Assembly (NCBI GenBank): GCA_030141605.1
Contig: JAQGDQ010000462.1
Span: forward strand, 62,001 to 126,000
Reading direction: 5' to 3'
Length of the DNA: 64,000 nt
Source of the DNA: Tubiluchus corallicola
Lineage: Eukaryota > Animalia > Priapulida
In this document: positions 1-64,000 of the stretch, in pieces
Numbering within the stretch: position 1 is the first letter of the stretch
Layout: the number at the start of each line of letters is the position of its first letter
The notes under the pieces: model-generated
Databases searched by the model: none
Seen by the model: the letters and a program-made list of their open reading frames with translations, nothing else
Told to the model about the DNA's origin: nothing
Made by a program: the position numbers and the translations under genes

Positions 1-3000
1 TACCCATGCACTTTTTGTCTACACAATTGCAAAAATAATCAATTTAGTATTTTCTGTGACATCTGCAAATGTTGGACGCACTTAAAATGCACAAGCTTAA
101 CAAGAGAGCAATTTGTGACTTTATCAGAAACTTCTGATGTCTATTACTGTTTAAAATGCATTAATGAAGTTATGCCGTTTCAAAACATAGAAGACGAGGA
201 TTTGTCAATTAATTTCTCACATTTTGTTAATGTTGAAGATATCGAGCAAATAACTACTGCTTTGGAAGAATATCTTTCTCCAAATCCTAACAAAGCTGAT
301 TCTTATGATCCTGATCATCATTCGGTTAAGTTCACATGTAATTATTATAAACTTGAATCTCTAAAGAATGACATCAATCTCAATCCAGATAAAATGATTT
401 TTTGTTAGTCCATATGAATACGAATAGTTTAACCAAAAATTACTCGAGTATGCTCGATGTACTTTGTTATTTTTCACAGGCCCCTGATTTTATCGCCATC
501 AGTGAAACTCGTATAAAAGCTCATCAACCTTTTTTATGTTCTCTCCCCGGCTACACTTATATTTCGGTAACTAATGCAGGTGGTGTAGCCTTATATATTA
601 AAACTTCTATAGACTTTCAAATTAAAAGAAATTTGAAAATAGAATGTGATAAGGTGATAAATGATACCTTGCCCCCTGTGCATAGCCATATTCAGGTTGA
701 ACATCTTTTTGTAGAATTGTCAACAAAATTTTCTAGTAAAAATATTATTTTTGGGGTGATCTATCGCCACCCAAACACTCCACTCAGACATTTTCATGAA
801 GAGATGGACAATCTTCTGAATAAAATCAGCAAAACAGATAAATTGGCCTATGTGTGCGGAGATATTATTATCGACTTATTAGAGTATGACTCTAAGCAAT
901 GTGTTCAGGACTATACCAATATGCTTTTTGCCAATTACTTTACACCATTGATTACTAAGCCTACACGTTTTTCTTCTACAGCTAAAACACTTATTGACCA
1001 TATTTACACTCCCCTTCTTCCCCCATTTATGCTGGTGTAGTCCTGAACCAAGTATCAGATCACCTACCTGTTTTTACCATTTGTAAAAATTCTTACTTAT
1101 TGAAAAAACAAGCAAAAATCAGGAAACGAAAGTTGAATAATATTAATTCTGCAAGTTTTTTAAATGACCTAAATCAAGCATTTATGGAAGCAGGAGTTGA
1201 AGACAATAGCGATATAAATCAAGCATTTAACGATTTTTTTCGTCTTTCACGAATGTTCTGGATGCTCATGCACCTATAATTACATTAAGCAGGAAACAAA
1301 CAGTTACATTTCAAAAACCCTGGCTTACATCTGGCATACTTACGTCTATCAAGATACGTAGTCGAATGTTCAAGACACATAAATTATCTAATTCTCTCTA
1401 CAAGCAGCAACTTTATAGGGCCTACTCTAATAAATTAAATCATATAAAAGATTTAGCCAAAAAGAAATATTATGAATACCAGTTTCAAATTAATCAAAAC
1501 AATGTTAAAAAAACCTGGACCATTATTAATAATATAATTGGCAGAAAAAACAAACAAATGCAAATTCCTAAGAAACTAGTGTACAATGGGAATTCCTCAT
1601 CTGATCCTGGAACTATTGCTAACATGTTCAATGAATTTTTCCAATCTGTGGGTAATAAAATGGCAGCTAATATCCCGCTTAATCCTAATGATTTTAGAAC
1701 ATACCTTTCGAATCCAAATTGCAACACCTTCTTTTTAAATCCAGTAGTAGGAATTGAAATAAAAACACTTATTAATAATCTCAGTGATTCAAAAGCAAAT
1801 GGACCTGAAGACATTCCAATAAGAATCTATAAATTGACAAAAGACGTTATTACACCGATACTAGTTACTTTAATTAATAAGTCTTTCACAGTAGGCATAT
1901 TTCCCGAAATTTTGAAAATTTCCAAAATCATTCCTATTTATAAAGCAAGCTCGCCAGATAATCCATCAAACTACCGACCAATTTCATTATTATCTCCTAT
2001 TTCACTACTTTTTGAAAACATTCTTTACAAAAGGTTAATTTTGTTTCTAAACAACTCTAACGTCATAACAAAATACCAGTTTGGTTTTCGGAAAAACCAT
2101 TCGACGGCACTTGCTACAGCCGAAATAATTGATAATCTCCTATTTAATCTTGATAATAATAGAATAACCTGTGGCATCTTTCTCGACTTATCTAAAGCTT
2201 TTGATTGTGTACAACATGACATTCTTTTGACCAAGATACAGCACTATGGCATTAGAGGCACCCCTTTTAATTTAATGAAATCGTATCTCAGTAACAGACA
2301 ACAATTTACAATGGTAGGCAATGCTAAATCCACTCTTCTTAATGTCACGACAGGCGTACCACAAGGTTCTACACTGGGCCCCTTATTCTTTTTACTCTAT
2401 ATCAACGACCTCCCACAAGCAACTAATTTCACTGCACGTCTTTTCGCCGATGATACAAACCTTTTTTTAACTGGTCGTGAATTGCACTCACTTCAAACTC
2501 AAGTTAATCTTGAATTAAAAAAGGTTGATACCTGGATGCAGACTAATAAGTTGTGGGTTAACTACACGAAGACCAAATATATGCTGATTGCAAAAAACAA
2601 ACAGATACGCATAACAATTTTACAGTAGAAATAAATGATAGGACAATCACACAAACTCACTACATAAAGTACTCAGGACTTCATATTGACAATAAACTCA
2701 CATGGAAGACGCACATACAAACCATTAATCAGAAAATTAGCAAAACATCTGGTATCTTTTTCAAACTCAATTTTCTGAGTACCTACATTCTGAAAATTCT
2801 CTATTATTCCCTTATCTATCCATATCTCTATTATTGTATATTATCCTGGGGAACTGCCAGTGTCTCTTCACTCAAACCTTTGATAGTCGCACAAAATAAA
2901 ATTATCAAATGCATCACACGAGTAAAAAAGTTTGACCATGTCACACCATCTTATGTGCAGTTAAATTTACTCAAACTTAAAGATATTTACCAATTAGAAC

Positions 3001-4047
3001 TTTTCAAATTCATGCATAAATACAGTTTTGGTACCTTGCCCGAACTATTTAAAAACTATTTGACCAGAATTGTAGAAATACATCACTATTCAACACGTGC
3101 TGCTGCTAGAGGAGATTTTTGTCAGGACAGATACTTCACTTCTTTTGGGCTAAGCACCTTAAAATATAACGGCACAGTGCTGAGGAATAAACTTCCAAGA
3201 GAATTCACTAGCAATTCCTTCTTTAGATCAGCTACTCGAAAATTTCGTTTACACTTACTTTCGCATTACTGTTCTTCATAAACTTACAGATATTTTTTCT
3301 ATTTTGATAATTTGCAGCATACACAAATATGTGAAAATAGTGCTTTATGATAGGATAAATCTGTCAAAAGTTTATTATCTAGGAAAATATCATATTCGTG
3401 TATTTATTCGGATACGACTGCATGAATTGCAATCACAAATTAGTCAGCAGTATCAATTTTCGGTATATTACTCAAACTTAGCTGATCTTATTTATTTTGC
3501 TTTTGTTTTGTTTATTAATCAGACACATTTGTTATTATTTTAATGCATGCATTTTGCAGTTAGTTAATGCATTTATTTTGCTTTTGTTTTGTTTATTAAT
3601 CAGACACATTTGTTATTATTTTAATGCATGCATTTTGCAGTTAGTTAATGCATTTATTTTGCTTTTGTTTTGTTTATTAATCAGACACATTTGTTATTAT
3701 TTTAATGCATGCATTTTGCAGTTAGGTTCAGTTCACTATTTTGAAAGTTTATTTAAATTTCTGTTTGGCTAGCTTACTTTTCACTTCATTTAATTTGTTT
3801 TTTATTATGTTCATTTAATATTATTGTTATTATTTTGCATGTTTTTCTCATTCTGAGTTATATATCTTATTTTGATAGCTTCAGTGTCATCTCACTAATT
3901 ACATACATCTATTGAAGGGTGGCTTGACTAGTTGACCTTCTTGGTCTTTTGCCATCCTATTTCCATTGTGATAATTAAACACATTTACTTGCTCAATTAT
4001 ATAATGAATATGGAAATAAAATGCACGTTTGAATTTGAATTTGAATT
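1..4047 (+). mobile_element. CR1/L2-group LINE (PHD, APE endonuclease, RT), frameshifted, intronic and antisense to the host gene
   Basis: PHD finger CTFC..CDICKCWTHLKC..YYCLKC; APE motifs ISET, GVIYRHP, TLIDHI; RT motifs [25 protein letters not shown]; AATAAA then (TTTGAA)n tail at 4015-4047. Confidence 0.92.
3491..3723. repeat. 81-bp tandem repeat, about 3 copies, in the LINE 3' UTR
   Basis: Unit starts recur at 3492, 3573 and 3654. Confidence 0.9.
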
Positions 4048-4106
4048 AAGTTTGATAATAATTAAAAAAATGAAGATATACCACTGCAAAAATCCAAAAT
4101 TCGTAC

Positions 4107-4164
4107 CTTTTCATCCAAGTTTGCCATCGATTCTGGATCAATTTTTTCTAATGAGTCTTTTAGC
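4107..4164 (-). CDS. Exon 38 (cytoplasmic loop, tentative)
   Basis: ttttccag acceptor, GTACGA donor, phase-compatible [19 protein letters not shown]; no diagnostic motif. Confidence 0.55.
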
Positions 4165-7100
4165 CTGGAAAATATTGTGCAAAACTAAATCATAGTTTTT
4201 ACTGCTAGTAAAACAGATCAAGCACGCATACATAGGAATGAACTCAACTTGAAAATAGTTTTCAACAACAACAAACAATGGCGAAAACATTATTTTGACA
4301 ATCATAAGAAGAACAGCCTAATTTTAATTTTGCTGCAATGGTGGCATTGGTAATGGCGGCAGTTATCATTGTCGTGATGTGTGTCATGAACTGATTCACG
4401 AGTTTGCTTGATGAACTTTATAAACTTTAGGAACATTACAACTTCAGAGTAAGTTAGACTACAGTGAATCATTTTCTAAACTAAATGGTTTCTGATATTC
4501 ATTGCCCGAGGTTAACCAGCTTTAACTGATTTGTCCTTTTTGAAACTAGTTTGAATCTAGTTGTCACAACATAGTGTACAGGAAAGATGGTCAATAATAA
4601 AGTGTCTGTGCCACAAAATGAATTTGGTTTATGTAGCTACATGTATTAACAAAAGCCTCTTTTACAATGTGGGAAGAGGATGTAAGTGCCAGAACACAGA
4701 AAATTATAGACAGAAACCTAAATAGCTTTGCTCGGTACTGTTACGTTATGACGTCATGTTCACGTGACTCCGTAGCTTCATTCTCTTCTGTTCTTGCTGT
4801 TATGTGTTAACATTAATTTTATCTTGTCTCTCATTGAAACAAGGATTTAGAAGTTTATACGAAGTACACACATCAGACTACCTAGTTTGTTACCTGCATT
4901 CATACAAATCGGAAAAGTACACCTCAGTTGGAAGAGTAAAATTTTTGCATACACTTCCAAACTTAATAAATTGCTTACTCTTCAGGCTCCTTTGGACGAC
5001 CAACAGTAGGTAAAAGAACAGTCTCCTCGTCACCTTTTGACATCCGAAATATCTGAATGATCAATATATTTATGGGTAGAACTATTAAACTGCTTTCAAT
5101 ACCTAAAAACAAAATAAAATGATTCTGCAGATTCACGAATTAACTTTGCAGAATGAAATGATGAGAAAGGCATATTGTCTTTTTCTCTTTCTCCTCCCCC
5201 CTTCTCTCTCTCTCTCTCTCTCTCTCTCGCACATAATTTCCATATAATAGTCTGTTTTGTGCCACAACTCATCTGCAAACAATAGTAAATAGTTACTATC
5301 CTTGTTTTATAAACCTAAACATCATTTCGTCACACATTTATGCTCTATCAATTTTCTTAAAGGGGAAGAACAAACTATTTTAAAGGACTTCCCAAGGAAC
5401 TTTCCACATAAATTTACATTATTTTGCACTATAGCCTGCTCACCTGATAGAAGTTCTGACTATTCATGCCACTTGGTAAAACGACACTGCATTACCATCC
5501 CAGTGTGCATCAGTGGTTCATCAAAACACACATTATTGATGTTGATGTAATTTAAAAGCACGTTACAAATTCTCTGATTATTTTTTCTAATTTAGCGCAA
5601 TATCTAAACTTGATTCAAATGACTTGCTACAACTAACAGTTTTCATTGGAATTCAAATTTACAAGTTTTACATAGTGTTACTGGCAAGCTCTGTATGCAT
5701 TAAGACAGCATGTAAGTGATTCAAAATTTCAAGCTTTACGAAGAGTGATTTCTTGTGATTAAAGGAAAACCGGACGATTGTGTAAACATTAATTAAGAGT
5801 AAACAATGCTCTAAAAGATTGAAATCTACAATAGCTTTTTTTAAATCAAAGCTTAGATTAAATAATAATTAGCTCGGATAAACAAATTTTCTTAAACTTT
5901 CAAAGCTAAGCCTGGCTCAGTGAATCTGCTAAGATTGGCAATGGCGCCTTTTTGTCACATTCCATGGCCGACAACTATCAAGAACTGCAGTGCTAGTTTC
6001 AGATGGTATATGACATAGAGCCCATTTTCGTGATATCATGCGTTCAAGCAGCACTGTAACACTTACGCAAACATGCTTGATGCTCAAATAACATTGTTTT
6101 TTGGCATGAGCAGTAGATATGTTCCGTTGGCTTTAATTAACTTTCAACACAAGATATTCATTATAAGAAAAATTGCTAACTTTTATAGGCCAAACAATTT
6201 ACATATTGGACAGGAAATTAAAATGAGGTTGAGTATAATCAACTGTGCAGTTTTCGTTTAATTGTGAATACAGATCTCTGTTGTTTAAAAATGAAAACGC
6301 AACTCACCGATAATGAGCGACTGCCATGATATCCTCATGCTTCCTATGACAAGCTGCTCTTTCGGATCTATTGGAATACCATAAAACATGATGTTTGCTA
6401 ACATGCCCGTCAACAGCAGCGATAAAACACAAGTTAGTCTCTAGCAAGAAAGAAAAATTTCCAGACTTTATAATTTAGTTAACAAAGTTAGTTAACAAAA
6501 ACTGCAATTTAAAAAACATGTTGCAAACTTAACTGTGATATCTATTGCGGTTAACAAACTAATTTTCTTTATTAGTTAAAGAGAACCATCAATAGCAATC
6601 TCGTCGACATTAACTCGGGTAACTTCCATCTCTTTCAACTGTGTCCTCAAAGTCACAAATTCGAATCGATTTTAAACTGTGTTGTGGTAGACCACATGTC
6701 TACCCATACTTCTGCCTGTATGACTTGTGCAAATGACATTTTATACGATACCACAATTCACTTATAATTATTATTAATGTTATTGTTACTATATTGTTAC
6801 ATTTTGCTATTTAGACGAGAATATACGATCCGTAGCGATGACACGTTACTTGTAAAAAGTAATAAGCAATGTTATAAAAAGACAAATATTTTCATTGAAA
6901 ACCAATGGTCATTCAGAGGAACGGTCAATACAACAGGATCATTTCACTGACCTGGACTCTAGTGAAGTTACTTTGTGCTGGCCTACAGAATATGCTTGCC
7001 CATAAGTGACTATCTCTGAATCCTACAGCAGCTTTTGATGCAAATACATGTGTAAACCCCTAAACCAGAAAAATATATTAATAATTAAAAATAATTAAGG

Positions 7101-10100
7101 CTTTAGTTATCCATGGACAGTGTTACTTATTGTTTTATTGACCTGCCAACCATTTGATTTAAAAAAATAGCATGAAATGTAAACTGATTAAAAAATGTTT
7201 GCTTTTTTGGGTATCAAAATCTAATTCTAAAAACATTAGGGGAAGAAATAACTACAAATCAAGCTTTCTTGCAGTTATTGTAGTCGCTTTGCTTTATAAT
7301 GTAAATAACGAAGTTATACTTTTATAATATTCTTTTATAATGCAGAAAAAGTTCAATAACAAAACTGTATTATTGTAGTATTGTATTAATAAAACCCCTT
7401 CAAGGCTGTAAGATTTTGTTGTATTTTGCATCAGGTCACGAAAAACTGTACTTATTAAGCAATGATTACATTATATTTGATTATTTTTGTACGTTTCTGC
7501 TGCTCAAGCAAAAGGCTTTCATACAAAATTGTATATTAAGGACATTTATTTGCCTTAAACAAATTATAAAAAAATTGGCGAAAAAATTGAGAAACGCATT
7601 TCAGTAACTGCAACATTTGCACTGTAACAATGTACAGTATCACTTTTGTGAAATCGACCAATTCAAATAATTTAAACTATCCAGACACAACACACTGGTA
7701 AACTTTGACCTGTGTTCTATTTTGCTTCAAGGAGAAATTCTGGTTAAAAGATGAAACAACCTTAACCTGACTTTGCTTTTTCATTGAACTCTGTTGAGCA
7801 GTCATTTCTTGTGATGAATAAAATAGTGTGTACGATCACGCAAATGTACAAAAAACTAAATTAACTAACAAGTTGGAGTGTTTGAAGAAACGATCATAAG
7901 AAATGATGTAACCCCAAAGCTAATTAAGATGCAGATACATACAAAGTAGTTTAGAATAAATCTGCCATAACTTGGCTACATTAAGAATAAATCTGCCATA
8001 ACATAGTTACATTAAGATTAAAACTGCCATAACTTGGCTACATTAAGAATAAATCTGCCATAACATAGTTACACTACTTATGATAAAATGCATTGCAAAG
8101 TAGCAGTGGACTGGCCAATGTGATCAACACAGACAAAATTAGTGGTAAATAAATCTGAACGCTTACCACAAGCTTCTGCATTTTTGCTGGTCCCAGTGTA
8201 CAATAAATTGTTTGTGGACCTTGATGCACTGCCAACCAATTATTATACAGAAAACACCAAACTTGATTTGTTTGTAAATCTCTTACAACAATCTGATTAA
8301 GATACCTAAAAAGAGAAACTTTTACATATAGCGTGCAGTAGTAACGAAATGTAATAAATGTAGTAACTTGTGCAGCCTCAATAATTAGTTTAGGATAACA
8401 AATAACTCTGTAATATGTAACTATAGTTTGGGACAACAAATAACTCTGTAATATGTAACTATAGTTTAGGACAACAAATAACTCTGTAATATGTAACTAT
8501 AGTTTAGGATAACAAATAACTCTGTAATATGTAACTATAGTTTAGGACAACAAATAACTCTGTAATATGTAACTATAGTTTAGGACAACAAATAACTCTG
8601 TAATATGTAACTATAGTTTAGGATAACAAATAACTCTGTAATATGTAACTATAGTTTAGGATAACAAATAACTCTGTAATATGTAACTATAGTTTGGGAC
8701 AACAAATAACTCTGTAATATGTAACTATAGTTTAGGACAACAAATAACTCTGTAATATGTAACTATAGTTTAGGACAACAAATAACTCTGTAATATGTAA
8801 CTATAGTTTAGGATAACAAATAACTCTGTAATATGTAACTATAGTTTGGGACAACAAATAACTCTGTAATATGTAACTATAGTTTAGGATAACAAATAAC
8901 TCTGTAATATGTAACTATAGTTTAGGACAACAAATAACTCTGTAATATGTAACTATAGTTTAGGATAACAAATAACTCTGTAATATGTAACTATAGTTTG
9001 GGACAACAAATAACTCTGTAATATGTAACTATAGTTTGGGACAACAAATAACTCTGTAATATGTAACTATAGTTTGGGACAACAAATAACTCTGTAATAT
9101 GTAACTATAGTTTAGGACAACAAATAACTCTGTAATATGTAACTATAGTTTGGGACAACAAATAACTCTGTAATATGTAACTATAGTTTAGGACAACAAA
9201 TAACTCTGTAATATGTAACTATAGTTTGGGACAACAAATAACTCTGTAATATGTAACTATAGTTTGGGACAACAAATAACTCTGTAATATGTAACTAGAT
9301 GAGCCAATGAAACTGTTTGAAAATGAAAAGACATTAGAAATCTTGGACAGCACTATCTTGCAGCAAAATGCTCCGATAACTAAAATATAGTTAAATAAGT
9401 GAATTTTTTAGGTAATTTATAATTGGCCCGATTTTTAGTTACATAATCTGTGAATAACTAAAGCCGGTGAGAAATTGCTAATCAATTAAAATAACATGTG
9501 CATGTACTGTGCCACCAATTCTGCATAATCATGCATTAATAAGATGAAGTAAAACTATTTTTATTACCATTTTGGACTTTCTCCTGTGTTATCATGCCAC
9601 AATTCGATGCTTGAAAGTTCACCAAGTGAGTTCTCAGTTGTCATCACAAACCAATCTTCCGACCCAGCTTCTAATATTGGTCTGTTTTTATCACACAGTT
9701 TAGTAGGTAAACTGTATCCACTTAAACCTGAATGTGTGAACAAATGGGTTGCACAATGCAGAAGTATTGAATACCAATATGTAAAATTGTAACCAATTTA
9801 GAAAATTAGAAATCAAGATTCCTTGTGCAAGACACTTTTATACCATCAAGGTACTCCTACAATTAAAACTGCATTAATATACAATTCATGCTGTATGCAT
9901 AGTCTTCTTTATGTAGCCTTCTAGCAGCATAGTCATGGCTTTTGAGAAACTTCCATTTTGTAAAATGAACAAATGGTACAGAACTCACAATGTGCGTACA
10001 TAAAATAAAAAACGAGAGGAAGAGGCAGAGAATGCAAGCAGGAGGACAGTAAGGATAACGGGCAGGTAAAGGGATAATAAAGGTTTTATATCCTAGACTC

Positions 10101-13100
10101 ACACTGTACATTGGTAATCTCTTATAATCTCCTATAATCTCTCATATCACAACACATGCCTATCATTGATTAGCGTAAGGAATATCAGCAGGTATCTTGT
10201 TGGTCACACGACTGCTCATCTGTGCATATTTATTTTCACCTGGGCAAGCTGGCTGGTTTGTCGACATGAACGGGGTTCGCTATGTTAGTAACGATAAAAG
10301 TAGTTTTAACGATGCAGATCATTTGTGTAATTGCTAAATGCTTACCTTCTATAGCAATGGTAACATTAGATGTTGTCCCAGCACCTTTTCTCATTCCAGT
10401 GTAAACGATGATAAGATAAGCATATTTATCAAAAGGATCATTGTCTTCTAAAATTGTAACACCAACCTGTCAACAATTCCGAGGTAACACTTTCTGTAGT
10501 TTGTTATAATAAGTTTTCTGCATTTTGTTAAAATAAGTCAGTGTTATACACTTATGTGTAATAGTGATCACAAACATTGGAACGGCGAGAGAACCTACTG
10601 CAAAATTAAAAGTTTATATTGCCTCAAAGTGAAGTTTTGACCTAGGAGAACGTTTTAGCACAGACAACGTTGCAAGAAAGCCAGCAATATAAAGAGTTAA
10701 TTCCATAGAGAATTGCATAAACTTGTTTCACATTGCTGAAGCAATAGCTACTTTGAATCAAATGCAGTTGCAGTTCAGAGAACAGTTTAAGCTTAAAACA
10801 AACATCTAAACTTGTGAAAACACTTTTAAGTTTATACAACATCACACAAGAAAAAGGTACAACAAATTATATGATGGCTGGAACACCCGATTGATTGTTA
10901 TTAAAGTGAAGACCAAGCCTGCTGGCACAACGATTAAAATGGTTATCGGTTAAAAAAAGCAACACACCATTCACTGCCTTCAAATGTGTAATAAGTTTTT
11001 GCAAAAAAATAAGATAGCTAATTTTGCGATATTTTTGCATAAATATTAAGTAAGCTGCAGAAATTTGAATTAGTTTAAGAAGAGAACTCTTACGGAAAGC
11101 CACAACGTTTTCAAAACGTCACTCAGTCCACCAGTTACCAACAGTTAAACTCATGATTTTTAAGTAAATGGCAGCTACCACTGCACCTAAAAATTTCAAC
11201 ACAGCAGTGGAATTAATTAACTTGATGCTTTATAAACAGTTTTGCAAAATTCTTTGTTATATTTTTATAAGTTTAATTGATAAAATAATAATAAACACTA
11301 ATAAAATACTAATAATAAAAAACAATAAAATAAACACTAAATGCTAAATGAGTTAGGTAATTAATTACATTCAGTGTTGCAGAAGACAGGGCAATAGAAA
11401 TATACTTATTTCGTATATTGGATTTTACAAAGCCAAGTTATATGTTTGCAAAACCGAGTTATACAAATTTAACGTTATTTATAGGTCATAATGATATCAT
11501 AATGCATAAGTCCGAGTTTTTAAAGAAAGTTATAATTGTAGTTCAACGCTTTCAACTTGTTGATCACCAGAGTGTTTTTCATAGTTTTTCATCCTTGTTT
11601 AGCACTTAAAGTTGTAGCATAATCACTTACTAAATGTCTTAATTCTTAACTTCATTTCATCGTTTCCGCATATTTCAGTATATCACGATATCTGTATTAC
11701 CAGGTCTCATTTGAAAACATCCTATATTATATTCAAGTTGAACAAACTCACACACTAATGCATCAACAATGTTAAGGCTCAAATCCAGGCTTCAAACCTG
11801 GAAAAAGCGGAAATGAAATTACAAACCCTTAAAGCATCTCTCCGGTCATTCCTCCTGGCATACAGAAGCATTATCAGGTAAAGCAACCAGATTAATAACA
11901 CAAACAGGACAACTACTGGGTTATCAAAAAACTCCAAGAAGAGAATGATGTCTTCGAATGGATGAACATAATTCGGCTTTACGACATACTTCCCAGAAAA
12001 TGCGGTCATGTGATAACACTTGCAATGAATCTGTGTCATTGTTGCTCTTGGACCCACCTGAACAGATTACAAACAATCAACATTAAAACACAATCAAGCA
12101 AAAACAATTAAGACTTGATACTGCATTATGATGTTATAGAATTCAGGTCAATTGTTTCCAAAAAATGTACAGAGACTTTTAGTAACGTGTTTTATGTGCA
12201 GTCTTGCAGCAGCACCTGCTCCTCTCAAATACAATGGCAACTGTTACAGTAAAATTGTAATAATAGGTCCAGAACCTCACTTGCTTTCAATGCTTATCCT
12301 CTAAGAAGAAACTCACTACTGAAGGACGTGTCTTGGGCACTTCGCCATGCTAGATGCTCTCATACAGGTAAAAAGCCAGAATCAGTAGATATAGATAAAA
12401 TTTTATCAATAGATAAAAGTTACTATCGAACCCAAGCAATCTTGACGAAAGAGCGTAGACTAGATATTGCTTAGCTTTGTTACATTCAGCAATGTAAATG
12501 TGAAATGTATGCTGACAGAAAGTTAACATAGCAAAAATTAAACGACCACATGTGATAACTAATTTGAAGGTATGAAAGACTTTCTGCATTTCTGCTGGAA
12601 AAACAGCAGGTAAACGAATCGCTTCGTTAAGTCATGTTTCAGTAACAAGAACAATTAAAGGCATCACTGGCACATTGTGATGTATATAATGGTCAAAACA
12701 AGCAACTTTGTTTTTAATATGCCTGATATTGATTAACAAACAAAAAAATTCTGGTGAAGAATCCATTATTTTCGCAATACCAGGATTGATATTATTAGTA
12801 ACTTTGTTTGAAAAAGAAAAATTATTACTGTATGAAAAATACACGGTATGAAATTTTCTGAAACTGTATATTACTGTATGAAACTATATATTACTGTATG
12901 AAACTGTATATTACTGTATGAAACTATATATTACTGTATGAAACTATATATTATTGTATGAAACTGTATATTACTGTATGAAACTGTATATTACTGTATG
13001 AAACTATATATTACTGTATGAAACTGTATATTACTGTATGAAACTATATATTACTGTATGAAACTATATATTACTGTATGAAACTATATATTATTGTATG

Positions 13101-16100
13101 AAACTGTATATTACTGTATGAAACTGTATATTACTGTATGAAACTATATATTACTGTATGAAACTGTATATTACTGTATGAAACTGTATATTACTGTATT
13201 AAAGCATGTTTGGAGTTTTAGAGTTTAGCACTTGCAGACTAAGCTAAACTACATCTAAACATTCAACCACTTGCATGCACAAATAAAAACAAAAGTTCCA
13301 TTGTTATCGAGAACCACAGATATCGAATCATATTTCATAATCCAAACCTCACATCCAGCTTGGGACCACTCCTCTAGCATTTCATCCCAGTACAAACATT
13401 GGGAGGAGTAAAAGCTCAGTGAAAAGTTGTATCTGGTTGTTTGTGGAGGAGCTGAAACATTGAAATTGAATTTATTTTGAAATTATAAGCAACCGTTTTG
13501 AACTGTAATTCATTCGTAACTATGCTAATAATTATGCTCATTAAGGCATGAAAAAATAATACTAGGAAAAATCGACTTCGAAATACTTTATACCTGGTGG
13601 TGTATTATTAGCTGCAAGAAAACACGGAATTTTCTGCAAATTAGTGGACGGATCTCCCTCAAGCCACGTCATGCACGGACATGCATATTGCAGATAACTC
13701 ACTCGAATTACAACCTAAACATAAATTTATCATCGTAGGTGAAACAATTCATCATATAGTAGAGAGGTTTTCGTTTGTGGCCACTAAATTATAAAACTAA
13801 TTACCCTTTAAAACAATTTGCTTATTCATACACCAAGACAGATTGCCTATGGGATCTTGTAGAGAAAACTGATGGCATATCAAACTAAAACATGAACACC
13901 AAATTTAATCTGAGAAAACATGCCAAAATGAACGCAGGTAAAAAGGTCTCAGGTAAAAATGCCACAGCTAAAAAGTCACTCACAAAACTGACAGGACAGT
14001 CACATAAAAAATTACAGGAAAGAAGCCACAGTTAAAAACGTCACAGCTAAAAGGTCACATAAAAGGTTACAGGAAAAACAAGTAATGCTAACAATAACCC
14101 AAAGTATTATAAACAAAGCATATTTTTTTCAGATACATGTAATGCCATCATATATAAAATACTGTTGTCAATATGTACAATTCACATATCGCGAGTTAGC
14201 AACTGATTTAATTTTTTCAGTACTTAAATTGTTTATGGTACATAAATAAATTGTGAGTGACCTTAACATTTGATTGATTGTTTGATTGACCGTCTTTCGT
14301 TCTAAGACAAAATTTTGGTTTGTTTCTGCGAATTTGTTACCGACCTAAACGAGTTTACAATGTGGTGTAATTATTGCATTTCCAAGGAAAACAATTATTC
14401 ATTATCAATCCAAATTTATCACTCACGTTTTGAAGGCAGCATATTGCAAGGTACTTATTGAAAATTAGACTGATTATCTTCAGAAAATGCACCTGCAATA
14501 ACCAGTCTAAACAAATAGACATGATCAACAAACACACCTGCAATAACCATTCTGAACTAATCGACATGATCAACAAACGCACCTGCAATAACCAGGCTGA
14601 ACAAATCGACATGATCAACAAACGCACCTGCAATAACCAGTCTGAACAAATCGACATGATCAACAAACACACCTGCAATAACCATTCTGAACTAATCGAC
14701 ATGATCAACAAACGCACCTGCAATAACCAGGCTGAACAAATCGACATGATCAACAAACACACATGCAATAACCAGTCTGAACAAATCGACATGATCAACA
14801 AACACACATGCAATAACCAGTCTGAACTAATCGACATGATCAACAAACACACCTGCAATAACCAGTCTGAACAAATACACATGATCAACAAACACACCTG
14901 CAATAACCATTCTGAACTAATCGACATGATCAACAAACGCACCTGCAATAACCAGGCTGAACAAATCGACATGATCAACAAACGCACCTGCAATAACCAG
15001 TCTGAACAAATCGACATGATCAACAAACACACCTGCAATAACCATTCTGAACTAATCGACATGATCAACAAACGCACCTGCAATAACCAGGCTGAACAAA
15101 TCGACATGATCAACAAACACACATGCAATAACCAGTCTGAACAAATCGACATGATCAACAAACACACCTGCAATAACCATTCTGAACAAATCGACATGAT
15201 CAACAAACACACATGCAATAACCAGTCTGAACTAATCGACATGATCCACAAACACACATGCAATAACCAGTCTGAACAAATCGACATGATCAACAAACAC
15301 ACCTGCAATAACCAGTCTGAACAAATCGACATGATCAACAAATGCACCTGCAATAACCAGTCTGAACTAATACACATGATCAACAAACATACCTGCAATA
15401 ACCATTCTGAACAATCGACATGATCAACAAACGCACCTGCAATAACCAGTCTGAACAATCGACATGATCAACAAACGCACCTGCAATAACCAGGCTGAAC
15501 AAATCGACATGATCCACAAACACACCTGCAATAACCAGTCTGAACAAATTCACATGATCAACAAACACACATGCAATAACCAGTCTGAACAAATCGACAT
15601 GATCAACAAACACACATGCAATAACCAGTCTGAACAAATCGACATGATCAACAAACACACCTGCAATAACCAGTCTGAACAAATTCACATGATCAACAAA
15701 CGCACCTGCAATAACGAGGCTGAACAAATCGACATGATCAACAAACGCACCTGCAATAACCAGTCTGAACAACTCGACATAATCAACAAACGCACCTGCA
15801 ATAATCAGGCTGAACAAATAGACATGATCAACAAACGCACCTGCAATAACCAGTCTGAACTAATACACATGATCAACAAATGCACCTGCAATAACCAGTC
15901 TGAACAACTCGACATGATCAACAAACGCACCTGCAATAATCAGGCTGAACAAATAGACATGATCAACAAACGCACCTGCAATAATCAGGCTGAACAAATA
16001 GACATGATCAACAAACGCACCTGCAATAACCAGGCTGAACAAATCGACATGATCAACAAACGCACCTGCAATAACCAGTCTGAACTAATAGACATGATCA

Positions 16101-19100
16101 ACAAACGCACCTGCAATAACCAGTCTGAACTAATAGACATGATCAACAAACGCACCTGCAATAACCAGTCTGAACAAATAGACATGATCAACAAACGCAC
16201 CTGCAATAATCAGGCTGAACAAATAGACATGATCAACAAACGCACCTGCAATAATCAGGCTGAACAAATAGACATGATCAACAAACGCACCTGCAATAAC
16301 CAGTCTGAACAAATACACATGATCAACAAACGCACCTGCAATAACCAGTCTGAACTAATAGACATGATCAACAAACGCACCTGCAATAACGAGGCTGAAC
16401 AAATCGACATGATCACAAACGCACCTGCAATAACCAGTCTAAACAGTTTGACCTACCTTCTCTAATAGCCAGGCAGGTCCAAAGTATCGATTGTCGTGCC
16501 AAACACTTATGAAATTTAATGTTCCAACAAACACTGTTGATACGTTGAAATCATCAGTTCTGAAAGAGATTGATAGGAGTTCTCTAATCTTTAAAGTTCA
16601 ACTCTATTGAGGACAAAATTAGGTTTATAAATTAGGTTTATAATGTTGCTCTAGCCTTTATATGGTGTAGAAAGACGTTCTTATGACCATTCAAATTTAC
16701 TATTTTTGAAAATTGGATAACAACCATAAATGATTCAGTATCAAGAGTTATCAACAGGTGTGTATACAGTTGTACCTGCCTATTTTCAAATTATGTCAGA
16801 TATTACAATAATATTAAGAACTCCTTACTGTGCACGTCTAAAACTTCCAAAAGAGCTGCCCAAGGTAATTTTATCAGAGTCTTTATGCTTTCCATGCAGC
16901 TGTACTGACACACTTGCTGCTGTACCTGCATATTCCACGTCTGCAGTCAGTATTGAGATCTGATACATCACATTCTCTGCAACTAAACAATTATTTTGAA
17001 TTAATGCTTTAATGATAAGCCAGGGTAGAATGGTGCGTGTGTTCCTGGTTTGATACTATTTATAAAACAAAAATTTAAATCTGAATTCTAGTGAAACTAC
17101 AGTCAAGCCTCTTTATACCCACTTTGGAACTGCAAAAAATGTTGGCATTAAGCGAGTTTGGTGTTATATCACGGTGCATTAAAACATACATGTCATGCAA
17201 ATGCATGTTTGCGAATAAAATTGGCTATATTCGAGCTTGGCATTATAAAGGGGAGAGTGCGTTATAATGGGGTTTCATTTAGTTATTTGTTTTTTATTAA
17301 AAGTACAGAATATTAACACTAAATGTTTACTAACAAATCTAAATTTCACATTTCATTTTCCATGTTATGTAATATAAAATATCTGCATAATGTTCTGCAC
17401 TCAAAGAGGTTCCCAGTGTATCCTGGAATGTTTTAGTTTGCTCGCCAATACCTGAGGTAATGTTTTCTTCTGGTTCGGTAATGTTTGTAGGCTCGTCTAG
17501 CCAGGTGATATTGGCACATATTTTCTCATAGGCTATGGTTTCCATCCTGCAAAATTCTTTGATAGGTGATTTACAGGACAGCAGTGTCTGGTCACAATGT
17601 GACGTACAATCTTCAACAAGCGCTGAGTCGCAGTTGGGGTGACATTGGTAACACGAACCATTGCATCTGAAGAAATTCTTTTCACAGTCATTTGTGTAGT
17701 TTTTACTGCAATCATGGTAAAAACGTCTACAGATTTCACGGTCAGCTTCAATAGACAATGTTTCCTCACAAGCAGCTTCGGTGTTTCTAATACAATCAGC
17801 TGGAATTTCACAAGAGTTATTAAGCGCCACAAAGCAATTTTCATACATTTTTTGGCAGCGGTTTAAACAAGCATTTTTAGATAATGTACAGTCAGATCGG
17901 CACATTTCGTGGTAGTTGTTACATGTGTCCAGCACAGATCCATAACAAACATTGTATGCATTGTGACAGTTAGTTGATGCTTTCTTACAATATTTTACCC
18001 AGTCTGTATAACAAGGTTCTTTTTCTAGGCACTTATCAACACTGCACAATAAGATTTTATTGTCTGTGCAAATCTGCGAATTCAAACAATTCTTTGTAGC
18101 ATTTTCCGCACATTCTGTAAATTCACCCTTGCATTTCAAAGATGCCTTATAACACGAGGGGGTGTAGAATGAGTCAAATAACAAGCCAACATAATAATCA
18201 GCAGTAATATTATCATCATTATAAAAACTTAGGACATTGTCTGGAGTCTTGCTGGTGTATGCATCAGTTGGAATAACTGGTATGTTATACACGGTATTTG
18301 AGTCTTCCCTAAAATCTCCAATTGTTGGCTTAACATTCTTTTTGAACACCACCTGAAATGAAGCATATAAGCTGTATATTAATTTTCTCTATACATATTA
18401 TCAAGCTGCAAATCCCTTAGCACTTTACAAAAATAATTTTTACCAAATCCCTTCTTTAATGACAGAGAGAAATCAGTAAAAGGTAACTATATTGCACTTA
18501 TTTATCAACTCACAAAATGTAAAACAAGGCTTTAGCAACTCACAGAATGTAAAACAATGTTTTAGTAACTCAAACAATGCAAAACAATGCTTTAGCAACT
18601 TACAGAATGTTAACTGATGCTTTAACAACACACAGAATGTAAAACAATGTTTTAGCAACTCAAACAATGCAAAACAATGCTTTAGCAACTTACAGAATGT
18701 AAACTGATGCTTTAACAACACACAGAATGTAAAACAATGTTTTAGCAACTCAAACAATGCAAAACAATGCTTAAGTAATTCACAGATAGTAAAACCATGC
18801 TTAACTAACTCACAGAATGTAAAAGGTATTTAGATAAAAAAATTGAAGCATCAATCGGAATGTTTGTTGATTCAAATTTTGTGAGCTACTGAAGTTCGGC
18901 GGTTCAATACCATTATCACCATTCCTAATGACATCATTTACCTTAAGCAACACTTCTACTGGTAAATGTTGAAATATCAGTAAAGCATTACTATAAGCAT
19001 CAACTGTGAAAGAATGTACTGTGATGTGTTTGTTGGAGACATTGCCAGTCGTCTGCAAGATGTACGAATCAACGGTGACAACATTTATTCCTAGAAAAAA

Positions 19101-22100
19101 ATAAAACTGCTCAACTTACTAGCATCTACAGAATCAGTAACATGCATTACTTGAGGTGATGATAACCGTTAAGAAGGTCAACATTGTTGCTGTTTATAAA
19201 AATAACAAAATCTTTGTTATTATCATCATAGTGGCCATGATGGACGCTACAGAATCAGCTGTAAACAAACATGCATACACATAATACGAAAGGCTAAAAT
19301 ACTCATAACCAAAACGCAAAATTTTATGTCTCAGTCACATTTCAGAATTTTGTACACTCATATCTCGGTTTGCCGGACAAAATCGGGGCGACGTCTAAGC
19401 TTCCCAAATGTCCATGTTTCCGATACTAAAACAATTATTATAGTATTCCTTGCAATAAAGTAATGGTAATTTAGAAGCAATTGCCTTATTGTGTCAAAAA
19501 CGTCTAGTACAGGCTACTCCTATGCAAAAGTATATAAAACTGTCGACAATTGACTCAAATTACACCGCATAACTGACTCTCTACTCTTTTTGCACTTTTA
19601 AGTACAGTCGTTACACGCTTGGTTACACTGATGTATTGATGTAAACAAAGTGACGTCAGGTCAAATAGCAGTCAGCTCGCGAAACAAAGGACTGTGTCCG
19701 TAGTAGTATACTGGTCTTTTTAACAGACCAGACACTGTCCAAATTTTCCACTCTCCGTAAAAGCGATGTCTCGCAAACCGAGATATGAGTGTAAATTGAT
19801 TTACGTTTGATGTACCTGCAACTTTCAGAAAAAATTCCAGCGGTTTTTCAAACTGCCTTTCCACAAATGAAAGATTTTTATGTTCACTGATAGAGATGCT
19901 AGCTATAGGTGTGTCAACCAGAACTGCAGACTCGTTCCAGGCAAATGGATTGTCCTCCATGTAATACAACTGCCAGAAATGTTATTAAGTCAAAAATAAA
20001 GAATTATCATTGCATTAAATTGAGCCTATGAAGTGAAAGAATATCCAGAAGCATTTGAGTTTTAGCAGCTTGCATTGGCACTAAATTGTAAATTAATTAG
20101 CAATTTGTGTAATTAACAACAATGGAGTAACTCGGAGATTATCGTTAATGGCAAGAATAGATACAATTAAAAGATTATTTATTATTTTACAATTATAAAC
20201 ACCTACAGCAGTTAAAAACTTATAGTTACAACACTACAACTTTATTAAAACTTTGAATTTACATAATTAAAAATCATGTCAAAACGTTACGACAATGCTA
20301 CTGCTGTCATCATCAGTGGTAAATTTTTACAAACATACAACCAGTTTATATATATAAGCAGGGCCTAGCATGGCCTACGGTATGCTAAATAATTAATTGG
20401 GGCATAGTGTTGGATACTGTATCTTCTGCCTATCATTTCTTTTATTTTGTGATAGATTTTAATAAATTACTTAATTACCTCTACACCAAGAGAATGCTGT
20501 TCAGTTGATAGCACATCAGACGGGGGCATTTTAAAATATCCAATGTCTTTCATGCTTTTCTGGGCACCTATAAGAAGTAAAAAATACAGTTACTAATTGC
20601 AAAATGTGCTAAGATTCAAAAATAATACAGCAAAAAGCTGAAAATTGCTAACTGAGTCATACTGAATGTAGCTAATACTTGTAAAACTACCTCCAAGTTC
20701 AGTGACTCTCAGTCGTTCCAGTGAAACCGTCATTAAATCTGTTGTAAACGTAGTTGCCTCTTCATGTACTACCTTGTGTTTAATGATGCTACTGGAAATA
20801 TCATCAACTAATTTCAGTGATTTCAGTGACACATCTCTGGCCTGCAACAAATTAACATGTGCACCTGTAAAAGTCTCCCTTTTTATTGGAGATTGCAGAT
20901 CATTGTGAACAACAGAAAGAACAGCAAACACATCCAAAAATTACCATTACAGGCTTTTACAAATTTATGGTTTTTGTAATTCACCTGGCAGTTATCTCTT
21001 CATCACCTAAACTAAATGAGAACCACTCTTTCTATATCACTATGATAATGCAATGGAATCAGAGCTTAACTGAAGCTATCATTTACCACTGTTGTTGAAA
21101 ATTGAACGTCATTATCAATAGCCAAGGCACGGAATAAATGCACTTATGTTCAATATTGCGCGGACATCCTACATCCACCTACATCCAGCTGTTTTTACTG
21201 AAGCAAAATTACTTGCAGAATACAATGGAATGACGTCACAACAATTGCTTCGCCTCAGTAAAAATCTTCTAAAATGAAATCTCCAATCAACTAGCGCCTG
21301 CTCCTCCTGGTTCAGGCGACCCGAAAAGAGTCCCTCATCTTCATACAGCTCTGTTCCTCCTCTTTACAAGGAGCTATAAATCTCTGTCAAAGAACCCCAT
21401 CAGATGCAGCTAGATCATTTCTCCTACATGGTGTTTAATCAACACACTGAAACCTACTAAAGAGTAAAATCAACTCCTCAGTTCATGCACTACCTGGTAC
21501 TGAATTCCTAAACTTTAACCAGTGAAGATTCGCTCTAACATTTTCAAACTATCAACAAATTAAATAAACTATTATTTTGCCATCATCATCAGCACTAATA
21601 TAAGCTCTGATTTATGACACGTCTATATGAAACCTGGTCACCTTGAATGATTAGTGAAGTGGTATATCTAATTTACTGTGATTATTATGTGACCCTTCGA
21701 TTACTGTTACGTCACTGCATGAAACCTCGTCTAGTAGGTGAAGAGTAACTGTTAGTTACCTTTGTATCAATAAACTTTTATTTACTACATTGACTTTGAG
21801 TTTAATTCTCATATCAATTTGAACACAAGTGTAATGACTTCTTTTTACTGAACAGACTATCAAACCATTACCAGCAGCACTCTCGGCACATTTAAGTTCT
21901 CTAGAAATAAGACGTATAACTTTTCTAGTTATAGCCTCTTAATCTGCACTACACGAGGGTGCAAATCTTTGAAAAAACCGTCAAAAAGGGCCATTTTGGA
22001 GGTTTTTTCGCCGCCCCTCATTTCCACCCAGAGGACCAGATTCAAAAAATGAAACCCCAATGGCAAATCAGTGGGTCCGGAAAATTTATTTGACGTACAG

Positions 22101-25100
22101 ATCGCTGAAAATAGTGCTGTCATCAGAGCCGTAGCCTCGTCGGTTACATATATACCACCGGAATTAATATACATGATTATTATTATACTTTGCACATGAT
22201 CCCATATTAAAAATTAATGACATTCAATATCATTGTTTTGGCTTACTAAATTTAATTCGCGTTAACTACAACACATATAATTTACTAAAGCTTTCACAAA
22301 TGTCTAAAGCTATATTACGTACTTGCATGAAGATCTCCTGATTTACAATGTCACTGGACAGACCTGCATCACCCTTGACCACTCTTTTTTTTCGCTTATC
22401 ATTGTTATCAAACTGATCTTTAGAGGCACGAATAATGCTGCCAAAGATGCTTGATATTCCACTTAAAGCAGACCTAGAAAACAAATCTGTTTGCACAAAG
22501 TGAATGGTCCAGCGATTGAGGATGACCGTGGAAAGGTCAAAGGTTAATTGCACCAGACAACACGTCTGTGTACACTTGACAACTCACTTCAGGCCATGCT
22601 ATTGTAATAGTAACAGTTTTAACAGCTAGCTAGAACCTTAGTTCATTTTTTCTTGTTTAACCCTGTTACAAAATCAGTCTACGCACTGACTGATGCATAT
22701 TTACATAAAGTCCACATAAAACAACTAAATTACTGAACTGATGCTGCACACGGTTTTGCCATACCCACATATCAGGTGAATGGTTGTAGTTAAGATGCGT
22801 TGCTGTGCTATATTTAACCTTTAACCTACAGCAACTACACATGCACACAACAGTGAAAAGGCTCATTGAACAATGCAAATATTCTACTAATAGCAACTAG
22901 CAACGAACGGCAGACACCACTGGCTGTAAAGATACACACTCAGGCACTGGTACAGGTACTAGGACAAATTTCAAACAAACGTATAATTAGTGATCAAAAG
23001 ACTGCAAACTTTTCAAGTCTGAGAAAAAAAACAGAGAAGATAAAATGGAGAGTGAACTGCATGCCAAACACTTGTAGTGAACAACTAGATATAATGTCCA
23101 TTTCTCGTGCATCATGGATAGTAACAAACTTGTGCAATGGATTTCTACTAATGTTACTACTTATTCTATAATAAAATTAACTATTTTTTATACTTTTCTA
23201 ATTCGTAACTAATACTGTTTTTAGTAGTCTTGAGAGCAGATTGTACAAAACTTTGCTCTAGCACTCCACAACCAACTCTGCTATCATATCAGCAAAACAC
23301 GATTATTAACACTAATTTTTCTGTGAAATTAATAATTTGCACACAGACTTCTATAATACGTCAAACTAAAACAAATTTGTATTTTCTAGGATGTAATGAT
23401 ACCGAAATTGTAGCTTTTGTTGGAAAATTTGTGTTCGACTGCATTGACTGTAGAAATATATGACTTAAAGTACTAATAATTGTATCTTTTTACACAAAAT
23501 AATATATTTATAATTACTTATTACCATAAGAAAAGCCTATTATCTATCAACAACAGCAATTGCTTATAGCCAGACTTAAGTTAAATTATTACGTCATCAA
23601 AACCTATTTTAAATTTTGTAACATGTTGAAGTCATTTATTGTAATATATTAATTTGTATTTTTTGTTATGGTCACCTTATCTCAGATGTTTTTATGTTTG
23701 CAGTGGTGAGTTGTCATGTTTTTTGTATGCCAATGAATCTCTAAGTCTCTAACAAAACTTAGTAGAAATCATACAACTGACTGAGCTGGTTGACCAGCTA
23801 GCAAATTGACTAAATAATTACGCATAAATAAACAAATAAATAACAGTAGTTGATTAATAAAAATTTTACTCTGCAAAATATTCCGAATCAGACTGATCAG
23901 CTTGCTGTGTTATCATATTATTCATAAATTCTCCAACTTCATACAGCTTCTCCATTGCAGCCATCTGAAATTTAACAAAAGACATTAATATCTCAAGTAA
24001 CACATAATTTGGTTGATTAAATGTTTATCTAGTTCTAAAATCTGTGAAATGTAATTTAATGCAGTCTGTCAACATATCTGACATCCATACAGAAAGAACA
24101 GAGCATCAACAAAATTATGTGAAAATAGACAAATACTAGACTGGAGTTCATGTGCGATTCTTTCTCGATTGAGAGTGAAAAAATAATTTGAGAAACAATA
24201 GTGAAAAAAATCTCTTTTTAAACTAAAGCTGTGATGAAAAAGAAACAAGTGCTTAATGACAAAATTACCGACTCAAAATACTTGTTTTGGCGAGAAAGTG
24301 AAAAGAACAGTACATCTGAGCACAAAGGCATGAGTAAAAATGTGTGAAATTTTAAGGCCAAGTAAGAAAAAGAGCAAATTCTTGGAATAATTAAAAGAAT
24401 CCAGGCGGACTAGGACATATTAATCAAGCCAAGGGGTCAAATTAATCACAAATTAGCATAACGCTCATGTCACAGAGGTCAGCCTACTCCTTACACGACA
24501 ATCAAAAATTAGCAAGGTGTTGTGGTTTATGACAGCTGGTTCGGGGATGAACACTTTGTAACATTGTTAGCTCAGCACTAGCCCAGCAAACTTGGCAGAT
24601 CTATTCAAGCAGATCATTGCTAATAAAGATTATACATGAAAAGCTTAAAAATTGTTTCCTGTGTAGAAAACAGGAACTGTCTAATAAAACCTTGAGTTGA
24701 ATAAGAACAATATGACTGTTTATGTTTAAAGTAAAAGTCATGTGCCTCATTCGATCCATAATCAACCACTTGAAAAAGGTGGATTGTCTAAAGACATAAA
24801 ATTCGTATACAGTAGGAAAAGAGGATGTTATGCTGGCATTAAACAATGTGATTTAGTAGAAATAAAAAATACTGCGCTATACATTCACCATGTCCTCTGA
24901 AATGATACAAGGCATAGATCTATTAATTAATAACATTAAAGTGATGCAATATACGATTTAATTAACAACACTGTGACGAGGAACTAGATCAATTAATCGA
25001 AAACACTGAGACGATGAACCGGATCAATTAATCGACAACACTGAGACAAGGAACTGAATCTATTAATCATTAATATATTATTGACAATGAGACGTATATG

Positions 25101-27529
25101 TAATAAATAATTAATGACAACGAAACAAGGAGCTGCAATAAATAATCAATGACAATGCGACAAGGAGCTGCATTAAATAATTAATGACAATGAGACAAGG
25201 AGCTGCATCAAATATTCAATGACAATGAGACAATGAACTGCAACAAATAATCGATGACAATGCGACAAGGAGCTGCATTAAATAATTAATGACAATGAGA
25301 CAAGGAGCTGCATCAAATAATCAATGACAATGAGACAAGGAGCTGCATCAAATAATCAATGACAAGGAGACAAGGAGCTGCATCAAATAATCAATGACAC
25401 CGGACAAGGAGCTGCATTGAGTAATCAATGACAATGAGACAAGGAGCTGCATCAAATAAACCATGACAATGAGACAAGGAGCTGCATCAAATAATCAATG
25501 ACAATGCGACAAGGAGCTGCATTGAGTAATCAATGACAATGAGACAAGGAGCTGCATCAAATAAACCATGACAATGAGACAAGGAGCTGCATCAAATAAT
25601 CAATGACAATGCGACAAGGAGCTGCATTGAGTAATCAATGACAATGAGACAAGGAGCAGTATGAAATAATCAATGACCCTTACCTTCGTTGTGATAGGAA
25701 CGTCATTATCAGTGGCAAAGATTTCACTGAGCATCTTTGACAACACTTTGGCAGCAAATATATCAGAGATTGAAATTTTTGTTGTCGCACTCACCAGAGC
25801 TGTCCTGATCTGAAAACAGAGAAAACCGGCTTCGTATTGCCTGTACTATTGTCTTGTTAAAGATGCGCAAAACAGTTTAGTTTTGACTATTCCATGATAG
25901 GCAGTGCCGCAATTTTTAACCTTATGCTACTTAAAACTATCTAGTCTTACATTATTTTGACTTTCCAAAGAAATGAAAATTGTCTCGATAGTCGTAAGCT
26001 TATGCACCAGTTGTACAAATATGATAACTATATCTGTACATCAAAATATCACTTAAAAACCAGTAGTTCTTAGTAAAATTTACTAAGACCTGCTAATATA
26101 TTTAAATAAATATTTGTTTAAAAATAACATGTCAAAATATTTCAATAGCAAGTAACGCACAACAATTGTCAAAATTATCAGTACTTAAATGTCAGTCTTA
26201 AACTTAATAGTTTCATTACCTCATTTTTTCTGTTTTCAATTTCAGTCTTCTGTGCTATTTGGCTGTCATCATTTATGTCAATTTCAGATGATATGTTGAT
26301 TGCATTTAGCAAAGCTGAAGCAACAAACACTATCTGTGTTGCACCTAAAACATTTCAACTTTAACTTGTTTACTATCTTCATCAAGAAACGTTGTTTCGG
26401 TTTATTGCTGTACACTGATTACAGAATAATTTGCTGAGCGCAATACGTGTACCAGCTGAAGCAACTGTGTGCCAAAGCCTGACCTGTACAGTTCACAATG
26501 AGCAGTTAAACCAGTATTGTAATGAAATTGTAAATGAACGTCTTAGCGCTACAAAACGATGTATACCTTTCACTTAGGACATTAAACAAAGTCATATCAT
26601 TACGGGTTGGTATGACTATGTCAAACCAGCCAAGGATAAGGCAATCTTTTGGCATGACCTTTGAGTCTCATGTTATAGTTCCAGAAATGGTGTGATAGCA
26701 GATATAATGAGACGTACTCAGGCTTCTTATTACCATCTTCTTCCTATTACTTATTACACTATCAAAAACATAGAGAGTTAATGGCTGACCATATTGCTAA
26801 CAATAGATGCCACAGAAAATTTAACTTCACCAGATAAGATTTGTCAAAAATTTGCTGATGAAAATGATCACTTATATAATACTGTAAGCTATGATGTCAC
26901 TTGTATGAATAACATTGTAAGTACCATCAATGGTAAACTCATAAATAATGGCATCAATATGACTCAGTATCGTTCAGTATCGATGATGTACATAGCGCAT
27001 CTAAACGTATTAAGATAAATAAAAATGACGGTAGGAATGGTTTTTACCCTGACTGTATCCGTAATGGACATGATTTGCTATGTGTTCACTAGGATTTATT
27101 ATTCAATGCATGGACAAAACCATGGTAATTGTCCTGAACATTTTCTGCTTGTAAATATTTTACAATTCCAAAAGACAAGCAAGGCGACTTATCTAGTATT
27201 ACTAATTATAGAGGTATATCTCCTCTCACTTAAATAAAATTTTAGACTGGCTTATTTTGTGTAAATATTGTGATCACTTGTATACCTCAGATTTGCAGTT
27301 CGGGTTTAAGCCCAATATGATCACAATAATGTGTACATCCGGGCTAAAATAAACTCTTGCTTATTACATGACCAATAATAGTTGTGTTTACATTGTTTTT
27401 AGGTGCTTCAAAGGCTTTCGACAAAGTAAACTTTTGCAAACTATTCAACATTATTTTCAATAGAAATATTCTGTCCATTATCTTACGATTGTTTTATCTC
27501 TCCCCTTTATATTTTTTGCGATTATGTCA

Positions 27530-27586
<57 letters not shown>

Positions 27587-30500
27587 CCTCCCTCTCTGGT
27601 GTTAAAATATAAGAAATAAAGGTTAACCAACATTGCCAAATTTGATCATGTCAGAAGGAAAAAGCAACCTTAATGCATCATAATACGACATGCATGCCAA
27701 TCAAATTCTTCTTTAACACTTGGCAAATTTCCTACACAACAACATACCATGGTTTTCTCCTCTGGTAAGATAACTTTCCAGTGGACTTGGTTCACCAAGA
27801 GTGCTATTTACGAGTGTTAAATTTTCAAGCTCGTTTAAGATACTTATTGCAGATTCAAAGTCGTCTATTTCATCTTTGTTATCAAAATTATAAACCTACA
27901 AACATAGAAAGCAGGTAATCAAATTAAAAGCATTTGGGGATGGGCAGAAAAGGATAATTTGAAAGTGGATATTTGTTGTCAACTTTCCTATGGAAGATAC
28001 ACATTCATATTAGTTAACCCTTTCAGTCCCAAATTTTAAAAAGAAAAAAAAATTGATTTAGTATATTTGTTCAGTATGTCCATCTTGTTTATGCATAATA
28101 ATTATTTTTTTCTACCTGTGCCCGCGTGCTAAATATAGCCTGTATCCCACGGGATACATTGGGATTCAATGGAAGCATAAAATGCTTCATTTTGCAACTG
28201 CTAATATTTTTTAAAGTATTTAAGACATTTACTATGCATGCTATGCTGATCTGTACAAAGTCGTCTCTAAAGTACTGTACCTTGCGCAGTTTTTTATGCT
28301 ATGTAGATTTTCTAGTTTGCCATTTTATCACCATTTTTAGTCTATTGTTATTGGCTTAAATCAAAATAACTATTAACAGATCAAATAACTGTTAAATTTT
28401 ATTAATTTTAAAGACAGAAAATATTTTCGTATCCCACGGGATACAACGGGTATGAAAGGGTTAATTAAAAAAAGTGAGCAAAGCAGGATATTTGTAATAA
28501 GTACAATAACAGATAATCAATATAATTTTAAGTTTCTACTGAATGAGCAATTGTAACATAAGAAAGCAAACGGGGTTTTATCCTCTCAAAATGTTAAACT
28601 CAGAAAACTTCCATGTTTGTACGTATATATCATGTATTAGACGCTATACATAAGATTTTATGTTGACCTGTCAACAACAAAAACTCAACCGAACTACAAC
28701 GTCAAATTCTAATGTTCAGCCAATGTAAATTTCTGATGTTTAATTGATGTTCAATTCACGTCACATATGAGACACTGCAGAAACGTTAGGGAAAAGACAT
28801 CTGTGGATCAATGTTGTGCTGCGCTCTGACATTCTAAAAACTTTCACACTCAACCAAAACCTAATAACTAGCAATGTCGAAACATCAGCATCTACTGTTA
28901 GCTAAATGCCCTCCCAAACCAAAAATGAGACAGCAGGGATAACTGTAAGTTTAATTTGTTTCTGTATCAGCAGACATAAATTCAAAATCTTGCTTGTGAT
29001 TTCTATCTGCTTGTATGTTAAAGTTCTATGCTTTCCTTCCAAATGACAAGAGATGACATACTCACAGTGACATTAAATGTAGCCCATGCAGCTGACATGT
29101 ACGCATCTGATACAGACATTAATATTTGTCCGATGTAGTTATTCTCTGCTAGACCTGGAGACAGAATGGTTGGTGGAAGCTTTGGAGCAAAGCCGCGATA
29201 TAATAAAATGCCTGTAAAGCAAAGTTCATGCTTACTTACAGTATCACAGAAAGTAAACATACTATATTAATTTCCGTGGTATAAGCTAAATACACACAAA
29301 GATATATATATATGTCACGGATTCCCGTGATTGAGTTCTACTCTGCTATTATTATTATTATTATTATTCCAAAGCTATAAATTCCTTCGTCACCTTTGTA
29401 CAGGCGACCATTTAACGTTTGCTTTTCCTACAAGCAGACGTCAAATGGTCCTCCGCCTAATTCGTTAGGCTAATTTTTTTCCCCTTTCTTCAATAGTTTT
29501 TTATGGTTATGTGCTGATGTGTATCTATAATTAGGTTTACTGCTGTTATAAGAAGTAACTATGTAATTGCGACAAATCTTGTGAATTGAATAAATTTTAT
29601 TTGGGTGGCCAGTCCCCTTTAATCCAATGGTTATGCGGTTTTTGTTAAGAGTCAAAATTAGTCTAAATTATATGTTTCAGTAACAGCAAACCATTCTAAT
29701 TATCAACTCGTAGATTTAAGCGTTATGCACCTTTTTCTATAAAAAATATACTAGACTATATACACTTCCACGTATTTGTTTAATTAAGAACCAGGCCGAT
29801 GTCTCTCCCACAAAACTTCTGAAAAAACGAGCATTTTTCACAATATATAAATCGGCTGTAAAATGCCCATTTTTGGAGGTTTTTTGTCCGCTGTTCTTCA
29901 TGGTAGGCCCGATTCGAAAAATAAACCTCCAATGGGGCGACATTAGATTGAGACCTTTCGTTTGATATATAGATTGCCCAGAATGGCGCCGTCGTCGGAG
30001 ATGTAGCCTCAAATCTTATATATATGTCATTTGAGAAAATGAGGTGAAATGGTAGGGTGTGTGGGGTGTTGGTGGAGTGGAGTGAGTAGTGTGGTGGGTG
30101 TGGTTCAGTGTGTTCTGGGTGGTGATGTGTGGTATTGATGATGTGGTGTGTGTAGTGTTGGTGGAGTGGTGTGGGTGGTAGGGTGTGATGTGTGGGTGGC
30201 GTGGTGTGGTGCATTGCGGTGGTATGGTGTCGTGCAGTGTGGTGTGGTGAGGTGGAGTGGTATGGTGTGGGTGGTGTGGTGTGGCTTGTGTTGATTTATG
30301 CGCAAAATTCTTCCTGCGGGGTTTGGCTAATCAATTATGATTGTGATTGCCTGATTTGTTTTAAAACCATTGCATTTTGTTTTGCCAATTATTACTCATT
30401 GCGGGTAATGAGTCGGCAGCACCATGCTATGTGACACTGTAACAGTTGATTCTCATGCACCATTGTAACAGTTGATTCTCATGCACCATTGTAACAGTTG

Positions 30501-33500
30501 ATTCTCATGCACCATTGTAACAGTTGCTTCTCATACAACATTGTAACAGTTAATTTTGTGATTCATTGTAACAGTTAATCTGCATATAACATTGTAACTC
30601 TTACCTTTTTCATTGCTAGAGTTTGCATCGCTTCTATAATAAAATTCATACATAAGCGGTTCATCTTCATCAATGTATGCTCCACTGCACGTTAACGTGA
30701 ATTTCGTCTTCAGCGTCTCTCCTGGGATGTATAAAGTGTAAGTTTTTAACAACAAGAACAATTTTTACTTTTTCACGTATTAGTTATGTAAAATTAGAAC
30801 GTACTTTAAGCAAACAGCTTATTTCAAATATTAGCAGATGGGGAAAACTGCTTGGCACATTTGTTCATGTTCAAAATAAAGAGATGAGCTTGTAATTCAA
30901 TTGTACTTACCTTCATTAGGAGTTAGAGCACAAGGTTCAGCTGACTTCACAGGCATTTCATTAACTACAATCAGGTAAGTAGAAAGTCCAGGAATGCTAA
31001 ACGCAGGCCCACCTGCCAAATTATTTCAAACCGTAATAATATGGTAATAAACTCGAATTGAAAAGAAGTTGAAAGTATATAATTTGTCTTGTCTTTTACA
31101 TATAATTATAATTGCTCAAATATTGACAAGTGTTTACCTTCTACTACGACGGTATAGTTGTTGCCTTCTTTCAACGTGTTTCTATTAATATTTGCCAAGT
31201 CAGTGTCTTTATGAACATTTATATCCGGTTTTCCAGTTGAATTCTCAAACTTCCACTTGTATCTAAGTGTAGACATGCTTTCCTTGTCGCAATTAGTACA
31301 CAAAGCTTGCAACACAATATCTATATGAGAATTCACTTTTGCTCTGCAGTTTTTTAGACATCTAGAAAATATTTCCAAACAAAAACACCTCAAGAAATGG
31401 TTTTCTCACTCAAATAAAAATGTAAAAGATGGTAATCAAAAGTTGAAGTATTTCCTGTTGTGGTAAAACCGAAAATAGACTTTTCCTGCTTTTGTTAATA
31501 ACTAGTTTACAACAGTCTGTCTTATAAACACTAGATATCTGTTTAAGGACTAAATACTTCTTGTTGTTCAACAAACTCCTGAAATGAGAGTCTACATTCC
31601 TAGTTTTAAACTTTGAACAAAATCTTGTCCATTGCACATGCGTACATCCACATTCGTACATACGCGTAAGTACGTACGTTTACATAAAAAGAGTGCATGC
31701 AGTATGCACGTATGCTCAAACGAAAAACATACATGTATGTCATTTGGTGCTTGTTTCTGTAAAAGAACAAATTAGGCCATTACATGTCTGCATATGTGTC
31801 CATTTTTGACTAAAACAAGACACATAATGATATAATACTTGTACCAATATATTAATATTGGGCTACTGTCAATGGTACCTTCAAATCACAGGTATGACCT
31901 CAGACTTCCAACACCAGAGCTTTGGAACAGCTTTGGAGAGATGCAGTTTGAAGCAGCAGAACCGGGTAAAGTATTATTACAAAAATCTTAGATGCTTGGC
32001 TTTCTTTTGTATTGGTCAGAATAACAATTACAAAGCTATAAAATGTTCACAAATTATTAAATAAAATATATCATTCTGTCAGTTAAGCAACTGTAATATC
32101 ATTGATTTGTTACCTTTCCCAGAAACAAACATCAAAAATATTGTGAATCAGTTGAAAGAAAGACACTATCAGACTTGATTAAAACTGGCATGTTATGATA
32201 AACATCCATGCTGCTCTTTGTACTGCACTAATATATCATATAAAAGCTATCAAACACATTATGACAACTTCTTGCATTTATAAGTTAAGAAGTACCAAGC
32301 AATATGTACAGCACTCATACCTTACTTCAATGATGGGAATAGAACCTTCGTCTACCTGTAATACCTGTTGCACATATTGTTGCATCTTATTGGCTTTTTC
32401 AATTTCAAGCCCAATAGTCACATTTTGTAACCATGGTAACGATTTTCCTGGTATTATAAACGAGGACTCTGGAACAAGTAGCAACTTAATAATCAGAGAT
32501 CTCTTAAATAATGTAAATTCTAGGAAATGTAATTTTACCAATTTACTTTAAAGGTCAAACACAGCGTGTTTTGTGAAGTTTCACTTTTACACGAAAACAG
32601 AAAGAAAAAGCTCTGACTAAGATTTTCTGATGCATTGGCTTTTCTGGTTACATAAGAGAAAGTCCGGCATGAAAGTGTCATTTCCGAAGAAGTCTAGAGC
32701 TTGATTTTCATTATTTTCCTTGTTAGATGACTCTAGCAAAATATCAGCCATTAGTTACGGTAGTGTTTGCCTTTCATTATCTCGTGTCACACAGTTTACA
32801 GATTCAGTGTCACAGAAACGGCGTGGGATCCAAGGAAGACATACTACTACGTTTGTTTTGTCTGCGTTTTCCCAAAGTTTCCTGAGCGGAACCAAACAGA
32901 AATATTTTGTGGATAACGGCGTGATTTCGTTAGGACAGAATGCTTGACATTTAATCAAATTAGTGTCAAATTTTATGTTATGATTAGCTCTTTAATTAAA
33001 AAAAAACTTGTTTTTACATTAAATTTGACAAAAGCTTAAACAAAAGCTACACAGAAACATACTTGAAATATTCTTTAACATACCAGAGAAAATCAAACGA
33101 ACTGTATTATTGCTGTAACACCCAGTCTTATCATCATTAGGCCTGATTCCTGTACCATTATAACAATACCAGGTGTACCTGAAACAGTTATGATCATCAT
33201 GTTACACAGAATTTGCAAAAGTCCTACACAAACTTTAGACAGGTTTTGCTTCTTATAATTTATAGGAAGTTACATCATCAGCATTGTATTTTCACAGTAT
33301 TTAAGCAAACTGTCTGCAGCGCAGCTAGCTTAACATTGATGGGTGTGGTGGAACAAAATTCATTTGAAAGATAATCCTGCAAAATCAAACAATTGCTGGT
33401 AATTGTAATGCCAGTTACTTTCATGTGTGCAAGCATGATATACTGCCCGAATCTCCATCAGCAATCTGGCAGATGCTGCCACTATGAATGGAGAATTAAA

Positions 33501-36500
33501 TTTTAGCTGCCACCATCCATTCACATGACTTCAGTGCTTCTTAGCTGTGTTAGTGTTACCTGATTGAGAGCGGAAATGTAACACACCTTCACAATCTGCA
33601 GAAATTCTCTCCCTGCATCTGCTGTTACACTTGCTTTGCACTTATCAGCAATTACATACATTTATACCATTGCTCAGAGCCAGTGTGGATGACGGAATCG
33701 TCTTTTCTTGGTTACGTAACTTGGTTAAGTAGCTAATTATTCAGATATCAGATATCTAACTCAGGAAATGCTTACGCAAAGTCATCTTGGTAGTCATTAT
33801 GGTACTTCTTTAAGAATGGAGTGTCCGGATCATATGATGATGATGCATCAATTGTAACATTGTCCTCCCATCCCACTTTTCTAAACGGTCCACCTTGAAT
33901 GAGAGGTACGATGTCCGAAGCTATGACCATAACAAACCTCTGAACAAAATGCATTATTATTTGTAGACGAACTGTACCATTATACTGTATTAAAACAGGA
34001 TTTGCAATTCCCGCAAACTACTGAATCTATTAATACATGCACATACAAGAAAAGAACAAACGATAAACCATAATAAAACAAAAGCAAATTCTACCAAAAA
34101 CGTAAATCGTGAAAGCATGTGCCATCTCAGGAAGCATGCGATAAATTGGATGAAAGATATGTTCAAGAGAAAAATACAGCTAGGTGATCATTCCCAGTTA
34201 AAACACGTTTAATGAGACAAAAGACAGACAGGCTCAAGAGAAAAATACAGCTAGGTGATCATTCCCAGTTAAATCATGTTTAATGAGACAAAAGACAGAC
34301 AGGCTCAAGAGAAAAATACAGCTAGGTGATCATTCCCAGTTAAAACACGTTTCATGAGACAAAAGACAGGTTCAAGAGAAAAATACAGCTAGGTGATCAT
34401 TCCCAGTTAAAACACGTTTCATGAGACAAAAGACAGGTTCAAGAGAAAAATACAGCTAGTTGATCATTCCCAGTTAAAACAGGTTCATGAGACAAAAGAC
34501 AGACAGGTTCAAGAGAAAAATACAGCTAGGTGATCATTCCCAGTTGAAGCACATGTCATGAGACAAAAGACAACTTCAGGAGAAAAATATTGCTAGGTGA
34601 TCATTCTCAGTTAAAGCACGTTTCATGAGACAAAAGACGGGTTCAAGAGAAAAATACTGCTAGGTGATCATTCCCAGTTAAAGCACGTTTCGTGAGACAA
34701 AAGACGGGTTCAAGAGAAAAATACTGCTAGGTGATCATTCCCAGTTAAAGCACATTTCATGAGACAAAAACAAGTTCAAGAGTAAAGTACGGCTAGGTGA
34801 TCATACCCAGTTAAAACACGTTTCATGAGACAAAAGACGGTTCAAGAGAAAAATACGGCTGTACAAAATAGTAAATTACTATTGAATTTCATTGCTTTTA
34901 AACCATTTGAAAAAGCAGATAAGGATGTACGAAGCAAGTTAGGTGTCAAGTGAACAAATTTTTTTAAGCAACATGTCATAGGACATTGACGTAAAATAAT
35001 ATTAACAATAACAAAAGCAAAATGACTTGAGTACTAAATATTTGAAACAAAATTCACATTCATATCTTACCTAGTCCATTTTCATTCTTATTAAAATACA
35101 GATGTGCTGGAACGTGTCTACTTAGTTTAACATTAAATCCCAGAAATTCTAATTAACACTATCAATATTCCAAATCCCAAGTCAACACAAACGTTTTTAG
35201 TTTTTTTTGAAAAGATTTTGGAAACGTTGCTGTAATTTCTTACATTCACATAAAGACAAAACAAGACCAGATAAACTTTATTTAACGTCAATTATCCAAA
35301 CAATTAACCTGAGAAATTAAAACTTTCTATCAATAATCTTTGGTTTGTCAATTCCACACAGCAGCAAAAATAATAAATTTAGTGCAGTTCTGTACAGCAA
35401 ATAAAGAAAAATAAAAATGAATTTCTAGTCATTAAATTACCTCAGCAGTAACGTTCACAGTGACATTGTCAGTTGCCACAGTTGCAGTAAGTGTAAACTT
35501 GTAAGATCCTGGAAAGAGCAAGCCACCTGGTATTGTGATGTATGTCCTATTAAGTTCCACGTTAGCATCTAGGTTACTAACTTGCACTGTTGAACTGGAG
35601 TTGATTATATGTAACACGTTCCACTTATTTTGCACATGTACTATGTTTGAAGTTTCACACTCAAACCAACATGATACAGTAAACGGCTTCCTCACTCTAT
35701 ATCTAGAAGCTTTTTCGAGACTAATGGCTGCTCCAGAAAACTGTAAGCTACAACCTATTCCTGTAATAATAAAAACTCTGGAATGACGTGTTGATATTTT
35801 GTCAGTAATACAGAATTAATAATAATTGGCATTATAGCTCAGGAGCCAGGAACATTTTAATCGTACGAAGTTTGCCAAATGGCAATTCCAGATTGTCAGG
35901 CAACGATAAAATTAATGAAATTCAAAAACATGTACATAGAATTACACGAAATAATCAACAACAGTAAACTGATCAAGACCATAGACAAAAACAGTGAAGT
36001 TGTCCCTGCACCACTGTTTTGCATCACTGAGTCATCAGAAAGGATATTATTTTCAGGCAGCTCCCTATTACAAATATCATTATCAACTACTTCACTTGAA
36101 ATATTTCATGCTGGAACTTCTGAATCACATGTATTTTCCACACGCATTTCTGCAGAATAATGGAGTACAGTACAACTCAACATTTGTATATTTTCACTAT
36201 GACTGTCACATTTTGATTACTGTTCACCTGCATGAAAACCGAATCAATGCGGTGACATCGACATAGTTGAAAAGACTCAGTGGTATTTCATCCGCACACT
36301 TTTTTACAGAAGCAACGTAAATCATGCAATGACTGTATATTTTAGGACTAAAGGCTCTGGAGCAGATGTAGTCATGTATTACAAAATTGTTCGTATGGGG
36401 GCAATATCTAGATTTTGACAATTTTTTAACAAGGCAATTGTCAATAAAACCAAAAGTAACCATTCGCTCTCGCACACAGCTTGATCTTTCTGATCATGAC

Positions 36501-39500
36501 CTAAACGACCCTAAATCTAATCTCATGGGCAAATAATGATAAAACGCAGGAACTTATTATCACGACATGCAATGCTTCCAAGCACACGTAAGTATACGTC
36601 ACATAGTTTTCAAGCTGTTGTCAGACTAATGATACAAACACTTACTTGACTCACAATTAAGTCCAGTATATCCAGCGGTGCAATTGCAAACATACTTATT
36701 AATTCCGTCTTCGCATGTTCCATTATTCTGACATGGAGTTGATTCACATTCGTTAATATCTGGAAAATGAAAAGTAGAAAAACACAAATCAGCCTAGCTG
36801 GTTCTGACTAAACCGCAAGTGACTTATGGGCAGGGGACATCTGGACACAGGACATTTGGCATTTAGGGTTGGCACACTTAGGGTTCCCACTTTTTAAATT
36901 ATTAATGATACACTATTTTCCTGACTCTCATAATACTTTTTAAAATTACTTTGTTAAATTTAACATATGCAGTAATAAGTGAAGTCACTAAATTTGGTCA
37001 GTTTACTCAGCACCTTCTGGTTATACTTTTTAGTATTAATGTGCTGTTTTAAAAAATGAACTAAGCCTAAAATGACATCTCAATATTGTGGTGGCATATT
37101 CCTGTGGGAATGTTTGCACACCATATGGTGGGAGTACAATTATTTAAATATGTATAATTTAGTCGTATTTCAGAATCACAAGTGCAATAATAACAAATAA
37201 TTGTAGAATTTTCCACCTAAGCCAGTCAGTTAATTAATTAACACAGCATTTAGGAAACACACAATGTCATTATTTGAGAAAACTGGTATTGCAAATTCAC
37301 TTTGACTTGAACAAAATAGTTCTCTATTAGTGTGGTTTTGTTTGTAGTATTATTATGAATATGTTGTTTTTTGTTTCTCTCGGAGGACCCGTAGAGAAAA
37401 CCAGAAAACATTTCATCAAATTAAACTAGTTTATTAAGGAGAATTCTACAACACAAAAGTATGAAGTAATACGAAATGTTTACACTAAACGTGAAAATCT
37501 GGACAACGTTTGTGTGTATCTGAAAATGTAAGTATAGAAGAGTATGTGTAAGTGTCGTCTGGGTTAATCTGTGTGTCTCCCTCAGCGGCCTGGTTTGCCT
37601 TATGTAGTGTGCCCGATAAGCTTCTAAAAGTTCATTTCCAGAATATTCCACACGGTAAGACGATTATTCTAATGGAACATTCTGCAATGTTCTATTTAAT
37701 TCTAATAGATGCCAGCGATCTCCACAACAGAATGCCAATAAATAATCTGTTCTCACAGAAAAGTAGTCATACTAGTGTAGTAGTACATTCATTTAACAGC
37801 TGTAATTTTGTAAAAACACTTATCATTCAATTCGTTTATACGTTTATACAACTTTGACGTTCATCAAGAGATACTACTTTTACATATGGGTCAATGCCAA
37901 AACTGAAATGTGTAATGCTACTGTGAGATTAAATGGAATGCCTGAAACACGACGTAGAGCTTTCCTAACTTCTTTAGCTAAATTGTTAATACTTTTATCA
38001 TATAAAATATAAATAGTGGTGAAATAGAGAATTGTCGGTCCAGTCTTAATTTTAACGTTTATAAATGGCTTGCTAAAGAACACAGGAATGGTACACATTA
38101 AAATGTTTGCAGACGATGTAAAACTTCATCAAAAAATAGAAGTTAGCACCTTGGTGACCCCAATAACATTCAGCCAGCATTAAGCAATTTACTTAAATGG
38201 GCCCAGCGTGGCAGTTTAATATTTCTTTTCTAAAATGTGTTATTCTCCATATTGGTAAATGCAACAGTCATTATCTCGATGGTAACATAATTCCATTCAT
38301 GTAACAACGAGGCACTCCTCGGAGCTATAAAGTTTATGCTAGGCCAATTTTAGAGTACTGTTCACCTGCATGGAATCCGTGTCAATGCGGTGACATTGAC
38401 ATATATAAAAAGATTCAGCAGTATTTCACCCCTAGACTTTTTACACATGCAATATAAATCATGTCAACTCTCTACAATGACTAAATATTTTAGGACTAAA
38501 GGCTCCGGAGCAGATGTAGTCATGTAATACAAAATTGTTCGTATGAGAGCAATATCTAGATTTTGACAATGTTTTAACAAGGCAATTGTCAACAAAACGA
38601 AATGCAACCATTCGCTCCAGCACACAGCTTGATCTTTGTGATCATGACCTAAATGACCCTAAACCTAATTTCATGGGCAAATAAGGATAAAACGCAAGAA
38701 CTTATTATCATGCAATGCTTTCAAGCACACGTAAGATACGTGACATAGTTTTCAAGCTGTTGTCAGACTATTGATACAAACACTTACTTGTCTCACAATT
38801 GAGTCCAGTATATCCAGCGGTGCAATTGCAAACATACTTATTAATTCCGTCTTCGCATGTTCCATTATTCTGACATGGAGTTGATTCACATTCGTTAATA
38901 TCTGGAAAATGAAAAGTAGAAAAACACAAATCAGCCTAGCTGGTTCTGACTAAACCGCAAGTGACTTATGGGCAGGGGACATCTGGACACAGGACATTTG
39001 GCATTTAGGGTTGGCACGCTTAGGCAAGAGATACTAAGACAATAGACAATTGGGTGTGAAACATTGGGGAACCAATATAATTGAATGTCGCAATTTCTCT
39101 ACATTTTTGCTTTTTAAATTATTAATGATACACTATTTTCATGACTCTCATAATACTTTTTAAAATTACTACGTTAAATTTAACATATGCGGTAATAAGT
39201 GAAGTAATTGAATTCAGTCAGTTTACTCAGCACCTTCTGGTTATACTTTTTAGTATTAATGTGCTGCTTACAAAAAAAAACTAAGCATAAAAGGAAACCT
39301 CAATATTGTCGTGGCATATTCCTGTGGGAATGTTTGCACACCATATGGTGGGAGTACAATTATTTACCACGATTAAGTTTGCCAGGTTTTGCTGGTTTAA
39401 GAAGCATGACTTTCTGGCCAACCTTTAGAGTTCGTGCACTAGCCATATTATTAAACCATTTCTCTTGAGCTATTTTAGCATCATGTAAGGCAGAATGGGC

Positions 39501-42500
39501 ATTATCTGTTGCCTCTTGAATTGAGTTTATAATTTTACTAACGTATTCATCAATTGATTCAGTATTGGCAGGAAGTGCAAATCCCTGTGTTTCTCTGTAA
39601 GCAGCAAGGGGACCACGTACTTTGAATCCAAAAACAAGCTCATTTGGTGAATAACCAAGACTTTCTTGCACAACTTCTCTATATGCAAACAACAGCATTG
39701 GAATCATTTCATCCCAATGAATAGGGTGCCTTTCATGCAAGAGTTTCAAGATTGAATGTTTCAAAGTTTGATTATAACGCTCTACCAAACCATTAGCTTG
39801 AGCATGATATGGGCTGGTTGTAATACGTTTGACACCAAGTGTTTTTTCCAGATCTCTAAGCATCTGGGATGTAAATTGGGTACCTTTGTCAGTAATAATC
39901 TGTCTTGGGATACCATACCGACTGATGAACTGAAGTAAAGCTTTTACAACTGTGGTCGTTTCAATATTAGAAAGAGGATAGCAATCCGGATACCTTGTAG
40001 CATGGTCAACAATTACTAATGCATACCGATTGCCACTAGGTGTCTGAGAAGTGCCTAAGGGTCCAATAAGGTCCATACCAATAGTGTGAAATGGAACTGA
40101 AGGGATTGGAAGGGGTCTTAATCTAGCACGTTCAGAAGTTTTTACACGTGAAGACTTTTGACAAGGAAGGCAAGTTTTGCAGTATTGCTGCACAGTGCGC
40201 TTCAGGTGAGGCCAGGTATATTCTGCCAAAATTTGGTGTAAAGTTTTCTTTACTCCCATGTGACCAGCTAATGGATTATCATGGGCCAAGTGCAAAATTT
40301 CACGACGTCTACATTTAGGTACTACCAATAACTCATGTGGTGTATCACCACGTCGCTCACGACCCAAGTAAAATAGCACATCGTCACGTATGTAATAACC
40401 TTTACCAACAGCTTGTGCCTCAGCTTCCGTTCCGTACCGGATATTACGTAAAGATATATCGTCCTTTTGTTCCTGTATGAGTTTTTGCCTATTAGATTCT
40501 AGAAGCTTCTGATAATCCAAAGTGTTCTTTTCTACTTGATGAGAATGGGGTGCAGCATCCATTTGGAGTTTATCTTCAAGCTCCCTTTCACGCCTTGTTT
40601 CAGCTTCTATGCGTGCTATTTGAGACCTTGTTGCAACATAGGTAGGCTGTGGATTTCGGCCCATGGAAACAGACTGCCCAGGATCTGACTCGGATACAGA
40701 TTGATTACAGAGTAGAGCATCAGGCAATTTATTTGAAGAACTAGGAAAAGGTTCATAAGCTGTTTCGATATCATTACCAAGAAGCAAGAATGGGATCGGG
40801 GCAGTGTTAGAAATGCACACAGTTAACCAACCAGAAATACGGTCACTCTCTACAACTACTTTGGCAAGTTGGTAGCTTTTAACATCACCATGTATGCATC
40901 GTATTTTAGCGGAAGCGTCTGGTATTCTTTGTCTTGGATGAACAAACTTGGAATGCAAAATGGACATATGTGCACCACTGTCTCTTTGGCATGTAAGGTC
41001 ATAACCATTGACATGAACAGGGAAACAAAATGGTTTAGTATGTGCAGGTATTTTGTTATCGTCATTTACACATTGATCAGAGGAGCTAATGGAATCAGTA
41101 TTCTTTCTTATACCCACATATTGGCGAGCTGCTCTATCAGGTTGTTCCTCTAATGTAGGTTTGTTTTTAGGATAATTTGTATTCTGAATAGGCTCACTCC
41201 TACTCTGAGGAAACTTTGCATGAGCACAGTCAGCCCTTCTATGGCCCCAAAGGCCACAAGTAAAACAACGAATATTACTTTCGGAACCTTTAATAAAAGT
41301 ATTTGTATTTAGTTTATTGTCACCATTTTTCTCTTGAAATTGCAAGCCTTTGGCTCTATACTGGTTTCTGAAAGAAAATATCTTGTTACTCCTAGCTGTC
41401 AAATAACGGTCAGCACATTCAGCCATATGTTCATAGCTGCCCTGCTCAATAGTACGCAAATGAATGGACATTTCCGGAGGCATAGAATTAAAAATCTGTT
41501 CAAGAGCAATCTGTTGGACAACCAACTTGAGAGTGTTTGCTCCAACAGCAATGAGCCAGTCATGAGCACATTTTTCCACTCTCACAAAGAACTGCCGGTA
41601 AGTTTCATCAGGTTGGCGTTTTAAAGTACGGAATCTTTCTCGGTAAGTGTCACTACTTAAAACATAAGTGTCAATCAAGGCTTTCTTAACAAAACCATAG
41701 TTTCGCATTTCAGACACTGGACATTGCTGATAACATATTGCAGCACGACCTGATAACCTCGGTGCTGGGTTTGCCATATAATCAGCTTCATTAATACCAT
41801 TGCTTATCATAGCTGCTTCAAAATACTCGAGATAAGAATGGATCGAATGTTTTGCTTCAGAAAAATTCCGAATCTTTACACGAGGAGTCTGGAGGACTGT
41901 GCACTATCAAGTACATTAGTGGAAGTAGCAGAAGGACCAAGAGCTGACGACTGGTGGCGTGCTCTTTCACAGTTCAATTGTGCCACAGCGATCCTTTCTT
42001 GTGCCTGCAACAGCTGAATCATAACATCTTTTCTGTCTTTTTCTGGTACCATAAAAACCGCTTAAACTTGGTAACTGAATGGGCGTTGGACCTATTGACG
42101 ACAGTTCTTGGTGTTTGGAAACACCCTGTACATTTTCATGTGATGTGGTCTGGACGAAAGAAGGACCTAGTCCGCCAGCAACATTTGACAACAACGCTGC
42201 TGGGTTAGAAAATTGTGAAGTTGGTATTTTCCATGTCAGTTCAAAGCCAGAGCCCTCAACTTGTTGAGTGACACCCTCCATATCATTAGTGTTCAGAGTT
42301 AAACCTTCTGGTTTCAACACCTTACTGCGAACTGATTGCTCCGATACAACACTAGATTCATCTTTACTCTCTGTTGTAACTTGTTCATCAACATTTAAAG
42401 CTTGGCCAATAGCTGCATTGTTAGGTAAAGCATCACCATTATTCATATTCTCTGTGGTTTGATGTCCTAAAACTCTATGTATCATGTCATCTTTTAATGT

Positions 42501-45500
42501 GGAAGTTGGAACTTTGTCCCCATATTCCTTTAATATTTCTTGTAATTCAGATTTTGTAAAACTAGACAATTCTTCCAATGTATATTGTTTGATTTTCCCT
42601 GACATATTCATACTTGTACCATAGATTCAATATTTCAAATTGAAAAGAAAATTGCAAAAATTTTTGTAATTTTTTTCCCACCTTGTACAAGTTTAAATTT
42701 ATGTAAGTAAATTTTCGAGCCACCCTGTACAACGATAATTAAAGTCGTACATTTGTTTATATATCGAGTTTGTGGACCACCCCGTACAAATCTATTACTG
42801 ATAAAATGTGATCACCCTGTAAAGTTTGCTAGCAGGCAAATGTGGGCCACCCTGTATAAATTTATTATATTTAAAATGTGACCACCCTGTAAACGTTTTA
42901 GCAGGTGAAGCAACTGTACTAGTTTACACTTGATTTGTGTTCAGGGTAATTTGCTTTAAGCAGCTGTGTAAAGCTCTACATAAACCAAAACATTTTTAAC
43001 CATTATTGCACAGGGTTATCAGTCTACACAAGAGCTCCGTTATTTCTCAGCAAAGTCTAAAGTCAAGGTTAACGGCTGTGAAATTATTCTGAGAATAAGT
43101 ATTCTATCCTACAACGCATAGCGTATAACGTACAACGCTGTTGAATAAAAAGCTTCAGTCTGTAGGAAAAAAATTTCCACTCTTGAGTTTAAACTGTATG
43201 CATACAGGTATTGGCAACTACCAGAAAATCAAAGCTAATATTAACGTGAAAACACCCCTATAAAAATATTACAGCTCAAACTAGCTGTTGAATTACTGTG
43301 TGCTCTCCATGTCTACGAAAATAGGTCAAGACAGGTAGAAGTCTGCTTACGAACGGCCAACAAAATTTAAATAAATTGGCTTCTTTACACCAAACAGAAA
43401 GTATCACGTTAAGGGAAATAATTATCTGACGAACAAATTAGCAACATGAAGTGTTTACACTAAACACTTAAAAAAACTAGTGAGCAGATTTCTCCTAAAA
43501 CGCTGCCACCATTGTAACGTGCCGAGGGTTATTTGGTTTAAAACAAAATAACTACTGCCACTATTGTAACGTTTTGTAACCTATAACGCTATTATATCCT
43601 AATTTTTATATAACGATCAGGAAAATATACTACATGTATTTTCACGGGTTCGTCTGCTGTTTTTTAAGGCTGTTTAGCTAAAAACAAAACAAGATGAAAC
43701 ATAAATTTTAAAGCTATAATTATTACAAAAGAAGAGTACAACAACAAGTCAACAATAAGAGCTCAAAAATTACTATTAGTGGCTTGCTGTGAAAACCCCC
43801 AAGGAAAAATGAGGATAGGAAAATGAATGCGCATAACTTATCTGAATGTTCATGGCGATGTTGTGCACAACTTGACGATCCTCCCACAATGACAACGCTG
43901 ACGCCGGCAACATGACAATCCTCCATGAGCCATAACAATGCTGATGACGACAGCTAATCAACAGCTTCCAGCAACCATCTTGTAGTCTACAACACCAACG
44001 TACCAACAGCTGACTGGAATGGAATAACATCACACCTCTGTGGCTTGACCAGCTCTTCAAACCATGCAACAGCAACGAGACTGAGAAAGACAGGCTATAC
44101 AACAGGAACACTGTCCTTTTGGCCAAAACAACACTTAGCTCAGCTCTCCATGGTAAAGAAGTTACATCACAGATTGTGTACCAGCCTTTCCAGACGAATA
44201 CGTAAACTACAGGTATCCTGGAACATGCCCACTGGTCAGACCAACAATGAACGTCTGTACCAGTAAAAAGTATCAACTCAACTGTCCAGAACAGGTATTC
44301 CTTTTTCTGCATAAGCAAACGAAGTACTCCAACAGGTAAGTACAAACCATTTTAACTGACAGGGGTGAGGAGATGATGAAATGAAAGAACACATACAGCA
44401 ATGCAAGCCAAGCAAGCCATTTACTATCAAAATTAACAACATGCACCTCACAAATGTGCTGTTTTAAAAATGAACTAAGTATAAAAGGAAACCTCAATAT
44501 TGTCGTGGCATATTCCTGTGGTAATGTTTGCACACACAAATGGTGGGAGTACATTTATTTAAATATATATAATTTAGTCGTATTTCAGAATCACAAATGC
44601 AATAATAACAAATAATTGTAGAATTTTCCACCTAAGCTAGTCAGTTAATTAATTAACACAGCATTTAGGAAACACACAATGTCATTATTTGAGAAAACTG
44701 GTATCGCATTTTCGCTTTGACTTGAACAAAATGGTTCTCTCGTTGGCGTGGTTTTGTTTGTAGTGTTATTATAAACATGTTGTGTTTTTTTTCTCTCGGA
44801 AGACTCGTAGAGAAAACCAGATGTGACGATGTAGTCTAAGTTCCGTTATTGTAAATATGTGGTTTGTGACTTAAGTGTAACCCTTAGGTAAAGAATAAAA
44901 CACTTAGTCGAAAACACTGAGAAGAAACCACTGAATTAATAAAATAATATAACAATTTAATGAATGTTTCAAAACACATTACGAGACAACTGTTAATAAT
45001 AAAGACTAAGCCGGCTAAGAAGAGAAAGAACAACGTAATGTTTTTCACCAGTGCAGTCTTTGCATCATCAAGCGACCATTCTCCCGCTAACCTTCCGCGC
45101 CATCTCACCACCAGGGGCCCGATCGAGGGATGGTGCACCACAGAACGGCCGACCACACCACCTCTTGATGGATCTGACCACGTGGACGACGATGTCTCCA
45201 AACCCCGACGACTCCCTATGCACACGCCTCCACTTACACGATGCCAAAACAGGGTTGCATCCAAGCTCCCGCACTCGCCGCAAGGCAAGGACCACCAATT
45301 CCGCAATCACAGCATGGAAGCACCAACGACAGTATCATCAAAATCAGGTAAATACTGGTAAGTGTCATCAGCAGCAGATATCATCGACAACTGGTAAGTG
45401 ATGTGTCATCAGCGTCAGGAAAATATAATCAGCAACAGGTAAGTATCATCGCTAGAATGCAACTATCGTCTCTGACGTAACCAGGTAGACAGATCGCTTT

Positions 45501-48500
45501 CTACAAGCAAGCACTATTACTACTAAACCATCATTTTATGACATGTGAACGTCCGCTTAACTCGCCAACTTAAAGCGGAATCCCAGGGCGAACTGAACAG
45601 CCAAAATTTCGTCTACGTGACTTCAATCACATGATATAGTAGTAATGCATAAACAGTATCACTGAATGTACAGGTGAAATCTGATTTCAGAACAGGTTGG
45701 CTTCTGTCGTTATAGCGTTAAACATCTTAACTAAACTTCTTTTATAAATGGTAGAATTATAACAGTAGGAACTAGTTACATAACCTGGCCTAAAATAAGC
45801 CTGAGCGTCACACCAGAAAACGCTTCGTCAAATCAAACTAGTTTATTAAGCGAGAATTCTACAACACAAAAGTATGAAGTAACACAAAAAGATTACTCTA
45901 AACGTGAAAATCTGGAGAATGTTTGTGTGCATCTAAAAATTTAAGTATAGAAGAGAATGTGTAAGTGGCATACGTATGAATCTGTGTGTCTCACTCAGCG
46001 GCCTGGTTCGCCTTATATAGGGTGCCCTAGATACTTCTAGAAGTTTTGTTCCAGAACATTCTACACAGTAAGACGATTATTCTAATGGAACAATCTACAA
46101 TGTTCTATTTAATTCTAATAGATGCCAGCGATCTCCACAACAGAATGCCAATAAATAATCTGTTCTCACAGAAAAGTAGTCATACTAGTGTAGTAGTACA
46201 TTCATTTAACAGCTGTAATTTTGTAAAAACACTTTTATCGTTCAATTCGTTTATACGTTTATACAACTTTGACGTTCATCAAGAGATACTACTTTTACAT
46301 ATGGGTCAATGCCAAAACTGAAATGTGTAATGCTACTGTGAGATTAAATGGAATGCCTGAAACACGACGTAGAGCTTTCCTAACTTCTTCAGCTAAATTG
46401 TTAATACTTTTATCATATAAAATATAAATAGTGGTGAAATAGAGAATTATCGTTCCAGTCTTAATTTTAACGTTTATAAATGGCTTGCTAAAGAAGACAG
46501 GAACGGTACACATTAAAATGTTTGCAGACGATGTAAAACTTCATCAAAAAATAGAAGTTAGCACCTTGGTGACCCCAATAACATTCAGCCAGCATTAAGC
46601 AATTTACTTAAATGGGCCCAGCGTGGCAGTTTAATATTTCTTTTCTAAAATGTGTTATTCTCCATATTGGTAAATGCAACAGTCATTATCTCGATGGTAA
46701 CATAATTCCATTCATGTAACAACGAGGCACTCCTCGGAGCTATGAAGTTTATGCTAGGCCAATTTTAGAGTACTGTTCACCTGCATGGAATCCGTGTCAA
46801 TGCGGTGACATTGACATATATGAAAAGATTCAGCAGTATTTCACCCCTAGACTTTTTACATATGCAATATAAATCATGTCAACTCTCTACAATGACTAAA
46901 TATTTTAGGACTAAAGGCTCCGGAGCAGATGTAGTCATGTAATACAAAATTGTTCGTATGAGAGCAATATCTAGATTTTGACAATTTTTTAACAAGGCAA
47001 TTTTCAATAAAACGAAATGTAACCATTCGCTCGGGCCCACAGCTTGATCTTTGTGATCATGACCTAAACGACCCTAAATCTATTCTCATGGGCAAATAAG
47101 GATAAAACGCAGGAACTTATTATCACGACATGCAATGCTTCTAAGCACACGTAAGATACGTCACATAGTTTTCAAGCTGTTGTCAGACTATTGATACAAA
47201 CACTTACTTGTCTCACAATTAAGTCCATTATATCCAGCGGTGCAATTGCAAACATACGTATTAATTCCGTCTTCGCATGTTCCATTATTCTGACATGGAG
47301 TTGATTCACATTCGTTAATATCTGGAAAATGAAAAGTAGAAAAACGCAAATCAGCATATTTGTTTCTGACTAAACCGCAAGTGACTTATGGGCAGGGGAC
47401 ATTTGGACACGGGACATTTGGCATTTAGGGTTGGCACACTTGGGCAAGAGATACTAAGACACTGGACAATTGGGTGTGAAACATTGGGGAACCAATATAA
47501 TTGAATGTCGCAGGATCACAATTTCTCTACATTTTTGCTTTTTAAATTATTAATGATACACTATTTTCCTGACTCTCATAGCATAAAAGGACACCTCAAT
47601 ATTGTGGTGGCATATTCCTGTGGGAATGTTTGCACACCATATGGTGGGAGTACAATTATTTAAATGTATATAATCACAAATACAATAATAACAAATAATT
47701 GTAGAATTTTCCATCTAAGCTAGTCAGTTAATTAATTATTTTGGAAACACACAATGTCATTATTTGAGAAAACTGGTATTGCATATTCGTTTTGACTTGA
47801 ACAAAATAGTTCTCTATTAGTGTGGTTTTGTTTGTAGTGTTATTATGAATATGTTGTGTTTTGTTTCTCTCGGAAGACTCGTAGAGAAAATCAGAAAACA
47901 CTTCGTCAAATTAAACTAGTATTTATTTATTTATTTATTATTATTTATTATTATTATCACATTCAGTACAATATAAAGCACACAGTGACATCAAAATTAT
48001 TACATCTATTATATTAAATTGTTATGTTTCATACACTGTTGTTATCATAAAAGAATAATTGTATTGCAGTGGGCTAGAGAAGCAAAGGCTTGTATAATCC
48101 CACTGTCATGTGAACCTGATAAAAAAATGGATGAGTGAACAAAAAAAAAGAACTGGGAGAAAGGTTAGATCACACAGGAAGGATAGAAGGATGTGTTAGT
48201 GGAACTGGTAGGAAGAAAGATAATAGATTGCGCTTTGTTGACATCAGCTCTAAAGATTTATCAATGACGCCTTGTTTTGCATAATCTGTACCAGGATTGT
48301 GGTATGACTGCTGCAGTAGGTGTAGGAAATTAGGAAGTGTTGTACTTGTTGAGAACCATTGCTCTGTATTTCTTTTTAAATTTTTGAATTGGCTGAACAG
48401 TTTTTAATTCATCATTTATGTCATTCCAAAGCCTTGGACCAACATTTGTAATGAATTGCCATGCCACGTCTGTTCTACAGAAATTTACGACAAACTTATT

Positions 48501-51500
48501 CATTCAGGTTGCGTACCGCCGATTATTTGGTTGGACTGGATTATCAAAGAACGTTGGAAAGAGATTATATTTAGTTTTATACATGTATGTGGCTGTATTC
48601 ATGTGTATTAAATCGTCAACAGTTAAAATTTTATTTGTTTTAAAACATGTTATGGACTATCAGAAACAGATTTAGACTATCTAAAGAATATTTTATGTCA
48701 TTTATATATATTAAAAATAGCAGTGGACCTAAGGTTGAGCCTTGTAGTACCCCATGGGTTATAGAAGCTTCATTTGAAATTACCTTATTATGTCGAACCA
48801 CTTGTGTTCTCCCATGAAGATAGCTAGATATCCATGCGTTTGCTACCCCTCTAAGACTGTAATGATGTAGTTTTGCAAGAAGTATTTTATGATTAACTGT
48901 GTCAAATGCCTTAGAGAGGTCACAAAATATCCCTACTGCTACTTTATTTTGTTCAATGCATTTAGTTATACTCTCTACAATGTTTATCAAAGCCAATTCG
49001 GTTGAACTGTTTTTCCGAAAACCAAACTGCTTATTGTTTATTATGTTTTGATGATCCAAATACGATAATATTTTATTGTAAACAACTTTTTCCAAAATTT
49101 TTGAGAAAAACGGTAACAGCGAGATAGGTCTATAATTATTTACGTCCAGAGAATCCTTGGATTTGAAGATTGGGATAATAATTGATTGTTTTAATTTAGA
49201 AGGAACAGTGCTGTTTTAAGTGAATTATTAATTATGTGTGTCAAAGGGGTAATGATACTTTCAATTACATCTACAGTAACTTTGGGGCGCAAATTATCCC
49301 TGCCAGCTCCTTTATTTCGATCAAATGACTTGCAATTACTTACAATACCAGATTCCATGACTGGTGTAAAGAAAAAAGTAGAAGGATAATTTCCTCTTAA
49401 ATAAGTTTCATAGTTGATATTAACATTTTCTATATCATCAGCTAATTTTTGTCCTATCTGCGAAAAATGGTCATTAAAATGATTTACTATAGATTGAGGG
49501 TCTGTGATTAATTTATTATTAACTTTTAAACGAATTAAGGACTGTTCGCACCTGGAATGCCATAATTCTTTCATAATTCTCCATGTTTTCTATAAATTGG
49601 CTTATCATTATTTAATTTATTGCGATATTGTTTATAGTCAGTCCCAGCTGCGTCTGAGGTTTATTTGTTTAATGAATTATACATTTTAATTTTGCGCCTG
49701 ATACTGGTTAATATGGCTGGAGTTATCCAAAGATTTTTAATGACATTAGTTTTTTTTGGAAGCATCAGTAGTTTCTATATTTTTAAAGTTGACTTCGTTA
49801 AATTTATCCAGAAATAGATTGTAAGCTGCTTCAGGATCTGGAATACTATACAATTCCTTCCAGTTGACTGCTTCTACATCACTTATTAATTTATTTTTTA
49901 CATGATTATTGTATATTACTTTGTCGATATTATTAGTTTGAGAAATTGCTATGTTTAAGTCAATGATTAAGAAGATTGGTATGTGATCGGTGACATCTAC
50001 TAAAAGAATGCCAGCTCTATACTGATGCTGTGTAACATTTGTCAGAATATTATCAATTAATGTAGAGCTGTATGCTGTGATTCGAGTAGGACAAGCAATA
50101 ACTGGAAAGACATAGTAATAATATTTTCAAGAAACTCTGCCGTGTCTTGATTTGAAGAGTGATTTAAAGTTCAAATTGTAGTCCCCTAACAAAAATAACT
50201 GCTTATTTTGTTTATTTATTATTGATAGTTTAGTAGTTAACTGTTCAATAAGTGTTTGTGGGTTAATACTTTTATCATATAAAATATAAATAGTGGTGAA
50301 ATAGAGAATTATCGTTCCAGTCTTAATTTTAACGTTTATAAATGGCTTGCTAAAGAAGACAGGAACGGTCCACATTAAAATGTTTGCAGACGATGTAAAA
50401 TTTTATCAAAAAATAGAAGTTAGCACCTTGGTGACTCCGATAACATTCAGCCAGCATTAATCAATTTACTTTAATGGGCCAAGCGTGGCAGCATAATATT
50501 TCTTTTCTAAAATGTGATATTCTCCATATTGGTAAATGCAACAGTCATTATCTCGATGGTAACATAATTCCATTCATGTAACAACGAGGCACTCCTCGGA
50601 GCTATGAAGTTTATGCTAGGCCAATTTTAGAGTACTGTTCACCTGCATGGAATCCGTGTCAATGCGGTGACATTGACATATATGAAAAGATTCAGCAGTA
50701 TTTCACCCCTAAACTTTTTACACATGCAATATAAATCATGTCAACTCTCTACAATGACTAACTATTTTAGGACTTAAGTCTCTTGAGCAGATGTAGTCAT
50801 GTATTACAAAATTGTTTGTATGAGAGCAATATCTAGATTTTGACAATTTTTTAACAAGGCAATTGTCAACAAAACGAAATGTAACCATTCGCTCTGGCAC
50901 ACAGCTTGATCTTTGTGATCATGACCTAAATGACCCTAAATCTAATCTCATGGGCAAATAAGGATAAAACGCAAGAACTTATTATCATGCAATGCTTCCA
51001 AGCACACATAAGATACGTCACACAGTTTTCAAGCTGTTGTCAGACTATTGATACAAACACTTACTTGTCTCGCAATTAAGTCCAGTATATCCAGCGGTAC
51101 AATTGCAAACATACTTATTAATTCCGTCTTCGCATGTTCCATTATTCTGACATGTAGTTGATTCACATTCGTTAATATCTGGAAAATGAAAAATAGAAAA
51201 CGCAAATCAGCCTAGCTGGTTCTGTGGTTCTGACTAAGCCGCAAGTGACTTATGGGCAGGGGACATTTGGACATAAATGAAAGGTCTTGATGAGTAGAAT
51301 GGAATAGAAAAGAGTTATACCCAGATTGGCTGCCCTTGATCTCACTAGAGGGCAGATAAATGCTTGAAGTGTCAAACAGCAACAGCCTGTAGGAAGTAAA
51401 ATGAAAGGTTTCAATGGGATTAATTGACTGGTGTGTGAGTCACGTCCACGTTGGTTGATTTTGGCCCAAGAGGACACAGGTTAAAATGACAAGTTCCCAT

Positions 51501-53073
51501 TTTAAGGCAGTATCATGTACTAAATCAAATATCAGGTCCGAATTAAATAGTATAGCCTAAGCCTAAATTGCTCAACAACTGACCACACTAGTGGGAAATT
51601 AAATTGAAATTTCGGTTTATGAACCATAAAAGCGGAGGGAGAAAAATACAATCTAAATTTAAATAATATTTTGGAGTTTCGTAATATCAACACTTTAACC
51701 TGTAGAAATTTTTTTAGCGATATTTTTAATTTATTTATGTAAGTTACGATTGAGTTAGCCAAAATTTTATCACTAAATTGTTTACCTGGTTATTAATACC
51801 ATTTTGGATGTTCTTATGCTAGTTTGCACTATACTTTAGCAAAATTTGTAAACTAATATTTGTGTCGTTTGTAACATTGCGTAACACATATCATTATTGT
51901 AATTGTACTACGTCAAATGATAGACCTCGATGAGGGAATTTGAATGGTGTATTTGACTAGTATTTGATTGACACTTGACCCACGAGTCACGAACAAAAAG
52001 TGACAAGCTTAGGTTTTCACTAAAATTTTCAATGTCAAGCATGACCATACATACATACAGAGTGTTAATTATTTAATAAATAACTTTGTTCGTAAATACA
52101 AAGCAAACGCTGTCACACAAAGCAATTTCTGTCACAGAAGCAGAGTCTTACCTCAGTTTTTGACAGACACAGTGGCACTAATTATTATCATCGCTTTACC
52201 AATCTTTTCCTGCATTCGATGATTTTCGAATCCAATAACGTCATTGCTATGTTAAAATTTATTTTGAACTCTTGCAATACAAACCTTCATCACAACTTTC
52301 TCCCGTGTAACCAGGTGTGCAGTTGCAGTAAACAGGCCAATCCGAGTCTCCATCATATTTACAACTTCCATGAATGCATGAATAGTCAATTGGACACTTT
52401 ACAATCTCTGCAGAAAAACAAACACCTTGAACAAACAACTTAGTCATTCGGAAAAATATGCAGGTTTGTCAAATTGCTAACACTGCGACACGTAAAACTG
52501 TTTTATGTCAGATCATATTGACATCCGTAATGACAACAAGAATTATTGGACGTTATTTATTTACTTAATCATTGTATGAAAGTCTTCTAGACGTTAATTA
52601 TGTACGTTCATGCTGAAGAATATATTAAATCACTTAAAAAATGTAGAGCAAACTGGGAAGTTCAGACACTATAATGGAGAAAATCGAGCGGCCACTGGGG
52701 AATTATCAAAAGGATAATGAGGGTTTACCTCAAAGCTATCCACTAAAGATGAAACTTTAGGTGTTTAAAATAGGAGAATAACGTTTTTTAGTGTTTTTGC
52801 ATCCGTAAGATGTGCAAATGTCAAGCAATGAGGCGTGACTAAGAAAGACACATCTCTGGGCTTAGGCCAAAGATGTTTAAGCTACCAGATATTATATTGG
52901 GAATGACAGTGGCAACGATTAGTAGTAAGCATGAAAATTAAATTGGAATAATCTGCATTATTTAATACGAAATCCAAAAGTATATTCTTGAAAGTGTGAA
53001 ATGTTTGGAGGTTGTTAAGTGTGTTTGTGAAGCAGATGTTTTTATATCAGTGGCAGCAGCAAGAACAACAACG

Positions 53074-53110
<37 letters not shown>

Positions 53111-53737
53111 CTGATTCGGGAATTACCCAATGATGAAAAACGCCCAGATTTCGGGGGGTTCCTTTGGCATCATACAAAAATTTCAATATTTTTTCCTTTT
53201 ATAAAAAGTATTGTTTTATTTTATTCGTTATTTGGCCTTTGCTCGAAAAAATGCATTTAGCAGAAACCGACGGCCCCTTGTTCGTACGCATGTGCTACCA
53301 AAACGCTTGCCTGTTTAAAACCACTTACTAGTTTATAGTTAGAAACAGTACAACTTTGTATAAAAACTTTTATGCTAAAAGCTAAAATCATGTATTAATG
53401 TGTTACTAACTGTTGCTAAATGCGATACCATTGTTAATGAATCGTTCATTTGACTATTAGTGTGTTTTGCGATTGCCTAGTTACACTTGTCTCGCTGCTC
53501 TGCATTGGCACATTACACCGTACAGTTATTTGCACAAGGGCGTTTAAAAAATTGTAAAAATTCAAGTTGCGCACCAATTGATTGAAAAACAAATATGTTC
53601 TCACGTTTAACGATGCCCACCATTGTACGTGATTCTAGCATGCCAGATTACTCCAGAGCCAAGGAAAGTGGTGACAGATAAACAGATAATAGGAACACAC
53701 TTGCACACACGCATGCAGAGCACAGACGCACAAGCAC

Positions 53738-53774
<37 letters not shown>

Positions 53775-54296
53775 AACACACACACATAAACACGCACATG
53801 CACGCACGCACACACGCAGAGCTCACATGCACACACACACACACAAACACACACGCACAAACACACACACATAAACACACACATGCACGCACGCACACAC
53901 GCAGAGCTCACTGCACACACACATGCACAAACACACACACGCACACACAAACACACACACACACATGCACGCACGCACACACGCTCACTCACACACACAA
54001 TCACACACACACACACGCACGCATGCACGCACGCACACACACACATGCACACACGCATGCAGAGCACACATACACACACACACACACTAATTCACACATG
54101 CACGCACGCACACACACATGCACGCATGCACAAACACACACACACACACAAACACACACCTGCATGCGCACACACACACACACACGCACAAACACACACA
54201 CACACCTGCATGTGCACACACACGCACACGCACACTCACAAACACACGCACACACAAACACACACACACACACATGCACGCACGCACACACGCTCA

Positions 54297-54335
<39 letters not shown>

Positions 54336-55513
54336 ACACACACACACACACGCACGCATGCACGCACGCACACACACACACACATGCACACACGCATGCA
54401 GAGCACACATACACACACACACACACTAATTCACACATGCACGCACGCACACACACATGCACGCACGCACAAACACACACACACACACAAACACACACCT
54501 GCATGCGCACACACACACACACACAAACACACACCTGCATGCGCACACACACACACACACACGCACAAACACACACACACACCTGCATGTGCACACACAC
54601 GCACACGCACACTCACAAACACACACACACACAAACACACACCTGCACGCGCACACACACACACACACACACACACGGACATCTCTCCTCATGTTTTACA
54701 TCTGCAAAAGTCTTTAACATTAGCACCATACTCGTTCTTTTGTTTTTTTCCCATTTCCATACTCATTCAGTTTTTCTTAATTTGAACCATGCCCATTCAG
54801 TTATTTTTTCCAATGGGGGTCATGATGATTTAGTAGTTTTTTTCATTGAGGAAACATAATCATTCAGTTGTTTTTTTTCATTGGGGGACCAAACTCATTA
54901 ATATGTTTTTTTGCCATTGGGGAACCACACTCATTCAGTTGTTTTATCCATTGGGGGACAACACTCATTAATATGTTTTTTTGCCATTGGGGAACCACAC
55001 TCATTCAGTTGTTTTATCCATTGGGGAACCATACACATTAATATGTTTCTTTTTTGGGACCATTCTCATTCAGTTGTTTTTTCATACTCATTTAGTACAA
55101 AATGCCATAAGTATGGCATAATCTAGGACTTTCTAGGAGAATGAAGAATTTGATTTTACTGTGTTAGTTAAAGAAAAGGGTAAATAGGCACTGTGGTAAC
55201 TAAGAAGCAAAATTATTGTCAAAATGTGTAATGCTTGTGTACTGATTGCTGAAGTTTTATTTTATTAATTAAGTAATCACTTTAGTTGCTTAGTCTTTGC
55301 ACAGAAATGCCAAGGAAATTCCATCTAGAAACTGATTTTCAGAAATAGTCCATTGAGCCATTAGTCAAGTAATTAATTAATTAATGGTTAAATGGGCTAT
55401 TTCTGCCATTAGAAAAATTTCCGGGTAAAAGTAAAAATTCTTGGTATGTTCATGCATCTTTAAGGCTTGACGTCACAACATCTACTTATTATTAAGATGA
55501 ACAACCTTTAGAC

Positions 55514-55547
<34 letters not shown>

Positions 55548-58500
55548 GCCGTAGTGCACACACTTGTGAATTTGGGGTACCTGCCTGTCGCAGTAATTTA
55601 TCTCAAAAATTGAAACAAAAAAAAATAAAAATAAATACCAGTATCAATATAAACTTGGGTGAAATTTCCTGCGATATCTTCTCCACACTTCTTGATACCT
55701 TTGTCATTCTTTGGGCAGTTATCAGGACAAAGTTTACCACTTCTTTCAAGGTGATCTTCTAACTGAATATCTGGCTTTTGATGACCACACATACAACATA
55801 TTTCACTCCTATTGGTGAAATACGTTACGAAATCTAACTTCGGACAGATCCATGTGCACTTGTTGCCTGAGTGAGTAAAATCTACACGGTAAGGACCAAA
55901 TGTAACACGGAATATCAATCCAAATTTCTCTAGATTGTAGCATCCAAGGTAGGCATTGTTTCCTGAAACACATATGGCTGAATTATCGAATCAATATACA
56001 AAAACAATCGAATATCGGTGATACGATATCCAGGAGGGACATAACATTTTTTTAGTACTGAGCGTTTTTGGTAGTAGTATATGCTACTTCTAATACAAAA
56101 TAGTAATTAATAGACATGCGAAGTCTGTAGATCGATTTTGTGAAATTTAATCAGTGAACATAATTTAAGCTTGTTTAACACGGTTTCCCCACATTACAAA
56201 CTACAGATTAAATTACAGTAATTTTTATGTCAAGTACAAAATGCGTTTCATCTCCAATTTTTCCTTCAATGAAATATCTACATATTCGATTGCTAACAGG
56301 TATTTTGGGTTACAATGCAGGCCTTTATCTATATACAAGTTGTGAGAACTGATACACAGTTTAACAAAGTTCGATCTTAGTACATGATTATGTACAAAAG
56401 AAGATACTTCTCAGTTTCAAATTGTTGCTTAAATTTTTAAATAGGTTCGTAGTTTATTAGCTTCGCCTGTTTTGCCTGTTACTTTAGTAACACATTCCTT
56501 CCAGTATATTTTATAACTTGTCCTTTAAAGCATGTAGATTTGGTTTGATCGACCCCTTACTGTTCCCAGATATGAGAAAAGTCCAAATGACGTAAAATGT
56601 TTCTTGCAAATTGTAACCAACATCCCGTATTTTGGTTTAGAAGAATTAATTTTCTTTTGTAGGTTTGGTATATCAATGTATTTTGTGGAGAGTTCAGTAT
56701 TTAAGCCAGTATTTTATTGTCCTAGTTATAACGCCCACGTATAGAGGGAAGCGACCCAACTCTCCCCTGACCGCATGATTAACCAAAAATTTATTGTTGC
56801 CAAGAGCCAACTTACATAACTTTACATTAGGTAATTCTATGAGTAAATCATCGTATATATTTTCAGTTGTAATTTCATAATTTTTTTTATATTTTTCTAC
56901 TATTAAACGAGAAGGGGGACCAACACTCTGAAACATTTAATGTGATTGGTTTTATTAACTATCAATTAAGTGTGTTAACAATTTGTAGCTTAAATTATCC
57001 CCACAGGATTTTCCTTGAATTTGAAAAAATTACTTCCTTTGTTGCATAATTCTTTTTTTTTGCTTTGGTAAATGACCTGCTTGCATTAAGTACTATTGAA
57101 ATCTACCCCATCTTTAGACATCCCTCTGGCTAGGCGCATGCATCTAATTAGTTGCACGTGCCATGGGACAAAAGACCAAGTTAAAAGCAGTTGCAATGCT
57201 TTAGTGTAATCTTGTCCAGCAGCAATGCTATTCTGATTATCTTAACGTACATAGAAGCACAGACTTATTTTAAGCAGGTTGGTGCGCTGATTATATGCAT
57301 TTCAAGCATTTTGCGTGTTTGTTGAAAAAACTTTAGAAAATGTAAACTGTATAGTGACAGCATATACATATATCAGATATCATATCAGCATACAGGATCA
57401 TATTTTCTGCATAAGTATCCAATGGATTGCAGCTTCGCGCACATGCAAAAAATGAACATTATGAAGCGAGAGTTTTAAACATCCTCAAAGATACGAGTTA
57501 ATTTTTCTTATGAAACTCTTTCTGCTCAGCATTTTAAAGAAACTGACCTGTAAACGTGAACCAAATGCTTGTGCAATTTCATATTTGAAATAAGAACAGA
57601 AACTAGTATAAGAATATAAATAGTTCGTCTTACAGAATGGATTGTGGTATACACTAACCTCGCCGATATAGGCTGCCATACGAGGCTTCAAATTGCGCTC
57701 CACACGGTTCTGGATTAATGAGACTACCATATCTTATACATGTTTGATCACAAAAAGCCTGACTACTCACGGTCTCGGGTGAAAAATTACTACTGTTGCT
57801 GCATACGCACAGCATCGGACCTCCAATTAGACTAGCATAATAGCCCATGTAAAGGTATCTTGGCCCTGGAAATGTGGTAGCTCTTCCAATGCATAACTGT
57901 CTACATTCATAAGTTTGGAAGAAACTGCTGGACTTCTGTATTTCAAACAAGCTTGAATTGTAGCAGCCAATTGTGCGATAGCTCTCCCCGATAGTAAGTG
58001 CTGAAAATAAAGACGGTGAAGTTATTGCACACTATTACTGGCACCTTCATCATCTTACAATTTCTACTTTTCCTGTAAACTGAGACTTTTTTACCAAACA
58101 GTGTTCAAATAGCGGTGCCCGATAGGCATTCGTAATTTTGACAGTAAAATATTGTGGGAGTTGATATGACGAAGTGTACCTGTACCTTTATTCCTGTTTG
58201 TTCCAGTACTGGATTAAGCACCCACTACCTGGTGCTCCAGCTGTTGCTTTTTCCGCGTTTCACCCCCTGCACGTCTCGTGCCTCAAAGCATACGCAGCGT
58301 GTGATACAAAATATGCGACATTATGAATAAAACATTAGGCCTATTATTATTGTTATTATTACCAAAACATTATTATTCCACTTTATTATAATGATTTCAA
58401 AATAAAATTTCAGTTAATAAAAACGAAGGTATCGTGCCTAAAAAGAGCAAAGCATTCACCATTTATAGTACGATTTCGATTTATTTTTTGCGATCTAAGT

Positions 58501-59727
58501 GTCTCTGAGCGTTGGTGCCTACAGTTGAATTGAACTGGACAATTTGATTTCTTTCCTACAGCTCCGTAGACACCTGCTTATGGGTTAATCAACTCAACTT
58601 TAAACCTACTAAACGGTAGATAATTTCTCTCAGCAAGCATGGATGTTTTTCAACGAAACAGCCAACTATTTCCAAAGAACAGACTTTTCTGGAGGCCTTT
58701 TAGCAGTTTGTACAAGTTTGCAGTGTGCACTTGAGTCGGTGGCAGAAACAGGTTCCAGAAAAGTACTGCTTAGCCTAAACGTACACATATTAGTAGCATC
58801 AGCAGTCACAGTCTGGGATTTTCTTATACATCAAGACTATGGCTTTTACTAAATTACAGCAAATACACAAGCGCAAAAAATATTTGAGCACGAAGATTAC
58901 ACCCTCATGCGTAATTGCAAGTTTACGTTAGAATGGTGTCTAAAGGTCTTGGTAATGCCCGAGCTGGGCACTTGGGGATGAGCTCCCAGTGACCTACAAA
59001 GTGGCTCCAAAAGGCTTGTGCAACTCTACCACCTCTGCCAGACAAACTCCTACGCTCTGCCTCCTCGTGGCGACACTGGTTTTACTAAATGAGCTAGGTG
59101 TGAAAGCGAGCTATTGGCGCTATAACCGATAAAAATGCTTGCGGTATGCCCACACTGTATCTCGACACTAGGCGGAGGAGCTGCACAAGCAGCCAACGGC
59201 TAGAGGGCGGAGGAGGTCAAGTGACCCAACGGGATATATGGATCTCCATATACCTTGCCCAAGCGTGCGCCCTGGAGAGGCCACTTCAGTGACAGAAACA
59301 ACGTTTCACAGATTTATTTATACTGTACAAGCCTGGCTCACTAGAAAGCAAGCTTTAAAATTGTGATGCCTAGTGATACACAGTTCCAGTAAGCCTTTAT
59401 TTCTTATCACCGTGACTTTGCTTTTCAATATTTTCATAATGCAAAAATAGGAGCACTATAGAGAACAGTGTCCTTTGTCACCAGTTTTAGAGTTTCGATT
59501 TTTTATCGTTTGATTTAATACATTTAAAATTTTAAACGTCTTTTTGCTAAACTGTCCAAATTAAATCTGATCAAAGTTTACAACGGTTAGAAACCAAGTT
59601 AAGTTTTTCAGAAAGAAACAGTGATGACATCTATTAATAATTATTATAAATAATAGCTAGCCTTACCGTATTTAACGAGGAACATCGATGAAGAGAAAAA
59701 AATCAACAAGATCGTAAATTTCTCCAT
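4107..59727 (-). CDS. Polycystin-1 (PKD1/REJ)-family gene, 38 exons in window, 3'-partial (remaining TM/channel-like exons lie beyond position 1)
   Basis: Hand-spliced GT-AG exons join in phase with no stops (6261 nt). Motifs: REJ ([16 protein letters not shown]), GPS ([20 protein letters not shown]), TM1, PLAT ([18 protein letters not shown]), [23 protein letters not shown]2/TM3. Confidence 0.93.
4979..5102 (-). CDS. Exon 37: TM3
   Basis: [20 protein letters not shown]. Confidence 0.9.
6308..6440 (-). CDS. Exon 36: TM2
   Basis: [21 protein letters not shown]. Confidence 0.92.
6952..7059 (-). CDS. Exon 35
   Basis: [23 protein letters not shown], a conserved PKD1-family motif. Confidence 0.93.
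7953..8073. repeat. 31-bp tandem repeat x4 with alternating variants
   Basis: agaataaatctgccataac(ttggc/atagt)tacatta. Confidence 0.9.
8167..8305 (-). CDS. Exon 34: PLAT, part 3
   Basis: [21 protein letters not shown]. Confidence 0.93.
8385..9297. repeat. 38-bp minisatellite, about 24 copies
   Basis: atagtttRggaYaacaaataactctgtaatatgtaact, nearly invariant. Confidence 0.97.
9568..9727 (-). CDS. Exon 33: PLAT, part 2
   Basis: [33 protein letters not shown]. Confidence 0.93.
10346..10466 (-). CDS. Exon 32: canonical cytoplasmic PLAT, part 1
   Basis: [30 protein letters not shown]. Confidence 0.93.
11827..12057 (-). CDS. Exon 31: GPS cleavage site (HM/T) and TM1
   Basis: [41 protein letters not shown]. 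Confidence 0.95.
12861..13200. repeat. 20-bp minisatellite x17
   Basis: aaactRtatattactgtatg. Confidence 0.97.
13348..13451 (-). CDS. Exon 30: start of the GPS motif
   Basis: [28 protein letters not shown]; phase 1-0. Confidence 0.92.
13594..13714 (-). CDS. Exon 29: extra PLAT domain, C-terminal part
   Basis: [15 protein letters not shown]; phase 0-1. Confidence 0.82.
14488..16443. repeat. 45-bp minisatellite, about 43 copies
   Basis: atgatcaacaaacRcacctgcaataaccagtctgaacaaatcgac; produces spurious repetitive ORFs. Confidence 0.97.
16457..16559 (-). CDS. Exon 28: extra PLAT domain, middle
   Basis: [30 protein letters not shown]; phase 2-0. Confidence 0.9.
16829..16976 (-). CDS. Exon 27: extra PLAT domain, N-terminal part
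   Basis: [30 protein letters not shown]; phase 1-2. Confidence 0.88.
17100..17280. mobile_element. Degenerate pogo/Tigger-like MITE
   Basis: ta-CAGTCAAGCCTCTTTATA at the left, TTATAATGGGGTTTCATT at the right; imperfect inverted ends. Confidence 0.4.
17452..18352 (-). CDS. Exon 26: GAIN strands (KPT..DF, YYVGL) followed by a 32-Cys insert
   Basis: 901-nt open exon, phase 0-1; 32 Cys in 213 aa. Confidence 0.88.
18505..18825. repeat. 30-bp repeat with a 90-bp higher-order unit
   Basis: Three 30-mer variants recur in fixed order at 18541, 18631 and 18721. Confidence 0.9.
18942..19090 (-). CDS. Exon 25: GAIN
   Basis: ..[12 protein letters not shown]..; phase 1-0. Confidence 0.82.
19355..19791. 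mobile_element. Tc1/mariner-type MITE, 437 bp
   Basis: Perfect 19-bp TIR CACTCATATCTCGGTTTGC, flanked by TA on both sides. Confidence 0.85.
19816..19969 (-). CDS. Exon 24: GAIN
   Basis: [15 protein letters not shown], matching the PKD1-family NPF motif; phase 0-1. Confidence 0.88.
20479..20567 (-). CDS. Exon 23: GAIN
   Basis: ..GYFKMPP..LGVE; bridges phase 1 to 0. Confidence 0.78.
20691..20841 (-). CDS. Exon 22: GAIN region
   Basis: [24 protein letters not shown]; phase 0-1; donor position slightly uncertain. Confidence 0.8.
22323..22473 (-). CDS. Exon 21 (contains KRKKR)
   Basis: [20 protein letters not shown]; phase 2-0. Confidence 0.8.
23870..23964 (-). CDS. Exon 20
   Basis: [16 protein letters not shown]; phase 0-2. 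Confidence 0.78.
24950..25677. repeat. 35-bp minisatellite, about 20 copies, decaying leftwards
   Basis: aataatcaatgacaatgagacaaggagctgcatca. Confidence 0.93.
25684..25809 (-). CDS. Exon 19
   Basis: [14 protein letters not shown]; phase 0-0. Confidence 0.82.
26220..26344 (-). CDS. Exon 18: helical region before GAIN
   Basis: [18 protein letters not shown]; phase 1-0. Confidence 0.82.
26560..27495 (+). mobile_element. Decayed LINE RT fragment
   Basis: Remnant motifs [24 protein letters not shown] with stops and frameshifts. Confidence 0.75.
27748..27895 (-). CDS. Exon 17
   Basis: Open frame [13 protein letters not shown] with canonical splice sites; phase 0-1. Confidence 0.8.
28018..28460. 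mobile_element. piggyBac-type non-autonomous element, 443 bp
   Basis: TTAA on both sides; ends CCCTTTCA..TGAAAGGG; internal palindrome GTATCCCACGGGATAC occurs twice. Confidence 0.85.
29066..29211 (-). CDS. Exon 16: REJ C-terminal part
   Basis: [20 protein letters not shown]; phase 1-0. Confidence 0.9.
29313..30436. mobile_element. Unclassified non-autonomous element, possibly Helentron/HINE-like
   Basis: TGTCAC..GTGACA ends, (ATT)n tract near the left end, GT-rich tract 30050-30290, hairpin ACTCATT-N6-AATGAGT near the right end; no clear TSD. Confidence 0.4.
30434..30598. repeat. 26-bp tandem repeat, about 5-6 copies
   Basis: cattgtaacagttgattctcatgcac. Confidence 0.85.
30605..30721 (-). 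CDS. Exon 15: REJ
   Basis: [19 protein letters not shown]; phase 1-1. Confidence 0.9.
30911..31012 (-). CDS. Exon 14: REJ
   Basis: ..[14 protein letters not shown]; phase 1-1. Confidence 0.85.
31138..31361 (-). CDS. Exon 13: REJ
   Basis: [29 protein letters not shown]; phase 2-1. Confidence 0.9.
32321..32468 (-). CDS. Exon 12: REJ
   Basis: [24 protein letters not shown]; phase 1-2. Confidence 0.88.
33084..33178 (-). CDS. Exon 11: REJ
   Basis: YTWYCY..GCY; phase 2-1. Confidence 0.85.
33776..33939 (-). CDS. Exon 10: REJ
   Basis: [17 protein letters not shown]; phase 0-2. Confidence 0.9.
34160..34860. repeat. About 67-bp minisatellite, about 10 copies
   Basis: ttcaagagaaaaatacagctaggtgatcattcccagttaaaacacgtttcatgagacaaaagacagg. 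Confidence 0.95.
35441..35760 (-). CDS. Exon 9: beta-rich REJ N-terminal module
   Basis: ..[20 protein letters not shown]..; phase 1-0. Confidence 0.88.
35896..36149 (-). pseudogene. Possible alternative or relic terminal exon with a GPI-signal-like tail, interrupted by an in-frame TGA
   Basis: ttctgcag acceptor in phase 1; [49 protein letters not shown]; TGA at 36106-36108. Confidence 0.4.
36646..36759 (-). CDS. Exon 8: Ca-binding EGF, copy 4
   Basis: Same unit ending in NCES; intact splice sites. Confidence 0.9.
38788..38901 (-). CDS. Exon 7: Ca-binding EGF, copy 3
   Basis: [38 protein letters not shown]; intact splice sites. Confidence 0.9.
39360..41810 (-). CDS. Gypsy gag-protease-integrase polyprotein, truncated; upstream gag piece 41967-42611 is frameshifted
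   Basis: 816-aa ORF; SCAN-like gag segment (YRERFR..LEQIF), CCHC knuckle, DSG protease, rve core; no RT or RNase H. Confidence 0.9.
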   Translation of the reverse strand: MISNGINEADYMANPAPRLSGRAAICYQQCPVSEMRNYGFVKKALIDTYVLSSDTYRERFRTLKRQPDETYRQFFVRVEKCAHDWLIAVGANTLKLVVQQIALEQIFNSMPPEMSIHLRTIEQGSYEHMAECADRYLTARSNKIFSFRNQYRAKGLQFQEKNGDNKLNTNTFIKGSESNIRCFTCGLWGHRRADCAHAKFPQSRSEPIQNTNYPKNKPTLEEQPDRAARQYVGIRKNTDSISSSDQCVNDDNKIPAHTKPFCFPVHVNGYDLTCQRDSGAHMSILHSKFVHPRQRIPDASAKIRCIHGDVKSYQLAKVVVESDRISGWLTVCISNTAPIPFLLLGNDIETAYEPFPSSSNKLPDALLCNQSVSESDPGQSVSMGRNPQPTYVATRSQIARIEAETRRERELEDKLQMDAAPHSHQVEKNTLDYQKLLESNRQKLIQEQKDDISLRNIRYGTEAEAQAVGKGYYIRDDVLFYLGRERRGDTPHELLVVPKCRRREILHLAHDNPLAGHMGVKKTLHQILAEYTWPHLKRTVQQYCKTCLPCQKSSRVKTSERARLRPLPIPSVPFHTIGMDLIGPLGTSQTPSGNRYALVIVDHATRYPDCYPLSNIETTTVVKALLQFISRYGIPRQIITDKGTQFTSQMLRDLEKTLGVKRITTSPYHAQANGLVERYNQTLKHSILKLLHERHPIHWDEMIPMLLFAYREVVQESLGYSPNELVFGFKVRGPLAAYRETQGFALPANTESIDEYVSKIINSIQEATDNAHSALHDAKIAQEKWFNNMASARTLKVGQKVMLLKPAKPGKLNRGK
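39367..44452 (-). mobile_element. Gmr1-like Ty3/Gypsy LTR retrotransposon, 3'-truncated (5' LTR, PBS, gag, protease, integrase)
   Basis: LTR 44452-43513 (TGT..ACA); PBS TGGTGGCAGCG at 43511-43501; zinc knuckle [14 protein letters not shown]; protease RDSGA; integrase H..H..C..C and D,D(35)E; ORF is cut by host DNA inside the GPY/F motif. Confidence 0.92.
44822..45812. mobile_element. Solo LTR, 991 bp
   Basis: TGTGACG..CGTCACA inverted ends; 5-bp TSD CCAGA at 44817-44821 and 45813-45817; empty site in the sister unit near 37401. Confidence 0.9.
47208..47321 (-). CDS. Exon 6: Ca-binding EGF, copy 2
   Basis: [38 protein letters not shown]; 114 nt, phase 1-1. Confidence 0.9.
47921..50261 (-). 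mobile_element. 5'-truncated, internally deleted CR1/L2-group LINE
   Basis: APE remnant LLGDYN, TLIDNI; RT motifs QFGFR, DLSKAFD, GVLQGS; FADD region missing; (TAA/TAAA)n tail at 47921-47956. Confidence 0.88.
51065..51178 (-). CDS. Exon 5: Ca-binding EGF, copy 1
   Basis: [38 protein letters not shown]; ttccag acceptor, GTAAGT donor. Confidence 0.9.
52285..52407 (-). CDS. Exon 4: EGF-like domain
   Basis: [26 protein letters not shown]; 123 nt, phase 1-1. Confidence 0.85.
53696..54676. repeat. About 1-kb compound (CA)n/(CACG)n microsatellite
   Basis: Alternating purine-pyrimidine tract with an internal block duplication. Confidence 0.97.
54760..55083. repeat. Degenerate 30-35-bp tandem repeat
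   Basis: actcattcagttgtttt..cattgggg recurs about 9 times. Confidence 0.75.
55639..55962 (-). CDS. Exon 3: WSC-like domain 2
   Basis: AYLGCY..CTWIC..CMCG..CPDNC..CG..VY; 324 nt, phase 1-1. Confidence 0.8.
56190..57110 (-). mobile_element. Decayed LINE 3' fragment
   Basis: [13 protein letters not shown] and KLRTY..FK motifs typical of the region after RT in CR1/L2-group elements. Confidence 0.7.
57659..58000 (-). CDS. Exon 2: WSC-like domain 1
   Basis: ttttcag acceptor; YRTIGCY..C..C..MG..CVC..CDQTC..CG pattern; 342 nt, phase 1-1. Confidence 0.8.
58905..59295 (-). mobile_element. GC-rich fragment resembling an RTE/Vingi-type LINE 5' UTR
   Basis: ctctccagggcgcacgcttgggcaaggtatatggag resembles such leaders from memory; hairpin GGTATATGGA..TCCATATATCC; not verified by search. 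Confidence 0.35.
59667..59727 (-). CDS. Exon 1: start codon and signal peptide
   Basis: [20 protein letters not shown] then G|GTAAGG donor; phase 1 matches the next exon. Confidence 0.75.
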
Positions 59728-60044
59728 ATCTGCACTGCCGCTGCATTACTTGCTGATTCAGTCACAAAAACACTGAAAAACTAACTCTTGCGAAATGGAA
59801 CTTGAGCGCGTCAAAGACGTAAACTGTGGCCATTGTTTCTGATTAAATATGCGATTGTTCACGTCACCCGCATTGTTTTACGGAGTTCCAGTTAGAATAA
59901 TGGTTTAACAAGACGTGAAGTAATACAGGCCCATCCTCCTTTTGCGTAGCACTAAAACACAATAGGCTGCCAAACGAATGACAGATTGAAAACGAAATAA
60001 AACTAAAATTGAACAAAGTCGTCCTATGGAGTTCATTGATCCTT

Positions 60045-61070
60045 TTCTGTGTTCATTTGTACGTTTGCTTATCTGTCTGTGCGTCTATTTGATTCTGTGT
60101 TTGTTTGTGTGTTAGTTTGTCTGTCTGTACGTCTATTTGATTCTGTGTTTATTTGTGCGTTTGCTCGTCTGTCTGTACATCAATTTGATTGTGTGTTTAT
60201 TTGTGCGTTTGCTCGTCTGTCTGTACGTCTATTTGATCCTGTGTTTATTTGTACGTTTGCTCGTCTGTCTGTACATCTATTTGATTCTGTGTTTATTTGT
60301 GCGTTTGCTCGTCTGTCTGTACGTCTATTTGATCCTGTGTTTATTTGTGCGTTTGCTCGTCTGTCTGTACGTCTATTTGATCCTGTGTTTATTTGTACGT
60401 TTGCTCGTCTGTCTGTACATCTATTTGATTCTGTGTTTATTTGTACGTTTGCTCGTCTGTCTGTACATCTATTTGATTCTGTGTTTATTTGTACGTTTGC
60501 TCGTCTGTCTGTACATCTATTTGATTCTGTGTTTATTTGTACGTTTGCTCGTCTGCCTGTACATCTATTTGATTCTGTGTTCATTTGTGCGTTTGCTCGT
60601 CTGTCTGTACATCTATTTGATTCTGTGTTCATTTGTGCGTTTGCTCGTCTGTCTGTACATCTATTTGATTCTGTGTTTATTTGTGCGTTTGCTCGTCTGT
60701 CTGTACATCTATTTGATTCTGTACTTATTCGTACGTTTGCTCGTCTGTCTGTACCACTATTTGATTCTGTGTTTATTTGTGCGTTTGCTCGTCTGTCTGT
60801 ACATCTATTTGATTCTGTGTTCATTTGTGCGTTTGCTTGTCTGTCTGTACATCTATTTGATTCTGTGTTTATTTGTGCGTTTGCTCGCCTGTCTGTACAT
60901 CTATTTGATTCTGTGTTTATTTGTGCGTTTGCTCGTCTGTCTGTACATCTATTTGATTCTGTACTTATTCGTACGTTTGCTAGCCTGTCTGTACATCTAT
61001 TTGATTCTGTACTTATTCGTACGTTTGCTCGTCTGTCTGTACATCTATTTGATTCTGTACTTATTCGTTT
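60045..61070. repeat. 48-bp minisatellite, about 21 copies, upstream of the gene
   Basis: gattctgtgtttatttgtRcgtttgctcgtctgtctgtacatctattt. Confidence 0.96.
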
Positions 61071-64000
61071 GCTTGATTTGCTTTGTTTGTTTCTTTCTCA
61101 CTGTGACGCAGTGTAATAATTAAGTCTAGACGTTAGGAAATCAGAGTACTGTGTTCAGGGTTCTCGAGCGTTTCCGTCCCTTTTACATGCTAAATCTACA
61201 GGATAATCATTCATTTGTGTAGACTACGTGAATTCGTGTCACTGGTGGAACACTAATAGCTAATATTTAGATTTAGAACTTAATCAGTAAAACGATGATA
61301 GGAAAATTGAATTGGTAACAATTTCAAACAATATCTAATTCCCCCAAAATTAACGTTGGCCGGCTATCTTCTGTCTCTCATCAGGCTTTTGGCTCTATCA
61401 ACCACGCTGTTGAGTCTCCAACCATACCACATCAGCTTTTCATCTCCAGCAGTCAGCCACGTCCTCGCCAGCAACCATTTGCAAATGGACCACGCTTAAA
61501 AACTGCTCTAACAATCCAGCTTTTGAACTCGTACCTGGTTGCCTCGGGAGTGAACTCTTGCCTGGTTGCTTCAAACTCCCAGTAATAAAGCCAGATATTG
61601 TCCTTTTGCAGGGTGACAAACAGAACCTTCAGACAAATAGACAGACCATTCGTCCATCTTACAAAACACGTAATGTTATACAAGTTTAAATAAACAGTGC
61701 AATAAATCAATCAGGTAATTAGATCATTAATTATGCACACACAACATCATAGGAAAGATATATCAAAATAGGTGTTGCGACAATGATGGGTGGTATAACC
61801 GATCATCACACTCACCTTGATCTCTTTGTTGTTTGTGGTCTACAGATTTTTTGTTCTGGCTATGATTATAACACTTCCCTAGACCTGTCCTTTTAGTTTC
61901 AAATTTTGCAGCTATTGAAACGTTTTTACATGTAAAACAACTAACGTAACAAAACTATAGCAAGTGAGCTGCTATAATACTTGAAACAAAATTAATTTTA
62001 AAAATCAATCATGAGATCAAAAACCTATCCTAGAGCTAACATCCTACATTGTGCTGTCACATAAGAGGTTTTGCAAAACCATTTTGAGCGTATACATTGT
62101 GATGGTTTTTGGATTTTGGAAGACATCAGTATCCTAGATAAATACAGAACAGAGTAATATTCAGGAAAATAAACAATACAACACTGATGCCCACAACGAA
62201 GAAATAGTTAACGAAAAACTATTCAACGTGAAAGCTTTAGATAGCAGACAAGATTGCCGAAAATGTTCGATTCAGTAACAGAATTAAACAAACAGTCATA
62301 AAAGCTAGCAATATGATACTGTAGAAGTTTTGTGTTTTTAACATTGCTTTAAAGGGGGAATATCATGCAAATCAAGTTAAACGTATTTTATAGTTGCCTT
62401 CCCTGTGAACAACTTGCAGAAATTTTTTAGCAGTACGCTCTCTAATTAATTAGCAATTAACGTTTTTGCAGGAAATGCCATGGAGCTGCGCTTACGCCTC
62501 TCACGGTGAAATAATGAGAGTATACACGCAGCGTGTTGTGATACTGCTCTACACGACTGGGCTAAAAATAAAGCTGTTATTACAACATTTCAGTATTTGA
62601 TCTTTGGGTTGGATAGGTAGTCAGCTGATAGAAACGATTGTAATTACACTCGTTCGAATGTTTTCATCAAATTCTGCAAAAGCGATATATTTTACTACCG
62701 TCGAAAGTTAGAGGTCCATTATAGTATATTCTAATAGAGGTAAACAATCATTGCACAAAAGTAGACTGGCCTACATCATATTGTGAAAATTCTTGAGGCA
62801 TTAATTGAAAACATCGTCAGCAATACAAGTTGCAAAAGTGTGGGCCTTGGTAACAAAAGTTCTTTTCTTGTAAAACAAGTAAGTAACTTCATTGTGCTAG
62901 AAGAATTAATGAATTTGTAAACACAGAGAAACTCATTGAAGCATAAATATAATACCAGTGTGACAATTTTTAGTGGCAGCTTCATTTTATCAGACTTGAT
63001 AAAAAAATGTGTGAACCCCATGGACACATAGACTATAACATATTAGCTTATTCGTGACACACAAAATCAAAGATATGGTAATTGAAAAAAAATTGTCTAA
63101 AGTTTTAAAAAAAAAATAGTTACGAGGGGCGAACATACAGAAAAGTTGCCAATCAAGAATTTGTGTTTCGGAGAAACATTTTATTATACACATTACCAAC
63201 ATGGGTAAGACAAGTATGAAGCCTATATAGAAGCAGCTAGAATTCACTAATGTAGTAATATCGACGGCATGAGGAAGCACACAGAGCCTCACGGTCGGTT
63301 CGAGGCTGATTAACGCCATTGTTATGAGAAAATGCAATGACGTTCAGTTACAATGAGTTGTGAAACAATGTGCAAACTTGTCGTGCGAATTTCGAGAGAT
63401 ATTCGCTCGTTCTTCACTCGAAAAAACTTAAATAGCAAAAAACGCGAGGAAAATTATTTAGAATTTCACACTAATGATTTGCCACAAAATACAGTCGCTG
63501 GGTGTTTTGGTGACTGTTGGACTGTTCGAAAACGTTCGATCGTTGCAAAAACGTCGAGACCCCGTGATATCCTAGCTCAGGGGAGTGCACACTGCGGCCG
63601 GCGAAGAGGTTTGTCACCGTAATGAAAGTGCGGCCCACCCGATCCAACTGAAGTCCGCGCCACTATCACAAGCATAGAGCGGGTAGTTTTTTCCTTTAGA
63701 TCGGATGGCATTAACCCTTACAAAACCGTTGTCACTTAATGTCACTGTCGGACATGACGAAATTTAACGTTGCTCACTTGGAACACAAAAAAGCGAGTAA
63801 TCGCAGAACACAGCAAACTATCACGGAAGCCGCCATTCAAACGCTCAAATGTGCAAGAAATGCGAGAAATAATCTGATTGGCTGGTAGGAAGACCAATTT
63901 TATTAGAATGATCTTAAATTTTTTGTCTTGATGCGAAAGAATCTTTTACATCAGTGTGGCGATTTTCAAGCGATTTCGTTTTTTTCTTATAACATCTTGA

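Follow-up and report, generated by a model that had tools for sequence, protein, structure and literature searches.

A 64-kb stretch of Tubiluchus corallicola DNA (the window) holds a gene whose predicted product is a polycystin-1/REJ-family receptor with two PLAT domains. One, the inner PLAT, is the usual cytoplasmic domain after TM1. The other, the outer PLAT, would lie ahead of the GPS, within an insert of about 360 residues in the GAIN region. The parts of the receptor are already known and the family readily shuffles its extracellular domains; what appears new in a polycystin-1-type receptor is the second PLAT in this position. The natural ligands of polycystin-1-family receptors, and the action of their ectodomains on the GAIN domain and stalk, are poorly understood, and a family member with a lipid- or protein-binding domain in the GAIN region would provide a simple test of the coupling of a ligand to the cleavage site.

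Gene model and domain order

The minus-strand model has 38 exons and 2,077 residues, with no stop and with AG/GT at every internal junction. The encoded order is signal peptide, EGF repeats, REJ, GAIN/GPS (with H-M-T), TM1, cytoplasmic PLAT and TM2-3. The references were a Ptychodera flava protein named 'sperm receptor for egg jelly-like' (P0001) and two fish PKD1L2 proteins (P0002 and P0003); by blastp, the model matches P0002 at E 4e-93 and P0001 at E 6e-48. The window ends after TM3, and the gene likely continues beyond its edge; the polycystin-1 family is marked by 11 TM segments with TOP and by a channel-like half at the C-terminus. The features are as follows.

59667..59727, minus strand: probable first coding exon, signal-peptide-like (ATG, hydrophobic stretch, phase-1 GT donor in frame)
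55639..58000, minus strand: two phase 1-1 exons with cysteines, 58000-57659 and 55962-55639 (in-frame)
36646..52407, minus strand: five EGF-like phase 1-1 exons, at 52407, 51178, 47321, 38901 and 36759 (Pfam EGF for the two exons tested; translations)
29066..35760, minus strand: REJ module, eight exons (Pfam REJ colinear on six ORF pieces; tblastn with P0001)
18942..27895, minus strand: nine exons, helical GAIN subdomain A region and first part of subdomain B (in-frame model; tblastn and alignments to P0001-P0003)
18161..18352, minus strand: 5' part of a 901-nt exon, predicted jelly-roll strands up to the strand preceding the insert (aligned at low identity, insert omitted, with the reference strand that precedes the 11-residue loop)
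17452..18160, minus strand: cysteine-rich insert of about 236 residues (32 Cys), then a predicted acidic glycosylated linker (Cys count and spacing)
16829..16976, minus strand: outer PLAT exon 1, phase 1-2 (Pfam PLAT 1-44, E 1.5e-4)
16457..16559, minus strand: outer PLAT exon 2, phase 2-0 (Pfam PLAT 49-82, E 0.028)
13594..13714, minus strand: outer PLAT exon 3, phase 0-1, with CxxWL in the putative last strands and a proline-rich linker after them (frame need; splice score plus profile gain)
13348..13451, minus strand: last jelly-roll strand and first half of the GPS motif (Pfam GPS 2-21; alignment to references)
11827..12057, minus strand: second half of the GPS (H-M-T at 12012-12004), stalk and TM1 (Pfam GPS 28-43; tblastn E 2e-13 with P0002; hydropathy peak)
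8167..10466, minus strand: normal cytoplasmic PLAT, three exons, 10466-10346, 9727-9568 and 8305-8167 (Pfam PLAT; 137 bits on the reference profile)
4107..7059, minus strand: helix that follows the PLAT, then TM2, TM3 and the beginning of the following loop (in-frame model; tblastn with P0002 and P0003)

The exon at 59727 is used in place of a start codon at 58053, from which the frame closes. The pair at 58000-57659 and 55962-55639 we take, by motif alone, to be WSC-like; a Pfam search of these exons gave no WSC match. The last four of the five EGF-like exons are near-identical in translation. The six REJ pieces match Pfam in order, with a best E of 6e-10; the ORF at 32991-32758 was rejected as a REJ exon, since the frame does not need it and Pfam does not match it. 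A preliminary description of this DNA had placed one PLAT N-terminal of the GPS and TM1 and the usual one after TM1, and this order is seen in the Pfam matches, in tblastn and in the spliced model. It had also predicted that the first is extracellular and the second cytoplasmic. Hydropathy of the model finds no hydrophobic segment from the signal peptide to TM1, and the outer PLAT would therefore be extracellular, as had been proposed.

The outer PLAT exons

The three in-phase exons first proposed for the outer PLAT (16976-16829, 16559-16457 and 13714-13594) have AG/GT ends and phases 1-2, 2-0 and 0-1, and the reading from 17452 to 13451 has no stop. Their splice-site sums are 13.9, 16.5 and 12.6, the 31 other exons spanning 5.0-21.6, and in GC content (0.38-0.44) they exceed six stretches of neighbouring intron (0.26-0.34). 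A PLAT HMM match, which the preliminary description had asked for, is found with Pfam on exons 1 and 2, in colinear order; exon 1 covers profile positions 1-44 of 117 with 22.9 bits (cut-off 23). When spliced, the domain reaches 37.7 bits, in an alignment over positions 3-89, on a profile for which only three outside PKD1-family PLATs were used; the top score among 2,000 shuffles is 8.4. When 1,913 six-frame segments of the window are ranked for PLAT similarity, the first five places go to all three exons of the inner PLAT and to exons 2 and 1 of the outer PLAT, exon 1 reaching only E 0.14 in this ranking. The first ESM Atlas matches of exon 1 are PLAT clusters at 0.95, with a recognition value under the tool's threshold, and the best PDB match of exon 2 is the human polycystin-1 PLAT (E 0.045).

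Exon 3 is the weakest of the trio. It ranks 12 of 233 entries by profile score alone, adds only 5.5 bits, and by itself matches nothing in Pfam or among PDB sequences. A phase 0-1 exon is required, however, because the frame must be restored after exon 2, and among 232 frame-compatible candidates this one ranks second by splice score and first by splice score plus profile gain. Satellite-derived alternatives have higher profile scores but poorer splice sites, and were rejected. The CxxWL of exon 3 lines up with the reference PLATs in a multiple alignment, in an exon whose profile support is weak, which makes the last two strands of the eight-stranded PLAT sandwich putative.

On these sequence features, the three exons are very probably spliced into at least some transcripts. 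One sequencing run compared with the window placed no reads over 16450-18480, which is neutral on expression. They might instead be a captured gene fragment lying in an intron and normally skipped (17452 to 13451), the receptor then having the cysteine-rich insert and a single PLAT. The skip is feasible, as had been pointed out: omitting all three exons keeps the frame, the upstream donor and downstream acceptor both being phase 1, while omitting any one or two leaves 25-35 stops in 6/6 combinations. A 2-kb satellite between exons 2 and 3 and the weak profile support of exon 3 also fit skipping. We nevertheless consider it very unlikely, given 372 nt in three exons with no stop or frameshift and with the PLAT core residues conserved, ordinary splice scores, exon-like GC, phases that fit the host intron on both sides, and no further piece of a donor gene among the 1,913 segments tested for PLAT similarity.

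Origin of the outer PLAT

The outer and inner PLATs share 25% identity and differ in their intron positions, which rules out a recent internal duplication of the inner domain, in agreement with the earlier proposal. The outer PLAT has 23-28% identity to four family PLATs; for the inner PLAT, the figure against three outside PKD1-family PLATs is 44-48%. The first loop of the outer PLAT also differs from the T-G-x-R-x-G-A-x-T-T-S loop that, with 44% or more identity, marks a PKD1-type PLAT. A tree of both PLATs (five sequences) has no supported fork, and its branch to the outer PLAT is very long. Capture from another gene is likely, a LOXHD1-like gene being the candidate donor that had been named as an example. 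Exon 1 shares with coral lipoxygenase PLATs (11R-LOX 3vf1, 8R-LOX 3dy5/2fnq) the first-hairpin pattern T-x-D...AGT-x-A, and 6/6 of its PDB sequence matches are coral lipoxygenases, weakly (E 0.18-0.9); exon 2, by its PDB matches, is closer to polycystin-1 than to any lipoxygenase. Pattern searches for exon 1 in metagenome contigs gave 595 matches, none confirmed, and a PLAT alignment run against prokaryote genomes gave five, none confirmed.

Insertion site, GPS and cleavage

The preliminary description had put the outer PLAT inside the GAIN domain. It does lie between GAIN elements, but the site is a predicted loop of a jelly-roll subdomain nested in GAIN subdomain B, not the GAIN core, as judged from alignments and a reference model. 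Alignment scores to two references peak (summed 239-252) when model residues from about 424-451 to 820 are omitted, and fall to -177.5 when nothing is omitted. In the reference model, strands 218-227 and 239-246 are joined at the matching place by a loop of 11 residues, and the subdomain to which they belong resembles jelly-roll folds (98 aligned at an rmsd of 3.0 and a Z of 8.4 in the best case). The insert is thus predicted to take the place of an 11-residue surface loop between the last two jelly-roll strands. The reference GAIN model is poor overall: pLDDT averages 45, with block means of 56-74 in residues 151-230 and of 51 and 42 beyond them. Its GAIN core is not confidently folded, two fold searches with it returned no GAIN structure, and Foldseek returned nothing at E<=0.001. 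Because two window fragments spanning the jelly-roll failed to align to it in a tool alignment, the place where the insert starts is fixed only to within about 30 residues.

The GPS, aligned to the references, keeps 4/4 cysteines, both tryptophans and H-x-T (H-M-T). Pfam GPS matches extend over two exons, each under the curated cut-off. The motif is given as H-X-S/T and is by itself not enough for autoproteolysis (PMC13062082). Cleavage is probably retained, as far as the modelled insertion site can tell. The insert could also distort the GAIN domain, leaving an uncleaved adhesion protein with the outer PLAT covalently tied to the membrane part. Some 360 residues are added, from a site a dozen residues ahead of the first GPS strand; autoproteolysis is stated to require the entire GAIN domain (PMC3321182); and Met precedes Thr here, in a three-residue motif usually written HL-T/S (PMC9672506). 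However, the predicted entry point of the insert is a surface loop in a separate subdomain, and the receptor retains the GPS cysteines as well as the catalytic His and Thr, in a form that the wider motif admits, which makes loss of cleavage improbable in our view.

The cysteine-rich segment

The outer PLAT is only the final third of the insert, an extent that the preliminary description had missed. The remainder is a 32-cysteine segment with an 11/3 periodicity, which is probably helical, with helices stapled by disulfides. A single-sequence model of its exon is helical, at a pLDDT of 37.6 that is too poor to interpret, and Foldseek with this model gave no match at E<=0.001. For the exon, of about 300 residues, a search of 1.84 billion representatives gave no relative at E<=0.001, and there was none among the 490 candidates of a word-based protein search or in ESM Atlas, Pfam or NCBIfam; in metagenome contigs, 72 pattern matches gave no confirmed case. 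A BMP match among PDB sequences (E 0.21) is taken as chance, and a GDNF-receptor-like domain, suggested by the cysteine pattern, was dropped with no Pfam match.

Ligand and proposed mechanism

The second loop of the outer PLAT is aromatic and basic, with no acidic residue ahead of the conserved Asp, and the first loop retains one Asp and one Glu; lipoxygenase-type Ca2+ ligands are presumably acidic residues in both these loops, and, of the residues that bear on Ca2+ binding, the Asp of the lipoxygenase AGTD motif is Ala here. The domain also holds an N-glycosylation sequon, and its last exon three cysteines. PLAT domains of secreted lipases bind partner proteins. More generally, PLAT domains bind lipids and proteins (PMC8051682); that of polycystin-1 binds phosphatidylserine and PI4P, and also beta-arrestin (PMC9672506). 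Lipoxygenase membrane binding is described as driven mainly by aromatic and hydrophobic side chains (PMC10889196). Because PLAT loop sequences and Ca2+ use differ widely (PMC7436259), the ligand is not readable from the sequence, and a lipid rather than a protein ligand is an evenly balanced proposition. It is possible, if somewhat unlikely, that the outer PLAT is expressed and extracellular but serves as a protein-binding or purely structural module and not as a lipid binder. The replacement of the Asp of lipoxygenase AGTD by Ala, the sequon, the three cysteines and the known protein partners of PLATs are in line with such a role, whereas the aromatic and basic second loop would suit contact with anionic lipid, and the first loop has kept its Asp and Glu.

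Our preferred explanation, to which sequence and models together lend about an even chance of being the whole one, is that the insert (cysteine-rich segment plus captured PLAT) serves the shed half of the receptor as an extra handle for ligands. Because the insert is predicted to replace a short surface loop, the GAIN fold would remain able to close and to cleave itself at H-M/T, and the outer PLAT would stay on the N-terminal fragment. Both ends of the insert must rejoin neighbouring strands; the hairpin made by the cysteine-rich helices would therefore run out and back, and the PLAT would lie near the GAIN base and not at the tip of a stalk. The outer PLAT may then bind a membrane surface outside (an opposing cell, a vesicle or a lipoprotein) via its aromatic and basic loop, largely without Ca2+. 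A pull on this contact would act directly on the GAIN domain, favouring stalk exposure and signalling by the membrane fragment. Only tentatively do we propose the joint reading: a lineage-specific polycystin-1-type receptor with PLATs on both membrane faces, in whose GAIN domain a new head for sensing ligands (the captured PLAT together with a helical, disulfide-stapled hairpin from a so far unmatched family) would let an outside lipid surface pull on the GAIN domain and release the stalk, the three-exon cassette being switched by splicing. If true, PKD1-family GAIN domains have a jelly-roll subdomain that had gone unremarked, and the insertion site marks a loop in it with room for hundreds of residues; in human PKD1L proteins this loop may be a place to insert tags or sensors with cleavage unharmed.

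Novelty of the layout

The family PLAT is described as always intracellular in 10 sea-urchin and 5 human proteins (PMC1934368), and the outer PLAT, as predicted, would break this rule. An introductory sentence of PMC5318412 counts PLAT among the 'N-terminal' domains; table rows of that paper have one PLAT per protein, after REJ, and after GPS where GPS is listed. A PLAT-GPS-PLAT layout was not found in full-text literature searches, which fell short of a broad architecture survey. The layout may yet be widespread in invertebrate PKD1-like proteins, undescribed or beyond the searches run, which would affect its novelty only. The protein searches were word-based and limited to 2,000 residues. 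One that started from the TM1 exon found nothing (9 candidates); another, whose query was a partly mis-stacked alignment of four PLAT exons, recovered from 297 candidates only 3 family members at E<=10, of which a single one fell below 0.001. With a single PLAT stretch in 3/3 fetched homologues, an adjoining exon that lacks relatives in the large collection searched above, and the published intracellular rule, a widespread layout seems unlikely. The receptor architecture is known from one genome, and no orthologue was found.

Comparison with known systems

The receptor shares REJ, GAIN/GPS-TM1, cytoplasmic PLAT and TM2-3 with the polycystin-1/REJ family (sea-urchin SpREJ proteins, Ptychodera flava P0001, fish PKD1L2 P0002/P0003 and a coral REJ-domain skeletal protein), and P0001 likewise has EGF-type repeats. 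P0001-P0003, however, have one PLAT each, after the GPS, where the receptor here has two, and the references carry a loop of about 11 residues at the place of the insert. The first and last hairpin motifs of the outer PLAT may resemble those of LOXHD1 and other multi-PLAT proteins. LOXHD1 has 15 PLAT repeats (PMC8051682), unlike the single outer domain within a receptor ectodomain here. In adhesion-GPCR GAIN domains (ADGRG6, ADGRF1, ADGRD1, ADGRL3) the GPS strands match a profile of the PKD1-family GAIN region (best E 6e-07); the match is mainly restricted to the GPS, whereas the PKD1L2 reference has ahead of it the predicted jelly-roll subdomain that is the site of the insert. Compared with the lipoxygenase PLAT, the outer PLAT has Ala for the Asp of AGTD, belongs to a receptor without a catalytic domain, and is predicted to be extracellular. 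The PLAT fold does work extracellularly in pancreatic and lipoprotein lipases and in plant PLAT proteins, where it binds lipids or partner proteins. In secreted PLAT proteins, though, it is the terminal domain of a soluble protein, while here it would be inserted in the autoproteolytic domain of a membrane receptor.

Gene model and domain order

A single large animal gene can be assembled from the minus strand of the window, with 38 exons running from 59727 to 4107, AG/GT at every internal junction, and 2,077 residues without a stop. Its domain order is signal peptide, two Cys-containing exons, five EGF-like exons, REJ, GAIN region, GPS, TM1, PLAT, TM2 and TM3. The features are:

58000-57659 and 55962-55639, minus strand: two N-terminal Cys-containing exons with a G-C-Y motif, in the model
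minus strand: five EGF-like exons (Pfam, two exons tested)
minus strand: REJ module (Pfam)
16976-16829, 16559-16457 and 13714-13594, minus strand: exons 1, 2 and 3 of a second, predicted extracellular PLAT (outer PLAT)
12012-12004, minus strand: H-M-T of the GPS
10466-10346, 9727-9568 and 8305-8167, minus strand: usual cytoplasmic PLAT between TM1 and TM2 (inner PLAT)

Apart from the signal peptide, the only hydropathy peaks above 1.5 are those at residues 1767, 1976 and 2014 of the 2,077-residue model, so the region from the signal peptide to TM1 would be extracellular. Judged from its sequence, the gene belongs to the polycystin-1/REJ family: the defining features open to testing are present, and the channel half lies beyond the window, past whose edge the gene likely extends. 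The G-C-Y motif of the two Cys-containing exons recalls WSC domains; Pfam gave no WSC match in either exon, and they are possibly divergent WSC domains. Four near-identical 114-nt EGF-like exons (51178-51065, 47321-47208, 38901-38788 and 36759-36646, minus strand), each within a duplicated block of flanking intron, show that the ectodomain has recently grown by tandem duplication of a unit. The window also carries mobile elements. One is an LTR-retrotransposon-like element within an intron (39363-42626, minus strand), whose 847-codon frame matches gag, SCAN, zinc knuckle, protease and integrase; a frame upstream of this one matches SAP weakly. LINE-like elements lie at 1-3278 (plus strand; reverse transcriptase match, E 2.7e-30) and about 48640-50130 (minus strand; split across several frames).

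A second PLAT before the GPS

The preliminary description had placed a PLAT inside the GAIN domain, encoded by three exons, so that PLATs would lie on both sides of the membrane. The exons are found where it placed them (phases 1-2, 2-0 and 0-1) and this central inference holds; the insert is larger, and its site more precise, than was proposed. Exon 1 matches positions 1-44 of the Pfam PLAT profile (E 1.5e-4) and exon 2 positions 49-82 (E 0.028). In the ESM Atlas exon 1 falls with PLAT clusters at 0.95, its recognition value of 2102 being below the tool's threshold of 2300. Spliced together (119 residues), the exons score 37.7 bits against a profile for which three outside PLATs were the sole input; among 2,000 shuffles the highest score was 8.4. 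Exon 3, which has no Pfam match, is the weak link. By profile score it ranks 12 of 233, below mainly satellite-derived frames; by splice score it is second of 232, and by both scores combined, first of 232. A 45-bp satellite (14485-16445; 43.6 copies, 93% match) occupies the intron between exons 2 and 3, and one of its minus-strand frames reads CxxWL by chance, imitating a PLAT motif.

The splice-site sums of exons 1, 2 and 3 (13.9, 16.5 and 12.6) lie within the leave-one-out range of 5.0-21.6 for 31 other exons, a set that leaves out the first exon and three near-duplicate EGF exons. Using exons 1 and 2 demands some phase 0-1 exon. Inclusion of the three exons by splicing is a prediction from sequence; that all three are unspliced pseudo-exons, whose omission leaves the frame intact, is improbable.

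The insert contains more than the outer PLAT. The 901-nt exon before this PLAT begins with GAIN-region strands and continues with about 236 residues containing 32 Cys, whose spacing peaks at lags 7, 8, 11, 15, 19, 22 and 26, with none at lags 1, 2, 9, 10, 17 and 24. The helical moment reaches 0.92 at 98 degrees. Such spacing is the pattern of cysteines along one face of long helices, and a low-confidence structure model (pLDDT 37.6), which is helical, agrees with it. No relatives of this segment were found in any sequence library searched. If donor 17452 is unused, the frame stays open for 37 more codons to a stop (17452-17298, minus strand), with AATAAA at 17298, a motif frequent in such AT-rich DNA; read-through could yield a secreted protein that stops beyond the cysteine-rich segment.

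Insertion site

The three family members obtained, namely a Ptychodera flava REJ-like protein and two fish PKD1L2, each have a single PLAT, positioned after the GPS. The window protein fits these references best when model residues from about 424-451 to 820 are omitted (summed 239-252 vs -177.5 uncut), and a multiple alignment omitting residues 461-820 puts the gap where the references have a short loop. The GAIN region of one fish PKD1L2, folded from a seven-row alignment, gave a model poor overall (pLDDT 45) and better at residues 151-230 (block means 56-74), in which the loop matching the insert site has 11 residues, between strands 218-227 and 239-246. Model residues 137-248 match jelly-roll folds: Z is 8.4 for both tripeptidyl peptidase II (98 aligned, rmsd 3.0) and a carbohydrate-binding module (94 aligned, rmsd 3.3), and 8.3 for a GOLD domain (90 aligned, rmsd 2.7), values near the level that a shared arrangement can produce. 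Foldseek returned the same kind of folds, with no match reaching E 0.001. Because of the loop position and these fold matches, a nested layout is moderately supported, in which GAIN subdomain B would hold a jelly-roll, whose last hairpin would hold the cysteine-rich segment and PLAT. The two window fragments spanning the jelly-roll region did not align to the reference jelly-roll in the tool alignment.

In a fish PKD1L2 (P0002), residues of about 479-590 form a predicted jelly-roll (GOLD/CBM/pre-peptidase-like; low-confidence model) immediately before the GPS strands. Such a subdomain may occur generally in PKD1L-type GAIN regions and may itself be a candidate for ligand binding. The GAIN-defining paper, in its available part, gives PKD GAINs a secondary-structure pattern shared with adhesion GPCRs and does not mention a jelly-roll subdomain there (PMC3321182).

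Origin of the outer PLAT

The outer PLAT shares 25% identity with the inner PLAT and 23-28% with three outside family PLATs, to which the inner PLAT is 44-48% identical. The outer PLAT is interrupted by introns at alignment columns 53 (phase 2) and 89 (phase 0), the inner PLAT at columns 29 (phase 1) and 84 (phase 2). Recent internal duplication, doubted from the outset, seems unlikely given this identity and the differing intron positions. The first hairpin weakly resembles coral lipoxygenase PLATs and the middle polycystin-1; a five-sequence PLAT tree has no supported fork. The simplest account is that the domain was captured as a module of phase 1-1, the class to which the EGF exons of this gene also belong.

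Possible function

If, as predicted, the insert fills a surface loop, the GAIN domain would fold and be cleaved at H-M/T, and the N-terminal fragment would keep the outer PLAT. Since both ends of the insert have to return to adjacent strands, a hairpin of the cysteine-rich helices is expected, with the PLAT near the GAIN domain. Cleavage is not assured, because the H-X-S/T motif alone is insufficient, according to the portion available of PMC13062082; an uncleaved receptor has a small chance, slightly above that of pseudo-exons.

The outer PLAT may serve as a ligand-binding handle. It has Ala in place of the Asp of lipoxygenase AGTD, presumably a Ca2+ ligand, and its second loop is aromatic and basic. 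PLAT loops differ widely (sections of PMC7436259 and PMC10889196), and PLATs bind both lipids and proteins (parts of PMC8051682 and PMC9672506). We favour, with about even confidence, Ca2+-independent binding to a membrane surface outside the cell, with the GAIN domain and stalk receiving the force of this contact along the lines of the tethered-agonist model (part of PMC9672506). A protein-binding or structural role, open to a domain class that also binds proteins, is appreciably less probable, and a lipid-sensing, splice-switched receptor is a little more doubtful still. The readings of membrane binding, of a protein-binding or structural role, of an uncleaved receptor and of pseudo-exons partly overlap, and their likelihoods do not sum to one.

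Comparison with known proteins

Secreted lipases carry extracellular PLATs, and an extracellular PLAT as such is not new. With a homologue sample of three, the main ground for the apparent rarity of the two-PLAT layout is that the cysteine-rich exon is an orphan. The full-text literature searched, whose coverage leaves out most subscription papers, yielded no account of a PLAT placed ahead of the GPS. As far as the accessible parts of the sources go, a coral protein has the order WSC-PKD-REJ-GPS-PLAT (PMC4890752), LOV-1 has a single intracellular PLAT (PMC9829181), and teleost proteins have one PLAT each in the table portions examined (PMC5318412). The available text of PMC1934368, a study of 10 sea-urchin and five human proteins, describes the PLAT as always intracellular, whereas the window protein has an additional, predicted extracellular PLAT.
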